A DNA stretch of 64,000 nucleotides from a bacterium. Its GTDB lineage: Bacteria; Hydrothermota; UBA3073; JACQXS01; JAQTXJ01. Positions 1 to 64,000 of this stretch are shown piece by piece. Every line of letters begins with the position of its first letter. Position 1 is the stretch's first letter. Both the position numbers and the translations under genes were made by a program. Where the stretch lies: contig JAQUPX010000004.1 in assembly GCA_028716385.1 (NCBI GenBank), positions 49,936-113,935 of the forward strand, given 5' to 3'. A model generated the notes under the pieces. The model searched no databases. It saw only the letters and a list, made by a program, of their open reading frames with translations, and was not told where the DNA came from.

Positions 1-497
1 TAACCCCGCAGTCAAAAGCCAAAAGTTGCTGGAAAGGGATAGAAAATCTCATACAAAAAGAGTATTTATTAAAAGGGAGTGAAGAACAGATTCTTAGGGA
101 ATTAAACAACGTACGTTTTAAGTTTAAAAAAGCAAAATATATTATTAAAGCAAGAGAAGAGTTGTCCGGCAATATAAAGTCTAAAATAGATAAATTCAAA
201 GATTCTTACGATACACGGGAATGGTTGGTTCAAAATGTGAAAGGAATGGGATACAAGGAAGCAAGTCACTTCTTGAGAAACATAGGATTGGGAGAAAAAT
301 TGGCAATCCTTGATAGGCATATATTAAAGAATTTGAAGTTATTGGGAGTGATAAAAGAAATACCTGCTTCTCTATCCAAAAAGGAATACCTTACGATAGA
401 AAAAAAGTTGACAGAGTTTGCAAAAAAGGTAAACATAAGGATGGATTATTTGGATTTAATCTTGTGGTGTAAAGAAACAGGGGAAATATTTAAATAA
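1..497 (+). CDS. ogg: 8-oxoguanine DNA glycosylase / N-glycosylase-DNA lyase, Ogg2 (archaeal-type) family; 5' end cut by window edge
   Basis: Frame 3 is open from nt 3 to the stop at 495-497, so the track ORF (162..497, TTG) is only the tail. HhH-GPD signature [29 protein letters not shown] is typical of Ogg2. Confidence 0.75.
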
Positions 498-507
498 AAG
501 GAGGAAA

Positions 508-1200
508 ATGGACTTAAATGCTTTATATAATATAGGTTATGGGATGTATATCGTTAGTTCTAAAAGTGGAGATAAATTTAATGGGCAGATTGCAAATACC
601 GTATTCCAGATTACTGCAGAACCGCCTACAATAGCGATTAGTATAAATAAACAAAACCTTACTCATAAGTTTATTGAAGAAAGTAAAATTTTTACTATTT
701 CAATATTGTCAAAAGAGACTCCAATTAAGTTCATAGGGGATTTTGGGTTTAAATCAGGCAAAGAAATAGATAAGTTTAAAAGTGTAGAACATAAAGTTAG
801 TTCAAACGGAACGCCTATAGTGACGGAAAATACAATAGGTTATGTGGAAGCTAAAGTGGTAAACAGTCTTGATATGGGAACGCATACTATATTTGTTGGT
901 GTAATCGTAGATGCGGAGACAATAAAAAAAGAAGAACCTATGACGTATGCTTATTATCATACGGTAAAACGAGGGACATCTCCCAAAACAGCGCCTACTT
1001 ACATTAAGCCTGAAGTAGCTCAGCAGACAAAAGGGATGGAGAAATATAAATGTAAAATTTGTGGATATATATATGACCCACAAAAAGGGGATGCGGAATC
1101 AAATATTAAACCCGGGACTTCTTTTGATGAATTGCCAAAAGATTGGTTATGCCCGATATGTGGAGCAGACAAATCAGAGTTCATAAGGGAGGGAAAATGA
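508..1200 (+). CDS. Flavin-reductase-like FMN-binding domain fused to C-terminal rubredoxin (high-molecular-weight rubredoxin, Hrb-like)
   Basis: N-terminal flavin reductase-like region ([32 protein letters not shown]). C-terminus [13 protein letters not shown]...[13 protein letters not shown] has two CxxC rubredoxin knuckles. AGGAGG just upstream. Confidence 0.8.
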
Positions 1201-1775
1201 GTAAGAGTTTAAAAGGAACGAAAACGGAGAAGAATTTATTAAAAGCGTTTGCAGGAGAATCACAAGCACGGAATAGGTATACATATTTTTCATCGCAGGC
1301 AAAGAAAGAAGGCTTCGAACAAATATCGGCTATCTTTACGGATACTGCAGACAACGAGAAGGAACATGCAAAAAGATTGTTTAAGTTTTTAGAAGGCGGT
1401 GATTTAGAGATTAGTGCGGCATTCCCGGCGGGAAAAATTGGAGAGACTGCAGAGAACTTAAAAGCATCTGCCGAAGGTGAAAATCATGAATATACGACTA
1501 TGTATCCTGAGTTTGCGCAGATAGCAAAAGAGGAAGGATTCAATGAAATCGCACAGGCATTTAGAGCAATAGGAGAGGCAGAAAAGGGACACGAAAAAAG
1601 GTACTTAGATTTACTTGAAAACATTAAGAAAAATAGAGTTTTTAAGAGAGAGAAGGCTGTTAAATGGAGATGCAGGAATTGCGGATATATTCACGAATGT
1701 GATGAAGCTCCTGAGAAATGTCCGGCATGCACACATCCAAAAGCATATTTTGAATTATTGAGTGAAAATTATTAG
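1197..1775 (+). CDS. rbr: Rubrerythrin
   Basis: Di-iron helix motifs ([28 protein letters not shown]) plus C-terminal rubredoxin-like WRCRNCGY...CPAC. The ATG at 1197 overlaps the upstream stop (ATGA); the track start at 1143 lies inside the upstream gene. Confidence 0.9.
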
Positions 1776-1783
1776 GGGATATC

Positions 1784-2821
1784 ATGAAAAAATCAATTAC
1801 TGCTTCGCCTAAGGCGGACTCTCCAAAAAAAAGGCGGGCAAGCACGCAAGCGGAATGTTCCGTAGGAGTTATTATTCTTGCGGCAGGGGAAGGGAAGAGG
1901 ATGCATTCCGACTTGCCCAAAGTTTTACATCCTATCTGTGGAAAACCACTTTTATGGTATGTAAAAGAGACTGCAAAAAATATAAAATCTAAGAAGATTG
2001 TAGCAGTGGTTAGTAAAAATAAAGAGAGGATAGAAAGTTGCATAGGAGATAAAACAATAGAGTTTGTCATACAATTTCCACCTCGTGGAACAGGGGATGC
2101 AGTACTTAAGGCAGAAGAAGCGTTTAAAGATTTTAATGGGTTGGTAATCGTACTTTGTGGCGACGTGCCTTTAATAAAAGAAGAAACATTGAGAAAACTT
2201 ATTGATTATCACTTATCTAAAGAGGCATCTGCTACTATACTTACTACAGTTTTGCCGGATGCAGGTGCTTATGGAAGGATAGTTCGGAAAGGTGAAAGGG
2301 TAGTAAAAATAGTGGAGTCTGTGGATGCAAGTGAAAAAGAGAAAAAAATAAATGAGATAAATAGTGGGATATATGTTTTTGATAAAGAGGAGTTATTTTC
2401 TGCATTACATAAAATCAATCCGTTGAATGCCCAGAAAGAATATTATCTTACGGATACCATAGAAATTATACAAAAGAAGGGATTAGGAGTATATGGTTTC
2501 GCCGCGAGTGACTGGCAGGAAGTAATGGGAATAAATAACAGAAAAGAGCTTACGGAAAGGGAAACAATTCTTCAGAAAAGAATAATAGAAAAGGTTCAGT
2601 TATCGGGGGTAACAATTAGAAACCCATCTAACACGCGAATAGATTGGGGTGTAGAGATAGGGGAGAACACAACGATTGAAACCGGCGTTGAGTTACTTGG
2701 AAAAACTTTTATAGGTAAAAATTGTATACTTAGACGTAACGCAAAAATTATAGATTCAAAAATTTCGGACAGCAGTGAGATAGGGGAAGACTCAAACATA
2801 GAAGATGCGGAACTTTTATAA
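1784..2821 (+). CDS. glmU: GlmU-like N-acetylglucosamine-1-phosphate uridyltransferase with shortened left-handed beta-helix domain
   Basis: LAAGEGKRMHSDLPKVLHPICGKPLL nucleotidyltransferase motif, CGDVPL, NAQKEYYLTD. Only about 90 aa of hexapeptide-repeat region before the stop. 27-aa basic N-terminal extension. AGGGGA SD. Confidence 0.7.
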   Translation: MKKSITASPKADSPKKRRASTQAECSVGVIILAAGEGKRMHSDLPKVLHPICGKPLLWYVKETAKNIKSKKIVAVVSKNKERIESCIGDKTIEFVIQFPPRGTGDAVLKAEEAFKDFNGLVIVLCGDVPLIKEETLRKLIDYHLSKEASATILTTVLPDAGAYGRIVRKGERVVKIVESVDASEKEKKINEINSGIYVFDKEELFSALHKINPLNAQKEYYLTDTIEIIQKKGLGVYGFAASDWQEVMGINNRKELTERETILQKRIIEKVQLSGVTIRNPSNTRIDWGVEIGENTTIETGVELLGKTFIGKNCILRRNAKIIDSKISDSSEIGEDSNIEDAELL

Positions 2822-3224
2822 AGTAGGAGTATTTTTTTTAGTTTTATTGGGAATATTTTCTACATTTTATATTGTTTCTACTATAGAGAATTTTGTAAAA
2901 TCCAACCGAACGGCAACAAAAGAAGAGGCAAGTAAAATCAGGGTAGAAGTATTGAACGGGAGTTCCAAAAGTGGCCTTGCTGAACGGGTATCGGAAAAGT
3001 TGAGGGATAAAGGTTTTGATGTTTTAGAATTTGGAACAGCGAAAGAGAAAGTTCCTGCGACGGTTATACTTGACAGGTCGGACGTAAATTTAGGAAATGC
3101 GAAATTTGTAAGCAGGATTTTCAAACAGGGAAAAATAACATTTGAACCGCATCCGTTTCAATTGGTAGATGTAACAGTTGTGTTAGGAGAAGATTTTAAG
3201 GAACAAAAAGAGAAAAACAAGTGA
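2805..3224 (+). CDS. LytR_C domain membrane-anchored protein
   Basis: N-terminal TM helix, then IRVEVLNGSSKSGLAERVSEKLRDKGFDVLEFGTA...ATVILDRSD, typical of the LytR C-terminal domain. Overlaps glmU-like stop by 17 nt. Confidence 0.6.
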   Translation: MRNFYKVGVFFLVLLGIFSTFYIVSTIENFVKSNRTATKEEASKIRVEVLNGSSKSGLAERVSEKLRDKGFDVLEFGTAKEKVPATVILDRSDVNLGNAKFVSRIFKQGKITFEPHPFQLVDVTVVLGEDFKEQKEKNK

Positions 3225-3550
3225 AACCCAAAACAATTGCTGCGAGGATAGCGGATGTTGCAAGAGATAAAAAAGCAGAGGACATTGTGATTATGAACAT
3301 ACAGAAGGTATCGGATATTGCGTATTATTTTGTAATCTGCACTGCCAATTCAGTCCCGCATGCAAAGGCTTTAGCGGAAGAAATAGAAAAGAAAACGGGA
3401 AGACCGGGACATATAGAAGGATATTCGTATGCTAACTGGATTCTGCTGGATTATATAAATGTTGTGGTTCATATTTTTTTGAAGCCGGTAAGAGAGTATT
3501 ATAAACTGGAAAATATATTTGGAGATGTGCCGATAGAAAAGGTAGAGTGA
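3221..3550 (+). CDS. rsfS: Ribosome silencing factor RsfS (iojap family)
   Basis: YFVICTANSVPHAKALAEEIEKK...WILLDYINVVVHIF...REYYKLENIFGD is the RsfS signature. GTG start overlaps the upstream stop. Confidence 0.85.
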   Translation: MKPKTIAARIADVARDKKAEDIVIMNIQKVSDIAYYFVICTANSVPHAKALAEEIEKKTGRPGHIEGYSYANWILLDYINVVVHIFLKPVREYYKLENIFGDVPIEKVE

Positions 3551-3802
3551 AAACCTCAAGAAGTTTAAATAACGCCAACTGCCAATCCCGAATTTAACGG
3601 TGCGGAGAACCTGAAGTGAAGGATCCAACGCTATCAAAATAGTGAAAAAAGTGAATCTACGTAGATAAGTTTTGACATGGTGGAGACTTGACCAACGTCG
3701 GTCAAGCTACTTAATATTTTAAGCATTTAGTTGGCGGTCTGGCAGTATGTCTTTTTAAGGGTAAAATGTTATTAAGTTTACCAATCAAGCTGGAAGCTTG
3801 AA

Positions 3803-5959
3803 TTACACTTTTTCTGCTTTTAGTTTTAGGTTGCCTTTTTCCAGCAGTTCCATTTGGATAATTCCTTTCTCAGGATTAAAGATACAATGAGTAGTATATT
3901 TTGGGGATATGTGTTTTCCAAATAATACGCTGATTGTTCCGTCTATATGTATGTCTCCATTTGCCTTATGATTAGCTATATATTTCCCGATAAGTTCAGG
4001 CGGGGGAATTATAAAACTAAAAAAGTTTATAACTGCTTTTGGGAAACGTGAAAAAAGTAAATTTATAGGAAGTTTTTTGCTCCAGTTAATTGCTTTTTCT
4101 TCAACATAAGGGAATCTTGAAAAACCTAAGTTTAATGTATAAAGTGCCGTATTATGTGTCCCTCTGAAATTCAATAGGCTAAAAACACCATTATAAATTG
4201 TAAAATTAGAGGTGTTTTCTTTGTTCGAAACGATAGAAAAATTACCCCATAAATCTACTTTTATAGTCCATTTTTCATCAAAAGTTTTTTCATCTTTTCC
4301 CGAGTAATCCGTTACTTTAAACATATAAGTATTATTCAAATTGAATTTCAGCATATCCTGTAATCTTAATTGTGGTTTCAGGGATACTACAGTATCATCT
4401 TTTTCGGGTATTCCGGAGTGCATAAAATCGGAAGTGTTTTTAATTAGGTAATTAACGATATTTGCTTTAATCGTAGGAGAGCCCGGTTCAGAAGTAGTTT
4501 GTAGTTGCAGGTGTAAATGAGGGATAGCCGATCGTCCCGAATTTCCGCAGTGTGCGATTATTTCACCTGTTTTTACGTACTGTCCGATTACTACTTTAGT
4601 ACTTCCTTTTTTTAAGTGACACAGCAATAAAAATATGTTTGGAGCATATTGAAGAACAATTAAGTTTCCCCAGTTGTCTTTAGTGTTTATGTGATTTATC
4701 GGGTTATCTTCTATATTGTTTATTATTTTAACTACAGTGCCGTTTATGGGGGCAATAACAGGTTTATCAAAACAATAAAAGTCTTTTTGTTCCGTCCCTG
4801 AGTTTTTAAATTTTGATTTATTTTCGTCCAGCACTTCAAAATCCCAGGCATAAGCCCATTGCAGTTTGTGAGTTGGTTCGTCGTTGTATCCCTGTGTAAC
4901 GGTCCACTCTCCGTTAAAGGGAAGGTAAACCGGGTATAAGCCTTCTTCGGATATTTTTGTGATTTTTGAATAATAATACTCAAGGCTTTCTTCAGGTGTA
5001 TTGGAGAAAAAATCAATAAAATAAGGGTGTAAATTTTTAGTTCGCAATCTGAATGCATAAATGACCGTAAGAACGATAAAATTGAAAGGAATGGCTAAAA
5101 CAGGGATATCAAAAATATCAAATGCGTTTTCAAGAGAAAGTCCTATGAATGCGCCTGCGCAGCTTGTAATAGCGGCGATTAGAAAAGATGAAACGGAAGG
5201 TACAAAAAATACTCCGCCTATGGCTATTGCAGTTAAAATGAAATTGAATCCTGCCAGTATAATTGATAATTCGCTGAAAGAAGTATTGAGTAAAAATAAG
5301 TAGCCCATTGCAAATCCTATTAACGAAAGGAGAAAAGCGATTCTTGAGTGCAACAGAATTGCCAGTGCTATAAGCAACCCTCCTATAAGATTGGGCTGGA
5401 AAAATATGCCTCCTATACTTTTGAGATATATAGAGAACCAGTTTTGTAAAGCCGGGTTCCAGTTAATTAGAATGCGATGCGTGTGATGCAATAGTGTTCC
5501 TTGAATTTCGTTGTAAAACAGGCAGGTTAAAACAGCCATAATAACAAAAGGAACGCTTAAAGAGGGTAGCGCCAATTGTGAACGAAAAGACTGGGAGAGT
5601 GTTATTGACAGCATAGTTGTGATGACTGAACTAAGGATAATAAAAAACAATAAGAACAACCAACTTTCGCTTGCTATTCCCGGGTAGAAATAGCCTATTC
5701 CTAAAGATACAAGTAAACTGTTGAAACTATGGAATCCCGAATTATCTTTCCAGTCAGTAAAATTTAATAGTCTTGCTATAAGAATGGCCGTAATTGTCCC
5801 TATTACTCCACAAAGGCCTACAATAGGAGTATTTAAAGTTGCCAGCAATAATATGAGTCCAATCCAGCGGTTATTTGAGAACAGGATAATAGAATAAGAA
5901 TGCAGAAAAGAATTGGTAATAGGGAGTAATAAATTATTATAATTCTTATTCATATTCAT
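3803..5959 (-). CDS. Multi-pass membrane protein: urea-transporter-like domain + M23-like metallopeptidase domain + unknown C-terminal domain
   Basis: N-terminal ~310 aa is hydrophobic with UT-family pattern (SIILFSNNRWIGLILLLA, SGFHSFNSLLVSLGIGYF). The middle carries M23 motifs (NGTVVKI, WGNLIVL, CHLKKGS, GNSGRSAIPHLHLQLQ). Last ~220 aa unrecognised. Confidence 0.7.
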   Translation of the reverse strand: MNMNKNYNNLLLPITNSFLHSYSIILFSNNRWIGLILLLATLNTPIVGLCGVIGTITAILIARLLNFTDWKDNSGFHSFNSLLVSLGIGYFYPGIASESWLFLLFFIILSSVITTMLSITLSQSFRSQLALPSLSVPFVIMAVLTCLFYNEIQGTLLHHTHRILINWNPALQNWFSIYLKSIGGIFFQPNLIGGLLIALAILLHSRIAFLLSLIGFAMGYLFLLNTSFSELSIILAGFNFILTAIAIGGVFFVPSVSSFLIAAITSCAGAFIGLSLENAFDIFDIPVLAIPFNFIVLTVIYAFRLRTKNLHPYFIDFFSNTPEESLEYYYSKITKISEEGLYPVYLPFNGEWTVTQGYNDEPTHKLQWAYAWDFEVLDENKSKFKNSGTEQKDFYCFDKPVIAPINGTVVKIINNIEDNPINHINTKDNWGNLIVLQYAPNIFLLLCHLKKGSTKVVIGQYVKTGEIIAHCGNSGRSAIPHLHLQLQTTSEPGSPTIKANIVNYLIKNTSDFMHSGIPEKDDTVVSLKPQLRLQDMLKFNLNNTYMFKVTDYSGKDEKTFDEKWTIKVDLWGNFSIVSNKENTSNFTIYNGVFSLLNFRGTHNTALYTLNLGFSRFPYVEEKAINWSKKLPINLLFSRFPKAVINFFSFIIPPPELIGKYIANHKANGDIHIDGTISVLFGKHISPKYTTHCIFNPEKGIIQMELLEKGNLKLKAEKV

Positions 5960-6000
5960 AACTAATAGGATATGATTTGGTTATAAATTAAACTTGAATA

Positions 6001-7350
6001 TTATGACAGATTCAGGTGTTTAGGTAATTTTTCTTTATGAAGTATGTCTTTTAAGGTTTCTTTTTCGCGTATTATTTCAACGTCGCCGTTTACCGTAATA
6101 AGTACAACATTTGGGCGATAAGTTATAAACTGCATCCACTGGGTTACATTGTATGCGCCTACAGGTGATATGATGACGGCATCTCCTATTTTTAAGTCAG
6201 GGAATCTTATTCCATGTCTCATAACGTCAATATTCATACATAATGGCCCATAAATTACCGTATTTTCTATTGTTCCCGTGATTGGCTGTGCAGGAGTGAA
6301 TTTATGTTTATACCAGTTAGATGTGTACAGTATATTAACGCCCGCATCCAATATTAATGCTTTTTGCCCATCAACAAGAGTTTTTTTACCTATAACGGAA
6401 GATACTAAATAACCTGCTTCGTCTATTAATGCTCTTCCTGATTCAAGGAATAGAGTAGGCTGGTTTTTTCTGCAGAAAGGTGATTCGTTAAAAGCTTTTC
6501 CTATGGCTTCAGCATATTGTTCTATGTTTGGTGAAGCTATATCCCCGGGTAAATATTGTTCACATAAGGTATTATTTGAAGCGATTCCGCCTCCAAGGTC
6601 TATGAATTGTAAAGTAATTCCGAAATCAGTTTCAATATAACCGGCCAAGTTAAGTAGTTTTGCGGCGGCTATGTAATAAGCGTTTGGTTCTAATATAAAA
6701 GTTCCTATATGTGTATGCAAACCTATAAGTTCAAGTTTATTCCCGGTTACGATTCGCTGGACTGCCCTGTATGCTTCTCTGTTTTCGTAATTGAACCCGA
6801 ATCTACTCCATTGAGGGTAAATTCCGGTATCCATATTTACGCGAACTCCAACGCGAGGCTTTTTGCCAAGTTCTACGGATATTTCTTCAAGTAAAAATAG
6901 CTCATCAAGATGGTCAATATTTATAGTTGCCTCTTCAGAAACTGCTTTTAGTAAGTCGTTTTTAGTTTTACTTGGTCCGTTGAATATGATTTTTTTCCCG
7001 GGGATTCCGAGTAATCGCGCTCTTTCGTATTCCATCCCGCTAACTACTTCTGCCCATGCGCCTTCCTGATGGAATGTAGCGCAAATTGCCTGAAGATAAT
7101 TTGTCTTGTATGACCATCCGAATTTGACATTAGGATAATGAAGACTGAATGCTCTTTGTGCTTCTTTGAATTTCCATCTGATAGATTTTTCCGAGAATAC
7201 AAATAAAGGAGAGCCATAGTTTTCAATTAGCGCTTTTATTGGAATTTCATCTATATTATCCTGATAGGAAGGGACGCTGGTTGCGAATTTTCCGGGTGCG
7301 CCTGCAACTTTTCTCTCAATAGTCGGTGCGTAATAAGATTTTTTAGCCAT
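6001..7350 (-). CDS. PLP-dependent decarboxylase, Orn/DAP/Arg decarboxylase (fold-type III) family
   Basis: PLFVFSE...SYKTNY (PLP-lysine position), HTHIGT, IDLGGG, GPLCMNIDV (catalytic Cys position). 2-nt gap to the upstream ATP-grasp gene. Confidence 0.8.
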   Translation of the reverse strand: MAKKSYYAPTIERKVAGAPGKFATSVPSYQDNIDEIPIKALIENYGSPLFVFSEKSIRWKFKEAQRAFSLHYPNVKFGWSYKTNYLQAICATFHQEGAWAEVVSGMEYERARLLGIPGKKIIFNGPSKTKNDLLKAVSEEATINIDHLDELFLLEEISVELGKKPRVGVRVNMDTGIYPQWSRFGFNYENREAYRAVQRIVTGNKLELIGLHTHIGTFILEPNAYYIAAAKLLNLAGYIETDFGITLQFIDLGGGIASNNTLCEQYLPGDIASPNIEQYAEAIGKAFNESPFCRKNQPTLFLESGRALIDEAGYLVSSVIGKKTLVDGQKALILDAGVNILYTSNWYKHKFTPAQPITGTIENTVIYGPLCMNIDVMRHGIRFPDLKIGDAVIISPVGAYNVTQWMQFITYRPNVVLITVNGDVEIIREKETLKDILHKEKLPKHLNLS

Positions 7351-7352
7351 AA

Positions 7353-8468
7353 TTAGCCTCCTTTATTGTCCATAAATTTGCTTTTTCTTTTAGTTACCGG
7401 TTTGGTTCTTAAATCGTGTAATTCTCCTATGGAAGTTAGTTCGCCCATTGTAGCAATGTCCAATATTATATCTTCGCTGTGTCTGACAAATATTTTACCT
7501 ACCGTGTATTTTTTTAACGGTGTAATTTTTTCGCCAAGCGCAAGTTTTACAAGTATTTCAGGAATATTTTGGCCTGCTCCTATAGCGAGACCTATCCATG
7601 CGGGAAGGCGTGGATTTATTTCCAGCAAGTAATATTGTTTATCTTTATTGGATTTTAATATTTCGAGTTCCAAAGGGCCACGCCATTTGAGACTTTTCAT
7701 TATATTTTTTGTAAATTTATCCAATGTGGCATCTTTAATAACAACAGCAGCAAATCCTTTCCCTTTTTCGGTTACAACGGTTTTTTTGATGGGAATGCTG
7801 CATACAATATTTCCTTTCCCGTCTCCGATTGCAGATACATTATATTCTTCGCCTGCAAGAAATTCCTGTATTATAATAGGTAATCCCCATTTGGCTCTCA
7901 GGGAGTTGAAGTATTTTGTGATTTCTTCCGTGTTATGGGCTTTATAAGCTTCGTAGAATCGTCCTTTTACCATAACGGGCAGTGTCATTTTTTCCGGAAT
8001 CTTATAAGCCTGTGCGGTATCGTTTATTAGTAATACTTTAGGGGTCAGTATACCGAAGTTTTCGTTTAATTTACCAAGTTCCGTTTTATCCCGCATCATA
8101 AATTGTTCTCTTGTGGGGAGGTACATTTTTATGCCATAAGATTTCAGTTTATTTTCTAAGCTTATATAAGGCAGTAATTCGGAATCAAGTGTTGGGACAA
8201 GAACGTCTATTTTTGTGTGTACGGTCATTATGTATTCAAGTCTTGCCATTATTGCATCAGCGCCTTCCGAAGGATAAGGCATTTCATAAACTTCATCCGC
8301 CATATCCGGCGCATAAATCCCGGATTCAAAAGAATCATAGACAAGACCTATTATTTTGCCCGTAAATCCTGCTTTTCTGAGAGACCTTATAACAGGAACG
8401 CCGGGTTGTGGATTTTCGCCTGCATTTAAACCGGTTACTGCAATTACAAGTTCTTTTGGGATAGTCAT
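7353..8468 (-). CDS. ATP-grasp family carboxylate-amine ligase
   Basis: Pre-ATP-grasp N-terminus (VIAVTGLNAGENPQPGVPVIRSLRKAG), central LPVMVKGRFYEA..., IIIQEFLAGEEY, C-terminal LELEILK...YYLLEINPRLPAW (the E-x-N metal site typical of ATP-grasp). Confidence 0.8.
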   Translation of the reverse strand: MTIPKELVIAVTGLNAGENPQPGVPVIRSLRKAGFTGKIIGLVYDSFESGIYAPDMADEVYEMPYPSEGADAIMARLEYIMTVHTKIDVLVPTLDSELLPYISLENKLKSYGIKMYLPTREQFMMRDKTELGKLNENFGILTPKVLLINDTAQAYKIPEKMTLPVMVKGRFYEAYKAHNTEEITKYFNSLRAKWGLPIIIQEFLAGEEYNVSAIGDGKGNIVCSIPIKKTVVTEKGKGFAAVVIKDATLDKFTKNIMKSLKWRGPLELEILKSNKDKQYYLLEINPRLPAWIGLAIGAGQNIPEILVKLALGEKITPLKKYTVGKIFVRHSEDIILDIATMGELTSIGELHDLRTKPVTKRKSKFMDNKGG

Positions 8469-8470
8469 TT

Positions 8471-8755
8471 TTATTTTTTAAATTTTTTGGCTAATTCTTT
8501 GTCGGTTTCTTCATATAAACTGTATTGTTTTAATTTAACGATAAAAGAGTTATAATCTCTTTTTATCTGGTCTTCTGTGACATCATAGTTATCCATAATA
8601 TGTTTAATTATTCCCGACTCATCCATTCCTCTTTTTAAACAGCTCAGGATTTCCATACTAATTTCATTAACTGTGTAACTGTGTCCGGTTTGCGGGTCAA
8701 ACAAGAACCCATTTTCGCTCATAGCGAGTCTTTTGAAATTGTCATTAGTTCCCAT
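8471..8755 (-). CDS. PqqD-family small protein (RiPP-recognition-element-like fold)
   Basis: 94 aa. GFLFDPQTGHSYTVNEISMEILSCLKRGMDESGIIKHIMDNYDV..DQIKRDYNSFIVKLKQ fits the PqqD pattern. AAGGAGGG SD. 2-nt gap to the ATP-grasp gene. Confidence 0.65.
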   Translation of the reverse strand: MGTNDNFKRLAMSENGFLFDPQTGHSYTVNEISMEILSCLKRGMDESGIIKHIMDNYDVTEDQIKRDYNSFIVKLKQYSLYEETDKELAKKFKK

Positions 8756-8833
8756 AAACCCTCCTTATAAATCAGATATCAAAAATTAAATATTAAAAAT
8801 CAAATATTTTTACGAAACGAATACGATTTTTTG

Positions 8834-9277
8834 TCATTTGGATTTAGTGTCTATATTTTTAATAGTATTAAAATACCCTGTCTGGTAAAAAGTAGCGTCT
8901 TCTAGATGGTACCCTCTTTGTTGGCACCAGTAGCAATCTTGTATGGCACAATCTTTTTTCTCTACTTTTTTGCCCCATAGTGCTATTTCGTAGGATGATC
9001 CGTATTGGGATGCAAGCTTGTTGTCAATTGCAAAAGCCTCTATGAAGTTACCCTTTTTTATTTCTCTTGTTATATGGCGTCCGTCTTTTGTTGCATCTGT
9101 GACCGTTGCAGGGTATAAAGAAACTCCCAACCACTCGTTTTTATCAACAACGCCGGATATTAATATGCTGGAGGGAATGCCTTCTTTGTATTCAATCGTT
9201 ACTTTTACAGAACTCTGAGCATAGGTTAATAATGCAACAAAAAGCAAGCAACAAACAGCAATAGATTTTCTTAACAT
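8834..9277 (-). CDS. Small secreted protein, unknown function
   Basis: Signal peptide MLRKSIAVCCLLFVALLTYAQS. Cys cluster CAIQDCYWC near the C-terminus. No family recognised. Confidence 0.5.
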   Translation of the reverse strand: MLRKSIAVCCLLFVALLTYAQSSVKVTIEYKEGIPSSILISGVVDKNEWLGVSLYPATVTDATKDGRHITREIKKGNFIEAFAIDNKLASQYGSSYEIALWGKKVEKKDCAIQDCYWCQQRGYHLEDATFYQTGYFNTIKNIDTKSK

Positions 9278-9332
9278 ATTTTCCCCCTTTTTCTAGTTAG
9301 ATACATATTCTGTATAAAAAGTTCCATAAATG

Positions 9333-10115
9333 TCAAATGTTAATTTTTAATCCTATTGAACAATAGGTTATATCATATATCTCAAAAACATCTTTTCCGC
9401 CAATACCTATTAATTGGATTCTTTTATTGAGGTCGTATTTAATTTTCCCTGCGATTTTCATTTTTTCTATGTCCGGGCGGTTATTAATTATTAACAGCCT
9501 ATCATCTACGTTGTAAAACCCTTTTCCATAAGCTGCGCTTATTTCCATATTGAATTTTGTCCAGAAACTTCCATCATAGAGTATATTTGAAGATATGGTA
9601 AGAGGAAAAGAAAAATATTTTTCAGTTTCTGCAATCGTGCAAGAAACTCCCGGCATAAGCCATATTTTTTTATGGAGTAAGAATCTGAGTTCAGGATTGA
9701 TCCGGTGTACGGCATAAGATATTTTACCGTCCCAATATTGTCTTACGTAGCAGGAGAATGCATATCCAAGTGTGTATATAGGATTATAACCGTAAAGCAG
9801 ACGGGTGCTGAGAGTTGTGGAAGTATTTTCGTATGAATCCAATATATGGAATCCGACAACTCTTATTCCCGTTAAATGTAGTATTTCTCTACTGTATCCC
9901 AAGGAGAACATATCTTGCCTGAAAACTGTTGGTTGCCAGTTTTCCGAGTAATTATCATAAGCGAATGTAAAGTAGTTTTTTTTATAATCCATTGTCCAGT
10001 AAGTAGAAATTGAGTTGCCCGAGATATTCATTGATGTGTCCGGGAATGCTCGAATATTACTGTGAGTAAAATAAAACTGTGGAGAGAGTAGGGTTATTAA
10101 AAAATGGATAAACAT
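9333..10115 (-). CDS. Hypothetical protein, possible outer-membrane beta-barrel
   Basis: Alternating aromatic/polar pattern, ends in a hydrophobic beta-strand (CSIGLKINI). Start moved to the ATG at 10115, which forms a TAATG stop/start overlap with the upstream gene. Confidence 0.5.
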   Translation of the reverse strand: MFIHFLITLLSPQFYFTHSNIRAFPDTSMNISGNSISTYWTMDYKKNYFTFAYDNYSENWQPTVFRQDMFSLGYSREILHLTGIRVVGFHILDSYENTSTTLSTRLLYGYNPIYTLGYAFSCYVRQYWDGKISYAVHRINPELRFLLHKKIWLMPGVSCTIAETEKYFSFPLTISSNILYDGSFWTKFNMEISAAYGKGFYNVDDRLLIINNRPDIEKMKIAGKIKYDLNKRIQLIGIGGKDVFEIYDITYCSIGLKINI

Positions 10116-10744
10116 TAATGCAGAACTCTTACCGTAACCATTGAGTTTGCCCAATTATTACTTGGGTCATAAGCTTTTGCCAGTATGGTGTAGGAGTTGT
10201 TGGGTAGAGGCATAGTATCCCATAAATATGTAAAAGGCTTGGTTGTGGATGTGGAAATAGAATCTCCGTTTACATAAAATACGACTTTTGATACATCTTT
10301 GTTGTCTGATGTCTCAGTTTTAACTTCAACCGTACCGGTTACGGCAGCGCCAGATGCGGGAACCGTTATAGCAATCATAGGAGGTTCGGTATCTGTGGTA
10401 TCTAAAATGAAGACATTAACTATATCAGAAAGTCCGTAATTGTCTTCATTATCGTAAGCTTTGGCAAATATAGTATGAGAATTTGGATTACTGCTTACAG
10501 AGCAGAGAGAGGAATAAGGGGTAGTTGTATCCGTAGAGAAAAGATCGCCATCTATATAGAATTCAACTTTTTTAATTTTTATATTATCAATAGCTTCTGC
10601 TTTTATTTCGAGAGTGCCTTCTATATATATATTGTTTGGCGGATAGGTTATGATTACTTCAGGAGATTCAGTATCTCTGCTTTTACAGCCTGTTAATAAT
10701 ACGACAAAGAAAACAACAGGTAAGAGAGAATAACGTTTTAACAT
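10115..10744 (-). CDS. Lipoprotein with two bacterial Ig-like domains
   Basis: Lipobox LLTGC after MLKRYSLLPVVFFVV (start chosen at Met25 of the track ORF). Two ~80-aa repeats (V.FY.DG...ST.TT.P....W...........I.AKAYD..N). Confidence 0.6.
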   Translation of the reverse strand: MLKRYSLLPVVFFVVLLTGCKSRDTESPEVIITYPPNNIYIEGTLEIKAEAIDNIKIKKVEFYIDGDLFSTDTTTPYSSLCSVSSNPNSHTIFAKAYDNEDNYGLSDIVNVFILDTTDTEPPMIAITVPASGAAVTGTVEVKTETSDNKDVSKVVFYVNGDSISTSTTKPFTYLWDTMPLPNNSYTILAKAYDPSNNWANSMVTVRVLH

Positions 10745-10819
10745 TAGAGTATTAGTATAAGAAAAATGGTTGTTTGTCAAGAGGGGAATTTTTTTAGAAT
10801 TAGAAGCCGTATGCATTAT

Positions 10820-12391
10820 TTAATCTAACAAAATCATTTTCTTAGTAAGGGTATTACTGCCGGTTTTTAACCTATAGAAATATATACCCGATGAGACTCT
10901 TTTATTCTGGCTATTCATCCTGTTCCATTTAGCCGTGTAACTGCCCGGGGTTAAATTCCCATTAACTACTGTTTTCACTAAAATTCCAGCTTTATCGTAA
11001 ATACAAAGGGAAACATAACTTTCTTTCGGTATCGTATACTCAATAGAAATTCCATATTTTGTGGGGTTGGGGTAACTTTGGTGTAATACTATATTCTGTG
11101 GTGTTTCGGTTTTTTGTTCCTCTACGGCAGCTAATACAAAAAAGGAATCGGTGTTCCCAATAGAAGGCATACTTGTTGAATCAGAGTACAAAAACGCTAC
11201 ATTTGATGGAGGCGGTAAATAGCCAAGGGAATCAGCTATGGTTTTTATTTCCTGCTTCTGCGTACTGTCCAGAGTTTCCCACACTTTAGTAAAATAAGTT
11301 GCATAATAATAACAAAGTGCTCCATCCAGCTCCCCATACTTTTCAGATAAGTTCAACACCGTATCACTGTCAGCTTTTCCTCCTGTCATAAATTTTCTTA
11401 ATTCTATAGATATGTCACGTCTTCTATCAACAATATGGTACACAAATGAATCAACTTTCTGAGTATCTACCAATCCTGTTACCAGAGGAGCTTGCGAACC
11501 ATTAAGAACTGCCAGAAAATCCTGTCCTGCAGTTGCCGTCAATTGTTCGTTTATGCTGTAATTCGGATTACCCATAGCAGGCCAGTCTTTTAAGTAGAAT
11601 CCCCCAAAGCAATCTCCCTGTCGTTCCGGACAAAAATAAACGTCTGCATCAACAGAACCTGCATACCAGCTGTACATTTCAGTCGCATAGGTCATTAAAC
11701 CTTGCCCCACCTCACGAGGAAGATGTAAAGTATCTACAGGATTTATAAGAGTGGTATCCCAATTACCTATCCCGCCCAAAGTTTTTAAATTATCCAGTGC
11801 TGTTTTTTGTCCTATTGTCATAGAATTTAAGATTTCGCCAAACAATTTTTCACGGTTATAACTGATTTGTCCGTCAATGCGGTATAATTGCCCCGAATAC
11901 TCCATAACCACTCTTTTGTTTAATCCTTTGCTACCTGTAGGCACGTCTCCATCCAGCAAACGACGGAATGTTTTCATCATAGGGAATCTGAAATATGCAT
12001 ATTCATTTATAAGGCTTGCCTGGTTTTGGGCTCTTGCTATCAGAGTACCAATTTGTTCTGCGTTTAGAATATGAAGAACATTATTGGAAATTATTGTTAC
12101 AAATGCCGTGTTGTGTCCCATACTGGTAGGATCGTTGTCACGCAGGTACTGGAATCCGGAGAAATCTGCTACTTTCCCGGGAGGAAGAAAAGATTGCGAA
12201 CCTAAGTTTCCCGTCAGAAAAGCAAGCCCATCAAAAGCGATTGTGTTTCTCTGGGCTCCATCCGAAAGGGTTTGGTCAATTGTATACGCATCTTTGGATA
12301 CGGATGCTATAGAGAAAAACGGGAATAAAGCAAAAAATATACTTAGGATACAAACAGATGTCTTTAACTTACGAAATGTTTCGCTTTTCAT
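10820..12391 (-). CDS. Secreted protein of unknown function with T9SS-type C-terminal sorting domain
   Basis: Signal peptide from the internal Met (MKSETFRKLKTSVCILSIFFALFPFFSIA). C-terminus YPNPTKYGISIEY...IYD..G...SGIYFYRLKTGSNTLTKKMILLD is the Por/T9SS CTD pattern. Confidence 0.6.
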   Translation of the reverse strand: MKSETFRKLKTSVCILSIFFALFPFFSIASVSKDAYTIDQTLSDGAQRNTIAFDGLAFLTGNLGSQSFLPPGKVADFSGFQYLRDNDPTSMGHNTAFVTIISNNVLHILNAEQIGTLIARAQNQASLINEYAYFRFPMMKTFRRLLDGDVPTGSKGLNKRVVMEYSGQLYRIDGQISYNREKLFGEILNSMTIGQKTALDNLKTLGGIGNWDTTLINPVDTLHLPREVGQGLMTYATEMYSWYAGSVDADVYFCPERQGDCFGGFYLKDWPAMGNPNYSINEQLTATAGQDFLAVLNGSQAPLVTGLVDTQKVDSFVYHIVDRRRDISIELRKFMTGGKADSDTVLNLSEKYGELDGALCYYYATYFTKVWETLDSTQKQEIKTIADSLGYLPPPSNVAFLYSDSTSMPSIGNTDSFFVLAAVEEQKTETPQNIVLHQSYPNPTKYGISIEYTIPKESYVSLCIYDKAGILVKTVVNGNLTPGSYTAKWNRMNSQNKRVSSGIYFYRLKTGSNTLTKKMILLD

Positions 12392-12601
12392 CTTATCCCC
12401 CTTATTTTTTAGATATTCATTCTTTAGATACAAATAATATAAAAATAGTTCCAAGTTTTTTGTTTCTTGTGTTATATAGGTTGAAAGTTTGGATGTTAAA
12501 AAATAGAAAACATAAAAAAAATATCACAAAATAACATAGCCACTTGACAAATTATCAAAGAAGTATCATAAATATAATATATTATTTTAAGAATGACGAA
12601 T

Positions 12602-12657
12602 CCAGCTATGCTGGATAAGTTGGACTAAGTCCCTGACGGAACAAAGTCCAACTAAGG
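12602..12657 (+). repeat. Hairpin repeat element copy A (stem AGTTGGACT / AGTCCAACT), in the 5' leader of the S8 protease gene
   Basis: CCAGCTATGCTGG mini-hairpin, then GGATAAGTTGGACTAAGTCCCTGACGGAACAAAGTCCAACTAAGG. The 3' arm abuts the SD. About 80 percent identical to copy B by eye. Confidence 0.7.
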
Positions 12658-12664
12658 AGGGGTT

Positions 12665-15055
12665 ATGCGTAAAATAATGTCTATCGTGTTTTTATTAGTG
12701 ATTTGTCCTATGTTAGTAAATGCAGGAAAGACTACGATACTTACTCCTGCAAGCGCGTATAAACCTATGAATTTTGGTGGCAATAAGGGAACTATTGATA
12801 CTTTGCATCCTCAATGGGATGCTTTTAAGATAGGTTGGAAATACACTTATAGAGTCGAATATGAGGCAACACAACTTACACCTGTTGCGGCATGTTCTGT
12901 TTTTGCGATATGTCACGGGGTTTCATCCAGATATACGAATTCATCAAAACAATGCAGCGTTTTTATTTGGGATAATTTGGTAGAAGCACCGGGAGAAGTG
13001 CTTTACAAGGCAAGAGTTACTGCTACCTCCACTACACCATCACAGGTTAGTTATAACTGGTATACTATAAATCCCCCTATATATGTTACAGGTCCTTTTT
13101 GGGTAGGAAATTATGAAATGGATACGCTTTATCCTACATCATCCGTAGATACCATTCTTACCATTCCGGGAACGAGTGCTTATATAGGCGCATCAGGATG
13201 GACGGCAGACAATGGTGATTATTACCAGGCAGCGGCTGTAAACTATAATGTATCAGCAGGAGATATTAGCGTGTCTCCAACTTCTTTAGAGTTCCAGATA
13301 GACAGTAGTTCAGCGAAGGGGATGCAATTATTGGCTCCTACCGTTTGTAAAGCAAATATAGAAGACGAGGCTTATTGGAAAGATATAGTGCCCGGTGAAG
13401 TAATAATTGGATATAAGAATGCGATTGATGTAAAGAAAGCAACTTTAAGTCAGCTCGGAATTGCGGAAAAAGGCATAACCGTAAAAAATAAAAATATGGG
13501 AGATAATTTTATACTTGTTAAGGTAAGTGGTGATATAGCAGAAGAAAAAGCTTTTGTAAAGCGTATGTTAGCGAGACCGAATGTGAGTAGTGCAGAACCG
13601 AACGGTATAACCAGACCTTTCAAGAATCCGAACGATCCGTATTTTGCTTCATATCAATGGGACAAAAGGAGTTTAAAGGCTCCTGAAGCTTGGGAATATG
13701 GATGGGGCAGTGATGCTATTTCGTTAGCAATAGTTGATAATGGGTCGCAATACTCTCTTGCCGATTTAAGTCCCAGGTATGGTACTGTTAAAGGAAGAGA
13801 TACATGGGCAGATGATGATGACCCTAAGCCGGAAACTCCAACAACGGAATATCACGGAACACATTGTTCTGGAATTGCAATGGCTACAGTTAATAACGGC
13901 ATAGGTATTGCCGGATATTCAAATTCAAGACTTTATTCAGTGAGGGTGATGGAAGCGGGCGGTGGGGATCTTGCAGCACTTGCGGATGGAATACAATGGT
14001 GTATAGATAATGGTGTAAAGATATTATCTATGAGTATGGGAGGAACTTCTTCTTATGCTTTTATTGCAACTAAATGTATAAATGCATGGAATGCGGGATG
14101 TCTTCTTTTTGCTGCATCCGGGAATTATGGAGTAGAACCCGTTGCATATCCTGCAGGATATAATGGGGTTATAGCAGTAGGCAATATAGCTTCCAATGAT
14201 GTCCGGGATTCTCAGAGTAATTATGGTTCGGCGTTGAAGTTTGTTGCGCCCGGTATGGGAATAGCGTCTTATTTTCCGGATGGGAATCTTAACCAGTTAG
14301 CAGGGACATCTATGGCGTGTCCGCAGGTTGCGGGTGGTGCAGCGCTTGTGTGGTCGGCGAATCCATCATTAACAAATGCGGAAGTAAGGGATATACTAAT
14401 TAATACGGCGACAGATCTTGGAACTACGGGTTGGGATAAGTATTATGGGTACGGTAAGCCCGATCTTCAGAAAGCAGTTGAAGCGGCAATGACAGGGATA
14501 AATAATCCTGCGGATACAGGAATGTTAACCGTTTATAATTCGTCCTCTGCAACCGGGGCTTTATGTGTTACGGATATTACACATAAGCAAAGCTGGATTA
14601 AGTCTGTGGACCCGAAAGTTTTTAATGTAGCGATTGGTAGTTCCAATGGAGTTACGGTTATAGTTCAAGCTGCACTTCCACTGGGAACGTATTACGATAC
14701 TTTGTTGATAAGATCAACGGATACGGATAAAGACCCGTTAGCCGTACCGGTTACTCTTACCGTTGCTAGTACTGCAATTGAAGAAATGAAAACTTCTGAA
14801 TTTAATTTCAGAGTTTTAAACAATCCGACTACGAAGTTTGTAGGTATCAGTTTTAATATTCCTGATGCCAAGAATGTTACATTAAAAATGTATGATGCGG
14901 GCGGAAGAAATGTAAAAACGCTTATTGATAATTCTAATATAAGTGGCAGTTATAATTCAAAAATTAGTATTGGGACTTTGAGTTCGGGAATATATTTTGC
15001 TGTGCTGCAAGTTGGAGATAGACGGATAAGCAAAAAGATTACGTTGGTGAGGTAA
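12665..15055 (+). CDS. Subtilisin-like serine protease (peptidase S8) with T9SS-type C-terminal sorting domain
   Basis: Catalytic triad contexts AIVDNG (Asp), HGTHCSGIA (His), GTSMACPQVAG (Ser). Signal peptide present. C-terminal GIYFAVLQVGDRRISKKITLVR CTD. GGAGGGG SD. Confidence 0.85.
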   Translation: MRKIMSIVFLLVICPMLVNAGKTTILTPASAYKPMNFGGNKGTIDTLHPQWDAFKIGWKYTYRVEYEATQLTPVAACSVFAICHGVSSRYTNSSKQCSVFIWDNLVEAPGEVLYKARVTATSTTPSQVSYNWYTINPPIYVTGPFWVGNYEMDTLYPTSSVDTILTIPGTSAYIGASGWTADNGDYYQAAAVNYNVSAGDISVSPTSLEFQIDSSSAKGMQLLAPTVCKANIEDEAYWKDIVPGEVIIGYKNAIDVKKATLSQLGIAEKGITVKNKNMGDNFILVKVSGDIAEEKAFVKRMLARPNVSSAEPNGITRPFKNPNDPYFASYQWDKRSLKAPEAWEYGWGSDAISLAIVDNGSQYSLADLSPRYGTVKGRDTWADDDDPKPETPTTEYHGTHCSGIAMATVNNGIGIAGYSNSRLYSVRVMEAGGGDLAALADGIQWCIDNGVKILSMSMGGTSSYAFIATKCINAWNAGCLLFAASGNYGVEPVAYPAGYNGVIAVGNIASNDVRDSQSNYGSALKFVAPGMGIASYFPDGNLNQLAGTSMACPQVAGGAALVWSANPSLTNAEVRDILINTATDLGTTGWDKYYGYGKPDLQKAVEAAMTGINNPADTGMLTVYNSSSATGALCVTDITHKQSWIKSVDPKVFNVAIGSSNGVTVIVQAALPLGTYYDTLLIRSTDTDKDPLAVPVTLTVASTAIEEMKTSEFNFRVLNNPTTKFVGISFNIPDAKNVTLKMYDAGGRNVKTLIDNSNISGSYNSKISIGTLSSGIYFAVLQVGDRRISKKITLVR

Positions 15056-15191
15056 GGGAGAGGAGAAAACAGTAGTAGATAGTAGGTAGAAGATAGTGAA
15101 CAGGGCATTAACTTCGTTCAGGGTGACCAGTACTAAAGTCTGGTAAATTTTTGGTTGACAATAAGGGTATAATAGATTAGACTACAAAATA

Positions 15192-15491
15192 ATGGAACCA
15201 CAGCAGCCGATTGGGCAACAAATTCAAGTAGAGCTTAGCGAAGAGTCGGGACAGGGGACATATTCAAATTTGGCAATTGTCTCTCATTCACCCTCGGAAT
15301 TTATTATTGATTTTACCAGGATTTTGCCGGGACTTAAAAAAGCTAAGGTCTATTCAAGGATTATCCTAACTCCTTCACATGCAAAAGCTCTTATGCACAC
15401 ACTAAAGGATAATATAGAAAAATATGAAAAACAGTTTGGCGAAATAAAAATTAATATAGATGAACACAAAGAAGTAGGATTCAGGGGATAA
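15192..15491 (+). CDS. DUF3467-family protein
   Basis: YSNLAIVSHSPSEFIIDFTRILPG...AKVYSRIILTPSHAKALMHTLKDNIEKYEKQFGEI resembles DUF3467. Confidence 0.55.
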   Translation: MEPQQPIGQQIQVELSEESGQGTYSNLAIVSHSPSEFIIDFTRILPGLKKAKVYSRIILTPSHAKALMHTLKDNIEKYEKQFGEIKINIDEHKEVGFRG

Positions 15492-15494
15492 AAC

Positions 15495-16019
15495 ATGCAA
15501 CTAAACGAACTTAAGAAACTTATAAAAATGCTCGAAGAGAGTAATGTAGAGGAAATAGAGATAAAAGGTTTTTTGGGGAGAACGGTTCGTGTTACAAAGA
15601 AAAGAGCAGATACTAAAGTTGTCCAGAGAGGAATAGAAAAAGAAACAAAAGCCCCGGAAACACCTCAGATTAGTGCAGTAATATCTGAACCAGTGCAAGA
15701 GTTAACGAAAGAGGTACCGAAAGAGCCCGTTGTGACTCCTGCGGTACAGTCTGCACCTAAAACCGCAGAGCCACAAAAGAACCTCGTTTCCATAAACGCA
15801 CCTATAATAGGGACATTTTACCGTGCTTCTTCACCCGGAGCGAAGCCTTATATAGAGGTTGGTGACAGAGTTACTACCGGTAAAATAGTGTGTATTCTTG
15901 AAGCAATGAAAGTAATGAATGAAATAGAGGCTGAAGTATCAGGTGTAGTACGTGAGATACTTGTAGAAAATGGCAAGCCAGTTGAATACGGACAACCTTT
16001 ATTTATGTTAGAATGCTGA
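15495..16019 (+). CDS. accB: Acetyl-CoA carboxylase biotin carboxyl carrier protein
   Basis: Ala/Pro-rich linker and biotinylation motif CILEAMKVMNEIEAE. Overlaps accC. Confidence 0.9.
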   Translation: MQLNELKKLIKMLEESNVEEIEIKGFLGRTVRVTKKRADTKVVQRGIEKETKAPETPQISAVISEPVQELTKEVPKEPVVTPAVQSAPKTAEPQKNLVSINAPIIGTFYRASSPGAKPYIEVGDRVTTGKIVCILEAMKVMNEIEAEVSGVVREILVENGKPVEYGQPLFMLEC

Positions 16020-17371
16020 AAAAAATACTTATTGCTAACCGCGGTGAAATTGCTATCAGAATTATCCGAGCCTGTAAGGAATTGGGTATAAAAACTGTAG
16101 CAATTTACTCGGAACGTGATTCAAATTCACTTCATACGAAATTTGCGGATGAATCGGTATGTGTAGGACCTTCTTCATCTGCATTATCTTATCTATCTAT
16201 TCCAAATATAATCAGTGTATGCGAGTTAACCGGTGTAGATGGCGTACATCCCGGATATGGTTTTTTAGCGGAAAGTGCTAGGTTTGCCGAGATTTGTGAA
16301 GAGAATGGGTTTAAGTTTATAGGGCCTTCCCCGGATGCAATTATGGCATCGGGAGATAAAGTTAATGCCAAGAGAGTTGCAAAAGAAATCGGAATACCTG
16401 TTATTCCCGGGACTGCAGAACCTGTGAAATCCATAGAAGAAGCTTTTGAAATTGCAAACAATACAGGGTATCCTGTTATAATAAAAGCGGCGCTTGGCGG
16501 TGGTGGCAGGGGAATGAGAGTTGTAACCAATAGTGATGACTTGCAAAAATTATTTTTGATGGCGAAACAAGAAGCTAAATTAGCATTTGGAGATGACAAA
16601 ATATATATTGAAAAATATCTTGAAAATCCAAGACACATTGAAGTGCAGATTCTTGCCGCGGATGGAGACGCTATCTGGCTTGGGGAAAGAGAATGTTCTA
16701 TCCAGAGAAGACACCAAAAGTTGATAGAAGAAGCACCTTCACCTGTGGTTAGTGATGCTGACCGTGTAAAATTAGGCGCATATGCCGTTAAGTTAGCCAA
16801 AGCTATTAACTACAGTTCGGCAGGAACTCTTGAGTTTTTGCGTGACAAACAGGGAAATTTTTATTTTATGGAAATAAATGCAAGAATTCAAGTTGAACAT
16901 CCCGTTAGCGAGATGGTAACCGGGATTGATATTGTGAAAGAGCAATTAAATATTGCGATGGAAAATAAATTAAACATTAAACAATCGGATGTAAAAATTA
17001 AAGGACATGCAATAGAATGTAGAATTAACGCAGAAGACCCGTTAAATGGCTTCAGACCTTGTCCCGGGAAAATTAAAGCACTTTATATTCCCGGTGGGCC
17101 GGGTATTCGGATAGAAACTCACATATACAGCGGGTATGATATCCCGCCTGATTATGATTCTTTGATTGCCAAACTTATTGCTTACGATGAAACTCGTCCT
17201 CAGTGTATAAAAAGATTAGAGCGCGCATTAAGCGAGTTTTTGGTTGAAGGTATTTATACTACCGTTTCATTTCATCAGAATATAATAAAAGAAAAAGATT
17301 TCATTGATGGCAATTTTGACGTTAATTTCATAGAGGAACATAAAGCTAACTGGGACACAGTAAAAACTTAG
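16013..17371 (+). CDS. accC: Acetyl-CoA carboxylase biotin carboxylase subunit
   Basis: KILIANRGEIAIRIIRACKELGI, GGGGRGMRVV, FMEINARIQVEHPVSE. Full-length ATP-grasp biotin carboxylase. Confidence 0.95.
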   Translation: MLKKILIANRGEIAIRIIRACKELGIKTVAIYSERDSNSLHTKFADESVCVGPSSSALSYLSIPNIISVCELTGVDGVHPGYGFLAESARFAEICEENGFKFIGPSPDAIMASGDKVNAKRVAKEIGIPVIPGTAEPVKSIEEAFEIANNTGYPVIIKAALGGGGRGMRVVTNSDDLQKLFLMAKQEAKLAFGDDKIYIEKYLENPRHIEVQILAADGDAIWLGERECSIQRRHQKLIEEAPSPVVSDADRVKLGAYAVKLAKAINYSSAGTLEFLRDKQGNFYFMEINARIQVEHPVSEMVTGIDIVKEQLNIAMENKLNIKQSDVKIKGHAIECRINAEDPLNGFRPCPGKIKALYIPGGPGIRIETHIYSGYDIPPDYDSLIAKLIAYDETRPQCIKRLERALSEFLVEGIYTTVSFHQNIIKEKDFIDGNFDVNFIEEHKANWDTVKT

Positions 17372-17373
17372 AG

Positions 17374-18381
17374 ATGAGCTATCCATCGAAGAAAAATTCC
17401 TACGAGTCTTATATAACCGAACTGCAAAAAGATATAAAACCTGCCTACCTGATTATAGGGGATGATGGTTTTTCCAAAACAAAATTTGTAGAATACATAG
17501 AAAAACAACTTATAAAACCCGATTTTCGTTCCATAGACAGGCTTCTTACTTATGGAGATGAAATTAATGAAAATATGCTTTCGTGGTTATGGCTTATGCC
17601 TTTTGCCTCTAAAAAACGGTTACTTATAGTCAGAGGAGCTGAAGTAATGCTTGAAAAAGAATATGCCGGGATTACATCTAAGATTCAATCTTATCTTGAT
17701 AAACCATCATTTTCCGGGGTTCTGGTAATAGTTGCAGAGCCGCTTCCCAGAAATAAATTAAAATACAAACCTAAAAAAGAATTATCATTTAACAATATTG
17801 AAACCTGTGAATTTAAGAAATTGGACAAAGGCGATATAGGGGATACGATTAGAAGAAAATTAAGAAACGAAAAGGTTACAATGGAAAAAGAAGGAATTGA
17901 ACTTCTAAAAGAAATTTTTGGAAATGATTTGAATATGTTGAGAACGGAAATAGACAAAATTATTAGCTTTGTTGCGCCTTCAAAAGACATAAAACTTAGT
18001 GATGTAGAAGCTATGCAATCTTACAGTCTGGAAGGCTCCATATACAATTTAACTCGCTCAATAGGGAAAAGAGAACGAACAAAAGCGATAGAGACATTGG
18101 AGTTATTGCTCAATTTAAGAGAAAAATCAGGTGGGGAAAAGGCAACCGGAGTTTTATGGGAAATTAATAAGTATTTTGAGAATCTGTTAAAGTTAAAAAC
18201 TCATCCGGAAGAGTGTAAGGGGGGGAAGTTCTACTATATAAGAGGAGATGCTAGTTTATGGGAAGAAAGAAGTATAGTTAATGCATTTGCAAAGATATTT
18301 GATGCTGAATTTGCAATTAAAACGGGTAAAGGAGAACCTGACCTTGTAGTAACAAAATTAATATATAATCTATGCTCATAA
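17374..18381 (+). CDS. holA: DNA polymerase III delta subunit
   Basis: 335 aa. PAYLIIGDDGF..., MPFASKKRLLIVRGAE and a C-terminal helical domain fit the HolA layout. Assignment from pattern only. Confidence 0.6.
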   Translation: MSYPSKKNSYESYITELQKDIKPAYLIIGDDGFSKTKFVEYIEKQLIKPDFRSIDRLLTYGDEINENMLSWLWLMPFASKKRLLIVRGAEVMLEKEYAGITSKIQSYLDKPSFSGVLVIVAEPLPRNKLKYKPKKELSFNNIETCEFKKLDKGDIGDTIRRKLRNEKVTMEKEGIELLKEIFGNDLNMLRTEIDKIISFVAPSKDIKLSDVEAMQSYSLEGSIYNLTRSIGKRERTKAIETLELLLNLREKSGGEKATGVLWEINKYFENLLKLKTHPEECKGGKFYYIRGDASLWEERSIVNAFAKIFDAEFAIKTGKGEPDLVVTKLIYNLCS

Positions 18382-20450
18382 TTTATTTTGTTGTTCAGTT
18401 GATGGGGTATTTTAAGCAGACTGACTGGAGTGGGGATACTAGTCAAATTCAATGGGTAGACACTTCGTCATACTTTGATTTTAATTTGATAGATGGCAGA
18501 ACTACCAAAGGGAATTTAAAATTGTATGCACCCTCGGGAATATGGAAAACTTCAAAACAACTCTCTATCTACCAAGTAAATGCTATTCAAACAGGGAATA
18601 ATGGAATAATATATTTAGGTTGTGGTGTGGACAGTGCAAGGGTGATTAAATTAGGAAACTATGGAGATAGTATTATATTCAACAAAGTGCTTCAATATGG
18701 TGGTAATCCCGGTCAAGTATTATCAATACTGAAACTGTCAAATGAAAATCTTGTTGTTGGAACTGAGAGGGGAGATATATTTTTAGTACAAGATACTGTT
18801 GCTACGTGGAAATTCCAACCGGGTTATAAAGTTCAAACATTATGTAATGATGGCAGCTGGGTATATGCTGCGATAGAAGGTGGAAAAATACACTGGTCTG
18901 TAACTAATGGTATATCATGGTCTTCGGGGGATACAAGCAGAATCCCGGAGACGAATAGGGCATATAGTATATTTAAACCTTCAAATAGTTTTCTTTATGC
19001 ATGTACACAATCTTTAACCGGACAGGGACAGATATACAAATCAGTAAATAATGGTAGAAACTGGACTATAGTAAACACTTTTACCGGGGTTGAAGCTGTT
19101 TATTCAATGGCAGAAGATTATGAACATAACTTATATGTTAGCACAGGGTATAGCGGTAAGATTTTTACTTCTTCTGATTTTGGGACTTCATGGCAGGAAA
19201 TCCCATCGCCATGGCAGACAGCTGATTTTTATTCTATTGTATGTAACCCTATGGGAGTAGTTTATACTGCGGGGCAATGTCTGGGAATGTCAAAAGCCGT
19301 TAAAGGAATGGTGTTTAGCACTAAAAATCAAGGTGTAAGCTGGGATACGGTTTTTAAATATCCGACAGGTGCTTTGCCTACAAGAATACTTGCGATGACT
19401 CAATCAAATGAAGGGTTTATGGTTGTCGGTGGGGATACGAACGTTTGTTTTATTTCGGGATATGTAGATTCTGGATGGCTGGTCTCTTCTGTTTATGATG
19501 CTTTTGACAGTTTGCCCAGAATAAACAATAGTCTTAAATTTATAAATATTCATTATAATTGTAATCTTGGAGATAGTATAAAAGTTAAGGTTCGGGCATC
19601 TAAATATCCTGATTCTCTTGGCAATTGGGGGGAGAATGTTCCTAATGATTCCAATCCTACAAAATATGGTGGTGTTAAAAATGGGGATAGATATATTCAA
19701 TACAAAGTAAACTTAAAAACTAACAATGCTTATAAAAGCCCAAACTTGTCAGAAATTTATATAAAGTATAGTATAGACATAGAAGAGCCTATTATAGATT
19801 CTGTTTTTCTAAGCGACTCTTTTGTAAAATGGAATAGTTATGTGCTTATTTATTTTAATAAATATATTGACGGGTTCTCAGTTAATTCCTCAAATATTGA
19901 CAGTATCTTCAGGTTAAATAATAATCATTCGTGGAGAAGTGATACCGGAAGAGGTATTATAAAAGCCCCGGGCGAATGGATAACTCCTTCATTATTAAAA
20001 ATTCCTTTATCTACATTAAGAATTGGTCGCGGGGAAGGTTATTATCCGACACTTGTTCTTGGAGATACAGTATATCCGAATTCTTCCATAATTAAAGATA
20101 CTCTTGGAAATCCTTGTTTGCAACCCACAATTATTAGTATTAGCGTAAAACCGGCAATAAGCGAGAACAATGAAAAATTATATCCGGAATTATCCATAAC
20201 TCCGAATCCTTTTAACCGGTTATCAAAAATAAGTTATGGCGTGCCTTTTAAAAGTAACGTTTCCATAAAAATATATGATTGTGTTGGCAGATTGTCAGAA
20301 GTACTGGTTAATGAAGAAAAGGAAAAAGGAATATATTTTATGAAATTAGAAAATAATAATTTGACTAGAGGAATATATTTTATTAAGTTTATAATGAATG
20401 ATAAAATTATGGGTACAAAGAAAGTGATTTTAGTCTCTATAAAAAAATGA
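18372..20450 (+). CDS. BNR/Asp-box repeat beta-propeller protein with T9SS-type C-terminal sorting domain
   Basis: Asp-box-like motifs (SVTNGISWS, SVNNGRNWT, SSDFGTSWQ, STKNQGVSWD). C-terminal NPFNRLSKISY...IYD..G...GIYFIKFIMNDKIMGTKKVILV. Confidence 0.65.
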   Translation: MLIIYFVVQLMGYFKQTDWSGDTSQIQWVDTSSYFDFNLIDGRTTKGNLKLYAPSGIWKTSKQLSIYQVNAIQTGNNGIIYLGCGVDSARVIKLGNYGDSIIFNKVLQYGGNPGQVLSILKLSNENLVVGTERGDIFLVQDTVATWKFQPGYKVQTLCNDGSWVYAAIEGGKIHWSVTNGISWSSGDTSRIPETNRAYSIFKPSNSFLYACTQSLTGQGQIYKSVNNGRNWTIVNTFTGVEAVYSMAEDYEHNLYVSTGYSGKIFTSSDFGTSWQEIPSPWQTADFYSIVCNPMGVVYTAGQCLGMSKAVKGMVFSTKNQGVSWDTVFKYPTGALPTRILAMTQSNEGFMVVGGDTNVCFISGYVDSGWLVSSVYDAFDSLPRINNSLKFINIHYNCNLGDSIKVKVRASKYPDSLGNWGENVPNDSNPTKYGGVKNGDRYIQYKVNLKTNNAYKSPNLSEIYIKYSIDIEEPIIDSVFLSDSFVKWNSYVLIYFNKYIDGFSVNSSNIDSIFRLNNNHSWRSDTGRGIIKAPGEWITPSLLKIPLSTLRIGRGEGYYPTLVLGDTVYPNSSIIKDTLGNPCLQPTIISISVKPAISENNEKLYPELSITPNPFNRLSKISYGVPFKSNVSIKIYDCVGRLSEVLVNEEKEKGIYFMKLENNNLTRGIYFIKFIMNDKIMGTKKVILVSIKK

Positions 20451-20560
20451 AATGTCCATACTGTAGTTCCGAAGAGGATTATGTTGGACTTTACGACGAA
20501 GGAGCATTAGTCCAACTTATCCATTTTTTGGGGGACCCGTTTACGGGGGAAAAAAAATGA
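20447..20560 (+). other. 37-codon chimeric ORF created by the duplication (MKCPYCSSEEDYVGLYDEGALVQLIHFLGDPFTGEKK)
   Basis: Its ATG overlaps the stop of the 18372..20450 gene (ATGA). Its TGA overlaps the genuine nrdR ATG (ATGA). The first 11 codons copy nrdR. Confidence 0.5.
20476..20522 (-). repeat. Hairpin repeat element copy C (reverse orientation) inside the nrdR start duplication
   Basis: The reverse complement reads GGATAAGTTGGACTAATGCTCCTTCGTCGTAAAGTCCAACATAATCC, and its first 16 nt are identical to copy A. Confidence 0.65.
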
Positions 20561-21012
20561 AATGTCCATATTGTAGTTCCGAAGAGGACAAGGTTATTGA
20601 CTCACGAACGGGCAAAGACGGAAGCTCGGTCAGGAGACGAAGAGAATGCCTGAAATGCGGTAAAAGATATACAACGCATGAGTATATAGAGAAAATTCCT
20701 CTTACCGTAATAAAAAGAGATGGCAGGAGAGAACCTTTTGACCGTCAGAAATTGATTCAGGGCATAAGAATCGCATCCAGCAAAAGACCGGTTTCGATAG
20801 ATACACTGGAACAACTTATAGATGAAGTGATATTGGCAATTGAAGATTTAGGGAAAAAGGAAATAGAATCTAGAATTATAGGTGAAAAAGTAATGAAAAG
20901 GCTTAAAAAAATTGATGATGTAACATATATAAGGTTTGCCTCTGTGTACCGCTCTTTCAAAGACACCAGCGAATTTCTTGAAGAAGTACAACATCTGTTG
21001 AAGAATAGATAA
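20557..21012 (+). CDS. nrdR: Transcriptional repressor NrdR
   Basis: MKCPYCSSEEDKVIDSR...RRRRECLKCGKRYTTHE zinc ribbon plus ATP-cone. Confidence 0.95.
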   Translation: MKCPYCSSEEDKVIDSRTGKDGSSVRRRRECLKCGKRYTTHEYIEKIPLTVIKRDGRREPFDRQKLIQGIRIASSKRPVSIDTLEQLIDEVILAIEDLGKKEIESRIIGEKVMKRLKKIDDVTYIRFASVYRSFKDTSEFLEEVQHLLKNR

Positions 21013-21031
21013 ACTCCTAATTATTTCACGA

Positions 21032-22540
21032 TTATGTGTCCCGGGACCCCGTTGTCGGCGGCGGTTGTGATTTCCGGGAAATACGTATTTTAGAATACAA
21101 TATAAAAAACAACATAATTATGACACATAACCATGCGAACCAATCACCGAATTTAGCGTAAAACGTAAGTTTTTCGCGTAAAGAGATATCCTCTACAATT
21201 ACCCGTTGAGTAAAAATGGCGGTTCTTTGTTTTAATTCTCCCGTTGGTGTTACGAAATAGGAAATACCTGTATTGGCGCATCTTATTATGGGGATACGAT
21301 ATTCTACTGCTCTTAGTATTCCCTGTTGGGCGTGTTGATATGGGGCTACTGTTTTTCCGAACCAACAGTCATTTGTTATGTTCACAAGAAATTTTGCTCC
21401 TTCCCGCACAAACCTTCTAGATACACGTGGAAAAATTGATTCAAAGCAAATCAGGACTGAAAAAGGTGTTTTATCCGGGAGTTCAAATATTTTATATGTG
21501 TTGCCGGGAGCGTAATCACCCTGTCCAAAACCTAACTTTCTTAAACGGGGGAAAACATTATCAAAAGGTAATCTCTCGCCAAAAGGAACGAGATATTGTT
21601 TATCGTAAAATCCGGTAAGCCCTGCGGGAGTCATTAGAAAAGATGAATTGTATACGTTTTGAGGGGTAATCCTTCCGCTGCCAAACACCACAGGAACATT
21701 CAACGAAGTTACAAGTTTAGTTACTTCTGTTTCTGTATTATCCAGATTGAAATATCCCGGTACTGCCGATTCAGGCCAAACAAGTAAATCGCATTTTCCT
21801 GCCGTTTGGCTTAGTTTGTAAAACACATTCATCCGATAATAAAAATCTTCGCTTTGTCTTAATTCCGGCAGAAAATTTGGTTGGATAATGCCTACTCTTA
21901 ATTTTGCAGGATAAGAAATCGTTTTTAATGAAACAATACCCTGTAAATAGATAATTCCAAAAACAGCGAGCGATAAATATATGTATTTGATTTTACGATT
22001 GCTTATGGCGTAAAACAAAAGCGCATTTATGAGTAATATGAAAAACGTTATCCCTGGCAAGCCGGCAAATTCTGCAGATTGAATAAGTGGAAGATAAGAA
22101 ATAATCGTGTAACCTATGCTGCCCCACGGAAAACCTACGTCATTGGTTAATGAACGCAAAAATTCTATGGCTGTCCATACAATTGGAATGAGTAATACGC
22201 CTTTTTTGTGTAAGTGGCTTATGATCCATAAAGTTACTCCGAAAACCAGTCCAAAATAGATAAAAAGCAAAAAAACGCCCAGCCACAACCATGCCTTTAT
22301 TGGGGCATCAAGAAATAATATCCAGTAAAGCAATCCTGCTGCAAATACTCCGCCAGATATGAAACTATATTTAAAAGCGTTTCTGTGAGACGGAGATTCG
22401 TAAAGGCAGGCAAAGAATAAAGGTATAAAACTTACGAAAATAACAAAAGGCGCAAGATAAAATGAAAAAAGTAATAAAAAAGAAGTAAGCAAACTCAAAG
22501 CTATGCGAATTTTATTTGTAAAGAAATAACTATTTATCAT
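21032..22540 (-). CDS. lnt: Apolipoprotein N-acyltransferase
   Basis: Multi-TM N-terminus plus CN-hydrolase domain with LLVWPESAVP (Glu), KQYLVPFGE (Lys), LICFESIFP (Cys). Confidence 0.85.
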   Translation of the reverse strand: MINSYFFTNKIRIALSLLTSFLLLFSFYLAPFVIFVSFIPLFFACLYESPSHRNAFKYSFISGGVFAAGLLYWILFLDAPIKAWLWLGVFLLFIYFGLVFGVTLWIISHLHKKGVLLIPIVWTAIEFLRSLTNDVGFPWGSIGYTIISYLPLIQSAEFAGLPGITFFILLINALLFYAISNRKIKYIYLSLAVFGIIYLQGIVSLKTISYPAKLRVGIIQPNFLPELRQSEDFYYRMNVFYKLSQTAGKCDLLVWPESAVPGYFNLDNTETEVTKLVTSLNVPVVFGSGRITPQNVYNSSFLMTPAGLTGFYDKQYLVPFGERLPFDNVFPRLRKLGFGQGDYAPGNTYKIFELPDKTPFSVLICFESIFPRVSRRFVREGAKFLVNITNDCWFGKTVAPYQHAQQGILRAVEYRIPIIRCANTGISYFVTPTGELKQRTAIFTQRVIVEDISLREKLTFYAKFGDWFAWLCVIIMLFFILYSKIRISRKSQPPPTTGSRDT

Positions 22541-23141
22541 TTGTTTTTTTTGCAGATATCACCAGAACAAAACTTCCCTCTGTTTTGCTGATAATTTTTG
22601 AATTTACGTCAAATTTTGATGCCGGTAATAATTGTTTAAAGTCTTCAGGAGAATAAAGCCCTATTTTTGAACCTGTGATTTTATTTAAGAAAAATTTATG
22701 TGGAACGCTGAAAGCTGCTTTGCCGCAGGTTACTATAATACAAGTGCCTTTTTGGTTTATAATGTGTTTAATTTTTTCAACCCCTTCTTTTAGCGGGAAG
22801 AAGCAAAAGCTATAAAAAGAAACTACCAAATCGTGTTTGCCTTCATAAGTTAGGAAATCTGCCTGCTTGAACTTTGCTATTTTATTGTGCTTTTTATGAG
22901 CAAAGCCAATCATATCATTGGATTTATCTATACCCAATATTTCAGTATCAGGGTATATTTCCCTGAGTGTTTTAGTCAGGACTCCGGCTCCACAGCCAAC
23001 ATCTAATATTGTTTGTGGATGAGTATTTTTTAGTTCTGTAAGTGATTTTGTAAGTGCATTAAGGCTCTTTTTTCGCCATAGTAAAAGAGGTGGAAGTTTG
23101 AATGCTAATTCATACAAAGACGGAAAGCTATAGTAATGCAT
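22530..23141 (-). CDS. Class I SAM-dependent methyltransferase
   Basis: Motif I ILDVGCGAGVLT. About 200 aa Rossmann methyltransferase layout. 11-nt overlap with lnt. Confidence 0.7.
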   Translation of the reverse strand: MHYYSFPSLYELAFKLPPLLLWRKKSLNALTKSLTELKNTHPQTILDVGCGAGVLTKTLREIYPDTEILGIDKSNDMIGFAHKKHNKIAKFKQADFLTYEGKHDLVVSFYSFCFFPLKEGVEKIKHIINQKGTCIIVTCGKAAFSVPHKFFLNKITGSKIGLYSPEDFKQLLPASKFDVNSKIISKTEGSFVLVISAKKTNDK

Positions 23142-23192
23142 TAGTTAAATTTATATTGGAAAAAATAAAAATCAAGATAAAATAATGGTTTA

Positions 23193-23915
23193 TTAAAAAG
23201 TTTCTTTAAAGTTTACATATGTTCCTACTGTAAGTCGTACGGCAGTATTTCTTTGATTGACTTCAATAGGTTCTGTATAATATCCGGTATAGGAAAAAGC
23301 GGTTCCTTCTATGAAAGGAAAGTATTCAAATCCACATATAAATCCGATGTTTTTCATTTTATTAAAATCAAACCAAAACCCTAATACACAAGCGCTCGCT
23401 TCTTCTTTTTTCGAAATAGAATGCTCTTTATGTTCGGTATTATCATAATAAGAACTGGATAACAAAGAGTAAGTTTTGGGGATATATCCGGCCCCGATGT
23501 ATGCAGAAAAATCCGTGTTTGTAGTTATTAAATATGCGCTATAATAAGGAATTAGTTTGTCGTAAGCAAAGTACCCCCTTAAACTCAGGGCAATTGTTAT
23601 TGGGGGAGTATTAATAGGATAAAAGTCTATTATTGCGCCCGGACCCAATGATGAATAATTTGCCTCTACTGATACGATACGAGTTCCTGTTTGAAGGAAT
23701 ATAGAAAAATCTCCATCAAGACCAATAAAAGAAGGGGAATCATAAGATTCTTCTCCTTTGTCGCTCGTGCCAAAAGTAATTCCTCCTTTTAGTTTCCCTT
23801 GGGATGCTTGTGCCGTTGTTCTTGTTAAAATTGGGATTTTTACTACACTGTTCTTAATAGGATGATAACATCCTGTTAACAATACGAATAAACAGAGAGA
23901 GATTAATTTATTCAT
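23193..23915 (-). CDS. Lipoprotein / possible small outer-membrane beta-barrel, unknown function
   Basis: MNKLISLCLFVLLTGC lipobox. Gly/Tyr-rich alternating strands. C-terminal aromatic (ETF). Confidence 0.5.
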   Translation of the reverse strand: MNKLISLCLFVLLTGCYHPIKNSVVKIPILTRTTAQASQGKLKGGITFGTSDKGEESYDSPSFIGLDGDFSIFLQTGTRIVSVEANYSSLGPGAIIDFYPINTPPITIALSLRGYFAYDKLIPYYSAYLITTNTDFSAYIGAGYIPKTYSLLSSSYYDNTEHKEHSISKKEEASACVLGFWFDFNKMKNIGFICGFEYFPFIEGTAFSYTGYYTEPIEVNQRNTAVRLTVGTYVNFKETF

Positions 23916-23945
23916 CCCTATTGCCGGTTAATATGCGGGATTTTT

Positions 23946-24021
23946 TGGTCGGGGAGACAGGACTCGAACCTGCGACCCCATGGTCCCAAACCATGTGCGC
24001 TACCAACTGCGCTACTCCCCG
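23946..24021 (-). tRNA. tRNA-Pro (anticodon TGG), CCA encoded
   Basis: The reverse complement folds as a cloverleaf: acceptor CGGGGAG/CTCCCCG, D arm GCGC/GCGC, anticodon stem CATGG/CCATG with loop TTTGGGA, T arm GCAGG-TTCGAGT-CCTGT, then A-CCA. Confidence 0.9.
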
Positions 24022-24037
24022 ACTTGTTAGTTTAAAC

Positions 24038-24640
24038 TTACTTTCCTACGGGCAGATAATTTTCAAGATATTTTTTTGCTTTAACGATTGCCCTTGCACG
24101 ATGCGAGATTTTATTTTTTTCTTCAGAACTCATTTCTGCCATAGTTTTACCTATTTCCGGCACAAAGAATATCGCATCATAGCCGAACCCGGAATTTCCT
24201 TGTTCCTCTTCCGTTATATATCCGTCAACAAAGCCTTCAAAAATCTTTGTTTCTTTTTCTAATCCGGAAACTGCTATTATACACCTGAATTTCGCTGTTC
24301 TTTCTTCTAAACTTTTTCCCGCAAGTTCTTTTAATAATTTTTTTCTGTTATCTTCGTAGCTTACATCTTCACCTGCAAATCTTGATGAATAAACCCCCGG
24401 TGCTCCATTCAGCGCGTCTACTTCAAGTCCTGTATCATCTGCAATCGTTAACATCTTTTTTATTTCAAAACCAAATTCTGCTTTTTTTATTGCGTTTTCT
24501 TCTATAGTTTCCCCATCTTCTTCGGGTAACTCAATATTTCCAAGGCTTACGAATTCTACGTTCAGGGAATCTAAGATTGCCGTAATCTCTTTGAACTTAT
24601 CTTTATTGTTCGTTGCTACAAGTAGTTTCTGTTTACTCAC
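24038..24640 (-). CDS. rdgB: Non-canonical purine NTP pyrophosphatase (dITP/XTP), RdgB/HAM1 family
   Basis: LLVATNNKDKFKE, PGVYSSRFAGE, GNSGFGYDAIFFVPE, SHRARA. Confidence 0.9.
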   Translation of the reverse strand: MSKQKLLVATNNKDKFKEITAILDSLNVEFVSLGNIELPEEDGETIEENAIKKAEFGFEIKKMLTIADDTGLEVDALNGAPGVYSSRFAGEDVSYEDNRKKLLKELAGKSLEERTAKFRCIIAVSGLEKETKIFEGFVDGYITEEEQGNSGFGYDAIFFVPEIGKTMAEMSSEEKNKISHRARAIVKAKKYLENYLPVGK

Positions 24641-24644
24641 TAAA

Positions 24645-25115
24645 TTAATGGGTTATGAAGATAGTTGTGAATCCCTGGGAAATAAAAGTTTTCTTTGCTG
24701 CCCTTGCCGATTGTGGTGTAGTATAGTTTCCGGCTCCTACTTTCCAGTAAGAATTTACATTCTCCATGTAAAAAGCATCTCCATATTGTGTTTTTAAAAG
24801 GTTATATAATTTTTCTGCATTTTCTTTTATATTAAATGCTCCGAACTGTATCCTTATAGTTCCCGACTGGGATACTTTTTGTGTTTTTACAGGTTCTTCT
24901 TTTACTACCGGTACTACCGGTTGAGTTATCTCGGTTACAGTCGGAGTTTCTTCTTTTACTACTGTAACGGTTTCAACGTTTGTTTTTGTTACTGCTACCG
25001 TTTCAACTTCAGCAGGCATATCCGTAATGAAAATGGTATCCGACGCGGTTGCTGCCATTGTTAAACCTGTGAAAATAAACATTGCAGAGATTACTATTAC
25101 TGTATTTTTATACAT
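24645..25115 (-). CDS. SPOR domain-containing protein
   Basis: Signal/anchor, T/V/E-rich linker, C-terminal SPOR-like IRIQFGAFNIKENAEKLYNLLKTQYGDAFYME...WKVGAGNYTTPQSA. Confidence 0.7.
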   Translation of the reverse strand: MYKNTVIVISAMFIFTGLTMAATASDTIFITDMPAEVETVAVTKTNVETVTVVKEETPTVTEITQPVVPVVKEEPVKTQKVSQSGTIRIQFGAFNIKENAEKLYNLLKTQYGDAFYMENVNSYWKVGAGNYTTPQSARAAKKTFISQGFTTIFITH

Positions 25116-25139
25116 AAATTCCCCCTCTTTTATTACGTT

Positions 25140-25169
25140 ACACTATAAAAAAACATTCTCTTATGTCAA
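25140..25169 (-). promoter_or_regulatory. Putative promoter of the SPOR-rdgB block (TTGACA-N18-TAGTGT)
   Basis: Minus-strand hexamers followed by a leader with a GAGGGGGA SD. Confidence 0.4.
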
Positions 25170-25205
25170 GCAAAAAAGTAAATAAGTTTGGCTTTGGATT
25201 TGTTT

Positions 25206-25778
25206 TTAGCTGTTGTATCCTAATTCAAAAGCCTTGAGGTTTATGTCAATTATTTTCGGGGGGAAGTGTTCTTTTATAGTTTTAATCCAGCATTCTTTAG
25301 GAAAACTGAGCCTTTTGGCAAGTGCGCCCAGAAGGATGACATTTACTGTTTTTGAATTGCCTATTTCCCTTGCCAGTTCCAGTCCGTTTATCAAGAACAT
25401 TTCTTTTGAGTGTTTTTTTATTTCTTCGGGGATATTTTCTGGATATTTGTCTATGCCTGTAGATACGGAGAATGGCGGCAGTTCGTAATTATTTACGATA
25501 CATATTCCCGATTTTTTTAAGAACTTTATTTGCCGCAGTGTTTCCAATATTTCAAAAGAAAGTATGAAATCCGCTTCGTTTTCTCCTATGATGGGAGAAT
25601 AAATTTTTTCCCCGAACCTGACTATAGAAACGACGGCACCTCCGCGTTGAGCCATACCGTGGACTTCACTCTTTTTTGCATCAAGTCCTGCTTCAATTGC
25701 TACTTTACCAAGTAAGTCAGAGGCAAGAAGTATTCCCTGCCCGCCTACTCCGCATATAAGAACGCTTGTTTCTTTCAT
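25206..25778 (-). CDS. iorB: Indolepyruvate:ferredoxin oxidoreductase beta subunit
   Basis: VLICGVGGQGILLASDLLG...SEVHGMAQRGGAVVS. The ATG at 25778 (Met4 of the track ORF) sits 1 nt after the upstream stop. Confidence 0.85.
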   Translation of the reverse strand: MKETSVLICGVGGQGILLASDLLGKVAIEAGLDAKKSEVHGMAQRGGAVVSIVRFGEKIYSPIIGENEADFILSFEILETLRQIKFLKKSGICIVNNYELPPFSVSTGIDKYPENIPEEIKKHSKEMFLINGLELAREIGNSKTVNVILLGALAKRLSFPKECWIKTIKEHFPPKIIDINLKAFELGYNS

Positions 25779-25779
25779 A

Positions 25780-26241
25780 TTATTCAAGTTTTAAGTTTAT
25801 TACATAAAAATGAACTCCGACAAATGGTCCAAATATCAATTTTTGAGCTCCGCATAATCCTACGCCAAGTATTACTGATACAGGAAATATATCAGATACG
25901 GGATAATACTCTATTCCCCCGAAAGCTTCGCCGACTACTTTCATAGTGCTGTCATTTTTTATGCCCGCTCCTGCACCTACAAGATAATTTATCTTAAATA
26001 TAGGCGAAGTGGCATCTTCCGGTTTATAATTAGCTTCCATCCCGGCTATCTTGAAAGAAGCGCTTAAACTTGCCGACATTGTGCTTTTCATTTTAGGAAA
26101 CTCTAACGACATATTCCCGGCTGTTAGCTGGAGAGCTACTTTTGGGGTAACGTAAGTTCTGAGTGTTGCAAAACCTGTAGGATATGCGCCTATGCCAAGC
26201 GCAAGTTTGTCCACATTGATTAGTAAAAGTAAAATTAACAT
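25780..26241 (-). CDS. Hypothetical 153-aa protein inserted between iorA and iorB (beta-strand-rich, signal-like N-terminus)
   Basis: Open frame with the ATG inside the iorA stop region (ATGTTAA). Its stop lies 1 nt before the iorB ATG. MLILLLLINVDKLALG N-terminus. Gly-rich alternating pattern. No family recognised. Confidence 0.45.
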   Translation of the reverse strand: MLILLLLINVDKLALGIGAYPTGFATLRTYVTPKVALQLTAGNMSLEFPKMKSTMSASLSASFKIAGMEANYKPEDATSPIFKINYLVGAGAGIKNDSTMKVVGEAFGGIEYYPVSDIFPVSVILGVGLCGAQKLIFGPFVGVHFYVINLKLE

Positions 26242-27965
26242 TTTGGTTCCTGTGATATTGATTTCTTCACGCACACCTGTTGGCATAAACCACAACCGGT
26301 ACATAGTATATGGTCTATATAAGCTTTATTGTCTTTAAATGTTAATGCCGGGCATCCCAAATTTACACATAATTTACAGCCCGTACAGGTTTCGTTATTT
26401 ACTTTCATTGCAAATTGTGGCTTTATTCTTAAAACACAATCCCGTCTTGCGATGATAACTGAAGGCTCGGGAATGGCGACTTCTCTTTTTAGAATAGTTT
26501 TCAATTCATCTAAGTTATAAGGGTCTACTATGAAAACCCTTTTTACGCCACAACCTTTAACGAGTTCTTCAATAGAGACTTTGCGTGCAGGTTCTTCTCT
26601 TGCGGTTTTGCCCGTTCCCGGGTGTTGTTGATGCCCGGTCATTGCAGTAATAAGGTTATCAAGGATCAAAACAGTAGTGCATCCGTTATTATAGACAAGA
26701 TTTATAAGTGCAGGAACTCCCGTGTGGAAAAAAGTAGAGTCGCCGATTACCGCAACAAGTTTGGTTTTGTCTTCCGGGGTAGATGCTCTTTCAATTCCGT
26801 AAGCATTACTTATGGACGCACCCATACATACGCAGGTTTCCAGAGCGTTTAACGGCGGGAATGCGCCAAGAGTGTAACATCCGATATCTCCCATAGCGTG
26901 AAGCTTTAATTTATTTATCGTGTAGAAAGCGCCTCTGTGTGGGCATCCGGGACAAAGCACCGGAGGTCTTTCAGGGATTTTTACCGTTAATTCGGTTGGT
27001 TTCGGAGTGCTTATGTCAAAACTTTTTTTAAGCACGGCCTGAGTGAGTTCCCCGCAGATTGGAATTTTATCTTTTCCCGTTACCTGTATTCCTAATATTT
27101 TTATGTTATTTTCGAGAAACGGGTCGTTTTCTTCTATTACGTATATTTTTTTCACTTTACCTGCAAATTCTTTTATGAGTTTGATTGGCAGGGGATATGT
27201 CATTGACAATTTAAGGAATGATGCATCCGGAAATACTTCTTTAGCGTATTGATAAGAGATACCTGAAGTAATGATACCGATTGAGGTATCGTTTATTTCC
27301 ATAAGATTTTTATTAAGTTGTTCGTTATAAGCCTGAAGTTTGAGAAGCCTGTTTTCTACGATAGGATGCCAGCGTCGGGCATTAGACGGCAGGCAAAGGA
27401 ATTTCGAAACATTCGGCACATAGCCTTTTATCGGATGATTAATTTTATCTTCAAGTGTTACCGGTGTGCTTGAGTGACATATTCTTGTGGTCATCCTGAA
27501 GAGAAGAGGCGTGTCAAACTCTTCTGATATGTCAAACCCAAGTTTTATTAAGTCTTTTGCTTCCTGTGAATCCGAAGGTTCGAGCATAGGTATTTTAGCC
27601 ATAAGCGCATACCATCGGTTATCCTGTTCGTTCTGGGATGACCACATACCCGGGTCATCTGCAGTAATGACTACGAATCCACCATTTACTCCTTCGTAGC
27701 TAACGGTAAAGAGCGGGTCAGCGGCAACGTTGAGCCCGACGTGCTTCATAGCGACGAGTGTTCTTGCGCCGGCGAATGAAGCGCCTACTGCGACCTCAAA
27801 AGCAACTTTCTCGTTAGTGGCCCATTCAACGTAAATGTCTTTGTATTTTCTCAGATTTTCAAGTATTTCGGTTGAAGGTGTGCCGGGGTATGCGGTGGCG
27901 ATATTACAACCTGCTTCGTATGCACCGCGGGCGACAGCTTCGTTACCTGAAAGCAAAACTTTCAT
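26235..27965 (-). CDS. iorA: Indolepyruvate:ferredoxin oxidoreductase alpha subunit
   Basis: GNEAVARGAYEAG, TPP-binding GDSTFFHTG, two ferredoxin motifs CTGCKLCVNLGCPA and CTGCGLCQQVC. Confidence 0.9.
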   Translation of the reverse strand: MKVLLSGNEAVARGAYEAGCNIATAYPGTPSTEILENLRKYKDIYVEWATNEKVAFEVAVGASFAGARTLVAMKHVGLNVAADPLFTVSYEGVNGGFVVITADDPGMWSSQNEQDNRWYALMAKIPMLEPSDSQEAKDLIKLGFDISEEFDTPLLFRMTTRICHSSTPVTLEDKINHPIKGYVPNVSKFLCLPSNARRWHPIVENRLLKLQAYNEQLNKNLMEINDTSIGIITSGISYQYAKEVFPDASFLKLSMTYPLPIKLIKEFAGKVKKIYVIEENDPFLENNIKILGIQVTGKDKIPICGELTQAVLKKSFDISTPKPTELTVKIPERPPVLCPGCPHRGAFYTINKLKLHAMGDIGCYTLGAFPPLNALETCVCMGASISNAYGIERASTPEDKTKLVAVIGDSTFFHTGVPALINLVYNNGCTTVLILDNLITAMTGHQQHPGTGKTAREEPARKVSIEELVKGCGVKRVFIVDPYNLDELKTILKREVAIPEPSVIIARRDCVLRIKPQFAMKVNNETCTGCKLCVNLGCPALTFKDNKAYIDHILCTGCGLCQQVCVKKSISQEPKC

Positions 27966-28046
27966 AATACTGGGAACTTATATTTATTTGTAAATCTGTC
28001 AAGTTTCTTTTTTAAGTTAAAATTCGCAAAGTCATTTTGGAAAAAA

Positions 28047-29759
28047 TTAGGGATTATACGGTACTATCTGCCAGTTGTTCCCGTTATTCAGATATTCAAA
28101 TAAGTAAGTTTTCCTATTAGGATATAGTTTTATGAGTTTAGCATTATTTTTACTTTCCAAATCCTCCGCATACATAACGTCGCCGTTTTCAATTATGGCG
28201 TCATTCTTGCAAATTACGGATAGATAATTATACCTTCTAAGCGTTACCGTTTTTTCATCACTGCCCAGAGGGTCTTTTATAAAAACTATTGCATTATGGA
28301 TGTTTCGGTTAATTACTTCATTATAACAGTTGTTATTTGTCCCCCATACTTTGAACACTTTGGTCGCATTTGGTATATAAGAAAAAATACCTATTAAAAA
28401 TAATAACGTAACCATTCCCCTTATATTCGGGGTAAGGGATTCAAGTTTTACTGCAGTAATAATTACTAATAAAGGTATAATTTCGTAGTAATAATGAGGT
28501 CCTGTCGGAGTATTCCCGTGCGCCCAGAAAAAGCCCATAAATATTATAGAAAGCTCGATTATGCCCATAAACATCCATTCAAAACCTGTTTTTTTATTCT
28601 TAAATACCCATAAAGCTACAAAGACAAGGGATAGCAACGGCCAACCGAATAGATGTAACGAAATCGTAAAAATGTTATATATTAAATTCACGATAGCTTT
28701 TAATAAAGAATGCCCTTCCATATTAACGGAAAGAGAACCGATATCCGTGCCAAAACCTGCGATATTTAATTTAGCGAATTCGCACAAAGAATAACCGTAA
28801 TGTAAAGGATGTCCGGTAAGGCTAAAATTATCATACAACTGGAAAACCAATAATGGCAAAAATCCCGTGATAAATAAAATAGCTGTTCCCTTATTTAATT
28901 GTTTTTTGTATTCCATTATAATAATAAATACCAGTGAGGATAGGAAAAAAGCAAAAGGTAATGTTGGTCTTGATAAAAAAGCAATGCTTATGGCGAAGCC
29001 CGATAACAGGGCGAGATACCATTGAGATTTTTTATTAAAAAGTTTTATGATTAGAAACAATCCGAGTAATGAGAACAATGCGCTTGAGTTCTGGTTTAGG
29101 AATGATGCGGAAAAGAACAAAAATGCAGGCGATAAAAGCAGGAATACTGCTCCCGTGCGTGCAGTAAAAGGTGTATATAAGTTTTTGAGCAAGAAATATA
29201 AAACCAGCAATAAAAAAGCGCCTATTAAAGGACAAATTATCCAGGGGGCTTTGATTAGAAATCCTAAAAGCAGGAGAAACGGGTGTCCCGGCGCGGGCAT
29301 AGAAAAGAACCTTCCGTTATTGTTGACCATATTGAACCCGTCAAAAAATTCGGGATATGCCTGAGAAGGTACCCATCTTTTACCCGTTAGGAATATTTGA
29401 GCCTGTTTGTATACGGCGGTGTCGTCTTCTTTTGGATAATGGTTGTAGCATTTCCATGATATGAAGTTTGTAGCCAATAGAGATAGCAAGACAATTCCGA
29501 TAAGAAAATGAGTTTCTTTTATTTTCATAATATGATTTTTGTAGTCCAGAAATTTTCGGATAGGGGTAATGAAATAGAGAATAACGGCGACAGGCAGAAG
29601 CAGAATTATATGTTTTAACTGTTCAAGATAAAAGGAAATTATTATATGATTTAAGAAGGCGAATCTTTTTATTAAAATTGGAATAATTGTGTATATGGAG
29701 AAAGAAAGGATTGTAACTAATAGTATTAGGAGTATGTTTTTAGATAGCCCTTTTTTCAT
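28047..29759 (-). CDS. Polytopic membrane protein, probable ArnT/PMT-like (GT39/GT83-type) glycosyltransferase
   Basis: More than 10 predicted TM segments, early loop with DD-containing motif (YPKEDDTAVYKQAQIF), about 110-aa soluble C-terminus. Family call tentative. Confidence 0.4.
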   Translation of the reverse strand: MKKGLSKNILLILLVTILSFSIYTIIPILIKRFAFLNHIIISFYLEQLKHIILLLPVAVILYFITPIRKFLDYKNHIMKIKETHFLIGIVLLSLLATNFISWKCYNHYPKEDDTAVYKQAQIFLTGKRWVPSQAYPEFFDGFNMVNNNGRFFSMPAPGHPFLLLLGFLIKAPWIICPLIGAFLLLVLYFLLKNLYTPFTARTGAVFLLLSPAFLFFSASFLNQNSSALFSLLGLFLIIKLFNKKSQWYLALLSGFAISIAFLSRPTLPFAFFLSSLVFIIIMEYKKQLNKGTAILFITGFLPLLVFQLYDNFSLTGHPLHYGYSLCEFAKLNIAGFGTDIGSLSVNMEGHSLLKAIVNLIYNIFTISLHLFGWPLLSLVFVALWVFKNKKTGFEWMFMGIIELSIIFMGFFWAHGNTPTGPHYYYEIIPLLVIITAVKLESLTPNIRGMVTLLFLIGIFSYIPNATKVFKVWGTNNNCYNEVINRNIHNAIVFIKDPLGSDEKTVTLRRYNYLSVICKNDAIIENGDVMYAEDLESKNNAKLIKLYPNRKTYLFEYLNNGNNWQIVPYNP

Positions 29760-29771
29760 AACCTATCGGTA

Positions 29772-29799
29772 ATAGTATTTTTTAAGTTAGTTTTGTCAA
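29772..29799 (-). promoter_or_regulatory. Putative promoter of the 28047..29759 gene (TTGACA-N16-TACTAT), near-leaderless
   Basis: Only 12 nt between the -10 and the ATG, with no SD. Confidence 0.4.
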
Positions 29800-29896
29800 A
29801 TTAAAAATACAGCATTGGTTACAATACCAACTTGCTATGTGCGAAGTTTCCCGTAGGGACAAAATACTCAGAATGGATAATTTGCCCCTCCCTTTG

Positions 29897-29920
29897 TCAT
29901 TCCCGCGAAAGCGGGAATCC
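29897..29920. repeat. GC-rich palindromic unit GTCATTCCCGCGAAAGCGGGAATCC (REP-like)
   Basis: 8-bp stem ATTCCCGC/GCGGGAAT with a GAAA loop, in an otherwise AT-rich spacer. Confidence 0.6.
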
Positions 29921-30007
29921 ATTTTGTTAGCTTATTTGTTCGCTTCTGTCAGAGCGCTCTTCTATAAAATAATAAAGCAGTTTTTATAACAGATATAAAA
30001 AAAGGAA

Positions 30008-30035
30008 TTGACTTTTACGAATAAAGCATTAACAT
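30008..30035 (+). promoter_or_regulatory. Putative promoter (TTGACT-N16-TAACAT) upstream of the small basic ORF / pfkA
   Basis: Hexamers 35 nt upstream of the ATG at 30070. Confidence 0.35.
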
Positions 30036-30069
30036 AACAAAATCAGGATAAAATAGCAGGGGGATAATA

Positions 30070-30231
30070 ATGAGAAGAACACATATGGAGAGAAGCCGCA
30101 GGCACAACAGAAGAACATGGAGAAGGCTAAGTACCAGACTGAAACCTTCAGCCAATGATTTGAAAACAGAGAAATTCCAGGGAGTTCTGAGAAAACTGCA
30201 TGAAGCGGAAAAAGCAGAGATAAAGAACTAA
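30070..30231 (+). CDS. Candidate 53-aa arginine-rich small protein (MRRTHMERSRRHNRRTWRRL...)
   Basis: Not in the track (<60 aa). Preceded by a TTGACT-N16-TAACAT promoter-like site and GCAGGGGGA SD. However, it lies in a T-poor tract where open frames arise by composition. Confidence 0.25.
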   Translation: MRRTHMERSRRHNRRTWRRLSTRLKPSANDLKTEKFQGVLRKLHEAEKAEIKN

Positions 30232-30295
30232 AGGCTCTCAATTTTTAATAAGTACACTCAACTAAGTAATAAAATTTTCCTAATTTCTATTAAAA

Positions 30296-31264
30296 ATGGT
30301 TAATATCAAAAAAATAGGTATTTTGACTCGTGACTGTGCAGGTGTAAATGCCGCTATAAGAGCAATCGTAAGAACGGCATGCGCTTATGATATGGAAATC
30401 GTTGGTATAATGAGAGGGTATGAAGGTTTGATAAACAATGAGATTATACCTCTTTCCAGCCGTTCAGTTTCGGGGATAATTAATTTAGGCGGAACTATTC
30501 TGAAAACTTCCCGTTCCAAGACATTTTGCAGTAGTGAGGGGAGAGCGCAAGCGGCAAAAAACATCAGAGCTAATGGAATAGACGGATTGATTGTCGTGGG
30601 CGGGAACGGTTCGTTAACAGGGGCGCATTTATTAGCCGTTGAACATAATATTCCAGTAATAGGAGTACCTACTACGATTGACAATGACATAAACGGTGTG
30701 GATAATGCGATTGGAGCGGATACTGCAATAAACGTGGCAATAGACGCACTGGATAAGATAAGAGACACGGCGGTTTCTTTGGAAAGAATATTTGTTGTAG
30801 AAGTTATGGGACGCAATTGCGGTTATATAGCTTCAAAAGTTGCATTAGCGGGTGGGTGTGAGGAAGTTTTACTACCGGAAAGAGATTTTAATATGGACAA
30901 TCTTTGTGAAGATATTGAAAAAGCAAGTAAAAAAGGGAAAGTAAGCTGGATAATTATAACGGCGGAAGGCAAAGCAAAAGCTCTTGATATAGTTCAAACG
31001 ATTAAAGAAAAAACGGGTTTTGACATACGGGCGGTAGTACTTGGACATATCCAGAGAGGCGGGCGTCCGACTGCTTTTGACAGGGTACTTGCAGCATATT
31101 ACGGTAATTTTGCCGTTGAACTTTTTAGAAAAGGTGAAATCAACAAGTGTATGCGGTTAGAGAAAAATAATACTATGGTAAGTTTCCCCTTAGAAGAGGC
31201 AATTAAACCCAAAAATATTGAGGTAGAGAAATGCTACGGGTTAATTAAAATCCTTGCAGGTTAG
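30296..31264 (+). CDS. pfkA: ATP-dependent 6-phosphofructokinase
   Basis: KIGILTRDCAGVNAAIRA, VVGGNGSLTGA, PTTIDNDI, VMGRNCGYIA, GHIQRGG. Confidence 0.9.
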   Translation: MVNIKKIGILTRDCAGVNAAIRAIVRTACAYDMEIVGIMRGYEGLINNEIIPLSSRSVSGIINLGGTILKTSRSKTFCSSEGRAQAAKNIRANGIDGLIVVGGNGSLTGAHLLAVEHNIPVIGVPTTIDNDINGVDNAIGADTAINVAIDALDKIRDTAVSLERIFVVEVMGRNCGYIASKVALAGGCEEVLLPERDFNMDNLCEDIEKASKKGKVSWIIITAEGKAKALDIVQTIKEKTGFDIRAVVLGHIQRGGRPTAFDRVLAAYYGNFAVELFRKGEINKCMRLEKNNTMVSFPLEEAIKPKNIEVEKCYGLIKILAG

Positions 31265-31306
31265 TATTTTGTGTGAATCGGAAGAAAAGTAAAATCTATA
31301 AAAATA

Positions 31307-31558
31307 ATGAAAAAGGTTATGTTTTGTGGGATGTTATTAATTCCTTTGAATTTGCTTGCGGCAGACGATATTTTTTCAAAAATGGGAAATCTTATTATTC
31401 CTTTTGGAATTATAACATACGGGTTAGTTCTTTTTACGGTTATTTCCGGATTGCGCGGATGGCAGTTTAAGAAACATAAGTTAATTGCAATAATTGCGGT
31501 TAGTTTTGCGACTATTCATGCGGTAATTATCCTTTTGTTGCGTTATGTTGTACAATAG
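31307..31558 (+). CDS. Small membrane protein, unknown function
   Basis: 83 aa, signal-like N-terminus plus two TM helices. No family recognised. Confidence 0.4.
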   Translation: MKKVMFCGMLLIPLNLLAADDIFSKMGNLIIPFGIITYGLVLFTVISGLRGWQFKKHKLIAIIAVSFATIHAVIILLLRYVVQ

Positions 31559-31570
31559 AAAAGGAGAAGA

Positions 31571-31987
31571 ATGAATATATTAAAACCCTTGATAATTAGT
31601 GGTTTATTTTTCAGTATGGTTTTTGCTCCGTTAAAAGCATTTGCGGATCCTCCTAAAAATATTATTATAGAATTTAATATCAACCCCATTACTGGTCAAT
31701 CATACACTTCCCCTGACAGTCCAAAAATATTAAAAGTTAAAGTGGTTCATCCTGTGAAGCCAAACCAACAGAAACATTTTATATCGTATATAAAGGTTTT
31801 TTTGAATAAAGATTTAGTAGTGGAACAACATTTCAAAAGCCAATCCAGTGATTCAGCACAAGAAGTATGTTATTCCTTGATAGATGCAAAAATCGGAGAT
31901 AAAGTACTAACAGAAGCTAAATGCAGTATTTATGGAACGGACAAAAAAGAACTTTTGATATCTGACCCGAAGCAAGGGGAAAGGTAA
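31571..31987 (+). CDS. Secreted protein, unknown function
   Basis: Signal peptide MNILKPLIISGLFFSMVFAPLKAFA. GGAGAAG SD. No family recognised. Confidence 0.45.
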   Translation: MNILKPLIISGLFFSMVFAPLKAFADPPKNIIIEFNINPITGQSYTSPDSPKILKVKVVHPVKPNQQKHFISYIKVFLNKDLVVEQHFKSQSSDSAQEVCYSLIDAKIGDKVLTEAKCSIYGTDKKELLISDPKQGER

Positions 31988-32542
31988 ATGGATGTAAAAC
32001 AAGCAATATCGGAAAGAAGGGCGTATCGTTCGTTTGAGCCTGTGGAAATCACGGAAGAGTTAATTAATAAGTTTGCAGAAAGCGCGGGTTTAGCTCCTTC
32101 GTGTTTCAATAACCAACCGTGGAGGTTTGTATTCGTTTATGATTCGGAGGTGTTAAAAAGTATGCATTCTGCTCTTTCCAAAGGAAATGAATGGGCGCAA
32201 TATGCGTCTATGATAATAGTTGTGTTTGGTAAAAAGGAACTCGACTGTGACATAAAGGGAAGAGAGTATTATTTATTTGATACGGGGATGTCGGTTGGTT
32301 TTATGATGTTAACGGCAACCGAACTTGGACTTGTAGCGCATCCTATCGCGGGTTATAACGAAGATAAGGTTAAGGAAATAGTTGGTATTCCCGTGGATAT
32401 GAAAGTTATAACGCTTATAATGGTAGGAAAACATTCGGAAACAATCAATCCTATTCTTTCGGAGAAGCAGGTCAAGGATGAGAAAAGTCGACCTGATAGG
32501 ATACCATTAGATAAGTTTGTTTATAAAAATAAAGTTGTTTAA
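31988..32542 (+). CDS. Nitroreductase family protein
   Basis: ERRAYRSF, APSCFNNQPWRFVFV, GLVAHPIAGY. The start abuts the upstream stop (TAAATG). Confidence 0.8.
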   Translation: MDVKQAISERRAYRSFEPVEITEELINKFAESAGLAPSCFNNQPWRFVFVYDSEVLKSMHSALSKGNEWAQYASMIIVVFGKKELDCDIKGREYYLFDTGMSVGFMMLTATELGLVAHPIAGYNEDKVKEIVGIPVDMKVITLIMVGKHSETINPILSEKQVKDEKSRPDRIPLDKFVYKNKVV

Positions 32543-32674
32543 ATAAATATTTTTACGATTTTGTTTTGACGAATTCTCATCAATTTTAACCCCTCTTAGT
32601 CACCCCAAAAGCAAAGGATTTTATCCCCTTAATTTTTTGATTCACACAAGGAGTGAAAAAGTTGGCATTAAAGA

Positions 32675-32703
32675 TTGACAAAAATAGGTTTTGAGAATAT
32701 TGA
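32675..32703 (+). promoter_or_regulatory. Sigma-70-like promoter (TTGACA-N17-TATTGA), copy 1 of a duplicated promoter cassette
   Basis: AAAGATTGACAAAAATAGGTTTTGAGAATATTGAGTA is nearly identical to 33538-33574. About 110-nt leader to the 32817 gene. Confidence 0.55.
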
Positions 32704-32816
32704 GTATAAAGATACTTGTTGATGAAAGAAAAGGGAAAATATCCGGTTGAGTTGGATAATCCCGCCAAGGCGGGACTAAGGGGTATTGCCTAAGGGTTTC
32801 TAAGGAGGGGGGAAAA

Positions 32817-33335
32817 ATGAAAACAGATATTTTGCTTTTAATTCTTTGGGGGCTTATGGGAATGGCGCTTTTAGTGTCCGCTGTCTTTAATCGGCCTATT
32901 TCCCATAAATCACTAAACAAACCGATAAAGCTGTTATCAGGAATATCGTTTTTGCTTCCGGTTATACTTTACAGGGGGCATATTCAATATTCGCTTCTCG
33001 GGTTATCTATGGGACTGTTGATTTTTTTATCCGCTCTTTCCTGGAAAGAAGACAAAAAGGACTACAGAACGGCGCATGGAATATTCGGATTGATACTTAT
33101 GGGGTCTTATCTTGTCGACGTAATATTTAAAAACTCGATAACAGCTTTGGTTATATGGATGGGAATGTTTGGAGTGTTGTTTTTATTGTGCGGTATTTTT
33201 AACTGGGGAATAGTTTATAACGATAATAAAAGGGTAGAAAAAAGCAAATTCTTTAGAATAACTGTCGGCATAATCGGAGGGATTTGTTGTGTGGAAACAA
33301 TTGTAGTTCTGGTGTTGTTAACGGGCGCTAAATAA
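32817..33335 (+). CDS. Integral membrane protein, unknown function
   Basis: 172 aa with 5-6 hydrophobic helices. Strong SD TAAGGAGGGGGG. Confidence 0.5.
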   Translation: MKTDILLLILWGLMGMALLVSAVFNRPISHKSLNKPIKLLSGISFLLPVILYRGHIQYSLLGLSMGLLIFLSALSWKEDKKDYRTAHGIFGLILMGSYLVDVIFKNSITALVIWMGMFGVLFLLCGIFNWGIVYNDNKRVEKSKFFRITVGIIGGICCVETIVVLVLLTGAK

Positions 33336-33541
33336 ATAGAGGGGAAATCCCGGGAATACAATACCTGTTGGTATTATAGATGTAATTTGATATTGGTTGA
33401 ATTTTACCACTGCTAAGACCGGGTATCGTTGCCGCAAGATAGGGAAAGGGATTACGAGAGTTTAACCTGCTTTATTGGATAGTTTTTATCTCCAAGTTAG
33501 CATAGAATTTTATCCTCTTTTGATTCACGGGTTTTAAAAGA

Positions 33542-33570
33542 TTGACAAAGGTAAATTTTGAGAATATTAA
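33542..33570 (+). promoter_or_regulatory. Sigma-70-like promoter (TTGACA-N17-TATTAA), copy 2 of the duplicated promoter cassette
   Basis: AAAGATTGACAAAGGTAAATTTTGAGAATATTAAGTA. The upstream block ATTTTATCCTCTTTTGATTCAC is also shared with copy 1. Confidence 0.55.
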
Positions 33571-33600
33571 GTAATTGGTCTGATATAAAAAGTAATTGGA

Positions 33601-34614
33601 GTGATAAGAAAGCATCCGAAAATTTTAATATGGTGTATGCCGATTAATATGAAAAAACATCTTATTATAGGGATAGTATCTTTAATTAGCGCTCTTATAT
33701 TATGTAATTTTACTGAAGACATATCATATAAAATACTTGGGAATGTTTATTTTAAAAGTGTGGTCAGGATAAAAGTTGTGTATGATAGTTTAGGTATTCC
33801 CATTGTAGATTACGGATTGGGTAAGCAAAGGAACCCGGTGACAGTTAGCCAACACGCAATAGAATTTCTTGAGTGTGGAAAAAGGAAGGAATTTATTAAT
33901 TGTGCAAATTGGCTGGTAGATAATTCAAAACCTTTTGGAGAGTATTCTATTTTGGAGTATGAGTTTCCCTGGCCAATCTTTAATTTAACTTCTCCCTGGC
34001 GTTCAGGAATGGCACAGGCTCAATCAATACAAGTGCTAACCAGAGCTTACGATTTTACAAAAGATATTAAGTATTTAAATTGTGCAAAAAAATTGTTGAA
34101 TGCTTTCTTTGTAGAAGTTAAAGATGGGGGCGTTACTTATAAAACAGTAAACAATGGATGGTGGTATGAAGAATATGCAGATGAAGGGTGTACGAAATCG
34201 ATGGTTCTAAACGGCATGATGTTTACAGTTTTAGGAATATATGAATACTATGAATATACCCGGAATTCGGATGCCAAGTATCTTTTTGATCAAGGCATTA
34301 TTAGTTTAAAAGAAAACCTTTATAGATATAATAAAAATGGGTATTCTTATTATGATATTCTTGGACATCCTGCAGGTGCCGGATATCACAATGTCTATAT
34401 TCAATTACTGGATAGTTTATATACCCTTACAAACGAAAAAGTTTTCAAAGAGTACAGTAATATATGGAAAAAATATAAAAAAACTCCTCTTATATTGAGA
34501 ATGATAGAGAAACCTACAAAAGCAGGAATAGCTATCTTTGTTTTTAATTTTTTTATTTTATTTGGATTGCTTGAAATTATAGTAGGGTTGAAAAAAAGAA
34601 AACATATAAACTAG
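33601..34614 (+). CDS. D-glucuronyl C5-epimerase C-terminal-domain-like protein, membrane anchored
   Basis: (alpha/alpha) barrel-like motifs SPWRSGMAQAQSIQVLTRAY, NGMMFTVLGIYEYYEYT, GYHNVYIQLL resemble the C5-epimerase C-terminal family. N- and C-terminal TM helices. True start may be the ATG at 33637 or 33649. Confidence 0.55.
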   Translation: MIRKHPKILIWCMPINMKKHLIIGIVSLISALILCNFTEDISYKILGNVYFKSVVRIKVVYDSLGIPIVDYGLGKQRNPVTVSQHAIEFLECGKRKEFINCANWLVDNSKPFGEYSILEYEFPWPIFNLTSPWRSGMAQAQSIQVLTRAYDFTKDIKYLNCAKKLLNAFFVEVKDGGVTYKTVNNGWWYEEYADEGCTKSMVLNGMMFTVLGIYEYYEYTRNSDAKYLFDQGIISLKENLYRYNKNGYSYYDILGHPAGAGYHNVYIQLLDSLYTLTNEKVFKEYSNIWKKYKKTPLILRMIEKPTKAGIAIFVFNFFILFGLLEIIVGLKKRKHIN

Positions 34615-34661
34615 AGGTCGAATTAATTAGTAAAAGAAGTAATTTCTTATAACCTGAGAAA

Positions 34662-35837
34662 ATGGGAAAGAATATTTTTTGTATATTTTGCGGGATAGTA
34701 TTTGGAGTATTGAATCTCAATGCCAGTTCTGTAAGATTGGATGGAATGGGCGGAGTAGATATTGCAGTAGAAGACGTGGAAAGCGAGATGTCCGATAACC
34801 CGGCTAAATGGCTGGATTTTAATAAACCGGCACTTATGTTTAACGGACTTTATAGTAACTGCAATTATTTTCAAAATTGGGATGAACCTATTAATGACAA
34901 TCAGTATATTACTTTAATATCGTCAAGGCACTATGATTTTAGAAAAATACTTGAAGGCTATGCACTTTATCCTATCAAAAAAGGAGTTCTTGGATTTGGA
35001 TATACAAATTATGCATACAACTACAAAGAATGGGAAGTTGCGTATTATTATACAGATACGCTACGGATAAATGGGTTCATACACACAAGGAAATCGTGCT
35101 CGCAGAGTGTTCATCATTATCCGCTTATTTGCGCAGGGATTAAATTAAAATCAATAAACATCGGTATTATGGCAAAGTCTTGTGTTAATTCAAACTCTAT
35201 ACAAAGTGAATCAACCCAATATAAAAATATTTTGAATTCTTACTCAAATACTAGGTATGTTGCTTACTCTAAATACATATTAGGATTTACTACAAACAAC
35301 ATTAAGAACACTCCTATTGCTGCAAGTTTAACTTTTTCATCCCCTACTATAGAGAGTACTTTACCCATTAAGTGTAAACCTTTCTGGTTTGATAGAACTC
35401 CTTATATTGTTTTTAATTTATTAGTTCGCAGGAAGATTTCAGAACACTTAGTTGTTGGAACAAAAGTAGAGTGTTCCTGGTACCCATGGATCACAGAGAA
35501 TAATGGTTTTGATGGACCCACGGTTCCATTAGGTATCGCTATTTCTCCAGATAGCCAGACGACAATCGGTATGGATGTATATGATTTGCTTATGGTTGGC
35601 AATGATTTTGTCCGTGTTAGGTTTCCCTATTTAGTATTTGGCGGGGAAAAACTTTTAGGCAAATTTGCGCTCCGTTGTGGGGTAGAAGTAGGCAATCGAT
35701 ATTTCGGTTGGGATGATTATGTTTTTGACCCTAAGGTTGGGATTGGGTATCATTTAACGAGCAAGTTAAATTTAGACTTAACGATGGAGCCAATGGATTG
35801 GTATCCATGGAAAATGGCTCTCCAATATAAATTCTAA
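34662..35837 (+). CDS. Hypothetical protein, probable outer-membrane beta-barrel
   Basis: Signal-like N-terminus (IFCIFCGIVFGVLNLNA), aromatic-rich alternating strands, C-terminal MALQYKF. Confidence 0.45.
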   Translation: MGKNIFCIFCGIVFGVLNLNASSVRLDGMGGVDIAVEDVESEMSDNPAKWLDFNKPALMFNGLYSNCNYFQNWDEPINDNQYITLISSRHYDFRKILEGYALYPIKKGVLGFGYTNYAYNYKEWEVAYYYTDTLRINGFIHTRKSCSQSVHHYPLICAGIKLKSINIGIMAKSCVNSNSIQSESTQYKNILNSYSNTRYVAYSKYILGFTTNNIKNTPIAASLTFSSPTIESTLPIKCKPFWFDRTPYIVFNLLVRRKISEHLVVGTKVECSWYPWITENNGFDGPTVPLGIAISPDSQTTIGMDVYDLLMVGNDFVRVRFPYLVFGGEKLLGKFALRCGVEVGNRYFGWDDYVFDPKVGIGYHLTSKLNLDLTMEPMDWYPWKMALQYKF

Positions 35838-35868
35838 ACCATTTTAGTCTCTGTTTTTATGACTTTTC

Positions 35869-35896
35869 TTGACAAGTAAATTATTTAGTATAAATT
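35869..35896 (+). promoter_or_regulatory. Putative promoter of tRNA-Ser (TTGACA-N16-TAAATT)
   Basis: Consensus -35 located 46 nt upstream of the mature tRNA 5' end. Confidence 0.45.
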
Positions 35897-35914
35897 CCAT
35901 ACTAATAAAGTAAT

Positions 35915-36006
35915 GGAGAGATGGCCGAGCGGCTTAAGGCAAACGATTGCTAATCGTTTGTAGGGGTAATTCCTTACCGAGGGTTCGAATCCCTCTCTCT
36001 CCGCCA
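35915..36006 (+). tRNA. tRNA-Ser (anticodon GCT), class II long variable arm, CCA encoded
   Basis: GGAGAGA acceptor, GCCGAGCGG D-loop, anticodon stem AACGA/TCGTT with loop TTGCTAA, long variable arm, GGTTCGAATCCC T-arm, TCTCTCC-G-CCA. Confidence 0.9.
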
Positions 36007-36029
36007 AAAATTGCAAAGCAATTTTTGGC
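36003..36029 (+). terminator. Perfect 12-bp hairpin overlapping the tRNA-Ser 3' end
   Basis: GCCAAAAATTGC-AAA-GCAATTTTTGGC. The 5' arm starts in the tRNA GCCA end. The 3' arm contains a T5 run. Confidence 0.55.
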
Positions 36030-36072
36030 GAGATCCGCTGTTAAGAATTAAATCTATCCGGCAAGCAAAAAA

Positions 36073-36558
36073 TTGAAATCTAAAAAGAGTAAGATATGGT
36101 ATGTTTATGGGGTAAGGTGTTCGGATAGCACTTTATACATAGGTATAACAAATAACTTAAAAGCAAGGATAGAAAAACATAACAAAGGGACCGGGGCGAA
36201 ATATACTCGTTCAAGACGTCCAGTAAAACTTCTTCGTTCCGAAAAATGTCCGGATATAGGTTCTGCGATGAGACGGGAAAGAAAACTGAAAAAAATTGGT
36301 AAAGTTAAAAAGGAATTGTGGGTTAGAGGGGAAAAAATAAGCCCCAGAGTCGCAAAGAAAAATAAAACAAAGAGTATATCAGCGAACCAGAGTATCAGTA
36401 GGAAGAGTATCAGGGAATCAGCAACAAAAACAGAAAACGGAAAGAGTTTTAACCGCGAATTAACGCGAATGAACACGAATAAAAAAATAGAGAGAATAGG
36501 GTCCAAAGTTAAGACGCACAAGAACACAAAGAACGCTAAAAAAAGAAAAGCTGCTTAA
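36073..36558 (+). CDS. GIY-YIG nuclease-domain protein (YhbQ/UPF0213-like) with low-complexity basic tail
   Basis: WYVYGVRCSDSTLYIGITNNLKARIEKHNKG.GAKYTRSRRPVKLL is a GIY-YIG core of about 85 aa. The remaining ~75 aa is read-through into a T-poor repeat tract. TTG start. Confidence 0.7.
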   Translation: MKSKKSKIWYVYGVRCSDSTLYIGITNNLKARIEKHNKGTGAKYTRSRRPVKLLRSEKCPDIGSAMRRERKLKKIGKVKKELWVRGEKISPRVAKKNKTKSISANQSISRKSIRESATKTENGKSFNRELTRMNTNKKIERIGSKVKTHKNTKNAKKRKAA

Positions 36559-36572
36559 TATAGAGAGAACGA

Positions 36573-37364
36573 ATGAAAGATTTGAAAGTTGAACAGAAGT
36601 TTCATGACTCGAAAGTTCACTTATTCGTAGAAGATGAGGGCGAGAGTTTTTTTAAGATTCCACCGAAAAAAGCCATAAAAAACGATGTATGGCTTAAACA
36701 TTTTCCCGAAATATTGGGCGATTTGACCGGAAAATCCGTTTTGGATTGTGGTTGCGGGACCGGGGCTATCAGCGCGGCTTTAAGTCAGAACGGCGCTAAA
36801 GTGACGGCGTTTGATTTGTCCAATGGAATGCTGAAAGTTGCCCAGAAAAGGGCATCAAGCTGGAAACTTAATATTCCGGTTGTTGAATCTGCTTTTGAAA
36901 ACCTGCCTTTTAAGGATAATAGTTTTGATTTTGTAGTCGGATCTATGATTCTTCATCATACCGAACTTGAAAAAACAGTTAGCGAAATAAAAAGAGTACT
37001 AAAAAAAAACGGAAGAATATTGTTTTTAGAGACACAGTTAAGAAATGTGTTTTTACGGACGTTGGTAGAATCTCCGATTTATAAGATTAGATTTTTACGA
37101 CACGGTTCGCCTTGTGAGAAGCCATTAACGTTGAAGTCCTTAAAATATATAAAATCGGCATTTACGGGTGTCAGGTTTCACTACTTTTCGTTTATTTTTT
37201 TACAACTTATAGGGAGTATTATTGCAAGGCCTTTGAGGAAAACAATACTGGAAAAAATCGTTCTTTCGTTTTTTGTTGTCCCGGATGGGTTTGTTGGTAA
37301 ATATTTGCCGGCATTGAGGAAATATAGTTACTGGGTTATGGTGGAAGGGGAGAAGAGGAAATGA
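36573..37364 (+). CDS. Class I SAM-dependent methyltransferase
   Basis: VLDCGCGTGAISAAL motif I, DLSNGML, FDFVVGSMILHH. Confidence 0.75.
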   Translation: MKDLKVEQKFHDSKVHLFVEDEGESFFKIPPKKAIKNDVWLKHFPEILGDLTGKSVLDCGCGTGAISAALSQNGAKVTAFDLSNGMLKVAQKRASSWKLNIPVVESAFENLPFKDNSFDFVVGSMILHHTELEKTVSEIKRVLKKNGRILFLETQLRNVFLRTLVESPIYKIRFLRHGSPCEKPLTLKSLKYIKSAFTGVRFHYFSFIFLQLIGSIIARPLRKTILEKIVLSFFVVPDGFVGKYLPALRKYSYWVMVEGEKRK

Positions 37365-37510
37365 GGATTTTGGAATGTGGATTGCGCCTGCCTGCCGGTA
37401 GGCAGGGATTTTGGATTGGGGATTTGGCACGAAGTGACACCCCGCCCTGGCGGCGGTTAGAATTTGGATTTGAAATTAAAAGATTAAAACCACAGAGCAC
37501 AAAACAAAAA

Positions 37511-37567
37511 GTCCGGCTGAGCAGGATAACTTGGACTAATTTCCCTTGCGGAGCAAAGTCCAAGTAA
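37511..37567 (+). repeat. Hairpin repeat element copy B (stem ACTTGGACT / AGTCCAAGT)
   Basis: CCGGCTGAGCAGGATAACTTGGACTAATTTCCCTTGCGGAGCAAAGTCCAAGTAA. The G-to-C change in the 5' arm is compensated by C-to-G in the 3' arm relative to copy A. Confidence 0.7.
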
Positions 37568-37834
37568 ACCGCAGAGTTCGCAGAGAAAAGAATGATAGAC
37601 CTTCGTAATGGGGTATTCAGGAACTAGTTGTTACGGAAATAAAAATAGAAAATAGCGAAAAACCAAAGAAGCAGAAAAATAGCACAAATTGAATTTGTGC
37701 CTACAAACTACAAACCTTTATAAAAAAATTACTTACAGCGGGATATTACTACAAAGAATATTAGGAACATTTTTAGCAAATAGGTATAACAAAAATTAGT
37801 TGACAAATTAGTGCATTATGGTTTAAGTAGGATA

Positions 37835-39412
37835 ATGCAAAAGGTAACTTGTAATTTTTGTACCCTTGGCTGTGAAACCTCTTTGAATGAAAGCGATATA
37901 GGCGTCGTAGACATTAAATATTCAAAATCCGGCGCTAATGAGGGGAGACTTTGCAGTCGCGGGAATGCACTGCCTATTTATCTCTCCGCAAACCAGCGTT
38001 TAACTTCTCCTTTGAGAAACGGACAGGAGATTAACTGGAAAGATGCATTTAATGAAATTATATCGGCATTAAAGAATTATAAAGCTTCGGAAATCGCAAT
38101 CACTTATGATACGAATCTGACTATTGAAGAGTATTCACTGGTATCCGAGTTTGCAAAGATAAAAGGGATAACTAAACTGGCATCAAGTTACATTGAACCC
38201 GAACATTATTTTAATTATGTTTTGCCTGATGTTAAGATTGCGAATTTTGACGATGTAAAAGACAGCAAGACTTTCTTTATTATAGGGGATTTGTTCAGCC
38301 AGTTTCCGGTAATAGCGAAAGCCATACTTGACGTAAGATACTGCAGCAAACAAAACAGGATTTTCGTGCTGGATTCGTTTGTTACTTCTACGGCAGGTTT
38401 TGCCGATACTTTTATTAAAACGGATGTAGGTAAAGAGGCTCTTGTTCTGCTTGATATGGCTAATCTTGCTAAAGGCAAAACAGATGAATTAAAAGGCGGA
38501 ATAGAACATAGCGTTTTAAGCGGGGTGTTGAATTCGTTAAACGAAAGTGAAAAAGCGGTAGTAATAGCGAGCAATTCATTTGGAAAAACTACAGACCCGA
38601 TGGTATTTTCCGGGATGGCGCAGTATTTTGCTTCATCTTTGAAAGGCGATAAGAAATTTTTATGGCTTGGCGAATCGGCAAGCGTTCCCGGGAATGTTGA
38701 TTTTAGCGATATATTATCGGGCATTAAAAAGAAAGAAATAAAATGTTTATTAAATTTCGGAGCGATGTCTCCTGTGTATTATCCCCAGATATGGGATTAT
38801 TTAGACGAACTTGAGTTTATGGCTTCCACGGTTACGATGATGCCGGAACTTGCAAAAAATAGGCTTTCATATTTGTTTATGCCGACGACTTTGCTGACGG
38901 AAACCGGCGGTACTATAAAAACATTTTTCGATGGAGAAAAGAAAGTAATAAACGGAGTGAAACCCTTAAGCGGAACGAAATGCGTGGGAGAAATAGTGTA
39001 TGCGTTAGCAGAAAATAAGATTAGCGTAGTAAGCCCGGGGAAACCCGTCATTAAGGAATTGAATTTGGAAGAAGTCTTAAGCAGGGCGGCTAATATGGTT
39101 ATTCCGCAAGGGGATTACATACTTATGGGAGAAAAAACCGCATATCAGTTCAAAGGATTATTCTCCGAACCAATAGTTATAATGAATAGTCATAATGCAA
39201 AGAAATTAAAAGTAAAAGAAGGTTCAGTCGTTGAGATAAAATCTTCGGTAGGCGAAAGCGAATTCAAGGTTAATATTTCCGATAAAGTTCCTGAAAGAGT
39301 TTTACTTGTATCCACGGAATTACCGGAAGCAAGGTCATTATTTGAATTAAATATAAGTTCAGGTATTTGCGAGTTTCCACCGATTGAGGTGAGCGTATGC
39401 AAAAGAGATTAG
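37835..39412 (+). CDS. Short molybdopterin-oxidoreductase (MopB) family protein, formate-dehydrogenase/FwdBD-like
   Basis: N-terminal 4Fe-4S motif CNFCTLGCE...C. Molybdopterin-binding core (TFFIIGDLFSQFPV). C-terminal molydop-binding barrel (VIMNSHNAKKLKVKEGSVVEIKS..GESEFKV). ATG at 37835 preferred over the GTG at 37811. Confidence 0.65.
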   Translation: MQKVTCNFCTLGCETSLNESDIGVVDIKYSKSGANEGRLCSRGNALPIYLSANQRLTSPLRNGQEINWKDAFNEIISALKNYKASEIAITYDTNLTIEEYSLVSEFAKIKGITKLASSYIEPEHYFNYVLPDVKIANFDDVKDSKTFFIIGDLFSQFPVIAKAILDVRYCSKQNRIFVLDSFVTSTAGFADTFIKTDVGKEALVLLDMANLAKGKTDELKGGIEHSVLSGVLNSLNESEKAVVIASNSFGKTTDPMVFSGMAQYFASSLKGDKKFLWLGESASVPGNVDFSDILSGIKKKEIKCLLNFGAMSPVYYPQIWDYLDELEFMASTVTMMPELAKNRLSYLFMPTTLLTETGGTIKTFFDGEKKVINGVKPLSGTKCVGEIVYALAENKISVVSPGKPVIKELNLEEVLSRAANMVIPQGDYILMGEKTAYQFKGLFSEPIVIMNSHNAKKLKVKEGSVVEIKSSVGESEFKVNISDKVPERVLLVSTELPEARSLFELNISSGICEFPPIEVSVCKRD

Positions 39413-39864
39413 TCGTCGATTTAGATTACTGTATCGGTTGTAAAAGCTGTAGTTCAGCCTGTAAACTGACATTCAAGGGTGAAAACAGGATTGTCGTATC
39501 GGGCGTAGAAACCGTAGCTTATTTGCCGCTTGCTTGCAGACACTGCGAAGACGCATTATGTTTGAGAGCGTGTCCTAAAGAAGCGATAAGCAAGGACAAA
39601 GAAACCGGCATAGTAAGTCGTTCAAGTTTTAAGTGCGTGGGTTGTACGAGCTGCATATACGCATGTCCTTTCGGAGTTTTGGATTCTATGCTTTTGAGAC
39701 ATATACCTGATAAATGTAATTTATGTAAAGGCGATGAGGATGGACCGAATTGCGTATCGAGTTGTCCTACGGGCGCATTGAAATTCTTAACGGATGAAGA
39801 AATAACGAAGGTTCAGGTTGGAAAGCAATTTGTGTCACGGTTGGCATTCTGGAGGCGTAAATGA
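39397..39864 (+). CDS. 4Fe-4S ferredoxin-type electron-transfer subunit (HycB/DmsB-like, four cluster motifs)
   Basis: CIGCKSCSSAC, CRHCEDALCLRACP, CVGCTSCIYACP, CNLCKGDEDGPNCVSSCP. 16-nt overlap with the upstream gene. Confidence 0.85.
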   Translation: MQKRLVVDLDYCIGCKSCSSACKLTFKGENRIVVSGVETVAYLPLACRHCEDALCLRACPKEAISKDKETGIVSRSSFKCVGCTSCIYACPFGVLDSMLLRHIPDKCNLCKGDEDGPNCVSSCPTGALKFLTDEEITKVQVGKQFVSRLAFWRRK

Positions 39865-40268
39865 ATAAATGGGCATTAAAGAAATCGATATGGGTATTTC
39901 ATTTTGCGGCGGCATCCTGTAATAATTGTGATATAGAGATACTTGATACGTTAACTCCAAGATTTGACTTAGAGAGATTCGGTATAAAATTAGTCGGTTC
40001 CATCAAGCATGCAGACGTGATGCTTGTAACGGGGTCATTAACTTTAAAAACTAAAGACAGGCTTATGAGAATTTACGAACAGATGCCGCAGCCGGGTTTA
40101 GTTGTAGCGATTGGCGGATGCGCGTGTTCCGGTGGTATGTTTGCGGATGCATATTCCGTAGTAGGACCATTTGACAAATGGGTGCCTGTTTCTGCGTATA
40201 TTCCCGGTTGTCCCCCAAAGCCCGAAGCTATGATAGCAGGGATAGTAAAGTTGCTGAATACGCTTTAA
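39861..40268 (+). CDS. NuoB / group-4 [NiFe]-hydrogenase small-subunit-like protein (HycG/MbhJ/EchC type)
   Basis: All four N2-type cluster ligand contexts are present: SCNNCDIE, GGCACSGG, IPGCPPKPE. 135 aa. ATGA overlap with the upstream gene. Confidence 0.8.
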   Translation: MNKWALKKSIWVFHFAAASCNNCDIEILDTLTPRFDLERFGIKLVGSIKHADVMLVTGSLTLKTKDRLMRIYEQMPQPGLVVAIGGCACSGGMFADAYSVVGPFDKWVPVSAYIPGCPPKPEAMIAGIVKLLNTL

Positions 40269-40525
40269 TAAAGGGCGAGAAGAAAATTCAGACAAGAACC
40301 ACAAAAGAGAAACCACCTACCAAACAGACTGGCAGGCAGGCAAGATTACACAAGATTTCCACAAGAAAAAACAGAAAAATACAAAAAATTAGCCACGGAT
40401 AAAAGACACGGATTTTCACGGATAAAAAGGGATTAAGACAGAAACCCAAATAACAAAAGGAGCAAAAAATGGAAAATAGGACAGGATTAACAGAAAAGAG
40501 AGGAAAGAGTAAACAAAGAAAAGGA
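40269..40525 (+). repeat. T-poor purine/cytosine low-complexity tract with CACGGAT-type words
   Basis: AGCCACGGATAAAAGACACGGATTTTCACGGATAAAAAG, GGCAGGCAGGCAAG, long A/G runs. Related tracts at 30062-30235, 36340-36560 and 37470-37600. Confidence 0.7.
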
Positions 40526-42004
40526 TTAGCCGCAGTTGATGAATTTTTCTATGTATTTTTGAATGTCTTCAGGAGTAGTACCCAAATCTTTATCGTCAAA
40601 AGATTCAAGTTGTTTTATTAATCCGTCAATGATTTTCTGACTGAAGACATTATGTTCAATGTAAATACTTTCCTGTTTTTTTAGTCTTTGCGCGGATTCT
40701 TTGCAGGAGACGGGAAGATGTTTTAGTTCATTTCGTTTTTCACTTTTGAATATGTTCTTATCAACATAAAGGTCTTGAGTTGTTTGTAAGGAAGTATCGT
40801 TCATTAAACCGTGTCTTGCAGCGACTGCAATACCTGCGAGTAAAAGGTGTATGTTCGCCGAACCGTCAGGTGAGCGGAGTTCAAACGTTTGTTTTTCCGG
40901 GCAAGCCGTTGATTTTGTCGTATCGTGTTTATTGACTTGTTTGCTCATAGAGTTTTTTAATGCCCAGCCGAGCGGAATCCTGATAAGAGCAGATCTGTTT
41001 TTTTCGCCCCAGCAGATGTATGTGGGAGCTTCCTGGTGAGGAACCAATCGCATATAAGAAATCGGGTTTGTATTCCCGAAAGCGGTAAGACTTGGAGATA
41101 ATTCCAATAATCCGCCAATAATTTTTTTAGCGGCAATGCTTAGTTTTCCGTTGTTGTCGAGAGTAATATTTTTGTTGTTTTTAACGGCTTCAATATGAAT
41201 ATGTAAACCTGTTCCTGCATGATTGAAAGCTAATTTAGGAGCAAAGGTAATCCCGACTCCGTATTTTGCGGAGATATTTCGCATAATCCATTTGGCAATA
41301 ACGATATGGTCTGCCATATCTTCAAGAGGTTCGGGGAGAAATTCAATTTCATACTGCTCAAAGCTTTTCCCGCTTAACGTTATGTTCCCGACTTCGGAAT
41401 GTGCATATTTTACTTTGGCTCCGATAGATGAGATAGTGTGAAGAATTTCGTCTCTCATATCCCCGAATTTTACGAAAGGAGAGCTTTCGTGGTAGTTTTT
41501 TTGAGGGATTCCGGGAAACCGGTCGTTTTCTTTTTTGTCAAATATGATATAATATTCAAGTTCGCCGAGTGTATTAAGAGAAATCCCGGTATGCTTTTTC
41601 AGTTGTTCGTGAGCTTTTTTTACGATGTATTCGGGAGCGATATCAAGTTCTTTCCCGTTGGAATCAAAATAGGAGCATAGAATATTCAGAGTTGGCAATG
41701 AGCTAAAAGGGTTCAAAAAGGCAGTTTTGAAGCGAGGAACGACATACACGTCACTGTTAGCGGAATCTATGTATGAGAATAAACTTGACCCATCAACTCT
41801 TTCCCCATATTCCAATAATTCGTTAAGGTGAGATTCGTTATTTATGGCGAAACTAAGGGTTTTGAGTTTTCCGTCCCCGCCTACATAATTAAAATTTAAC
41901 ATAGGGATATTATTATCTTTTATGAATTTTATGATATCTTTTTTAGTAAATTCCTTGCGTGGTTTTTTTATAGAACAGACTAATTTATCGGCGTTTAACT
42001 GCAT
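40526..42004 (-). CDS. Glutamine synthetase family protein (divergent GlnA-like)
   Basis: GS catalytic-domain motifs: MADHIVIAKWIMRNISAKYGVGITFAPK, NHAGTGLHIHI, NRSALIRIP. The ATG at 42004 has a GGAGGG SD (track start at 42031 less likely). Confidence 0.75.
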   Translation of the reverse strand: MQLNADKLVCSIKKPRKEFTKKDIIKFIKDNNIPMLNFNYVGGDGKLKTLSFAINNESHLNELLEYGERVDGSSLFSYIDSANSDVYVVPRFKTAFLNPFSSLPTLNILCSYFDSNGKELDIAPEYIVKKAHEQLKKHTGISLNTLGELEYYIIFDKKENDRFPGIPQKNYHESSPFVKFGDMRDEILHTISSIGAKVKYAHSEVGNITLSGKSFEQYEIEFLPEPLEDMADHIVIAKWIMRNISAKYGVGITFAPKLAFNHAGTGLHIHIEAVKNNKNITLDNNGKLSIAAKKIIGGLLELSPSLTAFGNTNPISYMRLVPHQEAPTYICWGEKNRSALIRIPLGWALKNSMSKQVNKHDTTKSTACPEKQTFELRSPDGSANIHLLLAGIAVAARHGLMNDTSLQTTQDLYVDKNIFKSEKRNELKHLPVSCKESAQRLKKQESIYIEHNVFSQKIIDGLIKQLESFDDKDLGTTPEDIQKYIEKFINCG

Positions 42005-42073
42005 TTTATCCCTCCAATTTGCTTTGTCCACTAGCTAAGTCGGAATTAGATATTTAAGTAGACAGTGTTTTGT

Positions 42074-42129
42074 ATAATAAGTATTTTAGGGGAGTTGTCA
42101 AATGATTTTTGATTAAATAGAAAATCATT
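42074..42129 (-). promoter_or_regulatory. Putative promoter of the GS-like gene (TTGACA-N16-TATTAT) with an adjoining 9-bp inverted repeat
   Basis: Minus-strand TTGACA at 42096-42101 and TATTAT at 42074-42079. AATGATTTT (42101-42109) / AAAATCATT (42121-42129) lies immediately upstream of the -35. Confidence 0.4.
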
Positions 42130-42208
42130 ATCCGGTGATAACAGACTCTAAAATCGTATTGCGCAAGATAAGGGTAAAAGAATTACTTGCCGTACGATTG
42201 ATATCTAT

Positions 42209-43735
42209 TTACTTCATCAAAATTAACTTTTTTGTCGTCTTGGAAGTGCCGGTGGAAAGGGTTAGGAAATAGACTCCTGTTTTTAGTTCTTTTGCGTTTA
42301 GTGTTGTGCTATAAGTGCCTGCCAATTTCTGTTCATTCACAAGCGTTTTTATATAATTACCTGATATGTCGTATATTATGAGTGAGACTTTTGATTTAAC
42401 AGATAAGGAATACGTAATGAGTGTGGATTGAGTAAACGGGTCAGGTTGGTTTTGAAGCGTTATGGATTGTGCTTTTTTATGTATTTCCTCTATACCTGCT
42501 CCATCCCCTACTTTTATAAGATAAACATCGTAACCGCCTGCGCCGTAAGAGGAAGTTTCCCCGACGATGATATACCCGCCATCAGTGGTTTGCTGTGTAC
42601 AATGTCCCCAATCGTCTTTAGTCCCACCATAGACTTTTGTCCACATAGTATCTCCCAACAGGTCTGTTTTCAGAACCCATAGGTCTTTTTGTGTCCCGGA
42701 CAAGCTAATTCCTCCGGTCAGGATATACCCGCTATCCGAGGTTTGATTGACAGACTCAAGTAAATCATACTCGGTCCCACCATAAGTCTTTGTCCATAAT
42801 GTATTTCCGATTGAATTTGTTTTGACAAGGTAGGCATCAGCGTAACCTGCACCGAAAGAGTAAGTTCCGCCGGCTATGATATATCCGCCATCATTAGTTT
42901 GCCGGACGGAAAATCCATAATCATCTAGAGTTGTTCCGCCATAAGTTTTAGTCCACGATGTGTCACCTGAAGCGTTTAATTTTAGAAACAAAACATTTGC
43001 GAAACCTATCCCGTAAGCAAGAGCCGTTTCTCCGGTAATAATATAGCCACCGTCAGAGGTTTGACGGACAGAATAGCCACAATCAATGCCGGTCATACCG
43101 TAAGTTTTTGTCCATAGGACGTTTCCCGACGAGTTTGTTTTTATAATATAAACAGTGCCATTAACACCATAAGAATAAGTTCCTCCGCTAATTATATAAC
43201 CGCCATCTTGAGTTTGTTGAACGGATTCGCCCCAATCAGTACTGGTTCCACCGTAAGTTTTTGTCCATAGAGTATCCCCCGAAGAATTGGTTTTTATAAG
43301 GTAGACATCGCTATTTCCTGCACCGTAAGAATCAGTATATCCGGTAATTATGTAGCCATTATCAGTGGTTTGCTGTACCGAATTTCCACAATCATCCTTA
43401 ATCCCGCCGTAAGCTCTTGTCCATAGCGTGTCGCCAATCGGGCTGGTCTTTATCAGGTAAACATCTTTATATCCTGCGCCATAAGAATAAGTTTCTCCTG
43501 TAATTATATATCCGCTATCAGAGGTTTGCTGGACGCAATATCCTTTATCGTTTTTGGTCCCACCGTAAGTTTTTGTCCATGTTGTTCCGGGGGCACAAAT
43601 AAGCGAATTTATTTTTACAAAATACAAAACTATTCCTATTAATATTAATGTAACCGTTGAACGATTATTGAAAATACGAATCCATAGTTGACGTGGTATG
43701 AAATTTGACGAGCGGAATATAAATTGTTTTAACAT
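42209..43735 (-). CDS. Secreted repeat protein (about eight ~48-aa TKTYGG...DGGYII repeats) with T9SS-type C-terminal sorting domain
   Basis: Repeating unit LWTKTYGGT..D.G.SV.QT.DGGYII.G.T.SYGAG..D.YLIKT...GDT. C-terminal DPFTQSTLITY...IYD..G...GVYFLTLSTGTSKTTKKLILMK. Confidence 0.7.
   Translation of the reverse strand: MLKQFIFRSSNFIPRQLWIRIFNNRSTVTLILIGIVLYFVKINSLICAPGTTWTKTYGGTKNDKGYCVQQTSDSGYIITGETYSYGAGYKDVYLIKTSPIGDTLWTRAYGGIKDDCGNSVQQTTDNGYIITGYTDSYGAGNSDVYLIKTNSSGDTLWTKTYGGTSTDWGESVQQTQDGGYIISGGTYSYGVNGTVYIIKTNSSGNVLWTKTYGMTGIDCGYSVRQTSDGGYIITGETALAYGIGFANVLFLKLNASGDTSWTKTYGGTTLDDYGFSVRQTNDGGYIIAGGTYSFGAGYADAYLVKTNSIGNTLWTKTYGGTEYDLLESVNQTSDSGYILTGGISLSGTQKDLWVLKTDLLGDTMWTKVYGGTKDDWGHCTQQTTDGGYIIVGETSSYGAGGYDVYLIKVGDGAGIEEIHKKAQSITLQNQPDPFTQSTLITYSLSVKSKVSLIIYDISGNYIKTLVNEQKLAGTYSTTLNAKELKTGVYFLTLSTGTSKTTKKLILMK
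42490..43585 (-). repeat. Tandem coding repeats (~144 nt unit, about 8 copies) within the TKTYGG-repeat gene
   Basis: Recurrent ACCGCCATAAGTTTTTGTCCA(T/C)A... blocks on the plus strand. Confidence 0.8.
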
Positions 43736-43919
43736 TCAAACCTCCTGAATTATTTAACATCCTTATCGTTAAAGCTTACATAAATTGAATACATTGAATG
43801 AGAGTTTTTGTCAAGGGATTTTTCCAGAATGACATGGCTTAGGAAATGATTTGTGTAAATGTCCGAAGTTTGAGGTTGAAAAAATAAAAAGCAAAAAGAG
43901 AATAAAAAACGGAGAAAAA

Positions 43920-45302
43920 TTATCTGTTATGTTTTTTGAGGAATTCGGTGATTTCGGGGAGACCACCCTGGTAGATTAGATACCCATCATAAGGTTCTCT
44001 GGTTGTGATTTCGCCTGCTATCGGGGTGAGCATCATTTTTTTTACTTTTTCCAGATTTTTTGTTTGTCCCAAAACCCACCCGAGTTTGACATAAGCTACT
44101 TCGGGAAGCATATTTGCGGCAGGAACAATTCCCATATCCATTAAATCCCTTCCGGTATCATAAACATACATCTGAACATATCCCCAGAGCGTTTGAACGG
44201 TCATATATACGGCAATACCTTTTTTGCAGGCTCTTTTTATTGGTTCATAAAGCGGTTTGTTGACGTGTCCAAGCCCGGTTCCGGCAATGATTATTCCTTT
44301 GTAATCGTGGTCGATAAGCGATTCAATGATGTCGGGTTTCATATTTGGATAATAATATACGATAGAGACTTTTTCTTCGAAAGCAGTGTTGATGGTTACT
44401 TTCTTGTCTTTCCGCCTGTGATTGTAATCGGTTTTTAACGGAGTGATTTTGTCGTTATCAACAAGCGCAAGAGGAATGTCACCGATAGTCCTGAAAGTTG
44501 ACCTGTAGGAAGAGTGCATTTTTCTGACACGTGTTCCGCGGTGGAGTAAGCCGTATTCATCGCTTGTAGGGCCAAACATACAAACCATTACTTCGGCGAT
44601 GTCGGATTCGGCGGCGGTTTTTGTCGCGTGCATCAAATTGAGCGCAGCATCGGAAGAAGGCCTGTCGGAGGAGCGCTGAGAACCAACCATTACTATGGGG
44701 ACGGGAGAATTTTGTACCATAAAAGAAAGAATAGCGGCGGTATGGTGCATAGTATCGGTTCCGTGACCGATAACAATACCGTCAATGCCTTTTTTGATTT
44801 CTTTTCCGATGGCTTCGGCAGTACCTCTCCATTGGTCGGGACCCATATTTTCGCTAAACACGCCGTAAAGTTTTTCCGTATTCAGGTTGCAAATATCAGC
44901 GAGTTCGGGAACGGAGCCGTAAAGTTCGCCGGGAGAGAAAGCAGGTATAACGGCACCTGTTCTGTAATCGAGTCTGCTTGCGATAGTTCCGCCCGTGCCG
45001 AGAAGTTTTACATTAGGTTTTTTAGGGTCATAAGGAAATTCTTTTTCGGGAATTTTGTAAATGGCTTCTTTGTAGGACATCTCTTTAATTCGTTTTATGG
45101 TATCAACGGCAAGACCGACATTATAACCGGTACGAAGTTTTACAACGATATGTTTGTCATCTGCGGTTTCGGACCTCGGCAGGATAATTCCGATAAATTC
45201 TCCACGGGTGGAATCTATTACGACATCGCTCCAGACACGAACTTTATGTTCGATAAGGGTGTCCTTGGCTTTTCCCCGATAACCTTTATAATCGTCTGCC
45301 AT
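43920..45302 (-). CDS. gatD: Glutamyl-tRNA(Gln) amidotransferase subunit D (archaeal-type, asparaginase-like)
   Basis: N-terminal GatD domain (GIILPRSETADDKHIVVKLRTGYNVGL). Asparaginase motifs LGTGGTIASRLDYRTGAV and HGTDTMHHTAA. Confidence 0.85.
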   Translation of the reverse strand: MADDYKGYRGKAKDTLIEHKVRVWSDVVIDSTRGEFIGIILPRSETADDKHIVVKLRTGYNVGLAVDTIKRIKEMSYKEAIYKIPEKEFPYDPKKPNVKLLGTGGTIASRLDYRTGAVIPAFSPGELYGSVPELADICNLNTEKLYGVFSENMGPDQWRGTAEAIGKEIKKGIDGIVIGHGTDTMHHTAAILSFMVQNSPVPIVMVGSQRSSDRPSSDAALNLMHATKTAAESDIAEVMVCMFGPTSDEYGLLHRGTRVRKMHSSYRSTFRTIGDIPLALVDNDKITPLKTDYNHRRKDKKVTINTAFEEKVSIVYYYPNMKPDIIESLIDHDYKGIIIAGTGLGHVNKPLYEPIKRACKKGIAVYMTVQTLWGYVQMYVYDTGRDLMDMGIVPAANMLPEVAYVKLGWVLGQTKNLEKVKKMMLTPIAGEITTREPYDGYLIYQGGLPEITEFLKKHNR

Positions 45303-45304
45303 AG

Positions 45305-47248
45305 TTATTTTTGTTTAATAAGCACGGGCAATAATTTTTTCAGTTCCGTATTTATTATTTTCCCGTCAATTGCGCCTACGAGTTTATGCATTAATTTTCC
45401 CATTAAAAATCTTTCCGTTCGTAGTTTAATGTTTTCTTTTTTCTTTGGTTTGTATAAAGTTTTTTTATGTTTTGCATAAGAATCTTTTATTTCCGATTGA
45501 AGTTGTTTGATGTTTACCGATTTGATTTTCAGGCTTTTAAAAGCTTTTTCAAAAGTAGTGCTGGGCATTTTTTCTAAAAGGACGGGGATTAATTCTTTTG
45601 CGAATTTTCTATTTTTATAAGCTTCAAACATTTTATATATTTCGGGTTGTGGTATATTATTTATATTTATGCCTTCCCTTTTCAGGTGTTTGAATTTCTG
45701 GATGATTGTGGCAGCGGTGAGGACGGGGTCTATTTTTAGATTTTTTACGATTTTATCAAAAAGGGTTGAGTATTTCGAAGTTATGAGAGGAATTATAGTA
45801 TCTTGAGGAAGATTCATCTGTCTGTATCGTTTTTCTCTATCCCATGGGAATTCGGGTATACCGGACATTATTTTTTTGATTCTTTGCGGGGAGACGGATA
45901 TCGGCGGGAGGTCAGTATCGGGATACATTCTATTAGGTCCCGGGAGTATTCTTTCGAAGCCGGTGGTGTTGTTTGCGAGAGCCTGTCGGGTTTCACTGGG
46001 AATACCTTCCATCGCTTCTTTTATACGGATTTCTATTTCTTTTATGGCCGTTTCGGAATCCTGTTTATCGCCCCAGACGATTATTATGGCGTCGGTTGAT
46101 TGGGCGGATAGTTTGGCGGATATGGTTTTCCACTCTTTCTGGGATAAGTTTTTGTTTTTAGTTTCGGAAGATATGATATTAGGAAGGGTATTGAGACAAG
46201 CGATAACTCTTACTCTGTCGGAGATTTCGTTCTCAAAAGTCTGTTCGGGTTGAGTGGGGTAGGAGAGGATATTTTTGAATTTAGGCAAGAGCAATGCATT
46301 TACGAGAAGGTCTTTTTTGATCACTTTTTGTATGGGGTCGTAGGTTGTATTTTTTAATAAATTCGAGATGTTTAGAGTTTTTATTTTATAAGATTTTTCG
46401 GATAGTTTTCTTTTTTTGAGTTCGGCTTTAATTTCGAGAAGGGCTTTCTGACGCATAGCTTCATTGTGGACGAGTTCGGGGATAAGAGGAATTCTGGATA
46501 CGCCTTTAATTTCTATACGGGTGCCGCCGGTGATGCTGACGTTTACGTCTTGTCTTGTGGCGCCGATACCCGTGCGGACTTTCCCGGTGACGCGTGTCAG
46601 GCGTCTGATAATTTGAGCTACTTCAGCGGCTTCGCGGGGATTTTTCATATCCGGGTAGGTAACGGTTTCAATAAGAGGCATACCGAGACGGTCTGTTTTG
46701 TATATCCTTAAATGCCCTTTATCGGATATTTCCCTGCAGGCATCTTCTTCAAGACCGAGCTGGCGGATTTGAATTTTTCTGTTTTTGTAGGGTATAGTGC
46801 CTTCGATCCCGACGATAGTAGTTCGTTGGAAGCCTGTCGGGATGCTTCCGTCGAGGTATTGTTTTCTTGCGATATGAAGTTCGCTAACTAGATTGCATTT
46901 AAGGAGGATTGCAATTTCGAGGGCAATATCAAGGGCTTCGTCATTGAGTGGGAACGGGGGAGTATCATCGAATTCGTAGGTGCAAGCAGTTTCGTGGTTT
47001 AATCGATAGAGAATATTCTTTTTTGTTTTGAATTCCATAAGGGCGGTTCCGTCGTAAACACCGAGTTCCGAGAGAGTAGGGCGCATATGCCTGAGAATTT
47101 CGGCATCGTATTCGTTGGTGTAGCGACCTGCGGGGCAGTGGCAGAAGAGTTTTTCTTTAGTAAAGAGTTGCTGGTGGATTTCGAGACCGCATTTGAAGCC
47201 GAGTTTTTCGTATTCCTTGTCAGTTAGTTCGCCAAATTTTTTTACCAT
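45305..47248 (-). CDS. gatE: Glutamyl-tRNA(Gln) amidotransferase subunit E (archaeal-type)
   Basis: KCGLEIHQQL...LFCHCP, RHMRPTLSELG, RKQYLDGSIPTGFQRT, LGLEEDACRE, RQDVNVSI: GatE-type (not GatB-type) motif spacing plus an inserted domain. 2-nt gap to gatD. Confidence 0.85.
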   Translation of the reverse strand: MVKKFGELTDKEYEKLGFKCGLEIHQQLFTKEKLFCHCPAGRYTNEYDAEILRHMRPTLSELGVYDGTALMEFKTKKNILYRLNHETACTYEFDDTPPFPLNDEALDIALEIAILLKCNLVSELHIARKQYLDGSIPTGFQRTTIVGIEGTIPYKNRKIQIRQLGLEEDACREISDKGHLRIYKTDRLGMPLIETVTYPDMKNPREAAEVAQIIRRLTRVTGKVRTGIGATRQDVNVSITGGTRIEIKGVSRIPLIPELVHNEAMRQKALLEIKAELKKRKLSEKSYKIKTLNISNLLKNTTYDPIQKVIKKDLLVNALLLPKFKNILSYPTQPEQTFENEISDRVRVIACLNTLPNIISSETKNKNLSQKEWKTISAKLSAQSTDAIIIVWGDKQDSETAIKEIEIRIKEAMEGIPSETRQALANNTTGFERILPGPNRMYPDTDLPPISVSPQRIKKIMSGIPEFPWDREKRYRQMNLPQDTIIPLITSKYSTLFDKIVKNLKIDPVLTAATIIQKFKHLKREGININNIPQPEIYKMFEAYKNRKFAKELIPVLLEKMPSTTFEKAFKSLKIKSVNIKQLQSEIKDSYAKHKKTLYKPKKKENIKLRTERFLMGKLMHKLVGAIDGKIINTELKKLLPVLIKQK

Positions 47249-47478
47249 TATTTTTTATAGATGAATAAGATTATATTGCATTTTTTTCGCAGTTGTCAAA
47301 TGTTTTTTTAGGAGAGAAGGAAGAAGTGGAAAGTTAAGGGTAAATAGTAAAAAGTAGGGGGAGGAATAGAACAAAGTGGAGTGTGCGATTTTTGCCGACA
47401 GTAGGGGGTGTTCATAATATTTTTCCTCCCGGTAAAAAAGGATAAAAAGATAGGCTAGATTCCAGTATATTTTTATTC

Positions 47479-47507
47479 TTGACTTAATATATAGAATGTA
47501 TTATGTT
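47479..47507 (+). promoter_or_regulatory. Putative htrA promoter (TTGACT-N17-TATGTT)
   Basis: Hexamers with 17-nt spacing, 65 nt upstream of the htrA ATG. Confidence 0.45.
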
Positions 47508-47535
47508 AAGATAATCAAATAAAAAAGAAAAAATC

Positions 47536-47552
47536 ATCCTGTATAACAGGAT
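47536..47552. promoter_or_regulatory. Perfect palindrome ATCCTGT-ATA-ACAGGAT in the htrA leader
   Basis: 7-bp arms between the putative promoter and the SD. Could be an operator or a leader hairpin. Confidence 0.35.
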
Positions 47553-47571
47553 ATTCCGAGAAGGGGGGAAG

Positions 47572-49041
47572 ATGAAAAGAAGTTTAGTTGCGGCATTATT
47601 AGTGATACCTGCGTTGTTGTGTGGTGAACCACCCAAAACGGCGATAAGCGGTTCATTGCCAATTACTTCAGAAGGGAAAAGTCCATTTGTTAATATAGCA
47701 AAAGAATTAATGCCAACGGTTGTAAGTATTTCGGCCGAAAAAACAGTGAACGTGAAAGATCCTATTTCTGAATTTTTTGGAGGAACACCGGATGATTTTT
47801 TAAGACAATTTATGCCGGAACTTGGACCCCGGAAAAGACGGCAGACACTTTCAGGGCTTGGTTCGGGATTTATCATATCGGAAGATGGGTATATTCTTAC
47901 GAATAATCATGTAATAAGCGGGGCATCATCACTTACCGTAAAAATGATGGATGAAAAAGAATATAAAGCTAAAGTAATGGGAGGCGATCCTGTGACGGAC
48001 ATAGCGCTTTTAAAAATAGATGTCAAAGGACTCCCATACGCAAGATTGGGAAATTCGGATGAGATTGAAGTCGGGGATTGGGTTATGGCAATAGGAAACC
48101 CGTTCCAACTTTTTGGAACGGTTACGGTTGGAGTTGTTTCGGCAAAAGACAGACGGGATATTGGTATGGGATACGAAGACGGTGGAGGTCCAAAAATACA
48201 AGATTTTATCCAGACAGATGCAGCGATAAACCCTGGCAATTCCGGAGGTCCGCTTGTAAACCTTAAAGGAGAAGTGATAGGTATAAATGCTGCCATAAAA
48301 ACAAGTGGCAGTATGACTGGTAGTGGTATAGTAGGGAATATAGGAATCGGGTTTGCAGTTCCTATAAATATGGCGCAAAAAGTAAAATCCGACTTAATAC
48401 AATATAAAGAAGTAAAGAGAGGATGGTTAGGTGTTTCGTACAACGGAGGAGTAACTAGCGATCTGGCAGAAGCTTATGGATTTAAGGATACAGAAGCGGG
48501 GATACTAGTAACTTCTGTTTTTGCCGGTTCGCCTGCAGAAAAAGCCGGTATAAAAGAAGAAGATATACTTGTTGAATGGGATGGCAAAAAGATTAATTAT
48601 AAAAATTTTGCAAATATAGTTATACAAACTCCACTTAACAAAAAAATAGCTGTAAAAATATTCAGGGACAAGGCATTTCAGACTGTATTTGTAACGGTTG
48701 GAGAGAAACCTGCAGAAATGAAAGAAACAGCGGAACCGCAAAGAGTGGAGAAATGGTTGGATATGGATGTTGTTTCCGTAAAGAGTCAGGAAGCAGAAAG
48801 ATTAAATATTAAAGTATCTTCCGGGGTAGTCGTAGCGAATATAGATGAAGGGGCGCTTGCATATGAGGCAGGGATAAGAACGGGAGACGTAATAACAAAA
48901 ATAGGAAATAAAGAAATAAAAAATCTACAGGATTATGAATCGGCGCATTCTACATACGGTAAAACTAAAGTGCCTATTGTGTTTAAATTAAAGAGGGGAG
49001 ATGCTAAAGCAATAGTTGCTTTTAGCCCCAATCAGAAATAA
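47572..49041 (+). CDS. htrA: HtrA/DegP-family periplasmic serine endoprotease with two PDZ domains
   Basis: Triad contexts LTNNHV, DIALLKI, GNSGGPLV. Two PDZ-like segments (GILVTSV..GSPAEKAGI; GVVVANI..GALAYEAGI). GAAGGGGGGAAG SD. Confidence 0.9.
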   Translation: MKRSLVAALLVIPALLCGEPPKTAISGSLPITSEGKSPFVNIAKELMPTVVSISAEKTVNVKDPISEFFGGTPDDFLRQFMPELGPRKRRQTLSGLGSGFIISEDGYILTNNHVISGASSLTVKMMDEKEYKAKVMGGDPVTDIALLKIDVKGLPYARLGNSDEIEVGDWVMAIGNPFQLFGTVTVGVVSAKDRRDIGMGYEDGGGPKIQDFIQTDAAINPGNSGGPLVNLKGEVIGINAAIKTSGSMTGSGIVGNIGIGFAVPINMAQKVKSDLIQYKEVKRGWLGVSYNGGVTSDLAEAYGFKDTEAGILVTSVFAGSPAEKAGIKEEDILVEWDGKKINYKNFANIVIQTPLNKKIAVKIFRDKAFQTVFVTVGEKPAEMKETAEPQRVEKWLDMDVVSVKSQEAERLNIKVSSGVVVANIDEGALAYEAGIRTGDVITKIGNKEIKNLQDYESAHSTYGKTKVPIVFKLKRGDAKAIVAFSPNQK

Positions 49042-49090
49042 TTAAACGGAAAATTACGAATCGTTAATAGTGTATTAGTGTAATCGTTAA

Positions 49091-49906
49091 TTGGAACAAA
49101 ATAGAGCCTTAAAGATGAAAGAACAAAAAAGTTGTGGTTTTTTTCAGAGTGTTCCTAGAACCGCCCCTTTATCATATGAAGAGGAGAGAGAGTATATAAA
49201 GAAGATAAAGAAAGGGGACAAAGAAGCAAAAGATAAATTTGTAAGGTTGAAGATTAGTTCAGTTGTGAGACTTGCACATTTATACAAGGGACGGGGAGTA
49301 GACATTGAAGACCTTATGCTTGAAGGGACTATAGGACTTTTAAAAGCGTTGGAAAAATACGATTTAAGGAAAAAAGTAAGATTTATTTCGTATGCTGTGT
49401 GGTGGATAAAGCATTATATATTGAGGACGATTTATGATGGGGCAAAATCAATCAGAATTCCGATAAAGAAACAATTAGATAAATCTGCAATCAGGGGAAT
49501 GGAAGAAGAATTATCAAAATTATTTGGGAGATTACCCACAACGGAAGAAATATCAAGGGCATTAGGAATTAGTGTAAAAGATGTAGAAGAGGCGATGGAT
49601 TTAGCGGAATCTGCAATTTCGCTTGATACTATGATAGGCGAGAAAACGACAATAGGCGATGTTATGGGAACGGATATGGATATACTTGAGAATAATGCAC
49701 TAATGTCGGTGTATATTAACGAAATCAAAGAAAACATAGATAAATTAAATAAAGTAGAAAGAACGATTATTCGTTTGAGATTTGGACTTGGAGGTGGAGC
49801 TGCTTATACATTGCAACAGGTTGGGAGTATATTAAATCTTTCTCGTGAGCGTATAAGACAGATAGAAAAACGAGCTATTATTAAGTTGAGAAGGACACTT
49901 GGATGA
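49091..49906 (+). CDS. RNA polymerase sigma factor, sigma-70 family
   Basis: Region 2 (DLMLEGTIGLLKALEKYD, FISYAVWWIKHYI), region 3, and region 4.2 (LSRERIRQIEKRAIIKLR). TTG track start; ATG at 49115 is an alternative. Confidence 0.8.
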   Translation: MEQNRALKMKEQKSCGFFQSVPRTAPLSYEEEREYIKKIKKGDKEAKDKFVRLKISSVVRLAHLYKGRGVDIEDLMLEGTIGLLKALEKYDLRKKVRFISYAVWWIKHYILRTIYDGAKSIRIPIKKQLDKSAIRGMEEELSKLFGRLPTTEEISRALGISVKDVEEAMDLAESAISLDTMIGEKTTIGDVMGTDMDILENNALMSVYINEIKENIDKLNKVERTIIRLRFGLGGGAAYTLQQVGSILNLSRERIRQIEKRAIIKLRRTLG

Positions 49907-50706
49907 AAATAACGATAATCCCCCATAACACTTCAAACATAAAGACATTCAGGATTCGGAAGTTCTGGGTTGTTGTATTGGTAGTTCTTATTGTGCTTCC
50001 TATTATAAGCAGGTGCTTTTTGCCGAAAGGTTTTTTGAATTCATCTGCAATAGAAGATATGAATAATCATCTGGAGAGCAGTTTGAATGTCTGTTATGAA
50101 GAATATGGAAAAATAAGCGCATATTACAAAAATGTTTTATCTAAAGTTAATCGTATAGATAGGTTTCAAACGGTTACAAATATCTCTCGGGCAAATGAGA
50201 AAATGATTGGCATAGATGAACTCCTTGGGGAATTGAAAGATTCTAAATATATTTTGAATAAAGTTGAGCAGAAATTAACGGATGATGGAGATATTGGCGT
50301 GAGTATTCCCTGCATTTTACCGACAAATGGGTTTGTAATCCAAACTTTTGGCAAAACAAAATACATATTTACCGGGGAAGAAAGATATTCACAGGGGATA
50401 GACATTGCAGTATCGGAAGGTAGCGCAATATTCGCTACCGGTGCCGGGCGGGTTGAATATGCAGGTTTTTCTCCAAATTCGGGTTTAACAGTTCGTATTA
50501 ATCATAATTATGGTTTTGAGACTACATATTCACATCTTGGATTATTGAAAGTAAGTAAAGGGCAAACAGTCAAAAGAAATCAGGTGATTGGTTATGCCGG
50601 GAAAACCGGAAAAACCGTTGGGCCAAGATTGCATTATGAAGTATGGAGAGAAGGTAGAGCTAAAAATCCTGTTGATTACATAGTGCAGGAAATTAGATAT
50701 TTTTAG
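49903..50706 (+). CDS. M23 family metallopeptidase (MepM/NlpD-like)
   Basis: TM anchor, coiled region, HQGIDIA-type motif (SQGIDIAV), YSHL, GKTGKTVGPRLHYEV. ATGA overlap with the sigma factor gene. Confidence 0.8.
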   Translation: MKITIIPHNTSNIKTFRIRKFWVVVLVVLIVLPIISRCFLPKGFLNSSAIEDMNNHLESSLNVCYEEYGKISAYYKNVLSKVNRIDRFQTVTNISRANEKMIGIDELLGELKDSKYILNKVEQKLTDDGDIGVSIPCILPTNGFVIQTFGKTKYIFTGEERYSQGIDIAVSEGSAIFATGAGRVEYAGFSPNSGLTVRINHNYGFETTYSHLGLLKVSKGQTVKRNQVIGYAGKTGKTVGPRLHYEVWREGRAKNPVDYIVQEIRYF

Positions 50707-50731
50707 TTCCGCCGGAAGAAACGGGAGGAAA

Positions 50732-51160
50732 ATGGAAGAGGATACATTGCTGATTATAAAACCGGATGCCGTATCTGCCGGAACTGATGAAAAGATACTT
50801 GAGCGGATAAAAATAGAAGGTTTTGAAGTTATTGAAATGAAATATGCAGAACTTTCATTGGAAGATGCATCAAGATTCTATGCCGTTCATTATGGGAAAG
50901 AATTTTACGACAGACTGATAAAATTTATGAGTTCGGGGAAAATTAAAGTATGTCATTTACGAAGGATGAATGCTATAAAGCATTTAAGAGGAATAGTGGG
51001 CGCTACAGACCCTAAGGATGCAGTCCCCGGAACATTAAGAAAACAATTCGGCACAAATGGGTGTGTTAATGCGGTGCATGCTTCGGATTCTGTGGCCACT
51101 GCAAAAGAAGAAATAGCATTTTTTTTCAATCCCGGTCCGCCAGAGGCGGAGATAAGCTAG
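50732..51160 (+). CDS. ndk: Nucleoside-diphosphate kinase
   Basis: LLIIKPDAV, GATDP, NAVHASDS (active-site His). Atypical C-terminal tail NPGPPEAEIS encoded by a hairpin repeat. Confidence 0.9.
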   Translation: MEEDTLLIIKPDAVSAGTDEKILERIKIEGFEVIEMKYAELSLEDASRFYAVHYGKEFYDRLIKFMSSGKIKVCHLRRMNAIKHLRGIVGATDPKDAVPGTLRKQFGTNGCVNAVHASDSVATAKEEIAFFFNPGPPEAEIS

Positions 51161-51204
51161 AGTCCCGATAGCGGGATAGGAACCTCTAATCCGCCAGAGG
51201 CGGA
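51136..51204 (+). repeat. Three small GC-rich hairpins at the ndk 3' end (TCCGCCAGAGGCGGA x2 flanking TCCCGATAGCGGGA)
   Basis: The 15-nt unit at 51136-51150 (inside the ndk C-terminus) is repeated exactly at 51190-51204. Confidence 0.7.
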
Positions 51205-51254
51205 AAGATCTTCCTATAATGTTTTTGACAAAACAAACTCTAACTAACAAAAAA

Positions 51255-53216
51255 ATGAGCAATATAAAAAGAGCAGTTTTTGTAACGGTAGTAATTTGCG
51301 GCTTTCTTATGGGATTTGGCGGAGCAATGATTTACAGAATCAGTCGAAATTTACCTTCCGTGGATTTACTTGAGACTTACAGGGCATTGAGTTCAAAGGT
51401 TTATGACAGGAATAAACGTATAATTTACGAGTTTTATGAAGAAAAACGAATTCCGGTAAAACTTGAAAATATCCCCACGGAAATAATAAAAGCAACCATT
51501 TGTATGGAAGATAGAAATTTCTACAAACATCATGGTTTTGATATCGGCGGTTTTAGCAGAGCAATAATACTAAACGCTTTTCCTTCGCGGAGCGCGCAGG
51601 GCGGTTCTACAATAACACAACAGCTTGCCAAAAACTTGTTTCTGACTTTTGATAAAAGCGTTCTACGTAAAGCAAAGGAATTGATTCTGGCTATTCGTAT
51701 AGAAAGGGTTTATACAAAAGATGAAATACTTGAACTTTACTTTAATCAAATTTATTACGGGAATGGAGCTTATGGCATAGAAACTGCCGCACAAACTTAT
51801 TTTGGAAAACACGTAAATCAATTGAAACTTTATGAATATGCATTGTTGATAGGTTTGCCCAAATACCCGGCAAAATATAACCCATATACTAATCTTGCAA
51901 ATGCTACCGGGCGCAGAAATCTTGTTATTAGCGTATTGGCACAGAGTGGAGTAATTAGTAAAGAAGAAGCGGAATTTGCAAAAAAAGTACCGATTAAAGT
52001 ATTTAAACAGACTTTTGTTCGCGGAACAGGAGCATATTTTATAGAAGAAATAAGAAAATGGGTATCCGCACAATTTGGGACGGATGAACTTTATAGAGGC
52101 GGTATTTCAATATATACGACTCTGGATGGAAGTTTTCAACAAGCTGCAGACTCAGTTGTAAAAAATGGCTTAATATCAATAGGGACAAGATTTAAATCCA
52201 GAGATACTACGTTGCCTTTACAAACGGCGCTTTTAGTTATGGACCCAAATACAGGGGGAATACTGGCAGAAGTCGGAGGCAAAGAATTCGGAAAAAGTAC
52301 TTTTAATCGGGCAATTCTGGGAGAAAGACAGGCGGGCTCCGCCTTTAAACCATTTGTGTGGACGGCAGCGCTTGAATCAGGATATACGCCTGCATCAGTC
52401 GTAGAAGATGCCCCAATAGCCATTAAAGACTGGGGGAATAAAACATATAGGCCCGGTAATTATGACGAGGAGTTTCTGGGGCCAATTACTCTACGTAAGG
52501 CTTTAGCGTTATCAAGAAATTTAGTCTCCGTAAGGCTTATTATGGATATTGGACCGGAAAAGGTAATTAGTTATGCTCGCAGAATGGGAATAACTTCGAA
52601 ATTAGACCCGGTTATTTCATTATCTTTGGGATGTAGTTCCATAAGTTTACTTGATATGGTAACTGCGTATGGAACCTTTGCCACTGGAGGAATAAGGGTT
52701 ACACCGTATATGATAGAAAAAATAACTGACCTGGATGGAGCTGTTTTATATAAAAGGCCACAGTTATTTAAAGACCGTGTTTTATCTCCACAAATAGCAT
52801 ATCTTATGACAAGTATGCTGCAAAGCGTTGTGAATGAAGGAACAGGAATAAAAATAAGGAATTCAGGACTTGAAGGTCCCATAGCAGGAAAAACTGGGAC
52901 ATCCGATGAATATGGAGATACATGGTTTCTTGGATTTACCCCGGATATGGTTTGCGGTGTTTGGGTAGGTTATGATACGCCCAAAAAGATAGGTTACAAG
53001 GCTACCGGAGCTGAAGTTGCGTTACCTATCTGGATATCATTTATGAAAGAAGCCCTGAGAAATAAACAGGTGAACGATTTCCCGGTACCTTCAGGACTTG
53101 TATGGAAAGATATATGCAAGAAATGTGGTAACCTTGCAGGTCGTAGCTCAACGGCTGTCAGAACGGAAGTTTTTATTGAAGGAACTGAACCAACGGAATT
53201 TTGTAGCTGCAGGTGA
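51255..53216 (+). CDS. mrcA: Penicillin-binding protein 1A (bifunctional glycosyltransferase/transpeptidase)
   Basis: GT51 motifs EDRNFYKHHGFD, GGSTITQQLAKN, RKAKELILAIRIE. Transpeptidase motifs SAFKP, SRN, KTGT. Start chosen at the Met before the TM helix. Confidence 0.9.
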   Translation: MSNIKRAVFVTVVICGFLMGFGGAMIYRISRNLPSVDLLETYRALSSKVYDRNKRIIYEFYEEKRIPVKLENIPTEIIKATICMEDRNFYKHHGFDIGGFSRAIILNAFPSRSAQGGSTITQQLAKNLFLTFDKSVLRKAKELILAIRIERVYTKDEILELYFNQIYYGNGAYGIETAAQTYFGKHVNQLKLYEYALLIGLPKYPAKYNPYTNLANATGRRNLVISVLAQSGVISKEEAEFAKKVPIKVFKQTFVRGTGAYFIEEIRKWVSAQFGTDELYRGGISIYTTLDGSFQQAADSVVKNGLISIGTRFKSRDTTLPLQTALLVMDPNTGGILAEVGGKEFGKSTFNRAILGERQAGSAFKPFVWTAALESGYTPASVVEDAPIAIKDWGNKTYRPGNYDEEFLGPITLRKALALSRNLVSVRLIMDIGPEKVISYARRMGITSKLDPVISLSLGCSSISLLDMVTAYGTFATGGIRVTPYMIEKITDLDGAVLYKRPQLFKDRVLSPQIAYLMTSMLQSVVNEGTGIKIRNSGLEGPIAGKTGTSDEYGDTWFLGFTPDMVCGVWVGYDTPKKIGYKATGAEVALPIWISFMKEALRNKQVNDFPVPSGLVWKDICKKCGNLAGRSSTAVRTEVFIEGTEPTEFCSCR

Positions 53217-53218
53217 TT

Positions 53219-54133
53219 ATGGAGAAAAAAGATTTAGTTATCATTGGAGCCGGACCGGCCGGACTTACGGCAGGCATTTATGCCCAAAGAGCAAAATTAA
53301 ATACCGTTATCCTTGAAAAATATATAACGGGCGGGATTGCAGTAAATACCGATGTAATAGAAAATTATCCCGGTTTTAACGAGATAAGTGGGTTTGAATT
53401 GATGCAGAAAATGGAAGAACAGGCAAGAGCTATCGGCGTGAACATAGTCCCGGAAGAAGTTCAAACATTGGAAATACGAGATAACGTGAAAATTGTAAAG
53501 ACATCAAAAAATGAATATGAAACGTCCGCGATAATAATTGCAACAGGGACGCATTATAAAAAATTGAATATCCCCGGGGAAGAAAAGTTTTTTGGCAGGG
53601 GAATATCCTATTGCGCTATTTGTGATGGGCCGTTGTATAAAAATAAAAATATAGCCGTCATCGGATGCGGAAATTCAGGCATACAGGAAGGGTTGTTCCT
53701 GCTTAAATTCGTCAATCATATTACGTTTGTTGAGTTTTTGCCTTTTATTGCAGCAGACAAAACTTTGCAGGAAAGAATTAAAAAACATACTAAAACAAAA
53801 TTTTATCTTTCGCATAAACTTGTAAGCGTAAATGGGGATAAAGGAGTTGAGTCCATTACTATCGAAGGTGACGGGGAAGAAAAAAACATAGACGTTGCCG
53901 GTGTATTTATTTTTGCAGGTTTGACTCCTAATACCGCTTTTGTGAAGGATGTTGTGAAATTAGATAACAAAAGATATATAATGACAAACGACAATCTTGA
54001 GACTTCGGTCCCCGGTGTTTTTGCTGCAGGCGATGTCAGGGAAAAACGATTCCGTCAAGTCGTAACCGCAGCAGGTGACGGGGCGTTAGCAGCATTCTCT
54101 GCAGAACTGTATATAGAGAAAAATCAAGCGTAG
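53219..54133 (+). CDS. trxB: Thioredoxin-disulfide reductase
   Basis: IIGAGPAGLTAG, redox CAICDG, GCGNSG, AAGDV. Confidence 0.9.
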   Translation: MEKKDLVIIGAGPAGLTAGIYAQRAKLNTVILEKYITGGIAVNTDVIENYPGFNEISGFELMQKMEEQARAIGVNIVPEEVQTLEIRDNVKIVKTSKNEYETSAIIIATGTHYKKLNIPGEEKFFGRGISYCAICDGPLYKNKNIAVIGCGNSGIQEGLFLLKFVNHITFVEFLPFIAADKTLQERIKKHTKTKFYLSHKLVSVNGDKGVESITIEGDGEEKNIDVAGVFIFAGLTPNTAFVKDVVKLDNKRYIMTNDNLETSVPGVFAAGDVREKRFRQVVTAAGDGALAAFSAELYIEKNQA

Positions 54134-54257
54134 CAAGGTATTCATCGGAGATGGAGTGGTTCTTGATTTTAGTATTGGGAATATTACTTACCTTTAGGGC
54201 GGGAGATGGGAAACGAAAAGAAATGTGTAGTCCGAAATAATCAGAAGTATTTAAATT

Positions 54258-54277
54258 ACCCCGTCCTTTAGGACGGG
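54258..54277. other. Strong 8-bp GC hairpin CCCCGTCC-TTTA-GGACGGGG in the trxB/aldolase spacer
   Basis: Isolated GC-rich stem 125 nt after trxB. No T-run on the plus strand. Confidence 0.4.
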
Positions 54278-54410
54278 GGGAAACGGAGTGAAAAGAACAA
54301 CGGGCTTTAGCCCAAAATAATAGCAAAAATGGGATATATTAAAGTTTGGGTTTACCTTGGTTGGACGGGGTAAGTTTAAAAAAGAGTTTAAGAGAATACA
54401 ATTAGGAGGG

Positions 54411-55196
54411 AAAATGGATTGGGGATTAAGCAATAGAATCAATAGAATATTTAATAAAGAAACAGGTCGCACTGTGATGCTTGCCGTTGACCATGGTTAC
54501 TTTTTAGGCCCAATAAGCGGGTTGGAAGTTCCCTCTAAAACCGTTACTCCTTTGATTGAATATGCGGATTCCTTAATGCTTACCCGTGGAATACTCAGGA
54601 CATCCGTAAAACCGGACAATAATATACCCATTGTATTAAGGGTTTCCGGAGGAACAAGCATTCTTGACGAAGATTTATCCAACGAAGGAATTACTACGTC
54701 CATTAAAGAAGCCGTGAGGCTTAACGCTTCGGCTGTGGCATTATCCATATTCGTAGGTGCTTCCAATGAAAAAGAAACGTTGTTGAATTTAGCCAAACTT
54801 GTAGATGAAGCGGAAGAATATGGCATAGCTGTCCTTGCAGTTACTGCGGTCGGGAAAAATATGGTAAGAGATGCAAGGTATTTTGGATTAGCTTGTCGTA
54901 TTGCGGCTGAAATCGGTGCTCATATAGTAAAAACTTATTATTGTGAGGAATTTGAAAAAGTCATAGAAAGTTGTCCCGTTCCCATTGTTATTGCGGGAGG
55001 GAAAAAACTTCCCGAGGAAGAAGCATTCAAATTGGCATATAATGCGATTCAAAAAGGGGCAAAAGGCGTGGATATGGGAAGAAATATATTTCAATCGGAA
55101 TATCCGGTCGCGGCAATGAAAACAATAAAAGCCATCGTTCATAAGGGTATAGGTTTGGAAGAAGCTTGTGCTTTGTTTAACAAACTAAAAAAGTAA
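54411..55196 (+). CDS. Class I aldolase of the DhnA/FbaB/LsrF family (LsrF-like)
   Basis: Long colinear match to the remembered E. coli LsrF pattern: DWG...RIFN..TG.TVMLAVDHGYF.GP, VRDARYF.LA.RIAAE.GA.IVKTYY, CPVPIVIAGGKKLPE, GVDMGRNIFQS. GGAGGG SD before the ATG at 54411. Confidence 0.75.
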   Translation, partial: KMDWGLSNRINRIFNKETGRTVMLAVDHGYFLGPISGLEVPSKTVTPLIEYADSLMLTRGILRTSVKPDNNIPIVLRVSGGTSILDEDLSNEGITTSIKEAVRLNASAVALSIFVGASNEKETLLNLAKLVDEAEEYGIAVLAVTAVGKNMVRDARYFGLACRIAAEIGAHIVKTYYCEEFEKVIESCPVPIVIAGGKKLPEEEAFKLAYNAIQKGAKGVDMGRNIFQSEYPVAAMKTIKAIVHKGIGLEEACALFNKLKK

Positions 55197-55326
55197 CCTG
55201 AAGTTAAAATCCCGTAATTAATATAATAGATTTCTGTGAAATGAAAAACATACGGATAGATGGAGTACCATCACTTCATCTAAAATATTTTTTTGCAGCC
55301 TTTTGTCTGAAAACTCAGAAGGTAAA

Positions 55327-57423
55327 ATGAAAAAACTAAAAATAATAATATTTGCTGCCTTTATTGCAGCAACAGTAGACGCTCAACATTTGGGTTGGGA
55401 AAATTATACGGAAGGAAGGTATATTACTGCCGTTGTTAACAATGGAAATAAAATATGGGTTGGAACTTCCGGTGGATTAGTCTCTATAGACACCGCTACA
55501 AGCGCTATGGAATTCTATAATCACAGTAATTCGGGTTTGCCTTTTAATTATGTTTTGTCTCTTGCAGTGGAAGGAACAACAATATGGGTTGGAACTGCTT
55601 ATAGGGGATTAGCAAAGTATGATGGCACTAACTGGACTGTATATAACACGAGTAATTCGGAATTACCGGATAACTTTATTTATGCCCTTGCAGTAGAAGG
55701 AACGACAATATGGGTTGCAACTAGGGGATTAGCAAGGTATGATGGCACTAACTGGACGGTATATAATATGAGTAATTCAGAGTTGCCCGATGATTATGTT
55801 AATACTATTGTAATAGAAGGGACAACGAAGTGGGTCGGGACAATGAATGGTGGTTTAGCAAAGTACGATGGTATAAACTGGACTGTTTACAACACAAGTA
55901 ATTCAGGGTTGCCTGATAATGATGTTAAGGCTATTGCAATAGAAGGGAGTAATATCTGGATCGGTACTGATGGTGGACTTGCGAAGTTTGACGGCACAAA
56001 TTGGACTGTTTATAACAAGAGTAATTCGGGTTTGCCTGCTAATAATGTTAATGTTGTTGCAATAGAAGGAACAACGATATGGGTAGGAACGTGGGATAGC
56101 GGATTGACAAAATTTGACGGCACAAATTGGACTGTTTATAACAAGAGTAATTCGGGTTTGCCCGATAATATTATTAAATCCCTTGCAATAGAAGGAACGA
56201 CAAAGTGGGTCGGAACTAATGGCGGATTGGCAAAGTTTGATGGGATAAATTGGACTACTTGCAATACAAGTAATTCAGGGTTGCCGTATAACTGGATTCT
56301 TTCTCTTGCAATAGAAGGAACGACAAAGTGGATAGGAATGTGGAGTGGGGGATTAGCGAAATTTGATAGTACTAATTGGACTCCATATAATACAAGTAAT
56401 TCAGGATTACCTAATAATTTTGTATGTGCCCTTGCGTTAGAAGGAACAACAATATGGGCCGGAACTGGTGGCGGATTGGCAAAGTTTGATGGCACAAATT
56501 GGACTGTGTGTAATACAAGTAATTCGGGGGTGCCTGCCGATAGTATTCTGGCTATTGCAGTAGAAGACACAATAGTGTGGGTCGGAACTACTGGCGGTTT
56601 AGCAAAGTACGATGGTGTAAACTGGACTGTTTATAACACAAGTAGTTCAGGCTTGCCGGATAATCGAGTCACTGCTCTTGAAATAGAAGGAACGACAAAG
56701 TGGGTCGGAACTGGTGGCGGATTGGCAAAGTTTGATGGAATAAACTGGACTGTTTATAATTCGAATAATTCAGGCTTGCCTTATGATGGGATTTTGTCTC
56801 TTGCAGTAGAAGGAACAACTAAATGGGTCGGCACTCAGTATAGTGGATTAGCAAAGTTTGATGGAACTAACTGGACTGTCTATAACGAGAGTGATTCAGG
56901 ATTGCCCGGTAACACTGTTTATGCCATTAAAGTAGAAGGAGCAACAATTTTGGTCGGGACTAATGGCGGGTTGGCAAAGTTTGATGGCACAAACTGGACT
57001 ACTTATAATATGGATAATTCAGGGTTGCCTGCTAACGCTGTCTATGCCGTTACAACAGAAGGGACAACGATATGGGTTGGAACTGGTGGTGGTGGATTAG
57101 CAAGGTATACACAGTTAGGAATACAAGAACCATTCATTCCTAATTCTGCATTCTGCAATCCGAAATTGAATGTTTCCCAAAATCCATTCCCCCGCTCAAT
57201 ACTTATCTCTTATTGTATACCTCCGAATTCCGAATATACGAATACACTATTAACAATTTACGATTTATCAGGGTGTTGCATAAAAACTCTTATCAACGAA
57301 CCCAAACCGGCTGGCTCTCATACCGTAACTTTCAATGCAAAAGATTTATTTCCCGGTATTTATTTCGTAAAACTTTCAACAGGTAATTATAAAATAACAA
57401 AAAAACTGGTGTTAATGAGGTAA
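55327..57423 (+). CDS. Two-component-regulator-propeller (Reg_prop) repeat protein, ~13-14 blades, with T9SS-type C-terminal sorting domain
   Basis: Signal peptide MKKLKIIIFAAFIAATVDA. Unit GGLAKFDGTNWTVYNTSNSGLPDN.V.ALAIEGTTIWVGT repeated about 14 times. C-terminal GIYFVKLSTGNYKITKKLVLMR. Confidence 0.8.
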   Translation: MKKLKIIIFAAFIAATVDAQHLGWENYTEGRYITAVVNNGNKIWVGTSGGLVSIDTATSAMEFYNHSNSGLPFNYVLSLAVEGTTIWVGTAYRGLAKYDGTNWTVYNTSNSELPDNFIYALAVEGTTIWVATRGLARYDGTNWTVYNMSNSELPDDYVNTIVIEGTTKWVGTMNGGLAKYDGINWTVYNTSNSGLPDNDVKAIAIEGSNIWIGTDGGLAKFDGTNWTVYNKSNSGLPANNVNVVAIEGTTIWVGTWDSGLTKFDGTNWTVYNKSNSGLPDNIIKSLAIEGTTKWVGTNGGLAKFDGINWTTCNTSNSGLPYNWILSLAIEGTTKWIGMWSGGLAKFDSTNWTPYNTSNSGLPNNFVCALALEGTTIWAGTGGGLAKFDGTNWTVCNTSNSGVPADSILAIAVEDTIVWVGTTGGLAKYDGVNWTVYNTSSSGLPDNRVTALEIEGTTKWVGTGGGLAKFDGINWTVYNSNNSGLPYDGILSLAVEGTTKWVGTQYSGLAKFDGTNWTVYNESDSGLPGNTVYAIKVEGATILVGTNGGLAKFDGTNWTTYNMDNSGLPANAVYAVTTEGTTIWVGTGGGGLARYTQLGIQEPFIPNSAFCNPKLNVSQNPFPRSILISYCIPPNSEYTNTLLTIYDLSGCCIKTLINEPKPAGSHTVTFNAKDLFPGIYFVKLSTGNYKITKKLVLMR
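55414..57112 (+). repeat. Tandem coding repeats (~138-141 nt unit, about 14 copies) within the Reg_prop gene
   Basis: DNA-level recurrence of GGATTAGCAAAGT(A/T)TGATGG(C/T)AC(A/T)AA(C/T)TGGACTGT(A/T)TATAA...AGTAATTC(A/G)GG. Confidence 0.85.
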
Positions 57424-57572
57424 TTATGAAAAAAAATCTCTTAAGTTCTCTTTCAATCCCTGTTAATGATTTTTTGTTAGTAGAAGTTATTATAAATCTC
57501 TATGTATTACTATGAGTTGCAAGCTCTCTATTTGTTCTTATTCGTGTCTTTTCTCACGGCAGAAAGGCATCC

Positions 57573-58700
57573 GTGAATGAAAAATTATTAGAAAATACTA
57601 TGAATTTTGATAATTTACTTTCTTTCCCGAGAAAAACAAAGATGTATCTCAAGGTAAAGAATAAACTTAAAACCCCATTGGTTCTGATTTATTTTGTAAC
57701 CAATAAATGTAATATGCAATGCAAACATTGTTTTTATTGGAAAAGTTTGAGCAAGGATGAAAATGCACTTAATCTGGAAGAGATTGGCAAGATTGCCGGT
57801 TCTTTGAAGTATCCGCTTTCGTCTATTTTGATTACGGGCGGAGAGCCTTTTTTGCATTCACAAATTGTCGAAATATGTAAGACTTTTTATGATAAAAACA
57901 AACCGATGAACTTCCATTTTATGACTAACGGTATGCCTTCTTCCAAAATCATTGAAACTACGGAGTCTATACTTAAAAATGTGAACAGTAATCTTCATTT
58001 CCAGATATCAATTGATGGATTGGAAGACACACACGATAAAATAAGAGGCAAGGAAGGGTGTTTTAATGAAGCAGTTAAAACGTTGAAGGAATTAAAAAAA
58101 CTTTCTACAAAACATCCTAACCTAACCGTTCATATCCTTACAGTAGTATCAAAATTAAATTATAAACATTTGTTTCAGCTCTCGGAATTTACTACGGATG
58201 TTTTGAAAATCCCCATAACTTTTGAATTTGCGCGAGGGAATGAATTATTCCAAAATAATCCTTTGTTGTCAAAAAGTTATAACCCGTCTTTGCCCGATAA
58301 AACCTTACTAACTTTAGATGAAATGAAAAAAACATACAATGAAATAAAAAAGATTTATACTCTTGAGAAGTCAAAACTTTCCGTTGATTTGTCTTTTTCT
58401 TTGTTAGGGTTAAAAAAGGAAATCGAATTAGTAGAAACGAATTGTAAAATTGTTGACTGTGTAGCCGGAAACCAAATTGGCGTGCTTTATCCCGATGGAA
58501 AGGTTGCGGGTTGCGAATTGATAGAATCAAAACTTAATATAAGAGATTTTGACCTTGATTTTCATAAATTATGGCAATCAAAAAAAATGGATGATTTCAG
58601 GAAAAAAATAAAAAACTGTTATTGTATTCACGGATGTTTTTTGCAAACAAGTTTGCTTAACTCAATAAAATATGGTATCTTTTATCATCCCCACCCATAA
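57573..58700 (+). CDS. Radical SAM protein with C-terminal SPASM/twitch-like Cys-rich domain
   Basis: VTNKCNMQCKHCFYW (CxxxCxxC), ITGGEPF. C-terminal Cys set CVAGN...GC...NCYCIHGC. GTG track start; ATG at 57600 is an alternative. Confidence 0.8.
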   Translation: MNEKLLENTMNFDNLLSFPRKTKMYLKVKNKLKTPLVLIYFVTNKCNMQCKHCFYWKSLSKDENALNLEEIGKIAGSLKYPLSSILITGGEPFLHSQIVEICKTFYDKNKPMNFHFMTNGMPSSKIIETTESILKNVNSNLHFQISIDGLEDTHDKIRGKEGCFNEAVKTLKELKKLSTKHPNLTVHILTVVSKLNYKHLFQLSEFTTDVLKIPITFEFARGNELFQNNPLLSKSYNPSLPDKTLLTLDEMKKTYNEIKKIYTLEKSKLSVDLSFSLLGLKKEIELVETNCKIVDCVAGNQIGVLYPDGKVAGCELIESKLNIRDFDLDFHKLWQSKKMDDFRKKIKNCYCIHGCFLQTSLLNSIKYGIFYHPHP

Positions 58701-59634
58701 TAGTCGGGAATACGTTGGAAAATGTATAGATTCTATAACCGTAGCAGCGGGAGTTCCTCTTTGTAATTCAATCCCGAAAGACATCTTTGAAATAATAGTT
58801 ATAGACGATGCTTCAACGGATGGGACTTCCGATTTTATTCGTAAAAACTATCCCGGTGTGAAGTGCTTTTGTGTCTCGGAAAGAAGCGGGGCGGCTTACG
58901 CAAGGAACCTCGGAATAGTTAATTCCTGCGGGAATATTCTTGTTTTTGTAGATGCAGACGTATGGCTGGATAAAGAATGCATTAACGAGTTCTTAACTCA
59001 AATAAATAGGTATAACATTGTATATACGGTTCCGTATTTTCCTAATGGAATTCCTATTTTTCCTATTTTTGCGGCAAAATATTATCCCGTAATTTCTGCA
59101 ATTTTTATGATGAAAAGAGAAGCGCTGGGAAAGTTGGATAAATATTTCGATGAAAAATATGAAATATATAATGAAGACCTTGATTTTTTCTTAAGATGTA
59201 AGATAGCCGGATTAACGGCAAGATATACGGAAAAAGCAAAAGCATACCATTGGTTAAAAGATTCTAAAAATGCCGAATTTAGATATTATATGGATTTGCG
59301 AAATTCAATTTATGCGTATTTGAAATTTTATAAACTTGGTAAATCCATTGTCGGGTTTCCATCCATAAAAATTATTCTACAGAATATTGGTGATTTTTTA
59401 TGGAATAAAAATGCTTATTCAAAATTGTATTTTGAACCTGCCTCAAGCGGATTCCTTAAAATATGGTATAAAATCAGTCCCAGGGCTAAGATTACACAAA
59501 AGACAAGATTTTATATAGTGTATATGATTTTTAAGGCTTTTATGTGGAATGTTAGAAGATTGCGTGAGATAAAAGGGGAATATTATTATTTCAAGACGTT
59601 TTTAAGTAATTTAAAACTTGCCAACGGAAATTAA
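58672..59634 (+). CDS. Glycosyltransferase family 2
   Basis: VSFIIPTHNSREYVGKCIDSI, IIVIDDASTDGT, AARNLG-like YARNLG, VFVDADV (DxD). 29-nt overlap with the radical SAM gene. Confidence 0.8.
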   Translation: MVSFIIPTHNSREYVGKCIDSITVAAGVPLCNSIPKDIFEIIVIDDASTDGTSDFIRKNYPGVKCFCVSERSGAAYARNLGIVNSCGNILVFVDADVWLDKECINEFLTQINRYNIVYTVPYFPNGIPIFPIFAAKYYPVISAIFMMKREALGKLDKYFDEKYEIYNEDLDFFLRCKIAGLTARYTEKAKAYHWLKDSKNAEFRYYMDLRNSIYAYLKFYKLGKSIVGFPSIKIILQNIGDFLWNKNAYSKLYFEPASSGFLKIWYKISPRAKITQKTRFYIVYMIFKAFMWNVRRLREIKGEYYYFKTFLSNLKLANGN

Positions 59635-59684
59635 ATAAATATATAAGTATATTAATATAGTAGTATTTTTACGGGGAATTATTG

Positions 59685-61403
59685 ATGACACCGAAATCAT
59701 TTATTATTATAGATGTAGGCAGTACCTTCACTAAAGCGCATTTCATACGAGAAGAAACTTTTGTTACTTGTTATACAAAAACAACCGTTGAAAAGCCCGC
59801 TGAAGATGTACTAATTGGAGTTGTAAATGCTATAAAAGATATAGAAGAAAAGACAAAAAGAAAACTCTTTGATAACGGTAAACTCGTAATGCCCGAAAAG
59901 GATGGGACAGGCGTAGACCTTTTTCTTGCTACCTCAAGCGCCGGTGGAGGGCTTCAAATGGTTGTGGCAGGATTGATAAGACATATAACTGCATTTAGCG
60001 CAGAAAGAGCTGCGCTTTCATCGGGGGCTATAATTATGGACGTTATAGCAGTGAATGACGGGAGAACCGTTTATGAAAAAGTTGATGCAATAAAATCTCT
60101 GAGGCCGGATATAATCCTTTTTGCCGGTGGAGAAGACGGGGGTGCCATATCTACGGTTACGGAAATTGCCGAAATTCTAAATATGGCAAAACCAAAAGGT
60201 AAATTCATAGAAAAAATTCCGCTTGTTTACGCCGGCAATAAAGATGCAAGAGATGATATTTTGAATACATTACAGGATACTTTTGATGTCCATATAACGG
60301 AAAATGTGAGGCCTACTATAGAGCTTGAAAATCCGGTTCCTGCAAGAGAAGAGATACATCAACTATTTATGGAGCATGTGATGAAAAGAGCCCCGGGATA
60401 TGAAAAATTGGAACAACTCCTCAGCGCGCCTATTGTACCTACTCCCGGAGCAATGTTTAATATGGTAAAAAGCATAGCTAAAAATTGGAACAAAAATCTT
60501 CTATGTGTAGACTTAGGGGGCGCTACAACGGACGTATTTACGGTTGTAGATAAGACTGAAAATAGGACGGTAAGTGCCAATTTGGGAATGAGTTATTCTG
60601 TTGGAAATGTGTTTTATAATGCAGGGATAGAAAATATAATGAGATGGATACCTTTTGATATTGAAGAAGATGAACTTAAAAATCGTATAGTAAACAAAAT
60701 GCTTAACCCGACAAAACTTCCGGCAGACGAAACGGAAATAATGATTGAAGAAGCCATTGCAAGGGAAGCGATACGGCTTGCGCTTGTTCATCATAGAAAG
60801 TTTGCTGAAGCAAAAAGAGCGTCCGATTTAATTAGTGGTTTAGGCGCCAAACTCCAACTCCGTAAACCTCTTCCATACATTATGGCAAAACTCGGAAAAA
60901 GTAATATGGCTCCTTCTACTTTTGACATTATCATTGGCAGTGGAGGCGCTATTTCGTATGGCATTAGTAAAGAGACAGCTACTTTATTACTTATTGACGC
61001 CATACAACCAACCGGGGTTACACAAATAGCGCTTGATAATCGCTTTATGCTTCCACATCTTGGAGCGCTTGCCCAACTTTATCCCGATATCGCGTGGAAT
61101 TTATTCCAAAAGTTTTGTTACGTGCCTTTAGCAACCTGTATTGCTTTTGAGGGAAAAATAAACGAAGGGGAACCTGCTTTATATATCAAAGGCAATACAA
61201 ATATTAGTCTTAAAGGCGGAGAGATTTTAGAAACAGAACTTGACGGCGAATATGAAATAATTCCTGCGAAAGGAATGAAAGGCAAGCCATTTAAAAAAGA
61301 AATACACGGAAAGGTAATTATAGATGCAAGAGGAAGGCCTTTGAAATTCTCGGCTGAAAAGAATATAAGAATTCAGCAACTTAAAAAATGGAGAAAACTT
61401 TAA
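59685..61403 (+). CDS. GlmL/MutL-like (glutamate mutase L family) ASKHA-fold ATPase, orphan
   Basis: IIIDVGSTFTKA phosphate-1, ATSSAGGGLQMVVAGL, FAGGEDGG, VDLGGATTDVF phosphate-2/adenosine motif. About 110 aa longer than classical GlmL. Confidence 0.6.
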   Translation: MTPKSFIIIDVGSTFTKAHFIREETFVTCYTKTTVEKPAEDVLIGVVNAIKDIEEKTKRKLFDNGKLVMPEKDGTGVDLFLATSSAGGGLQMVVAGLIRHITAFSAERAALSSGAIIMDVIAVNDGRTVYEKVDAIKSLRPDIILFAGGEDGGAISTVTEIAEILNMAKPKGKFIEKIPLVYAGNKDARDDILNTLQDTFDVHITENVRPTIELENPVPAREEIHQLFMEHVMKRAPGYEKLEQLLSAPIVPTPGAMFNMVKSIAKNWNKNLLCVDLGGATTDVFTVVDKTENRTVSANLGMSYSVGNVFYNAGIENIMRWIPFDIEEDELKNRIVNKMLNPTKLPADETEIMIEEAIAREAIRLALVHHRKFAEAKRASDLISGLGAKLQLRKPLPYIMAKLGKSNMAPSTFDIIIGSGGAISYGISKETATLLLIDAIQPTGVTQIALDNRFMLPHLGALAQLYPDIAWNLFQKFCYVPLATCIAFEGKINEGEPALYIKGNTNISLKGGEILETELDGEYEIIPAKGMKGKPFKKEIHGKVIIDARGRPLKFSAEKNIRIQQLKKWRKL

Positions 61404-62497
61404 TAAAGAAAGAACGAATCCTTTATTTTCCCGGAGAAGTTTTTGTAAACGAGGGGAAAAGTGTTGTGCCAACGACATTAATAGCCAAAACAGTTCATAT
61501 ATCGGCACGGCCATTTATTATAGACATAGCCTGGAATCTCCATATTTCACCGAATGAGATAAAAGAATATATGGTGAAAAAGGAAGGAGATGCCGTTAAA
61601 ACAGGTGACACGCTTGCATTCTTTAAAATAAAAGATAAAATAAAATTTACAGAAGAAACATATCTGGATGATAAGACAATAGATAGAGTTTTTGGAAACA
61701 AAAGGGTTACATCCCCGGTTGATGGGATAATGGAACGGATTTCTATGGCATCAGGGCATATTATAATTCGTGAAGTCGTAGACCGTGACGTCTCTCCCAG
61801 AAGCGTAAACGTAGCAGAAGCGTTGGGTATGAAGCCCAAAGAAATAAAAAGATTTATTAAGAAAAAAATAGGTGAAAACGTTGAAAAAGATGGAAATATT
61901 GCGGAAGTCCCTATAATGGGCGGGTTCAACCTGAAAGTATGCAAATCGCCAATTTTCGGGGAAATAAAAAGTATAAACGAAGAGACGGGAGAAGTTGTAG
62001 TCCAGAGACCTCATAATAAAATGGAACTCCTGGCAATGCTTCCCGGGACGATATCAAAATTAATCCCGGGATATGGTGCAGTTATTGAGCTAACCGGATA
62101 TCAGATAAACGGAGTGATTGGGTTTGGCGGGGAAAGATGTGGAAAATTGGAAACCCAAAGGAATCAATCACTTGAAGGAAAAGTTTTTGTGAGCGAAACA
62201 ATCCTTTCTAAAAATGAAATAGAAGATATGAAAAAGCAGGGAATAAAAGGATTGATATTAAGCAAAATGCAAGTAAGCGATATAGAGGCTATTTTTGGAG
62301 AAGAAGTTTATTCCGGAACTACGGGAAAAATTAATAAAGGCATTACGATAGTAGTACTTGATGGGTTTGGAACTCAATCTATGGAAAAGGGAAGATTCGA
62401 CTTTTTTAATTCTCTCAGGGGAAAGGATGTTTATTTAAATGGCACGACCCAGATAAGGGCAGGAGTAGTAAGACCTGAAATTATTATATCGGATTAA
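61388..62497 (+). CDS. Hypothetical protein with lipoyl/biotinyl-like barrel-sandwich motifs
   Basis: 369 aa. KKEGDAVKTGDTLAFFK and VTSPVDGIMERI resemble hybrid-barrel motifs. No family recognised. 16-nt overlap with the GlmL-like gene. Confidence 0.5.
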   Translation: MEKTLIKKERILYFPGEVFVNEGKSVVPTTLIAKTVHISARPFIIDIAWNLHISPNEIKEYMVKKEGDAVKTGDTLAFFKIKDKIKFTEETYLDDKTIDRVFGNKRVTSPVDGIMERISMASGHIIIREVVDRDVSPRSVNVAEALGMKPKEIKRFIKKKIGENVEKDGNIAEVPIMGGFNLKVCKSPIFGEIKSINEETGEVVVQRPHNKMELLAMLPGTISKLIPGYGAVIELTGYQINGVIGFGGERCGKLETQRNQSLEGKVFVSETILSKNEIEDMKKQGIKGLILSKMQVSDIEAIFGEEVYSGTTGKINKGITIVVLDGFGTQSMEKGRFDFFNSLRGKDVYLNGTTQIRAGVVRPEIIISD

Positions 62498-62540
62498 TTA
62501 AAAACTTGCTAATTAAAATCAAGTAGATATATTCGCTAAA

Positions 62541-64000
62541 ATGATGATATTAATAATTACTCTTTTGTATTTTAATGAACCTTTATTTTTAGAGAAGGAG
62601 TCATTCCTTCGAGGAAGTATTTCAAAACAAACCGTTAATGCAGAATTTAAATTAGCGGATAGCATTTCGGGATACGACGTAATAAATTATGATATCCGGC
62701 TTGAAATCAGTTTTCCGGGAAAGCAAATAACAAAAGGATGGACAGAAATAACGGCTGTAGCAACCGACAATATAGATACGGCACAATTCAACTTTGTCGG
62801 GTTGAATATTGACAGCGTTGTGGTTAATGGAATAGGCACTAATTATACCAGAACTGATAGCGGACTAAATAAATTATTGAATGTCGATTTAGGAACTACC
62901 ATTATGACGGGCGATACTTTTGTAATCGGGATTGGCTATAATGGGACACCTTCAGAAGGATTGTATTATAGCACGGTTAATGCCGGAATTGCCTATACAA
63001 TGAGCGTTATATGGCCTGTGCCCGTAGGCGCAAGATACTGGTTCCCTTGTAATGATGTTTTTACGGATAAGGCGACTTCTTCTATCTCAATAACTGTGCC
63101 TTTAGGCTATGACGTTGTAGCAAACGGGGTGTTGGAAAAAGTTGATACTATAAGCACAAACTGTAAATATAAATGGGTGGAAAGTTATTCAATCCCTACC
63201 TGGTATTTAGCATTTTCTATTTCTAAGTATGTTATCCTGCGTGACACTTTTAGTTATAAAGGGGATACTATGCCTGTTGCTAATTTTGTATTCCGTTCTG
63301 ATTCTGCGAGTGCAGTAACCGCATTTTCTAATGTTACGGATATGCTTACTTTTTTTTCGGATACATTTGGAGACGGGTATCCTTTTTTTAATGAAAAATA
63401 CGGATTTGTTCGGTTACCGGATTTAAAATGGGCAATGGAATATCCGACAAACGTATTCTTTGCGCTTACAATACCTAATAACCATACCCGTGAGATGACA
63501 ATTGCGCACGAAACGTCTCATCAATGGTGGGGTGGCTCAATTACCCCGATTAGCACTAAAGATATTTGGTTAAATGAGGGGTTTGCTACTTACAGCGAAG
63601 CATTGTATTCAAATCATTGGCAGAGCGGTTTATCTTATAAAAATTATATGAAATTGCAAATTATGGATACTTTTCTTGTGCAAGAGAATTCCCCCCTGGG
63701 ACATCCTTTTTCTATATATGCTCCATCAGATAATTGTTTATGGACACCAACAACTTATGAAAAAGGTGCGTCAGTACTTCATATGTTAAGACATATAACC
63801 GGGGATAGTTTATTTTTTGCAATCTTGAAAAATTATTATGCTACTTATAAGTATAAAACTGCAAGCACGGCAGATTTTCAAAATATTGTCGAAGGTATGT
63901 ACGGCAAAGATTTGGATTGGTTTTTTGACGAGTGGATATATAAAGCCGGACATCCAAGTTATGAATATGCATTCTGGTATGATTCGCTTGCCGTGGATAG
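62541..64000 (+). CDS. M1 family zinc aminopeptidase (aminopeptidase N-like); 3' end cut by window edge
   Basis: Not in the ORF track because it runs off the window. Frame open from the ATG at 62541. IAHETSHQWWG...WLNEGFATYSE = HExxH-X18-E. WAMEY at the GAMEN position. Confidence 0.85.
   Translation, partial: MMILIITLLYFNEPLFLEKESFLRGSISKQTVNAEFKLADSISGYDVINYDIRLEISFPGKQITKGWTEITAVATDNIDTAQFNFVGLNIDSVVVNGIGTNYTRTDSGLNKLLNVDLGTTIMTGDTFVIGIGYNGTPSEGLYYSTVNAGIAYTMSVIWPVPVGARYWFPCNDVFTDKATSSISITVPLGYDVVANGVLEKVDTISTNCKYKWVESYSIPTWYLAFSISKYVILRDTFSYKGDTMPVANFVFRSDSASAVTAFSNVTDMLTFFSDTFGDGYPFFNEKYGFVRLPDLKWAMEYPTNVFFALTIPNNHTREMTIAHETSHQWWGGSITPISTKDIWLNEGFATYSEALYSNHWQSGLSYKNYMKLQIMDTFLVQENSPLGHPFSIYAPSDNCLWTPTTYEKGASVLHMLRHITGDSLFFAILKNYYATYKYKTASTADFQNIVEGMYGKDLDWFFDEWIYKAGHPSYEYAFWYDSLAVD

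Follow-up and report, generated by a model that had tools for sequence, protein, structure and literature searches.

Gene organization of the locus

The window, a 64,000-nucleotide stretch of a Hydrothermota contig, carries four consecutive minus-strand genes encoding a 94-aa PqqD-like protein (8471..8755), a 371-aa ATP-grasp ligase (7353..8468), a 449-aa PLP decarboxylase (6001..7350) and a 718-aa protein that fuses a urea-transporter-family (UT) channel to an M23-type domain (3803..5959). By ORF coordinates the genes are separated by 2, 2 and 41 nt, and direct reading of the sequence places a Shine-Dalgarno-like AAGGAGGG (8759..8766, minus strand) just before the ATG of the PqqD gene at 8755. 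An earlier note, made from the sequence alone, had given exactly these coordinates, lengths, spacings and ribosome-binding site, and its domain assignments for all four proteins were borne out by Pfam profile searches. As it had also reported, no ACP, NIS synthetase or radical SAM gene was found in the neighbourhood. The sources name the genes generically, for example as 'carbamoyl-phosphate synthase large subunit' and 'urea transporter', and we found no curated family and no published description for the four-gene system.

PqqD-like protein and ATP-grasp ligase

The PqqD-like protein matches Pfam PqqD (8.5e-12); the PqqD-family chaperone models of NCBIfam match it below threshold only. We find an orthologue at 84 of 85 related loci, where its gene usually overlaps the ligase start, and comparison of these loci revealed C-terminal tails that are loosely acidic and lack strict conservation. 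In P0336, PqqD and ATP-grasp are fused as one protein. Since this fusion points to an adaptor of the ligase instead of the carrier implied by the earlier note, which had the product held by this protein, the RRE-type PqqD-like protein is likely to be the adaptor subunit of the ligase.

The ligase matches Pfam ATPgrasp_Ter (3e-13), as well as ATP-grasp_3 and CPSase_L_D2, and carries a CPS/biotin-carboxylase-like E-I-N-P-R motif; in the PDB it comes closest to the CPS large chain and to 2PN1. At E<1e-10 it has 2934 relatives, and K168, E283, N285 and R287 are among its invariant residues. The protein is not a housekeeping orthologue.

PLP decarboxylase

The decarboxylase matches Orn_Arg_deC_N (1e-29) and Orn_DAP_Arg_deC (2e-13) in Pfam, and its translation contains the GWSYKTN and GPLCMNID motifs to which the earlier note had drawn attention. 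Its nearest solved structure is FslC (7KH2, 6.6e-61), with LysA (1TWI) behind at 2e-42; BtrK matches at 2e-30. The NCBIfam scores are 220 bits for lysA (cut-off 298) and 245 bits for FslC (cut-off 500). The DAP-binding Arg and Glu are replaced, with Thr at the position of DAPDC R343. The sub-cut-off lysA score and these replacements rule out an assignment as LysA. Neither the ligase nor the decarboxylase is the housekeeping orthologue that the earlier note had considered as a possible alternative. The C-M-N loop resembles C354-M355 of FigC, and Ile occupies the position of FigC H357. The specificity helix T..Y and the loop C-M-N/Q are common to the decarboxylases of the M23 class and of the SIR2 class described below; such a Thr/Tyr helix and Cys-Met loop stand in for the DAP-binding R343 and acidic residue (PMC7857480). 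The enzyme has an alanine-racemase fold with a FigC/FslC-like pocket and falls in the clade acting on conjugated amino acids, in which the clade-2 enzymes FigC, SbnH, AcsE, MccE and BtrK use conjugated or carrier-bound amino acids (PMC7857480).

UT-M23 fusion protein

The channel domain occupies residues 1-304 (5048..5959, minus strand; Pfam UT 1e-56, residues 17-302). It matches the dvUT profile at 1e-49 and 3ME1 with a Foldseek TM-score of 0.85, normalised to the target; the AF2 model has a pLDDT of 90.9 and a pTM of 0.83. The fold and the signature FN..L motifs are those of the bacterial urea channels dvUT and Yut, and the pore-lining Phe/Leu residues are mostly retained. Unlike these channels, the domain is fused to an enzyme, scores 117 bits against the Yut equivalog of NCBIfam (cut-off 275) and does not conserve two polar pore residues, those aligned with dvUT Q24 and E187.

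An M23/LytM-type metallopeptidase domain follows at residues ~340-500 (4460..4942, minus strand; Pfam Peptidase_M23 8e-13, residues 398-492) and aligns with lysostaphin at 97% probability (hhalign). Among 56 sequences, H364, D373, H448, H481 and H483 are invariant and the position of the canonical HxxxD His, the first zinc ligand, is not conserved, and hydrolytic activity is for that reason only assumed. With this one exception, the ligase, decarboxylase and M23 domain retain their catalytic residues.

The ~220 residues past the M23 domain, absent from the first description, form a further confidently modelled beta-rich domain (residues ~501-718; 3803..4459 including the stop codon, minus strand; AF2 pLDDT 95). 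It matches no Pfam family, and its best Foldseek matches, 3FZX and LolA, reach a TM of 0.3-0.36 only; the model may bear a weak resemblance to a LolA/YmcC-like fold.

The M23 domain is probably not an envelope peptidase. The window protein has 7 K/R residues on the predicted inner side versus 2 on the outer, and this positive-inside count, the UT-B topology and the presence of SIR2 and GNAT at the same position in a sister class indicate that the M23 domain, and with it the C-terminal beta domain, is most likely cytoplasmic, attached where the UT domain faces the cell interior. SIR2 and GNAT depend on cytoplasmic cofactors (NAD and acetyl-CoA, respectively).

Conservation across bacteria and a SIR2 sister class

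A one-genome-per-species scan recovered at least 571 relatives. In the 74 fetched loci that were long enough and carried both PqqD and UT, the four genes invariably had the same order and strand (74/74), with short or overlapping core gaps (medians of -8, 19 and 9 nt). The flanks are unrelated among Latescibacteria, Cloacimonadota, Bacteroidales, Algoriphagus, WOR-3 and one 1.5-Mb genome. The core gene set is uniform over at least 10 phyla, with identities of 50% or more across phyla. An ATP-grasp+decarboxylase fusion exists (P0295), and locus L173 has PqqD and an ATP-grasp::decarboxylase fusion and lacks a UT gene. The four genes are a co-inherited module found in hundreds of bacterial species of many phyla, not a chance cluster; the claim of a dedicated module survived this test of co-occurrence, in that homologous loci elsewhere retain the genes together.

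In a sister class from other phyla (a soil contig, Nitrospinota, Planctomycetota and Betaproteobacteria), a catalytically intact SIR2 deacylase domain replaces M23 on the UT domain, and the gene order is TPR lipoprotein - PqqD - two ATP-grasp modules - decarboxylase - UT::SIR2. Invariant features of this SIR2 domain are the GAGxS and QNxD motifs, the active-site His and a Cys4 zinc site. GNAT is present in part of the class, including a UT::SIR2::GNAT fusion, and at one locus NadE and GNAT genes lie adjacent. The class-2 TPR proteins carry lipoboxes. M23 DD-endopeptidases, sirtuins and FigC all handle amides in which a dibasic residue takes part through its omega-amine, and by analogy the same chemistry may apply to this operon. 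After cleavage, the acyl part is left on ADP-ribose by a sirtuin and as the free acid by M23. Because these products differ, the two classes would be equivalent only if the amine is the product or the acyl-ADPR is recycled.

Upstream genes and secreted partner proteins

Directly upstream of PqqD lies the gene for p147, a secreted 147-aa protein (8834..9277, minus strand) with an invariant KDCxIxDCYWCxxxGxHL motif. It is found at the same place, with 44-51% identity, in Latescibacteria L001/L002 and in WOR-3 L087, and matched no Pfam or NCBIfam family. The next gene encodes the Tyr-rich p260 (9333..10115, minus strand), listed as a 273-aa ORF from TTG; translation probably begins at the ATG at 10115, overlapping the stop of the Big_7 gene as TAATG. 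Its position is kept in L001 and L087 (32-36% identity), and it is possibly a beta-barrel envelope protein; comparison with the barrel part of a Bacteroidota TPR protein did not confirm a link. The Big_7 lipoprotein, with two Ig-like domains (10115..10816, minus strand; Pfam Big_7 3e-33), occurs at the same position in L001/L002 and L087. The trio thus recurs in three lineages, and its members are probable accessory components. The gene for a 544-aa protein with a T9SS C-terminal sorting domain (10820..12454, minus strand; Por_Secre_tail 3.7e-07) stops 3 nt short of the Big_7 gene. Its sorting domain alone is common to neighbours at other loci, T9SS-tail proteins adjoining the core in 27 of 74; the protein is possibly co-transcribed, and its membership of the system is uncertain. 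Together, the three or four upstream genes (8834-12454) are probably part of the same operon as the core.

The operon had been described as ending at the channel/peptidase fusion, but in most lineages it runs on into secreted TPR and barrel-like proteins. Among the related loci, 63 have a TPR207 gene and 44 a TPR459 gene. In most loci that have it, the latter begins at -3 to +5 nt relative to the UT/M23 stop; TPR207 comes after TPR459 or, in loci lacking TPR459, directly adjoins that stop. The C-terminal half of the Bacteroidota TPR protein, with the terminus ...GGITWKL/F, looks from its sequence features like an OM barrel and has no PDB or family match. The operon usually extends into secreted partners, which most lineages supply as TPR proteins and the window as Big_7, p260 and p147.

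Proposed pathway

The four-gene operon is probably an undescribed pathway for a small amine or amide compound that is passed into the cell envelope, and its genes are best explained as the cytoplasmic and inner-membrane core of a conserved envelope-spanning operon. The first interpretation, amide synthesis and envelope delivery, is therefore partly supported; the secreted partners, the most likely cytoplasmic M23 and beta domains, the SIR2 sister class and the fusions go beyond it.

As a mechanism we prefer, tentatively, one in which an amide tether is made by the ligase, decarboxylation takes place on the tethered residue and the amide is cleaved next to the UT channel mouth. The PqqD/RRE protein would serve the ATP-grasp ligase as a substrate-recognition subunit, and the ligase would join the carboxylate of a partner, probably peptide-like, to an amino-acid side chain, leaving the alpha-amino-acid end of the tethered residue free. 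Attachment would most likely be through the omega-amine of a residue resembling Orn, Lys or DAP, of the kind seen in N-citrylornithine; the alternative is a gamma-Glu linkage like that of BtrJ/BtrK. The FigC-like decarboxylase would then remove the alpha-carboxylate, and the amide-cleaving domain (M23 in the window class, SIR2 in the sister class) at the cytoplasmic mouth of a trimeric UT-type channel would free the amine or amide beside the pore. GNAT, where it follows SIR2, would acetylate the freed amine. Finally, the product would cross to the periplasm, to be used or handed on by the co-encoded secreted proteins. In most lineages these would be TPR proteins, with an OM barrel or lacking one; in the window they would be Big_7, p260 and p147. 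Several observations count against this tether model: no small ORF is conserved, the PqqD tails are not strictly conserved, the L173 fusion locus has no UT gene, and the polar residues aligned with Q24 and E187 are lost. UT channels, moreover, are known to pass small neutral amides and not charged diamines.

Alternative explanations

The operon could instead make a free small molecule with no tether, a small acid being joined to Orn or Lys and decarboxylated to an N-acyl-diamine, as in a polycarboxylate siderophore or other compound; PqqD would then be merely structural and the UT-fused hydrolase would mature, recycle or detoxify the compound. We consider this rather unlikely. An AraC-type regulator with an HMA-like N-terminus does precede the operon in 26 Bacteroidota loci, and specialised-metabolite or siderophore roles are predicted for non-DAPDC clade-2 enzymes (PMC7857480). 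The decarboxylase is, besides, most similar to the rhizoferrin enzyme FslC, its closest solved relative, with which it has the Thr/Tyr helix and Cys-Met loop in common, and the FslA/FslC (FigA/FigC) pathway of Francisella likewise forms an ornithine omega-amine amide before the conjugate is decarboxylated. However, the ligase here is ATP-grasp, not an NIS synthetase, the FslC score is less than half the cut-off, and FigC H357, the proposed citrate binder, is not conserved. In the related loci the operon has no conserved companion of the NIS synthetase, TonB-dependent receptor or MFS exporter type. A ligase-fused RRE and a SIR2 of the protein-lysine-deacylase type better suit a peptide-like substrate, and identity of at least 50% between phyla, with a fixed gene set, is unusual in specialised metabolism.

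Somewhat less likely again is the remodelling of an envelope precursor, with a peptidoglycan stem peptide or other lipid-linked precursor as the 'peptide'. The ligase and decarboxylase would change a dibasic residue or add an amine and the cytoplasmic M23 or SIR2 domain would trim a side-chain amide, resembling Van logic (ligase, substrate-supplying enzyme, LAS-type peptidase) or the attachment of cadaverine to peptidoglycan. In favour of this reading, the M23 family comprises peptidoglycan peptidases and the ancestry of the decarboxylase lies among DAP decarboxylases. Peptidoglycan genes adjoin the operon in several lineages: an SLT+LysM gene directly upstream in one Cloacimonadota genome, PBP2-RodA upstream in ~10 Bacteroidales loci, and MurJ two genes upstream in L088, where an MBOAT + DUF1574-like pair is also inserted within the operon. 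These neighbours vary by lineage and are missing in most, so the adjacency is at best a weak enrichment; likewise, the similarity of the C-terminal domain to LolA-type lipid binders is slight (TM ~0.3). The UT channel is left without a role, and many relatives whose peptidoglycan is ordinary lack the operon, which rules it out as core wall synthesis.

A RiPP-type pathway, with a precursor encoded elsewhere, M23 or SIR2 as the leader or maturation enzyme and UT as a membrane anchor only, is improbable. RiPP clusters often include ATP-grasp peptide ligases and M-family leader peptidases, and the PqqD/RRE protein passes the Pfam threshold and is fused to its modifying enzyme in P0336, just as PqqD-type domains, stand-alone or fused, accompany modifying enzymes in RRE-dependent RiPPs (PqqD/PqqE, lasso B1, the pheganomycin ATP-grasp ligase PGM1). 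Those pathways, however, have what is missing here, a linked precursor gene, radical SAM, cyclase or YcaO. In accordance with the earlier note, which had seen no precursor peptide, no conserved ORF of 18-80 aa was found in or near 85 related loci, and the locus is therefore not a conventional RiPP cluster. The core gaps are too short for a hidden precursor gene, the UT pore is too narrow for peptide export, and the uniform gene set lacks the variability usual for RiPP clusters.

More doubtful still is a role in uptake, catabolism or sensing, in which the cytoplasmic enzymes assimilate urea or a small amide taken up through UT, or ammonia that it provides, or in which the fused domain gates the channel. 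The UT domain does belong to its family and keeps the pore Phe/Leu positions, the nearest relatives of the ligase are ATP-grasp domains of the carbamoyl-phosphate synthetase type, and a sigma-54 two-component system is divergently encoded at two class-2 loci. Against this, the operon has no linked urease, allophanate hydrolase or biotin carrier, the UT score is far under the Yut cut-off, and the secreted partners would be unexplained; we know of no place for M23, SIR2 or an amino-acid decarboxylase in urea or amide assimilation.

Coincidental adjacency of a housekeeping LysA and a RimK/Ddl-type ligase beside an unrelated transporter, which has nothing more than the generic family names in its favour, is refuted by the synteny survey (74/74 loci colinear across phyla with differing flanks, and fusions) and by a decarboxylase that lacks the DAP-binding residues and the score of LysA.

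Comparison with known systems

The combination fits none of butirosin, vibrioferrin and tabtoxin, as first argued, nor, we add, rhizoferrin. Still, the proposed tether pathway resembles butirosin BtrI/BtrJ/BtrK (plus BtrG/BtrH) in the order of a small ~87-aa protein, an ATP-grasp ligase and an alanine-racemase-fold decarboxylase, and would share with it side-chain tethering, decarboxylation while tethered and later release by an amide-cleaving enzyme. The small protein here has a PqqD/RRE fold and is not a phosphopantetheine acyl carrier protein, an aminoglycoside acceptor is lacking, release would fall to an enzyme fused with a UT channel, and a conserved multi-phylum operon stands in place of an antibiotic cluster. 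In LysW/LysX, an ATP-grasp ligase loads an amino acid on a small carrier protein, and the tethered intermediate is processed further before a metallopeptidase sets the product free; the PqqD tails, by contrast, have no conserved C-terminal EDWGE-type acceptor, and the ligase belongs to the CPS-like and not the RimK/LysX branch. Microcin C offers a clade-2 decarboxylase acting on a peptide conjugate (MccE, decarboxylase::GNAT), a RimL-type GNAT and a peptidase that cleaves the conjugate amide (MccF), and class 2 here also has GNAT, fused or adjacent, whereas an MccA-like peptide gene, an MccB adenylating enzyme and nucleotide chemistry are absent. Lastly, although the operon has no glycosyltransferase synthase, it resembles those for exopolymer export (PgaA, BcsC, PelB, AlgK/AlgE) in ending in a periplasmic TPR protein and, in Bacteroidota, also in a TPR protein with an OM-barrel-like C-terminal half.

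Conservation and distribution of the four-gene operon

Reading of the ORFs and Pfam searches confirmed the four core genes on the minus strand of the window, with the coordinates, spacing, ribosome-binding site, domain assignments and motifs that the earlier note had described. They encode a 94-aa PqqD-like protein (8755-8471; Pfam PqqD, 8.5e-12), a 371-aa ATP-grasp ligase (8468-7353; Pfam ATPgrasp_Ter, ATP-grasp_3 and CPSase_L_D2), a 449-aa PLP decarboxylase (7350-6001; Pfam Orn_Arg_deC_N and Orn_DAP_Arg_deC, with the motifs SYKTN and GPLCMNID) and a 718-aa membrane protein, termed UT::M23 (5959-3803), in which a urea-transporter-family (UT) domain (residues 17-302, 1e-56) is joined to a Peptidase_M23 domain (residues 398-492, 8e-13). 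The genes are separated by 2, 2 and 41 nt, and a Shine-Dalgarno-like sequence, AAGGAGGG (8766-8759, minus strand), precedes the first ATG. No family-specific NCBIfam name applies to any of the four proteins, every match being far under its curated cut-off (as with the 'CPS-like protein' model, 92 bits vs 390), and NCBIfam release 20 contains no model specific to the system. The databases label these genes only as 'urea transporter', 'carbamoyl-phosphate synthase large subunit' or 'diaminopimelate decarboxylase'.

At E<1e-10 a search with the ligase found 2934 relatives, which are 48-72% identical in different phyla. The order PqqD, ATP-grasp, decarboxylase, UT::M23 is the same in three distant relatives, namely a Latescibacteria-type contig, a 3.1-Mb Cloacimonadota-type genome and a groundwater Bacteroidales contig, while the flanking genes are unrelated. 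Scanning of a one-genome-per-species collection yielded at least 571 relatives, and the best 80 of these loci comprise 58 from Bacteroidota, 12 from Cloacimonadota, seven from Ignavibacteriota or 'Chlorobi', two from Myxococcota and one from WOR-3. All 74 loci that are long enough and have both PqqD and UT genes keep the four genes in the same order on a single strand, with median gaps of -8, 19 and 9 nt. Operons of this type, hereafter class 1, thus occur in Bacteroidota, including cultured Algoriphagus species, Ignavibacteriota, Cloacimonadota, WOR-3, Latescibacteria and Myxococcota. The four genes are therefore a conserved module, and chance adjacency is excluded. Two ways in which the association could have been spurious had been raised in the earlier note, a failure of homologous loci to keep the genes together and orthology of the enzymes to housekeeping proteins; neither holds, since the module is conserved and colinear with unrelated flanks. 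The finding is genuine as well as conserved and unusual. In outline, the interpretation first attached to it stands, and it is amended below in three respects: the location of the peptidase, the size of the operon and the existence of a sirtuin-bearing sister class.

At Rfam gathering thresholds, two distant tRNA genes (23949-24021, minus strand; 35915-36003, plus strand) were the sole matches in the 64 kb, and eight diverse related loci gave none; a riboswitch or leader RNA was rejected on this basis. A promoter and terminator scan was uninformative, because its counts did not exceed those of shuffled controls.

The decarboxylase is distinct from LysA

Profile scores place the window decarboxylase outside the named families: it reaches 219.7 bits on the LysA equivalog TIGR01048 (cut-off 297.9) and 245 bits on the FslC model NF041039 (cut-off 500). 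Its nearest solved structure is the N-citrylornithine decarboxylase FslC/FigC (7KH2, 6.6e-61), and next come the LysA enzymes of archaea and Aquifex (about 1e-42 to 1e-40), then BtrK (1e-30). It has SYKTN, DLGGG, ESGR and GPLCM, each with at least 90% conservation among 83 sequences; the PLP lysine, phosphate loop, E-x-G-R and catalytic Cys expected of an alanine-racemase-fold decarboxylase are thus in place.

In LysA, an Arg (R343 in the M. jannaschii enzyme) and an acidic residue beside the catalytic Cys bind the distal end of DAP, while in FigC R343 is replaced by T327, T330 and Y331 and the acidic residue by M355 (PMC7857480). The window enzyme has the FigC-type pocket. The residue aligned with R343 is Thr, as in FigC, and the loop after the catalytic Cys reads C-M-N-I, compared with C-M-Q-H in FigC and C-E-S in M. 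jannaschii LysA. At the two DAP-binding positions, the window enzyme and each of 11 compared sequences from class 1 and from the sister class described below (class 2) have Thr and Met, and the same 11 share the T..Y helix and the GPLCM[NQ] loop; from these residues, we conclude that the decarboxylase is not LysA. The position of H357 of FigC, the proposed citrate-binding residue, is Ile in the window enzyme. FigC, SbnH, AcsE, MccE and BtrK form one clade, acting on conjugated or carrier-bound amino acids (PMC7857480). The most likely substrate of the window enzyme is an amino acid with its distal end in an amide.

The ligase and the PqqD-like protein

The ligase matches PF15632 at 50 bits (cut-off 29). 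K168, E283, N285 and R287 are invariant, the last three within an E-I-N-P-R motif, so that the ATP-binding Lys and the Mg-binding E-x-N of ATP-grasp enzymes are kept. In profile comparisons, its nearest matches are domains of the carbamoyl-phosphate synthetase type and the uncharacterised 2PN1. A ligase profile search of 1.8 billion representatives returned 369 proteins at E<1e-30. Pfam scans of selected proteins among the 369 revealed many tandem double ATP-grasp proteins of about 710-720 aa, a PqqD+ATP-grasp fusion (P0336) and an ATP-grasp+decarboxylase fusion (P0295). These fusions tie PqqD, ligase and decarboxylase together functionally and make PqqD the likely adaptor of the ligase.

PqqD is the small protein of the operon by Pfam, and a PP-binding match, expected of an acyl carrier protein, was absent from both Pfam and NCBIfam results. 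A LysW-like carrier role for PqqD is not supported as a rule: its C-terminal tails are short (0-14 residues), and although 60 of 73 distinct sequences have a net acidic tail, strict conservation is lacking and some tails contain no D or E at all. In one variant locus (L173, 8681-13583), PqqD accompanies an ATP-grasp::decarboxylase fusion without a UT gene; the gene after the fusion encodes a 637-aa protein whose C-terminus, judged only by inspection, resembles a class III nucleotide cyclase.

The UT::M23 protein and a sister class with SIR2

An AlphaFold2 model of UT::M23 built from 56 sequences (pLDDT 90.9, pTM 0.83) is divided into four parts: the UT domain (residues about 10-304), a linker helix, the M23 domain (about 340-500) and a beta-rich domain (about 501-718; pLDDT 95 modelled alone). 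The UT part resembles dvUT and mammalian UTs (Foldseek TM up to 0.85, target-normalised; profile 1e-49) and keeps the FN..L motifs of both halves, with two polar pore residues unlike those of dvUT. It scores 192.8 bits on the Pfam UT family, above threshold, and 117.5 bits on the Yut equivalog TIGR03441, short of the 274.6 cut-off. The M23 part aligns with lysostaphin at 97% probability. D373, the catalytic H448 and the HxH pair (H481, H483) are invariant, as is H364; the His that canonically precedes the Asp by four residues in M23 is not conserved here, and about 20 residues are inserted after the Asp. No firm fold could be assigned to the C-terminal beta-rich domain, because its matches to LolA/YmcC are weak (TM 0.3-0.36).

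Counting of K/R residues on the UT-B topology gives seven on the inner side and two on the outer side, so the C-terminal modules of UT::M23 are probably cytoplasmic in this model. A second line of support comes from class 2, in which UT is fused to SIR2. In the tandem-ligase context, a TPR lipoprotein, PqqD, a tandem ATP-grasp protein and the decarboxylase are followed by UT::SIR2, and three more contexts keep this order; the second ATP-grasp module is sometimes degenerate, and the class 2 TPR proteins carry lipoprotein signals. The UT::SIR2 family has about 60 clusters, from Rokubacteria/Methylomirabilota, Nitrospinota, Anaerolineae (Chloroflexota), Planctomycetota and Betaproteobacteria; the survey of class 2 loci covers five contexts only. 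The SIR2 domain (Pfam 6e-35) has GAGxS, QNxD, the catalytic His and the Cys4 zinc site invariant in 23 UT::SIR2 proteins. After the UT::SIR2 gene of one locus (L092, 10640-12105) come an NAD synthase and a RimJ/RimL-type GNAT, and at the locus of the PqqD+ligase fusion (L174, 7233-9344) UT::SIR2::GNAT is one protein; this gene content is consistent with NAD being consumed stoichiometrically and a freed amine being acetylated. Since SIR2 needs NAD+ and GNAT needs acetyl-CoA, the C-terminal end of UT is expected to face the cytoplasm, and by homology the M23 domain in the window would do so as well.

M23 and SIR2 are unrelated enzymes that both cleave amides, and their shared position argues for amide cleavage beside the pore as the function that is conserved. 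For M23 DD-endopeptidases, sirtuins and FigC alike, the substrate carries its amide at the omega-amine of a dibasic residue, which by analogy points to an intermediate of the N-omega-acyl-Orn/Lys/DAP type.

An anti-phage defence role for SIR2 was rejected, as PADLOC models matched none of the four window proteins, the upstream window proteins p147 and p260, or UT::SIR2. A metagenome scan with the UT::SIR2 profile, whose patterns are sirtuin motifs, yielded 80 generic sirtuin loci, and the cassette was present in none of them. In two different phyla (L089, 4172-7029; L090, 39-2884), a divergent sigma-54-dependent two-component pair, a HisKA kinase and an NtrC-type activator, adjoins the class 2 operon.

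A proposed pathway and its alternatives

The best-supported reading of the operon comprises four steps, in which the individual chemistry, the choice of carboxylate partner, the way transport runs and the topology are what we infer. RRE (RiPP recognition element)-guided ligation would form an amide through an amino acid side chain; the tethered residue would be decarboxylated; the UT-fused amidase would release the product; and this would pass through the UT pore to secreted partners. Against this reading stand the small neutral amides for which UT pores are known, the two polar pore residues that differ from dvUT, the putative nature of the M23 activity, and the different acyl products that sirtuin and M23 reactions leave.

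The logic of known systems is similar in parts. The butirosin enzymes BtrI/J/K resemble it, but the ACP of that pathway was not found here; LysW/LysX likewise, although the acceptor tail that is strictly conserved in LysW has at most a loosely acidic counterpart in PqqD. FslA/C is also alike in its logic, but an NIS synthetase was found neither in the window nor in the loci whose neighbourhoods were inspected, and the FslC cut-off is not reached. The closest rival is a free small-molecule or siderophore-like pathway, which the likeness of the decarboxylase to FslC favours. Remodelling of an envelope precursor would suit M23 as a family of peptidoglycan peptidases, but assigns the UT channel no role. 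For a RiPP whose precursor is encoded remotely speaks the RRE/PqqD domain itself (PF05402, 45.7 bits vs a cut-off of 23.4). A linked precursor gene was rejected: when the ORFs of 18-80 aa that lie outside large genes were clustered across the window and 85 loci, none proved to be conserved in the operons or close to them, and the clusters held nothing but antisense shadows of PqqD, in line with the earlier note's failure to see a precursor peptide. Microcin C maturation, alike in parts, differs in the same respect. Amide uptake is the weakest alternative: the window protein misses the Yut cut-off, and an amino-acid decarboxylase has no known place in amide assimilation.

Within the four-step reading, we offer only tentatively, and as the less probable case, an unrecognised kind of envelope machine with biosynthesis coupled to a UT-fold pore, in which the RRE-guided ligase and the decarboxylase assemble a tethered amine or amide unit that an amidase (M23 or sirtuin) at the cytoplasmic channel mouth frees into the pore. 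BtrJ/BtrK carry out gamma-Glu ligation and decarboxylation once. In the boldest version, drawn by analogy, iteration of these two reactions would give a linear polyamide, leaving through a slot-like UT pore and out via TPR/outer-membrane-barrel partners in a manner likened to synthase-dependent polymer secretion.

If the model holds, it would show a UT fold serving, for the first time, as the exit from a biosynthetic assembly, place an M23 peptidase in the cytoplasm and a bacterial sirtuin in biosynthesis, and have a RiPP-recognition domain work outside RiPPs. It would also mend widespread mis-annotation in metagenome-based metabolic models, where these genes are counted as lysine synthesis, urea uptake and CPS. 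Cultured hosts (Algoriphagus, Draconibacterium, Melioribacter) make the question directly testable. The system appears undescribed within the limits of an open-access full-text search, which found no paper on this gene set; an RRE survey makes no mention of it (PMC12710340).

Partner genes and flanking regions

The operon is larger than the four genes first proposed. Clustering of all ORFs of the related loci identified two further same-strand families with signal peptides: TPR207, a secreted TPR protein of about 207 aa (63 loci), and TPR459, of about 460-500 aa (44 loci), with an N-terminal TPR region and a Tyr/Gly-rich C-terminal half ending ...GGITWKL/F. Outer-membrane barrels end in this way. 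The start of TPR459 is in most cases -3 to +5 nt from the stop of UT::M23, and TPR207 follows TPR459 or, where TPR459 is missing, abuts that stop. Neither is in the window, since the downstream genes there (RsfS, LytR_C and NTP-transferase) are convergent. The window has instead three upstream genes, encoding a Big_7 lipoprotein, p260 and the secreted p147, and this trio also precedes PqqD in Latescibacteria and WOR-3 loci.

The small secreted protein p147 (8834-9277, minus strand) belongs to no known family and is 44-51% identical to same-position proteins in the Latescibacteria and WOR-3 loci; its invariant KDCxIxDCYWCxxxGxHL (three Cys, one His) could be a metal or disulfide site. At 10113-10117 (minus strand), TAATG overlaps the Big_7 lipoprotein stop with the likely p260 start, which the mechanical ORF list puts 13 codons earlier, at a TTG. 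Homology of p260 to the barrel half of the Bacteroidota TPR459 is unproven: an HMM match of 3e-5 was obtained, and the hhalign probability drops from 47% with two sequences to 1.4% with a third.

Proteins with T9SS C-terminal sorting domains flank the operon divergently (10820-12454, minus strand; 12665-15055, plus strand), from which it follows that the organism has a T9SS. In one of them the sorting domain stands alone; the other belongs to the S8 subtilases and has a fervidolysin-like prodomain. Such proteins adjoin the operon in 27 of 74 loci, and a family of about 265 aa is linked in eight Bacteroidota loci. The similarity of the upstream window protein p544 to neighbours at other loci is confined to the sorting domain, and T9SS cargo was rejected as a core component, being lineage-specific.

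In 26 Bacteroidota loci (L018-L033 and related), the operon is preceded, about 90-230 nt upstream of PqqD, by a gene for an AraC-family regulator of 197 aa whose N-terminal domain is HMA-like; about 10 of these loci also have PBP2 and RodA directly upstream. As a clue to a metal the regulator is weak, its CxxC being only partly conserved. In a 1.5-Mb genome (L088, 12145-14489), MBOAT and DUF1574-like genes with overlapping starts are inserted between UT::M23 and the TPR gene, a hint that this lineage may acylate an extracytoplasmic polymer. Elsewhere in the window (508-1775, plus strand), a flavin-reductase::rubredoxin fusion lies beside rubrerythrin, a pairing typical of oxidative-stress protection in anaerobes.

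Follow-up and report, generated by a model that had tools for sequence, protein, structure and literature searches.

Three overlapping genes on a contig of at least 339 kb, assembled from landfill metagenomic DNA, encode the electron-transfer core, intact and under selection, of the cluster for a soluble Group-4b-type [NiFe] hydrogenase. In the ancestor shared by one bacterial clade, the operon was severed immediately 3' of the gene for the small subunit. Six [4Fe-4S] clusters are predicted, one in the formate dehydrogenase-like (Fdh-like) subunit, four in the HycB-type polyferredoxin and one in the small subunit. NuoC, NuoD and HycF may be encoded at a separate locus of the genome and the enzyme assembled from the products of both loci; we favour this reading slightly and give it a probability of about 0.45. 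All positions refer to the window, i.e., the whole 64-kb stretch of DNA that was analysed.

Anatomy of the locus and its proteins

The locus comprises the following features:

37835-39412, plus strand: mopB gene, MopB-fold protein of 525 aa; ATG start at 37835, alternative GTG at 37811
39397-39864, plus strand: hycB gene, HycB-type polyferredoxin of 155 aa
39861-40268, plus strand: nuoB gene, MbhJ/HycG-type group-4 [NiFe]-hydrogenase small subunit of 135 aa
40269-40525: non-coding spacer of 257 bp, A-rich on the plus strand, end of the operon
40313-40339: hairpin in the spacer, with a T-run after it on the minus strand

As described in the first-pass annotation and borne out by the ORF coordinates, the genes are translationally coupled: mopB and hycB overlap by 16 nt, an overlap also present in relatives, and hycB and nuoB by 4 nt (ATGA). 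Overlaps and Shine-Dalgarno sites are intact, and mopB homologues begin at the ATG, not at the upstream GTG. The operon ends, as had been noted, in non-coding DNA before a convergent gene, which is a glutamine synthetase; hairpin and T-run fit a terminator of this gene. The spacer is not conserved among close relatives. A tblastn search (E<=10) detected no remnant of NuoC or NuoD in it, and the flanking spacers held no repeat family or Rfam element. No RNA run was found to contain the locus.

Pfam and motif reading agree with the earlier outline of the proteins, a MopB motif with a C-terminal Molydop_binding domain, a ferredoxin with four [4Fe-4S] motifs and a small subunit with the full ligand set. 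The 525-aa protein is a MopB protein by fold, lacking the molybdenum-ligating Cys or Sec. Its single N-terminal [4Fe-4S] motif CxxCxxxC...C is formed by Cys6, 9, 13 and 40. Molybdop_Fe4S4 and Molydop_binding score above their Pfam cut-offs and Molybdopterin below (22.9 bits, cut-off 24), all three domains being detectable, if weakly. The best Foldseek matches of the AF2 model (pLDDT 78) were FdhH (1fdi and 7z0t_A, TMq 0.76), followed by Nap and NuoG. The [4Fe-4S] motif and the four-domain MopB fold of formate dehydrogenases are present; the sequence R-x-C/U-H-G-P-S is not. In a PDB profile alignment with 9t1s_L and 7bkb_D, residues Tyr119-Ile120-Glu121-Pro122 fall onto U/C-H-G-P of the formate dehydrogenases, Tyr119-Ile120 taking the place of the Sec/Cys-His pair. 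Across the family this pair is an invariant Tyr followed by Ile or Leu, and the motif ASSY[IL]EPE stands where formate dehydrogenases have AR(C/U)HGPS. The label FdhF, given to the gene at first, fails at this position, and a canonical FdhF identity was rejected. The NCBIfam model for Fdh-alpha reached 82.8 bits, with a cut-off of 666. That roughly half of the Fdh-like subunits in Group 4b have no such Cys/Sec is already on record (PMC13582414).

No motif of the MopB family is better conserved than ASSY[IL]EPE, whatever the cluster architecture, and its conservation suggests a functional site instead of pure scaffold. Binding of a bis-pyranopterin guanine dinucleotide cofactor does not follow from the fold, since NuoG has retained the fold but not the cofactor. 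The family with this motif is small, about 20-25 clusters at 50 % identity among 1.84 billion representatives. An exhaustive MopB search yielded 143 clusters at E<1e-30, compared to which the 12 matches of a word-indexed homolog search are an undercount.

The polyferredoxin contains 16 cysteines in four CxxCxxCxxxC-type [4Fe-4S] motifs (Pfam Fer4_11, 63 bits). Among solved structures, its best relatives are the WOR polyferredoxin 9mqx_E, HycB3 of HDCR (7qv7_A) and E. coli HycB (7z0s_B); the 155 residues aligned end to end with 9mqx_E (88.6 bits) and HycB3.

The third protein has the small-subunit domain of group 4 [NiFe]-hydrogenases (PF01058, 111.7 bits, cut-off 27) with the four cysteine ligands of the proximal [4Fe-4S] cluster, Cys20, 23, 87 (plus 89) and 117 in SCNNCDIE / GGCACSGG / PGCPP; Cys20, 23, 87 and 117 line up with the ligands of MbhJ and HycG. 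A large-subunit partner is present neither at the locus nor in the 64-kb window. The first-pass annotation had considered a simple paralogue of NuoB from a complete nuo operon elsewhere; its neighbours here would then be unrelated. NCBIfam models of NuoB subfamilies indeed score 153 bits, and TIGR01957 reaches 142.2 bits, just below its cut-off of 142.7. However, the CxxC motif is SCNNC, the hydrogenase type, and not the tandem CC of complex I seen in the NDUFS7 alignment. Among PDB entries, MbhJ (6cfw_J, 151.8 bits, aligned over residues 7-133) and HycG (7z0s_G, 124 bits) outscored any complex I subunit (NDUFS7, about 116 bits). The nearest relatives are encoded in NiFe hydrogenase clusters, where the same HycB and MopB genes precede them, and the three genes are translationally coupled. 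The window contains no nuo genes. A spare complex I subunit is therefore hardly credible; judged by its sequence, the 135-aa protein is a hydrogenase-type small subunit of the MbhJ/HycG kind.

Relatives and the trio-only clade

MopB-HycB-NuoB is the core of Group-4b-type [NiFe] clusters of the order AsrA-AsrB-MopB-HycB-[HycD]-NuoB-NuoC-NuoD-HycF/Mrp, of which soluble and membrane-bound forms are both already in the literature. Group 4b clusters that combine an Fdh-like subunit devoid of Cys/Sec with SHI-beta/gamma (AsrA/AsrB-like) subunits were described in silico (PMC13582414, 2026), and the 'enigmatic' RX5A/RX6A clusters of Saganbacteria (PMC6349859, 2019) are such clusters. Complete relatives carry the same three genes, then NuoC, a NuoD with both NiFe motifs (RICGICSNSH, DPCYCCTER) and HycF; locus L003 is a six-gene operon of this kind, MopB-HycB-NuoB followed by NuoC-NuoD-HycF. 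Both NiFe motifs were read in the large subunits of L001, L003 and L008, and homologous large subunits occur in L009, L011, L013 and L025. To Group 4b members such as these seven, the proteins of the window are 33-49 % (MopB), 54-69 % (HycB) and 62-72 % (NuoB) identical. In all of about 12 independent complete loci nuoC-nuoD lies directly 3' of nuoB. One cluster, L018, lacks MopB.

The trio recurs as a unit in relatives, a point raised by the first-pass annotation: the trio-only form comprises five distinct loci in one clade with two deep sublineages. Sources of the trio include JAQTXJ010000080.1 (GenBank JAQTXJ01, isolate STC_131), the IMG contig Ga0265297_10000383 and the runs SRR11241199 and SRR29366204. 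In the MopB tree these loci are monophyletic and group with the soluble clusters L001 and L003 (both nodes with bootstrap 100). No mention of the trio-only form was found in the literature. Between the sublineages MopB is 53-54 % identical and dS is saturated, and the downstream neighbour differs by lineage (glutamine synthetase, RNase HII or FBPase).

A metagenomic source invites the suspicion that the end of nuoB was misjoined in assembly or binning and that the large-subunit genes lie directly downstream, as a better assembly might have revealed. Two independent assemblies of different projects, an NCBI MAG (L007) and a JGI assembly (L010), cross the same junction and are colinear with the window past the nuoB stop into the convergent glutamine synthetase gene. 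A Logan contig (L005) is an exact match to the window as far as it goes, about 150 bp beyond the nuoB stop, and in the more distant L002 and L006 the operon likewise ends after nuoB. Since the junction is read through in L007 and L010, with L005 exact to its end, the truncation is no product of assembly. On this evidence a misassembly was rejected as scarcely conceivable.

The locus could also be what remains, without function and in decay, of a hydrogenase operon truncated not long ago: three downstream genes of the ancestor are absent, as are the AsrAB genes present in most relatives. Against this stand dN/dS values of 0.06-0.07 for mopB, 0.01-0.02 for hycB and 0-0.02 for nuoB at dS 0.21-0.45, the intact overlaps and Shine-Dalgarno sites, all 21 cluster-ligand cysteines in place, and the retention of the trio in two sublineages so far apart in MopB. 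The selection data effectively refute decay, which we regard as very improbable. The trio is neither a pseudogene remnant nor an assembly artefact.

At the 88 columns that are conserved across complete clusters, the small subunit of the clade has only five fixed differences, mostly conservative ones. The ratio of NuoB to MopB divergence is 0.28-0.30 within the clade and 0.16-0.45 among complete clusters (21 of 21 pairs); all 21 pairs of a trio with a complete cluster gave 0.48-0.63. NuoB of the clade has thus diverged from complete clusters beyond the prediction from MopB and HycB, which may point to a change of function on the stem branch.

Fate of the NuoC-NuoD-HycF genes

With queries from relatives (AsrA and AsrB from L001, HycD and the antiporter from L008), tblastn found no NuoC, NuoD, HycF, HycD, antiporter, AsrA or AsrB elsewhere in the 64-kb window, and no hyp genes were among the window ORFs scanned. 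A NuoD profile search gave about 8000 matches, the best 120 of which included none on the 339,164-bp or the 137,421-bp contig. Five candidates ranked within these 120 by AT-rich amino-acid bias all stood in ordinary complete clusters, and no orphan NuoC-NuoD operon was among them. The first-pass annotation had found both the large subunit and the membrane subunits conspicuously missing. This holds for NuoC-NuoD-HycF; the nearest complete relatives, soluble clusters of six or eight genes, also lack membrane subunits, and the absence of NuoC-NuoD-HycF is the only unusual feature. Its alternative of partners encoded elsewhere or a module free of a large subunit proved to be the right framing.

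In the reading we favour, one breakpoint 3' of nuoB would have divided an L003-like six-gene operon, and NuoC, NuoD (the HycE-type NiFe large subunit) and HycF would persist as a separate operon elsewhere, so that the full soluble enzyme is still built from two loci. Electrons would move between the Fdh-like end and HycB and, probably through HycF, between HycB and the small-subunit cluster with the NiFe site. The Fdh-like end would serve a candidate substrate or docking partner other than formate. One such break suffices to account for the whole anatomy, with no function lost. The split is consistent with the gene order of the complete relatives, the monophyly of the trio-only loci beside the soluble L001 and L003, the strong purifying selection on all three genes, the retention of all ligands with so few changes at conserved columns, and a constraint on NuoB relative to MopB within the clade as in complete clusters. 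HycF is missing together with NuoC and NuoD, which would be expected had the three genes moved, or stayed, as a group; in the solved E. coli FHL (7Z0S), HycF forms the link from HycB to HycG. A precedent for NuoB- and NuoD-type genes at different loci is given by the ndh genes of cyanobacteria and plastids. The searches of window and contigs, the complete neighbourhoods of the five candidates and the excess divergence of NuoB argue against a split, and the invariable order nuoB-nuoC-nuoD in complete loci makes splitting unusual for the family.

Alternatively, NuoC-NuoD-HycF were lost and the trio now stands by itself as a soluble iron-sulfur oxidoreductase, or 'wire', of three subunits, a reading that we hold as a tentative but serious competitor. 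The Cys-less MopB would form the substrate or docking end, and the cluster of the NuoB fold, now exposed, would be the entry or exit for a ferredoxin or a partner unlike NuoD. The trio persists as a unit through deep divergence while its downstream neighbours change. An excess on the NuoB stem branch followed by tight constraint inside the clade is the pattern expected for a change of partner, and the failure to find partner genes in the window or among the best 120 of about 8000 NuoD-family matches agrees with such a module. The conservation of ASSY[IL]EPE in every architecture points in the same direction. MopB is optional in the parent family, being absent from L018, and is plausibly a separate functional branch, as proposed for the Fdh-like subunit from an AF3 model (PMC13582414). 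HycB-type polyferredoxins wire several unrelated enzymes (HDCR, WOR). However, conserved positions of NuoB have hardly changed, HycF, which normally links HycB to the small subunit, is gone as well, and the view is limited to 64 kb of the contig. A literature search found no precedent for a NuoB/HycG fold without a NuoD-type partner. That this fold was freed from its NuoD-type partner and forms the terminal iron-sulfur subunit of a soluble three-subunit oxidoreductase around a Cys-less MopB is accordingly proposed with considerable reserve; if true, a novel kind of enzyme would have arisen by reductive evolution of a [NiFe] hydrogenase.

Significance and comparison with known systems

To our knowledge, NuoB/HycG-type subunits are considered to require a NuoD/HycE-type partner throughout the superfamily of complex I and group-4 hydrogenases, and we know of no protein of this fold that works without one. 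With a large-subunit-free trio, the small-subunit fold would for the first time be seen to work on its own, which would bear on the modular assembly and disassembly of respiratory complexes in evolution. A split operon would be mundane, yet useful for annotation: automated pipelines would label the trio a formate hydrogenlyase fragment. The trio isolates the least understood part of Group 4b, the Fdh-like branch, and, with no more than three genes, could lend itself to expression and study apart from the hydrogenase and membrane modules.

Group 4b clusters contain the same three proteins in the same order, with the same 16-nt overlap of MopB and HycB and the same missing molybdenum ligand. The window has their Cys/Sec-less Fdh-like subunit, HycB-type ferredoxin and small subunit. 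Unlike them, the loci of the trio clade lack the NiFe large subunit with its two CxxC motifs, NuoC, HycF, the NADPH module AsrA/B (SHI-beta/gamma) and membrane or Mrp subunits.

The soluble arm of E. coli FHL-1 (FdhF-HycB-HycF-HycG-HycE; 7Z0S/7Z0T) follows the same logic, from a MopB protein via a polyferredoxin to a small subunit, and FdhF (7z0t_A) is related to the trio by fold match (TMq 0.76), HycB (7z0s_B) and HycG (7z0s_G) by sequence. In contrast, the trio has no Sec/Cys-His pair, HycF, HycE or HycC/D, and its MopB falls short of FdhH by about 190 residues. MbhJ of the membrane-bound hydrogenase of Pyrococcus furiosus (6CFW), the best solved relative of the small subunit, has the same CxxC / GxC / PGCPP ligand pattern; its partners MbhL (the large subunit), MbhK, MbhN and the membrane subunits are not encoded at the trio locus.

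In complex I, the NuoG-NuoI-NuoB chain likewise joins a MopB-fold domain with absent or uncertain cofactor to a terminal cluster of the NuoB fold, and NuoG chains are strong fold matches to the MopB of the trio. Complex I NuoB has the tandem CC and always occurs with NuoD, whereas the trio has the hydrogenase-type motif. The active-site segment is strongly conserved in the MopB family of the trio and is not known to be so in NuoG. The HycB-type nanowires of HDCR and of the tungsten aldehyde oxidoreductase (7QV7, 9MQX; PMC12318220) are likewise four-cluster wires joining catalytic modules, FdhF and [FeFe] hydrogenase or WOR.

Genes and signals of the trio locus

The three overlapping genes form an operon for a chain of six predicted [4Fe-4S] clusters, hydrogenase-derived and under selection. 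The locus comprises:

36573-37364, plus strand: class I SAM methyltransferase (Methyltransf_11/25, UbiE-like)
37387-37406: terminator-like hairpin in the 470-bp spacer between the methyltransferase gene and mopB
37657-37711: 55-bp island, about 130 bp upstream of mopB
37681-37701: perfect 9-bp inverted repeat within the island, GCACAAATT-G-AATTTGTGC
37835-39412, plus strand: mopB, 525 aa counted from ATG
39397-39864, plus strand: hycB, 155 aa
39861-40268, plus strand: nuoB, 135 aa

The reading frames of the first-pass annotation were confirmed, including the overlaps of 16 nt (mopB/hycB) and 4 nt (hycB/nuoB). A GTG in frame at 37811 would lengthen MopB by eight residues; ATG is the start in all homologues. 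Shine-Dalgarno-like GAGG/GGAGG sequences precede the hycB and nuoB starts. The convergent gene noted after the operon encodes a glutamine synthetase and lies beyond a non-coding, A-rich spacer of 257 bp. The cysteine motifs read at first pass were likewise present, at the N-terminus of MopB (Cys6/9/13/40), in HycB (16 Cys in four ferredoxin motifs) and in NuoB.

The methyltransferase gene is immediately upstream of the trio, and a homologue (69 % identity versus 53 % for MopB) also lies upstream of it in the distant trio-only locus L002; this may reflect shared gene order alone or a link in function. The island, 94.5 % identical to the related contig L010 within an otherwise unconserved spacer, may act as an operator or regulatory element of the trio.

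Further features of the window were an archaeal-type Glu-tRNA(Gln) amidotransferase pair (43920-47248, minus strand; GatD, Asparaginase + GatD_N, 460 aa, adjoining a GatE-like protein, GatB_N + GatB_Yqey, 647 aa), kept in L007 and L010, in a host whose other traits (T9SS-sorted proteins, PBP1, Lnt, sigma-70) clearly mark it as a diderm bacterium, and a 718-aa fusion of a urea-transporter (UT) membrane domain with an M23 peptidase domain, an unusual pairing (3803-5959, minus strand). The T9SS C-terminal sorting domain Por_Secre_tail occurs in five proteins (10820-12454, 12665-15055, 18372-20450, 42209-43735, 55303-57423); the fourth is made up of about eight tandem copies of a repeat of about 50 aa, 'WTKTYGG...D.G.SV.QT.DGGYII.G', and is much more weakly conserved than the adjoining genes (DNA identity to L007 of 78 % versus 88-94 % in the flanks).

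Identity of the three subunits

MopB gave weak matches to all three MopB Pfam domains, and its family profile ranked formate dehydrogenases first among solved structures (F420-dependent Fdh 9t1s_L and 7bkb_D, HDCR FdhF 7qv7_S). For the AlphaFold2 model (pLDDT 78, pTM 0.78), E. coli FdhH gave the best superposition (1fdi, 7z0t_A; TMq 0.76); Nap and complex I NuoG ranked just below it. In the profile alignment to structures the catalytic segment AR-x-(C/U)-H-G-P-S corresponds to A-S-S-Y119-I120-E121-P122-E, placing Tyr at the Mo/W ligand position and Ile/Leu at that of the catalytic His; the family shows no variation at Tyr119, Glu121 or Pro122. An exhaustive HMM search with the MopB profile over 1.84 billion cluster representatives returned 143 clusters at E<1e-30, only about 20-25 of them with this motif, and with canonical ARLCH formate dehydrogenases confined to the lowest ranks. 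Judged by sequence and model, the protein is a MopB by fold and not a formate dehydrogenase: Tyr-Ile/Leu replaces the Cys/Sec-His pair. An alignment of this kind had been proposed in the first-pass annotation; its outcome speaks against FdhF.

The second protein is a HycB-type polyferredoxin with four clusters; among solved structures it is closest to 9mqx_E (WOR nanowire), HycB3 of HDCR and E. coli HycB. The NuoB-like protein belongs strongly to PF01058 (111.7 bits), with Cys20/23/87/117 in SCNNCDIE, GGCACSGG and PGCPP. It scored highest against MbhJ (151.8 bits), followed by HycG (124) and complex I NDUFS7/NuoB (about 116), and its cluster motif is the hydrogenase-type CxxC, not the CC of complex I. 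An ordinary paralogue from a nuo operon, considered earlier, was rejected on motif and genomic context and is very improbable.

Complete and trio-only relatives

Relatives were gathered from reference genomes and metagenomes through scans and look-ups of gene context, and genes were classed by tblastn. The family is modular:

Membrane-bound, full (L025): AsrA(Fer4_22)-AsrB(FAD/NAD, 2Fe-2S)-MopB-HycB-HycD(NuoH-like)-NuoB-NuoC-NuoD-antiporter/Mrp subunits-HycF
Membrane-bound (L008, L009): L025 order up to NuoD plus two antiporter-like subunits
Membrane-bound, contig-truncated, consistent with L025 order: L015, L020, L023, L024
Soluble eight-gene, no membrane genes (L001, L011, L013): AsrA-AsrB-MopB-HycB-NuoB-NuoC-NuoD-HycF
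Soluble eight-gene type, ended by contig or locus limits: L012, L014
Soluble six-gene, AsrAB not adjacent: L003/L004
MopB-less membrane form (L018, 1-4651): AsrA-AsrB-HycB-HycD-NuoB-NuoC-NuoD
Trio-only: window and identical Logan contig L005
Trio-only: L007, NCBI MAG "bacterium isolate STC_131", MopB 96 % identical to the window
Trio-only: L010, 137-kb JGI contig, MopB 96 %
Trio-only: L002, MopB 53 %, HycB 78 %, NuoB 86 %
Trio-only: L006, NuoB 89 %

The clusters L001, L003 and L008 are true [NiFe] hydrogenases, since their NuoD holds both NiFe-binding motifs (RICGICSNSH ... DPCYCCTER). In about 12 independent complete loci nuoC-nuoD directly follow nuoB. The L018 cluster has no MopB gene, which makes the Fdh-like subunit an optional accessory. 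In the hydrothermal-vent relative L001 (4731-8046), genes for the small subunit (324 aa) and the large subunit (486 aa, HoxH) of a group 3b-like hydrogenase immediately precede the AsrA-AsrB-MopB cluster, with a HEPN/nucleotidyltransferase toxin-antitoxin-like pair in between.

The parent cluster type has already been described in silico. Carnevali et al. 2019 called the Saganbacteria RX5A cluster "enigmatic", with an unclassifiable molybdopterin oxidoreductase, cooF, asrA, asrB and Mrp subunits, the RX6A version apparently being without Mrp subunits (PMC6349859). A 2026 survey placed such clusters in Group 4b, found the Cys/Sec ligand missing in about half of the Fdh subunits, which co-occur with SHI-beta/gamma homologues, and proposed from AF3 models an FeS network with three branches, which lead to the NiFe subunit, to SHI-gamma (NADPH) and to an Fdh-like protein of unknown substrate (PMC13582414). 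Our literature search found no report of the trio-only form.

Recurrence of the trio as a unit, a check suggested at first pass, was seen in five distinct loci without NuoC, NuoD or HycF. These are monophyletic on neighbour-joining trees (bootstrap 100 for MopB, 98 for HycB+NuoB), which means a single truncation in their ancestor and long persistence since; on the MopB tree they group with the soluble L001/L003 clusters (bootstrap 100). L005 is identical to the window up to its own end, about 150 bp beyond the nuoB stop. L007 and L010 are colinear over this stop into the convergent glutamine synthetase, with an unconserved spacer; the large subunit directly downstream that had been considered is not there, and an assembly artefact is ruled out. 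Nei-Gojobori dN/dS between the window and L007/L010 (dS 0.21-0.45) was 0.06-0.07 for mopB, 0.01-0.02 for hycB and 0.00-0.02 for nuoB; by these substitution patterns all three genes are functional. Together with the persistence of the clade, these values rule out a decaying remnant.

Fate of the large subunit

The absence of large and membrane subunits was borne out within the 64-kb window: NuoC, NuoD, HycF, HycD, antiporter subunits, AsrA and AsrB were not found in 37.8 kb upstream and 23.7 kb downstream of the trio. Pfam scans of about 43 of the larger ORFs in the window gave nothing beyond the housekeeping set of an anaerobic diderm bacterium and no hyp genes. Two weak negatives came from a family-NuoD profile search: none of the best 120 of about 8000 matches (about 70-86 % identity) lay on the 339,164-bp contig of the window or the 137,421-bp L010 contig, and five of the five NuoD candidates inspected stood in ordinary complete clusters, not in an orphan operon.

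We tentatively prefer, at a probability of roughly 45 %, a split operon as the most parsimonious reading. An L003-like six-gene operon would have been broken once, behind nuoB, leaving NuoC-NuoD-HycF as a second operon elsewhere in the genome, and the soluble hydrogenase would still be assembled from both loci. This reading would account both for the joint absence of NuoC/NuoD and HycF, in FHL the usual bridge from HycB to the small subunit, and for the retention of essentially every conserved residue in the small subunit.

The main rival, somewhat less probable, is that the large subunit is truly gone and the trio forms a soluble module of its own. The conserved Tyr-x-Glu-Pro site of MopB would then handle either a substrate or a docking partner, with the NuoB-fold subunit as the other electron port. 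In its favour, downstream flanks vary among trio-only loci (RNase HII, convergent, in L002; FBPase, same strand, in L006), MopB is optional and branch-like in the parent family, and NuoB accelerated on the stem branch. The ratio (1-idNuoB)/(1-idMopB) was 0.28-0.30 inside the trio clade versus 0.16-0.45 in complete clusters, an equal constraint on NuoB relative to MopB. Between trio clade and complete clusters it was 0.48-0.63 in 21/21 pairs, above all 21 complete-versus-complete pairs; thus NuoB appears to have diverged unexpectedly fast on the stem branch before slowing again. The excess is spread across variable positions: only 5 of 88 family-conserved columns differ (L54M, V68L, L69M, C79G, N99S), and just six positions set the clade apart from 120 broader homologues. 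The pattern fits, not strongly, a change of partner or of context. A different history of nuoB is also possible, its closest outside relative (72 %) being from the MopB-less L018 cluster.

The trio would be of little note if the split operon is confirmed, and of much if the large subunit is truly absent. From a complete group-4 hydrogenase it differs in the large subunit, absent at the locus; it derives from the FdhF-like-HycB-HycG part of Group 4b/FHL-type enzymes and works in the same manner.

Follow-up and report, generated by a model that had tools for sequence, protein, structure and literature searches.

The closest described relatives of the gene pair studied here are the archaeal GatDE enzymes of Methanothermobacter thermautotrophicus (PDB 2D6F) and Pyrococcus abyssi (PDB 1ZQ1), together with bacterial GatCAB, for example from Staphylococcus aureus (PDB 2DF4/3IP4). 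Reviews up to 2022 place GatDE only in archaea and base scenarios of early glutamine coding on this distribution (PMC9499178, PMC2330236); the archaea-only description on which the initial annotation relied is indeed the one given in PMC2330236, PMC2811023 and PMC9499178. According to PMC2330236, archaeal GatDE recognises A1-U72, the M. thermautotrophicus enzyme uses Asn about as well as Gln, and reports of archaeal GatCAB are confined to cells lacking AsnRS; in archaea with both enzymes, GatDE makes Gln-tRNAGln and GatCAB makes Asn-tRNAAsn. Bacterial GatB reads U1-A72 with a 3-10 turn, and GatE has a short basic loop in its place (PMC2811023). Redundant aminoacylation routes are known in bacteria (PMC4206432). 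Thermus, Deinococcus and Bdellovibrio keep GatCAB beside AsnRS/GlnRS, with tRNA-dependent asparagine synthesis as the accepted reason.

The window, by which we mean the whole analysed stretch of 64,000 nt from a bacterial genome (GCA_028716385.1, JAQUPX010000004.1:49936-113935), contains a gatE-gatD pair and the following features:

43920..45302, minus strand: gatD, 460 aa, ATG start, predicted asparaginase-type ammonia-releasing subunit
45305..47248, minus strand: gatE, 647 aa, ATG start, with cradle, inserted and helical domains and a YqeY-like tail; predicted tRNA-binding kinase/amidotransferase subunit
47270..47299, minus strand: sigma-70-type promoter-like site, TTGACA, 18 nt, TATAAT, 12/12 consensus matches
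42209-43735: T9SS sorting-domain protein, profile match
47572-49041: HtrA-type protease, profile match
49091-49906: sigma-70 factor, profile match
20557-21009: NrdR, above cut-off
21035-22540: Lnt, above cut-off
51219-53213: PBP1A-family protein, above cut-off

The ORF list agreed exactly with the annotated coordinates and lengths of gatE and gatD, both of which are intact, and the matches to T9SS cargo, sigma-70 factor, NrdR, Lnt and a PBP1A-family protein bear out the bacterial context claimed for them. Read from the sequence, the gatE stop codon TAA is followed by 'ct' and then by the gatD ATG, which leaves a 2-nt spacer. Upstream of gatE, 21 nt separate the end of the promoter-like site's -10 hexamer from the ATG. 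This site was the sole 12/12 match among 12 sites in 43500-47700, where shuffled sequences averaged 9.3 sites, whatever their quality, and by its consensus match we regard 47270..47299 as a putative promoter. A search of the minus strand from gatD to the T9SS gene brought up no terminator-like site, and a search of sequencing runs for the locus brought up no RNA data set.

GatE scored 575.1 bits against NCBIfam NF003107 (cut-off 456) and 493.3 bits against TIGR00134 (cut-off 319.55), and it fell under the cut-off of all six GatB equivalog models (best 166.4 versus 338). Its Pfam matches are GatB_N at residues 19-457, a span broken by the insert, and GatB_Yqey at 496-640. GatD comprises GatD_N (45.3 bits), Asparaginase (190.4) and Asparaginase_C (115) domains and scored 523.9 against NF003217 (cut-off 310) and 522.2 against TIGR02153 (cut-off 324). 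It also passed the asparaginase subfamily model TIGR00519 (398.9 bits), below the two GatD equivalogs (524 and 522). The motifs KCGLEIHQQL, RKQYLDGSIPTGFQRT, TGGTIASRLDYRTGAV and HGTDTM noted earlier were all present in the translations. Grouping with GatB or stand-alone type I asparaginase paralogues, the case that the initial annotation had set against its own reading, is ruled out by the GatB models below cut-off, by the GatD equivalogs outscoring TIGR00519 and by the presence of GatD_N; a tblastn search of the genome found no further GatD or asparaginase paralogue.

Alignment to the archaeal structures runs end to end for both subunits, with E-values of 3.5e-106 (1ZQ1) and 1.6e-96 (2D6F) for GatE and of 4.5e-121 (1zq1_A) and 8.7e-117 (2D6F) for GatD. 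GatE residues 8-639 align continuously with residues 4-626 of 1zq1_C, inserted domain included, so that the same two subunits and the full domain set with GatE insertion and YqeY-like tail are found as in archaea. GatE is a GatB paralogue, and its cradle domain matches bacterial GatB with E-values from 1e-16 to 1e-25; the chemistry is the same in GatDE and GatCAB, but GatE partners an asparaginase-type GatD and not the amidase GatA plus GatC. GatD T106, T182, D183 and K261 are invariant in all 74 aligned GatD sequences, and the threonine that we take to be the nucleophile was assigned by E. coli asparaginase numbering. A catalytic Thr nucleophile together with a triad of Thr, Lys and Asp forms the GatD active site, and Mg-binding His15, Glu157 and Glu184 are the kinase residues of M. 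thermautotrophicus GatE (PMC2330236). The latter correspond to H25, E167 and E194 of the window's GatE, with a +10 residue offset derived from the 2d6f_C alignment range, and these three do not vary in any of the 101 GatE sequences aligned, bacterial and archaeal. Compared with the congener G002, dN/dS was 0.062 for gatE and 0.030 for gatD at a dS of 0.35-0.39; both genes are under purifying selection.

The genes are long resident in their order. All three genomes of the genus, as well as G003, have a GatE above cut-off, and in G004 from the same order GatE scored slightly below it (316.6 bits). Its identities to G002, G003 and G004 (95.5, 69 and 59%) track those of GluRS (97, 63 and about 59%). 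The genome of G002 is colinear with the window over 36984-47313 at 88-93% nucleotide identity. Run X1, possibly the source sample, yielded two contigs, one of 4701 nt over 42800-46945 and one of 9101 nt over 46916-48800, with zero differences and at depths of 15.7 and 16.2. A 1004-nt contig from another sample, X3, covers 43065-44068, likewise with zero differences, and joins the T9SS gene to gatD. Across the phylum GatDE occurs patchily, with 21 carriers among 272 genomes that fall into four groups, and transfers among bacteria at some depth are therefore likely.

To place the proteins, we computed GatE trees rooted with GatB by FastTree (106 rows) and by IQ-TREE under LG+C20 (71 rows), the quick and FastTree searches being run without bootstraps, and an unrooted GatD tree. 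The archaeal sample comprised 24 genomes, whose titles include no Methanococcales, Methanobacteriales or Thermococcales. Against the GatB outgroup, bacterial GatE formed one clade (support 99; 77 rows in FastTree, 42 in IQ-TREE) and the 24 archaeal sequences its sister clade (support 98), and the GatD tree gave the same bipartition with a support of 100. Bacterial and archaeal GatDE are thus reciprocally monophyletic among the sampled sequences. The window's order makes up its own early branch of the bacterial GatE clade (4 rows, support 99-100), and all closest GatE relatives are bacterial (45-69% identity, versus 30-36% to archaea). Median identity between bacterial and archaeal proteins is 30% for GatE and 41% for GatD. 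Gene order differs as well: gatE precedes gatD in the window and in 64 bacterial loci, whereas of 24 archaeal loci 14 have gatD first and the other 10 have no gatD within 1.5 kb. Lateral acquisition from archaea, one of the two origins initially considered, does not agree with a position outside every sampled archaeal lineage, a separate bacterial GatE/GatD clade and a divergence parallel to GluRS. On this evidence, the origins left are an ancient inter-domain transfer or common descent.

Nor is GatDE exceptional in bacteria; the contrary view has become outdated. We located 397 GatE-encoding stretches in species-representative genomes, the best 80 of which all bear bacterial titles, and public annotation uses the name 'Glu-tRNA(Gln) amidotransferase subunit GatE' in Calditrichaeota, KSB1, Aminicenantes, Ignavibacteriales and Planctomycetota MAGs. 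Our literature search found no paper treating bacterial GatDE. The window's genes are a further member of this large, already database-labelled bacterial branch, with which they share clade membership and an operon in which gatD closely follows gatE.

Concerning other routes to Gln-tRNA, a profile search showed that the same genome encodes intact gatB (566.7 bits), gatA (612.5 bits) and gatC (61.3 bits), which refutes the second origin suggested initially, a replacement of GatCAB. A related-locus search with this gatB brought up nothing but bacteria from many phyla, all distant, at 39-51% identity. As part of the same survey, which had been recommended with the annotation, no GlnRS was found in the genome, the best match (62.9 bits versus a cut-off of 425.8) being its single GluRS. 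AsnRS (509.1 bits, cut-off 342.6) and an AsnB-like asparagine synthetase (317.2 bits, cut-off 267.1) are present. The genome's two tRNAGln genes, tRNAGln(UUG) and tRNAGln(CUG), carry U1-A72 and G73 once the extra eighth pair called by ARAGORN is discounted, and tRNAAsn likewise has U1-A72. The features open to recognition in tRNAGln, U1-A72 and a small D-loop, are the same as those available to bacterial GatCAB. GatDE thus co-exists here with a complete GatCAB and without GlnRS, a combination seen in none of 40 other GatDE-bearing bacteria. Among these, GlnRS occurs in 35 and GatB in 10. The remaining five have neither GlnRS nor GatB; their completeness is not given, one of them also has no GluRS match, and they do not establish GatDE as a sole route. 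GluRS is present in two copies in 13 carriers, in one copy in 26 and absent from one, and a second GluRS as dedicated partner of GatDE was rejected on the basis that just these 13 of 40 have two copies and the window's genome has one. Closer to the window, G003 has GlnRS alongside GatDE, and the order relatives G005 and G007 have GatB without GatE or GlnRS. Other routes beside GatDE, as in the genus (GatCAB), in G003 and in 35 of 40 carriers (GlnRS), are as compatible with an accessory or other function as with the canonical one.

Taken together, we consider it fairly probable (roughly 70%) that the window carries a resident, functional gatE-gatD operon of the bacterial GatDE branch with canonical activity beside a complete GatCAB, and not archaeal DNA. 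Because the genome is without GlnRS, its single GluRS would have to charge tRNAGln with glutamate. GatE would then bind Glu-tRNAGln and phosphorylate the side-chain carboxyl, GatD would hydrolyse glutamine or asparagine and pass ammonia to GatE, and GatE would form Gln-tRNAGln. In such a cell GatDE would operate beside GatCAB and not in its place, giving two tRNA-dependent amidotransferases. Enzymatic activity, tRNA substrate and amide donor of bacterial GatDE are inferred, and the use of tRNAGln is an extrapolation, since the host tRNA has U1-A72 and not the A1-U72 of the archaeal enzyme; the bacterial enzyme would accordingly need to accept a first pair other than A1-U72. The tail motif and the loop adjoining the first base pair show systematic differences from archaea: in GatE, 63 of 77 bacteria have T at position 226, near this pair, where all 24 archaea have R, and 72 of 77 have R at position 215, where all 24 archaea have G. 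The situation resembles Thermus, Deinococcus and Bdellovibrio in its seemingly redundant routes to amide aminoacyl-tRNA within one cell, with the difference that the enzyme kept there is GatCAB, whereas the extra enzyme here is GatDE and an AsnB-like gene is present.

The genomic neighborhood was compared over 80 loci. Clustering of flanking ORFs returned the two gat genes, shadow ORFs on them (antisense or out of frame), lineage-specific synteny and a glutamine synthetase (GS) family cluster; beyond gatD and GS genes, no neighbor family recurred across lineages. A GS-family gene lies 1.9 kb downstream of gatED in the window and near gatED in 10 of the 80 loci. In eight loci of Krumholzibacteriota type it is directly upstream, and the one checked (L061) is a true GlnA (479.6 bits); in L055 and L075 it is found within about 3.5 kb upstream. 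This linkage represents some four lineages, independent of each other, and involves two GS subfamilies. ARAGORN placed tRNA genes in 6 of 78 bacterial gatED loci. In G003 a tRNA-Glu(CUC) is located directly upstream of gatE, an ordinary G1-C72 tRNAGlu homologous to one on C6 of the window's genome. The sole 'tRNA-Gln' call, in L091, seems spurious given the mismatches in its acceptor stem, and a conserved linkage of tRNA-Gln to gatED is unsupported in these 78 loci.

One alternative is archaeal DNA, acquired recently by horizontal transfer or brought in through a chimera of assembly or binning; codon usage and the contig borders could speak for it. In codon-usage distance gatE is in the 99th and gatD in the 97th percentile of 1,285 long ORFs, with a GC3 of 0.42 and 0.43 versus a genome mean of 0.317; the comparison proposed in the initial annotation found both genes atypical for the genome in codon usage and GC3, whereas GC content in 2-kb windows over gatED (0.40-0.416) stays within the range of the window (0.329-0.419). 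The two genes lie at the extreme of the first codon-usage axis and prefer C-ending codons, and among the 18 genes closest to them in codon space are GyrA, SecA, a Clp ATPase, Mfd, PurL and MetRS, not mobile elements; such codon usage may reflect either foreign origin or high expression. The end of G002 synteny at 47313, just upstream of the promoter-like site and gatE, and the divergence of contigs from related strains at 47299 could also point to a junction, but bacterial genes flank this breakpoint at about 47.3 kb on either side. The contig with gatED spans 339 kb in a genome with 0.63% contamination, and two genomes of the genus, as well as a contig from an independent sample, have gatED contiguous with the T9SS cargo gene and the GS gene. 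The integrity check advised earlier gave no sign of a chimera, which is ruled out by the shared downstream context of G002 and by the X3 contig bridging into the T9SS gene. With reciprocal monophyly, a bacterial type of gene order and a nearest archaeal GatE of 36% identity versus 45-69% for bacteria, we give this explanation next to no chance.

A canonical role has to be weighed against an accessory or specialised one other than bulk Gln-tRNAGln supply, for instance Asn-donor charging when free glutamine is scarce, or action on one isoacceptor or on another Glu-charged RNA. The presence of another route in nearly every carrier examined points in this direction, as do the GS-family neighbors, the donor use of the M. 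thermautotrophicus enzyme, the altered GatE positions 215 and 226 and an unusually conserved bacterial GatD (median pairwise identity 72%, versus 48% for GatE; in archaea 44% and 44%). However, every catalytic and tRNA-end-binding residue of the canonical enzyme is kept, the conserved neighbors hint at no other substrate, the GS linkage is spread over a handful of lineages and two subfamilies, and bacteria tolerate redundant routes as cited above, so that we hold an accessory role to be unlikely, if worth keeping in mind. Considerably less probable is a division of labor of the archaeal style, with GatDE producing Gln-tRNAGln and GatCAB Asn-tRNAAsn. It would match the archaea with both enzymes and a genome that has GatDE and GatCAB and no GlnRS, and since GatB without GlnRS was found in none of the 40 other carriers, this configuration would be special to the window's lineage. 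But AsnRS and the AsnB-like gene are present, whereas archaeal GatCAB is reported where AsnRS is absent, so that asparagine does not require GatCAB here; U1-A72, the element read by bacterial GatCAB (PMC2330236), is found in tRNAAsn as well as in tRNAGln, and in G005 and G007, given GatB without GatE or GlnRS, GatCAB alone would make Gln-tRNAGln.

Returning to the canonical operon of the bacterial branch, we also put forward a rather doubtful extension. Bacterial GatDE may be an old sister lineage of archaeal GatDE, through inheritance from before the domain split or one very early transfer, with its loop re-tuned for U1-A72, and may be kept beside GlnRS or GatCAB for something those cannot do, such as Asn-donor charging of tRNAGln from the glutamate pool when glutamine collapses under nitrogen limitation. 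If true, bacteria of this genus would have two tRNA-dependent amidotransferases, each with its own role.

As a finding from a single window the operon is ordinary, its genes being already correctly labelled by public annotation, and it adds one more solid, long-resident example of bacterial GatDE. What it contributes beyond this is the configuration of GatDE with a complete GatCAB and no GlnRS, absent from the 40 other carriers. Reciprocal monophyly, reversed gene order, the U1-A72 of the host, strong conservation of GatD and GlnRS in most carriers lead to a testable question, namely why these bacteria keep a second route to Gln-tRNAGln.

The gatE and gatD genes lie on the minus strand at exactly the positions assigned to them in the initial annotation, with the following features around them:

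40526-42031, minus strand: glutamine synthetase (GS) family gene (profile match)
42209-43735: protein with a T9SS sorting domain (profile match)
43920-45302, minus strand: gatD, 460 aa (ORF listing)
45305-47248, minus strand: gatE, 647 aa (ORF listing)
47299-47270, minus strand as gatE: promoter-like TTGACA-18-TATAAT, a perfect match to the consensus
47572-49041: HtrA-type protease (profile match)
49091-49906: sigma-70 factor (profile match)

The motifs quoted for both proteins are present in the translations, and inspection of the sequence places the TAA stop of gatE two bases before the ATG of gatD. GatE is made up of the Pfam domains GatB_N (residues 19-457) and GatB_Yqey (496-640), GatD of GatD_N and both asparaginase domains. 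Both GatE equivalog models are passed (575.1 bits, cut-off 456; 493.3 bits, cut-off 319.55), as are both GatD models (523.9 bits, cut-off 310; 522.2 bits, cut-off 324). A grouping of the larger subunit with GatB paralogues is not observed, as it stays below the cut-off of every GatB model. Full-length alignments were obtained with the solved subunits of Pyrococcus abyssi and Methanothermobacter thermautotrophicus (E 3.5e-106 and 1.6e-96 for GatE, 4.5e-121 and 8.7e-117 for GatD). The Mg-binding His15, Glu157 and Glu184 of M. thermautotrophicus GatE correspond to H25, E167 and E194 of the window protein, which are invariant in all 101 aligned rows, while in GatD T106, T182, D183 and K261 never vary across 74 rows. 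Homology, architecture and catalytic residues identify the pair as GatE and GatD, and the observation is confirmed far beyond chance. Comparison with the congener G002 gave dN/dS values of 0.062 for gatE and 0.030 for gatD, hence both genes are under strong purifying selection.

The bacterial nature of the surroundings was borne out, since T9SS cargo, the sigma-70 factor, NrdR, Lnt and a PBP1A-family protein were all matched; the profile search also yielded HolA, AccB/AccC and thioredoxin reductase. The contig measures 339 kb and belongs to a 3.27 Mb genome (91.5% complete, 0.63% contamination). G002 is colinear with positions 36984-47313 at 88-93% nucleotide identity, a span that takes in the gene pair together with the T9SS and GS genes. 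We compared contigs of public sequencing runs with positions 42800-48800. In run X1, possibly the source sample, contigs of 4701 and 9101 nt span both gene borders without a single difference at a depth of about 16, and in sample X3 a 1004-nt contig is identical to 43065-44068 and joins the T9SS gene to gatD. The upstream border (47.25-47.6 kb) is bridged by a contig in X1 only. Related-strain contigs from samples X2 and X4 depart at 47299 and rejoin at 47521, and synteny with G002 ends at 47313, therefore we place a strain-level rearrangement directly upstream of the promoter-like site, at about 47299-47521; both of its sides are bacterial. Elsewhere in the window, at 1784-3221 on the plus strand, a GlmU-like ORF of 345 aa covers only the first ~315 of 447-452 model positions; the 139-aa ORF after it overlaps it and matched no family at E 1e-10, and the two may represent a split or frameshifted glmU.

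The G+C content over the gene pair (0.40-0.416 in 2-kb windows) falls within the range of the window (0.329-0.419), while codon usage is atypical for the genome. Among 1,285 ORFs of ≥300 aa, gatE is in the 99th and gatD in the 97th percentile of distance from the genome mean, and GC3 is 0.42 and 0.43, respectively, versus a mean of 0.317. Their preference for codons ending in C puts both genes at the far end of the first codon-usage axis. Of the 18 genes closest to them in codon usage, 16 gave Pfam matches, among them GyrA, SecA, a Clp ATPase, Mfd, PurL, MetRS and Tex; no mobile-element gene is among the 16. The deviation may be a residual foreign signature; it reads as the extreme of a native trend, possibly linked to expression.

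An archaeal source had been proposed for the genes. For comparison we used 24 archaeal genomes collected by a 16S motif scan (no Methanococcales, Methanobacteriales or Thermococcales among the titles), 23 of which have a GatE over the cut-off, with 358-971 bits on the archaeal model (493 for the window GatE). In BLAST alignments the window GatE shares 45-69% identity with bacterial GatE from outside the genus and 30-36% with full-length archaeal GatE; for GatD the values are 66-87% and 40-46%. GatE trees were built with five GatB as outgroup, using FastTree (106 rows) and IQ-TREE (LG+C20 PMSF, quick search, 71 rows), the IQ-TREE sets being subsamples picked to represent every FastTree subclade. 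Same-locus duplicates and fragments were left out (GatE: L001, L005, L006, L013, L015, L016, L022, L024, L053, L086, L090, L246; GatD: L001, L013, L016, L024, L057, L061, L062, L084). In both trees all bacterial GatE fall into a single clade (support 99) and the 24 archaeal GatE into a second one (support 98). For GatD (46 bacterial and 14 archaeal sequences, IQ-TREE, unrooted) a single branch with support 100 separates bacteria from archaea, these supports being SH-like values from quick searches without bootstraps, with several rows deviant in composition and long archaeal GatD branches. The window protein groups with those of G002 and of G003 and G004 from the same order (4 rows, support 99-100), and this group is among the three branches that diverge early within the bacterial clade. 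The split is supported by gene order: gatE precedes gatD in 64 bacterial loci (7 more lack gatD despite sufficient downstream room, 10 have no room), whereas gatD precedes gatE in 14 of the 24 archaeal loci, the other 10 having no gatD within 1.5 kb. Lateral acquisition from archaea, in the form proposed, is not supported by these separate clades.

Several individual loci deviate from these arrangements. Seven Bacteroidales-type loci (L027, L029, L034, L035, L037, L038, L039) carry gatE without gatD in the 800-5,900 nt downstream; their gatD is either located elsewhere or lost. The archaeal genome G047 (title of the contig with the 16S gene: Methanomassiliicoccales) carries two genes for GatE (L235, C11:243900-245792; L245, C9:781304-783136); one contains a TAG in frame, and the open frame of the other is 789 aa long. 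In L242, L243 and L244, from genomes titled Aenigmatarchaeota or Woesearchaeota, the GatE frames comprise only 480-495 aa and the inserted domain seems to be missing; the GatE match of L242/L246 covers model positions 2-270 and 398-620.

Within the host lineage, 40 relatives were searched: GatE exceeds the cut-off in both congeners and G003, is nearly at the cut-off in G004 (316.6 bits, split over contigs) and is missing from the remaining 36. GatE is 95.5, 69 and 59% identical to its counterparts in G002, G003 and G004, and GluRS 97, 63 and ~59%; this matching divergence fits vertical descent of GatE since the ancestor of the order, followed by losses. At greater depth the patchy distribution in the phylum sample (21 of 272 genomes: 5 of the own order, 11 of 11 in family f31, 2 in f17 and 3 in f9) points to transfers among bacteria. 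Regarding companion enzymes, the genus and G004 encode GatB and no GlnRS, G003 GlnRS and no GatB, G005 and G007, also of this order, GatB only, and G006, G008 and G009 GlnRS only. In G003 a tRNA-Glu(CUC) gene (L023:5759-5835), homologous to that on contig C6 of the window's genome, shares the strand of gatE and precedes it by ~165 nt.

With each prokaryote species represented by a single genome, a pattern scan yielded 397 stretches encoding relatives of the window GatE. The best 80 of these all carry bacterial titles and include Bacteroidales, Ignavibacteriales, Krumholzibacteriota, Calditrichota, Cloacimonadota, Neomarinimicrobiota, Edwardsbacteria/UBP2, Aminicenantes, Omnitrophota and others. 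A protein search returned at least 8000 candidates, all significant, several of them publicly named GatE (e.g. 'GatE [Calditrichaeota bacterium]'), thus bacterial GatE/GatD genes are already named in public annotation. Passages of reviews from 2008, 2009 and 2022 call GatDE archaea-only (PMC2330236, PMC2811023, PMC9499178), and our literature searches found no paper on bacterial GatDE. The window pair is real and belongs, as an ordinary case, to a bacterial group that is known but little discussed. Of 40 further bacterial genomes with GatDE, 35 encode a GlnRS and 10 a GatB that exceeds the cut-off, and the 10 with GatB all have GlnRS as well; neither was found in 5 (genome completeness not given), and none has GatB without GlnRS. 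Bacteria that carry GatDE thus almost always have another route as well. As for GluRS, 13 of these carriers have two copies, 26 have one and 1 has none. A Bacteroidota-titled genome has gatE in a 1074-aa open frame with ~430 extra N-terminal residues (L073:4684-7905) and gatB in one of 1021 aa (G089:C41:14514-15944), which may be fusions or unbroken upstream frames.

Of 80 loci, 10, representing about four lineages, have a GS-family gene near the gene pair, for example at L055:935-2467. In Krumholzibacteriota-type loci (L060-L066, L080) the GS gene is directly upstream of gatE, and the one that was scored (L061:4528-5952) is a true GlnA (479.6 bits). The GS gene of the window, 1.9 kb downstream of gatD, is divergent (234.8 bits) and, like the only other family member of the genome (176 bits), scores below the GlnA cut-off of 429, so that no canonical GlnA equivalog was found among the two.

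The second proposal, a lineage-specific replacement of GatCAB, does not hold for this genome, which encodes GatB (566.7 bits), GatA (612.5 bits) and GatC (61.3 bits summed), all intact and on three different contigs. The profile search found no GlnRS (best score 62.9 bits versus a cut-off of 425.8, for a protein that is GluRS) and a single GluRS of bacterial type (523.6 bits). The cell therefore needs an amidotransferase and has two. AsnRS (509.1 bits) and an AsnB-like asparagine synthetase (317.2 bits) are also encoded, which makes GatCAB dispensable for asparagine; in archaea, according to passages of two sources, GatCAB is encoded only where AsnRS is not (PMC2330236, PMC2811023). ARAGORN identified 51 tRNA genes, among them one for tRNA-SeC(UCA) (G000:C1:493893-493987), which suggests selenocysteine use in this organism. 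When the extra eighth acceptor pair reported by ARAGORN is discounted, tRNAGln(UUG), tRNAGln(CUG) and tRNAAsn carry U1-A72 and G73, and both tRNAGlu carry G1-C72. The same passages describe U1-A72 as a recognition element of bacterial GatCAB, and A1-U72 and the D-loop as the features read by archaeal GatDE (PMC2330236, PMC2811023). GatDE here thus meets a first base pair unlike that of the archaeal enzyme.

In archaeal GatE a basic loop is described beside the first base pair (PMC2811023). This loop has the same length in bacterial GatE and systematically different residues: at position 226, 63 of 77 bacteria have T and all 24 archaea have R; at position 215, 72 of 77 bacteria have R and all 24 archaea have G; and a tail motif differs as well. 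From the alignment we infer only that these differences are a candidate adaptation to U1-A72. Median pairwise identity is 72% for GatD versus 48% for GatE in bacteria, and 44% for each in archaea (74 GatD and 101 GatE rows). Compared with the archaeal system as characterised, the GatDE of the window differs in phylogeny, gene order, host tRNA and companion enzymes, and what it adds is that GatDE occurs together with a complete GatCAB but no GlnRS.
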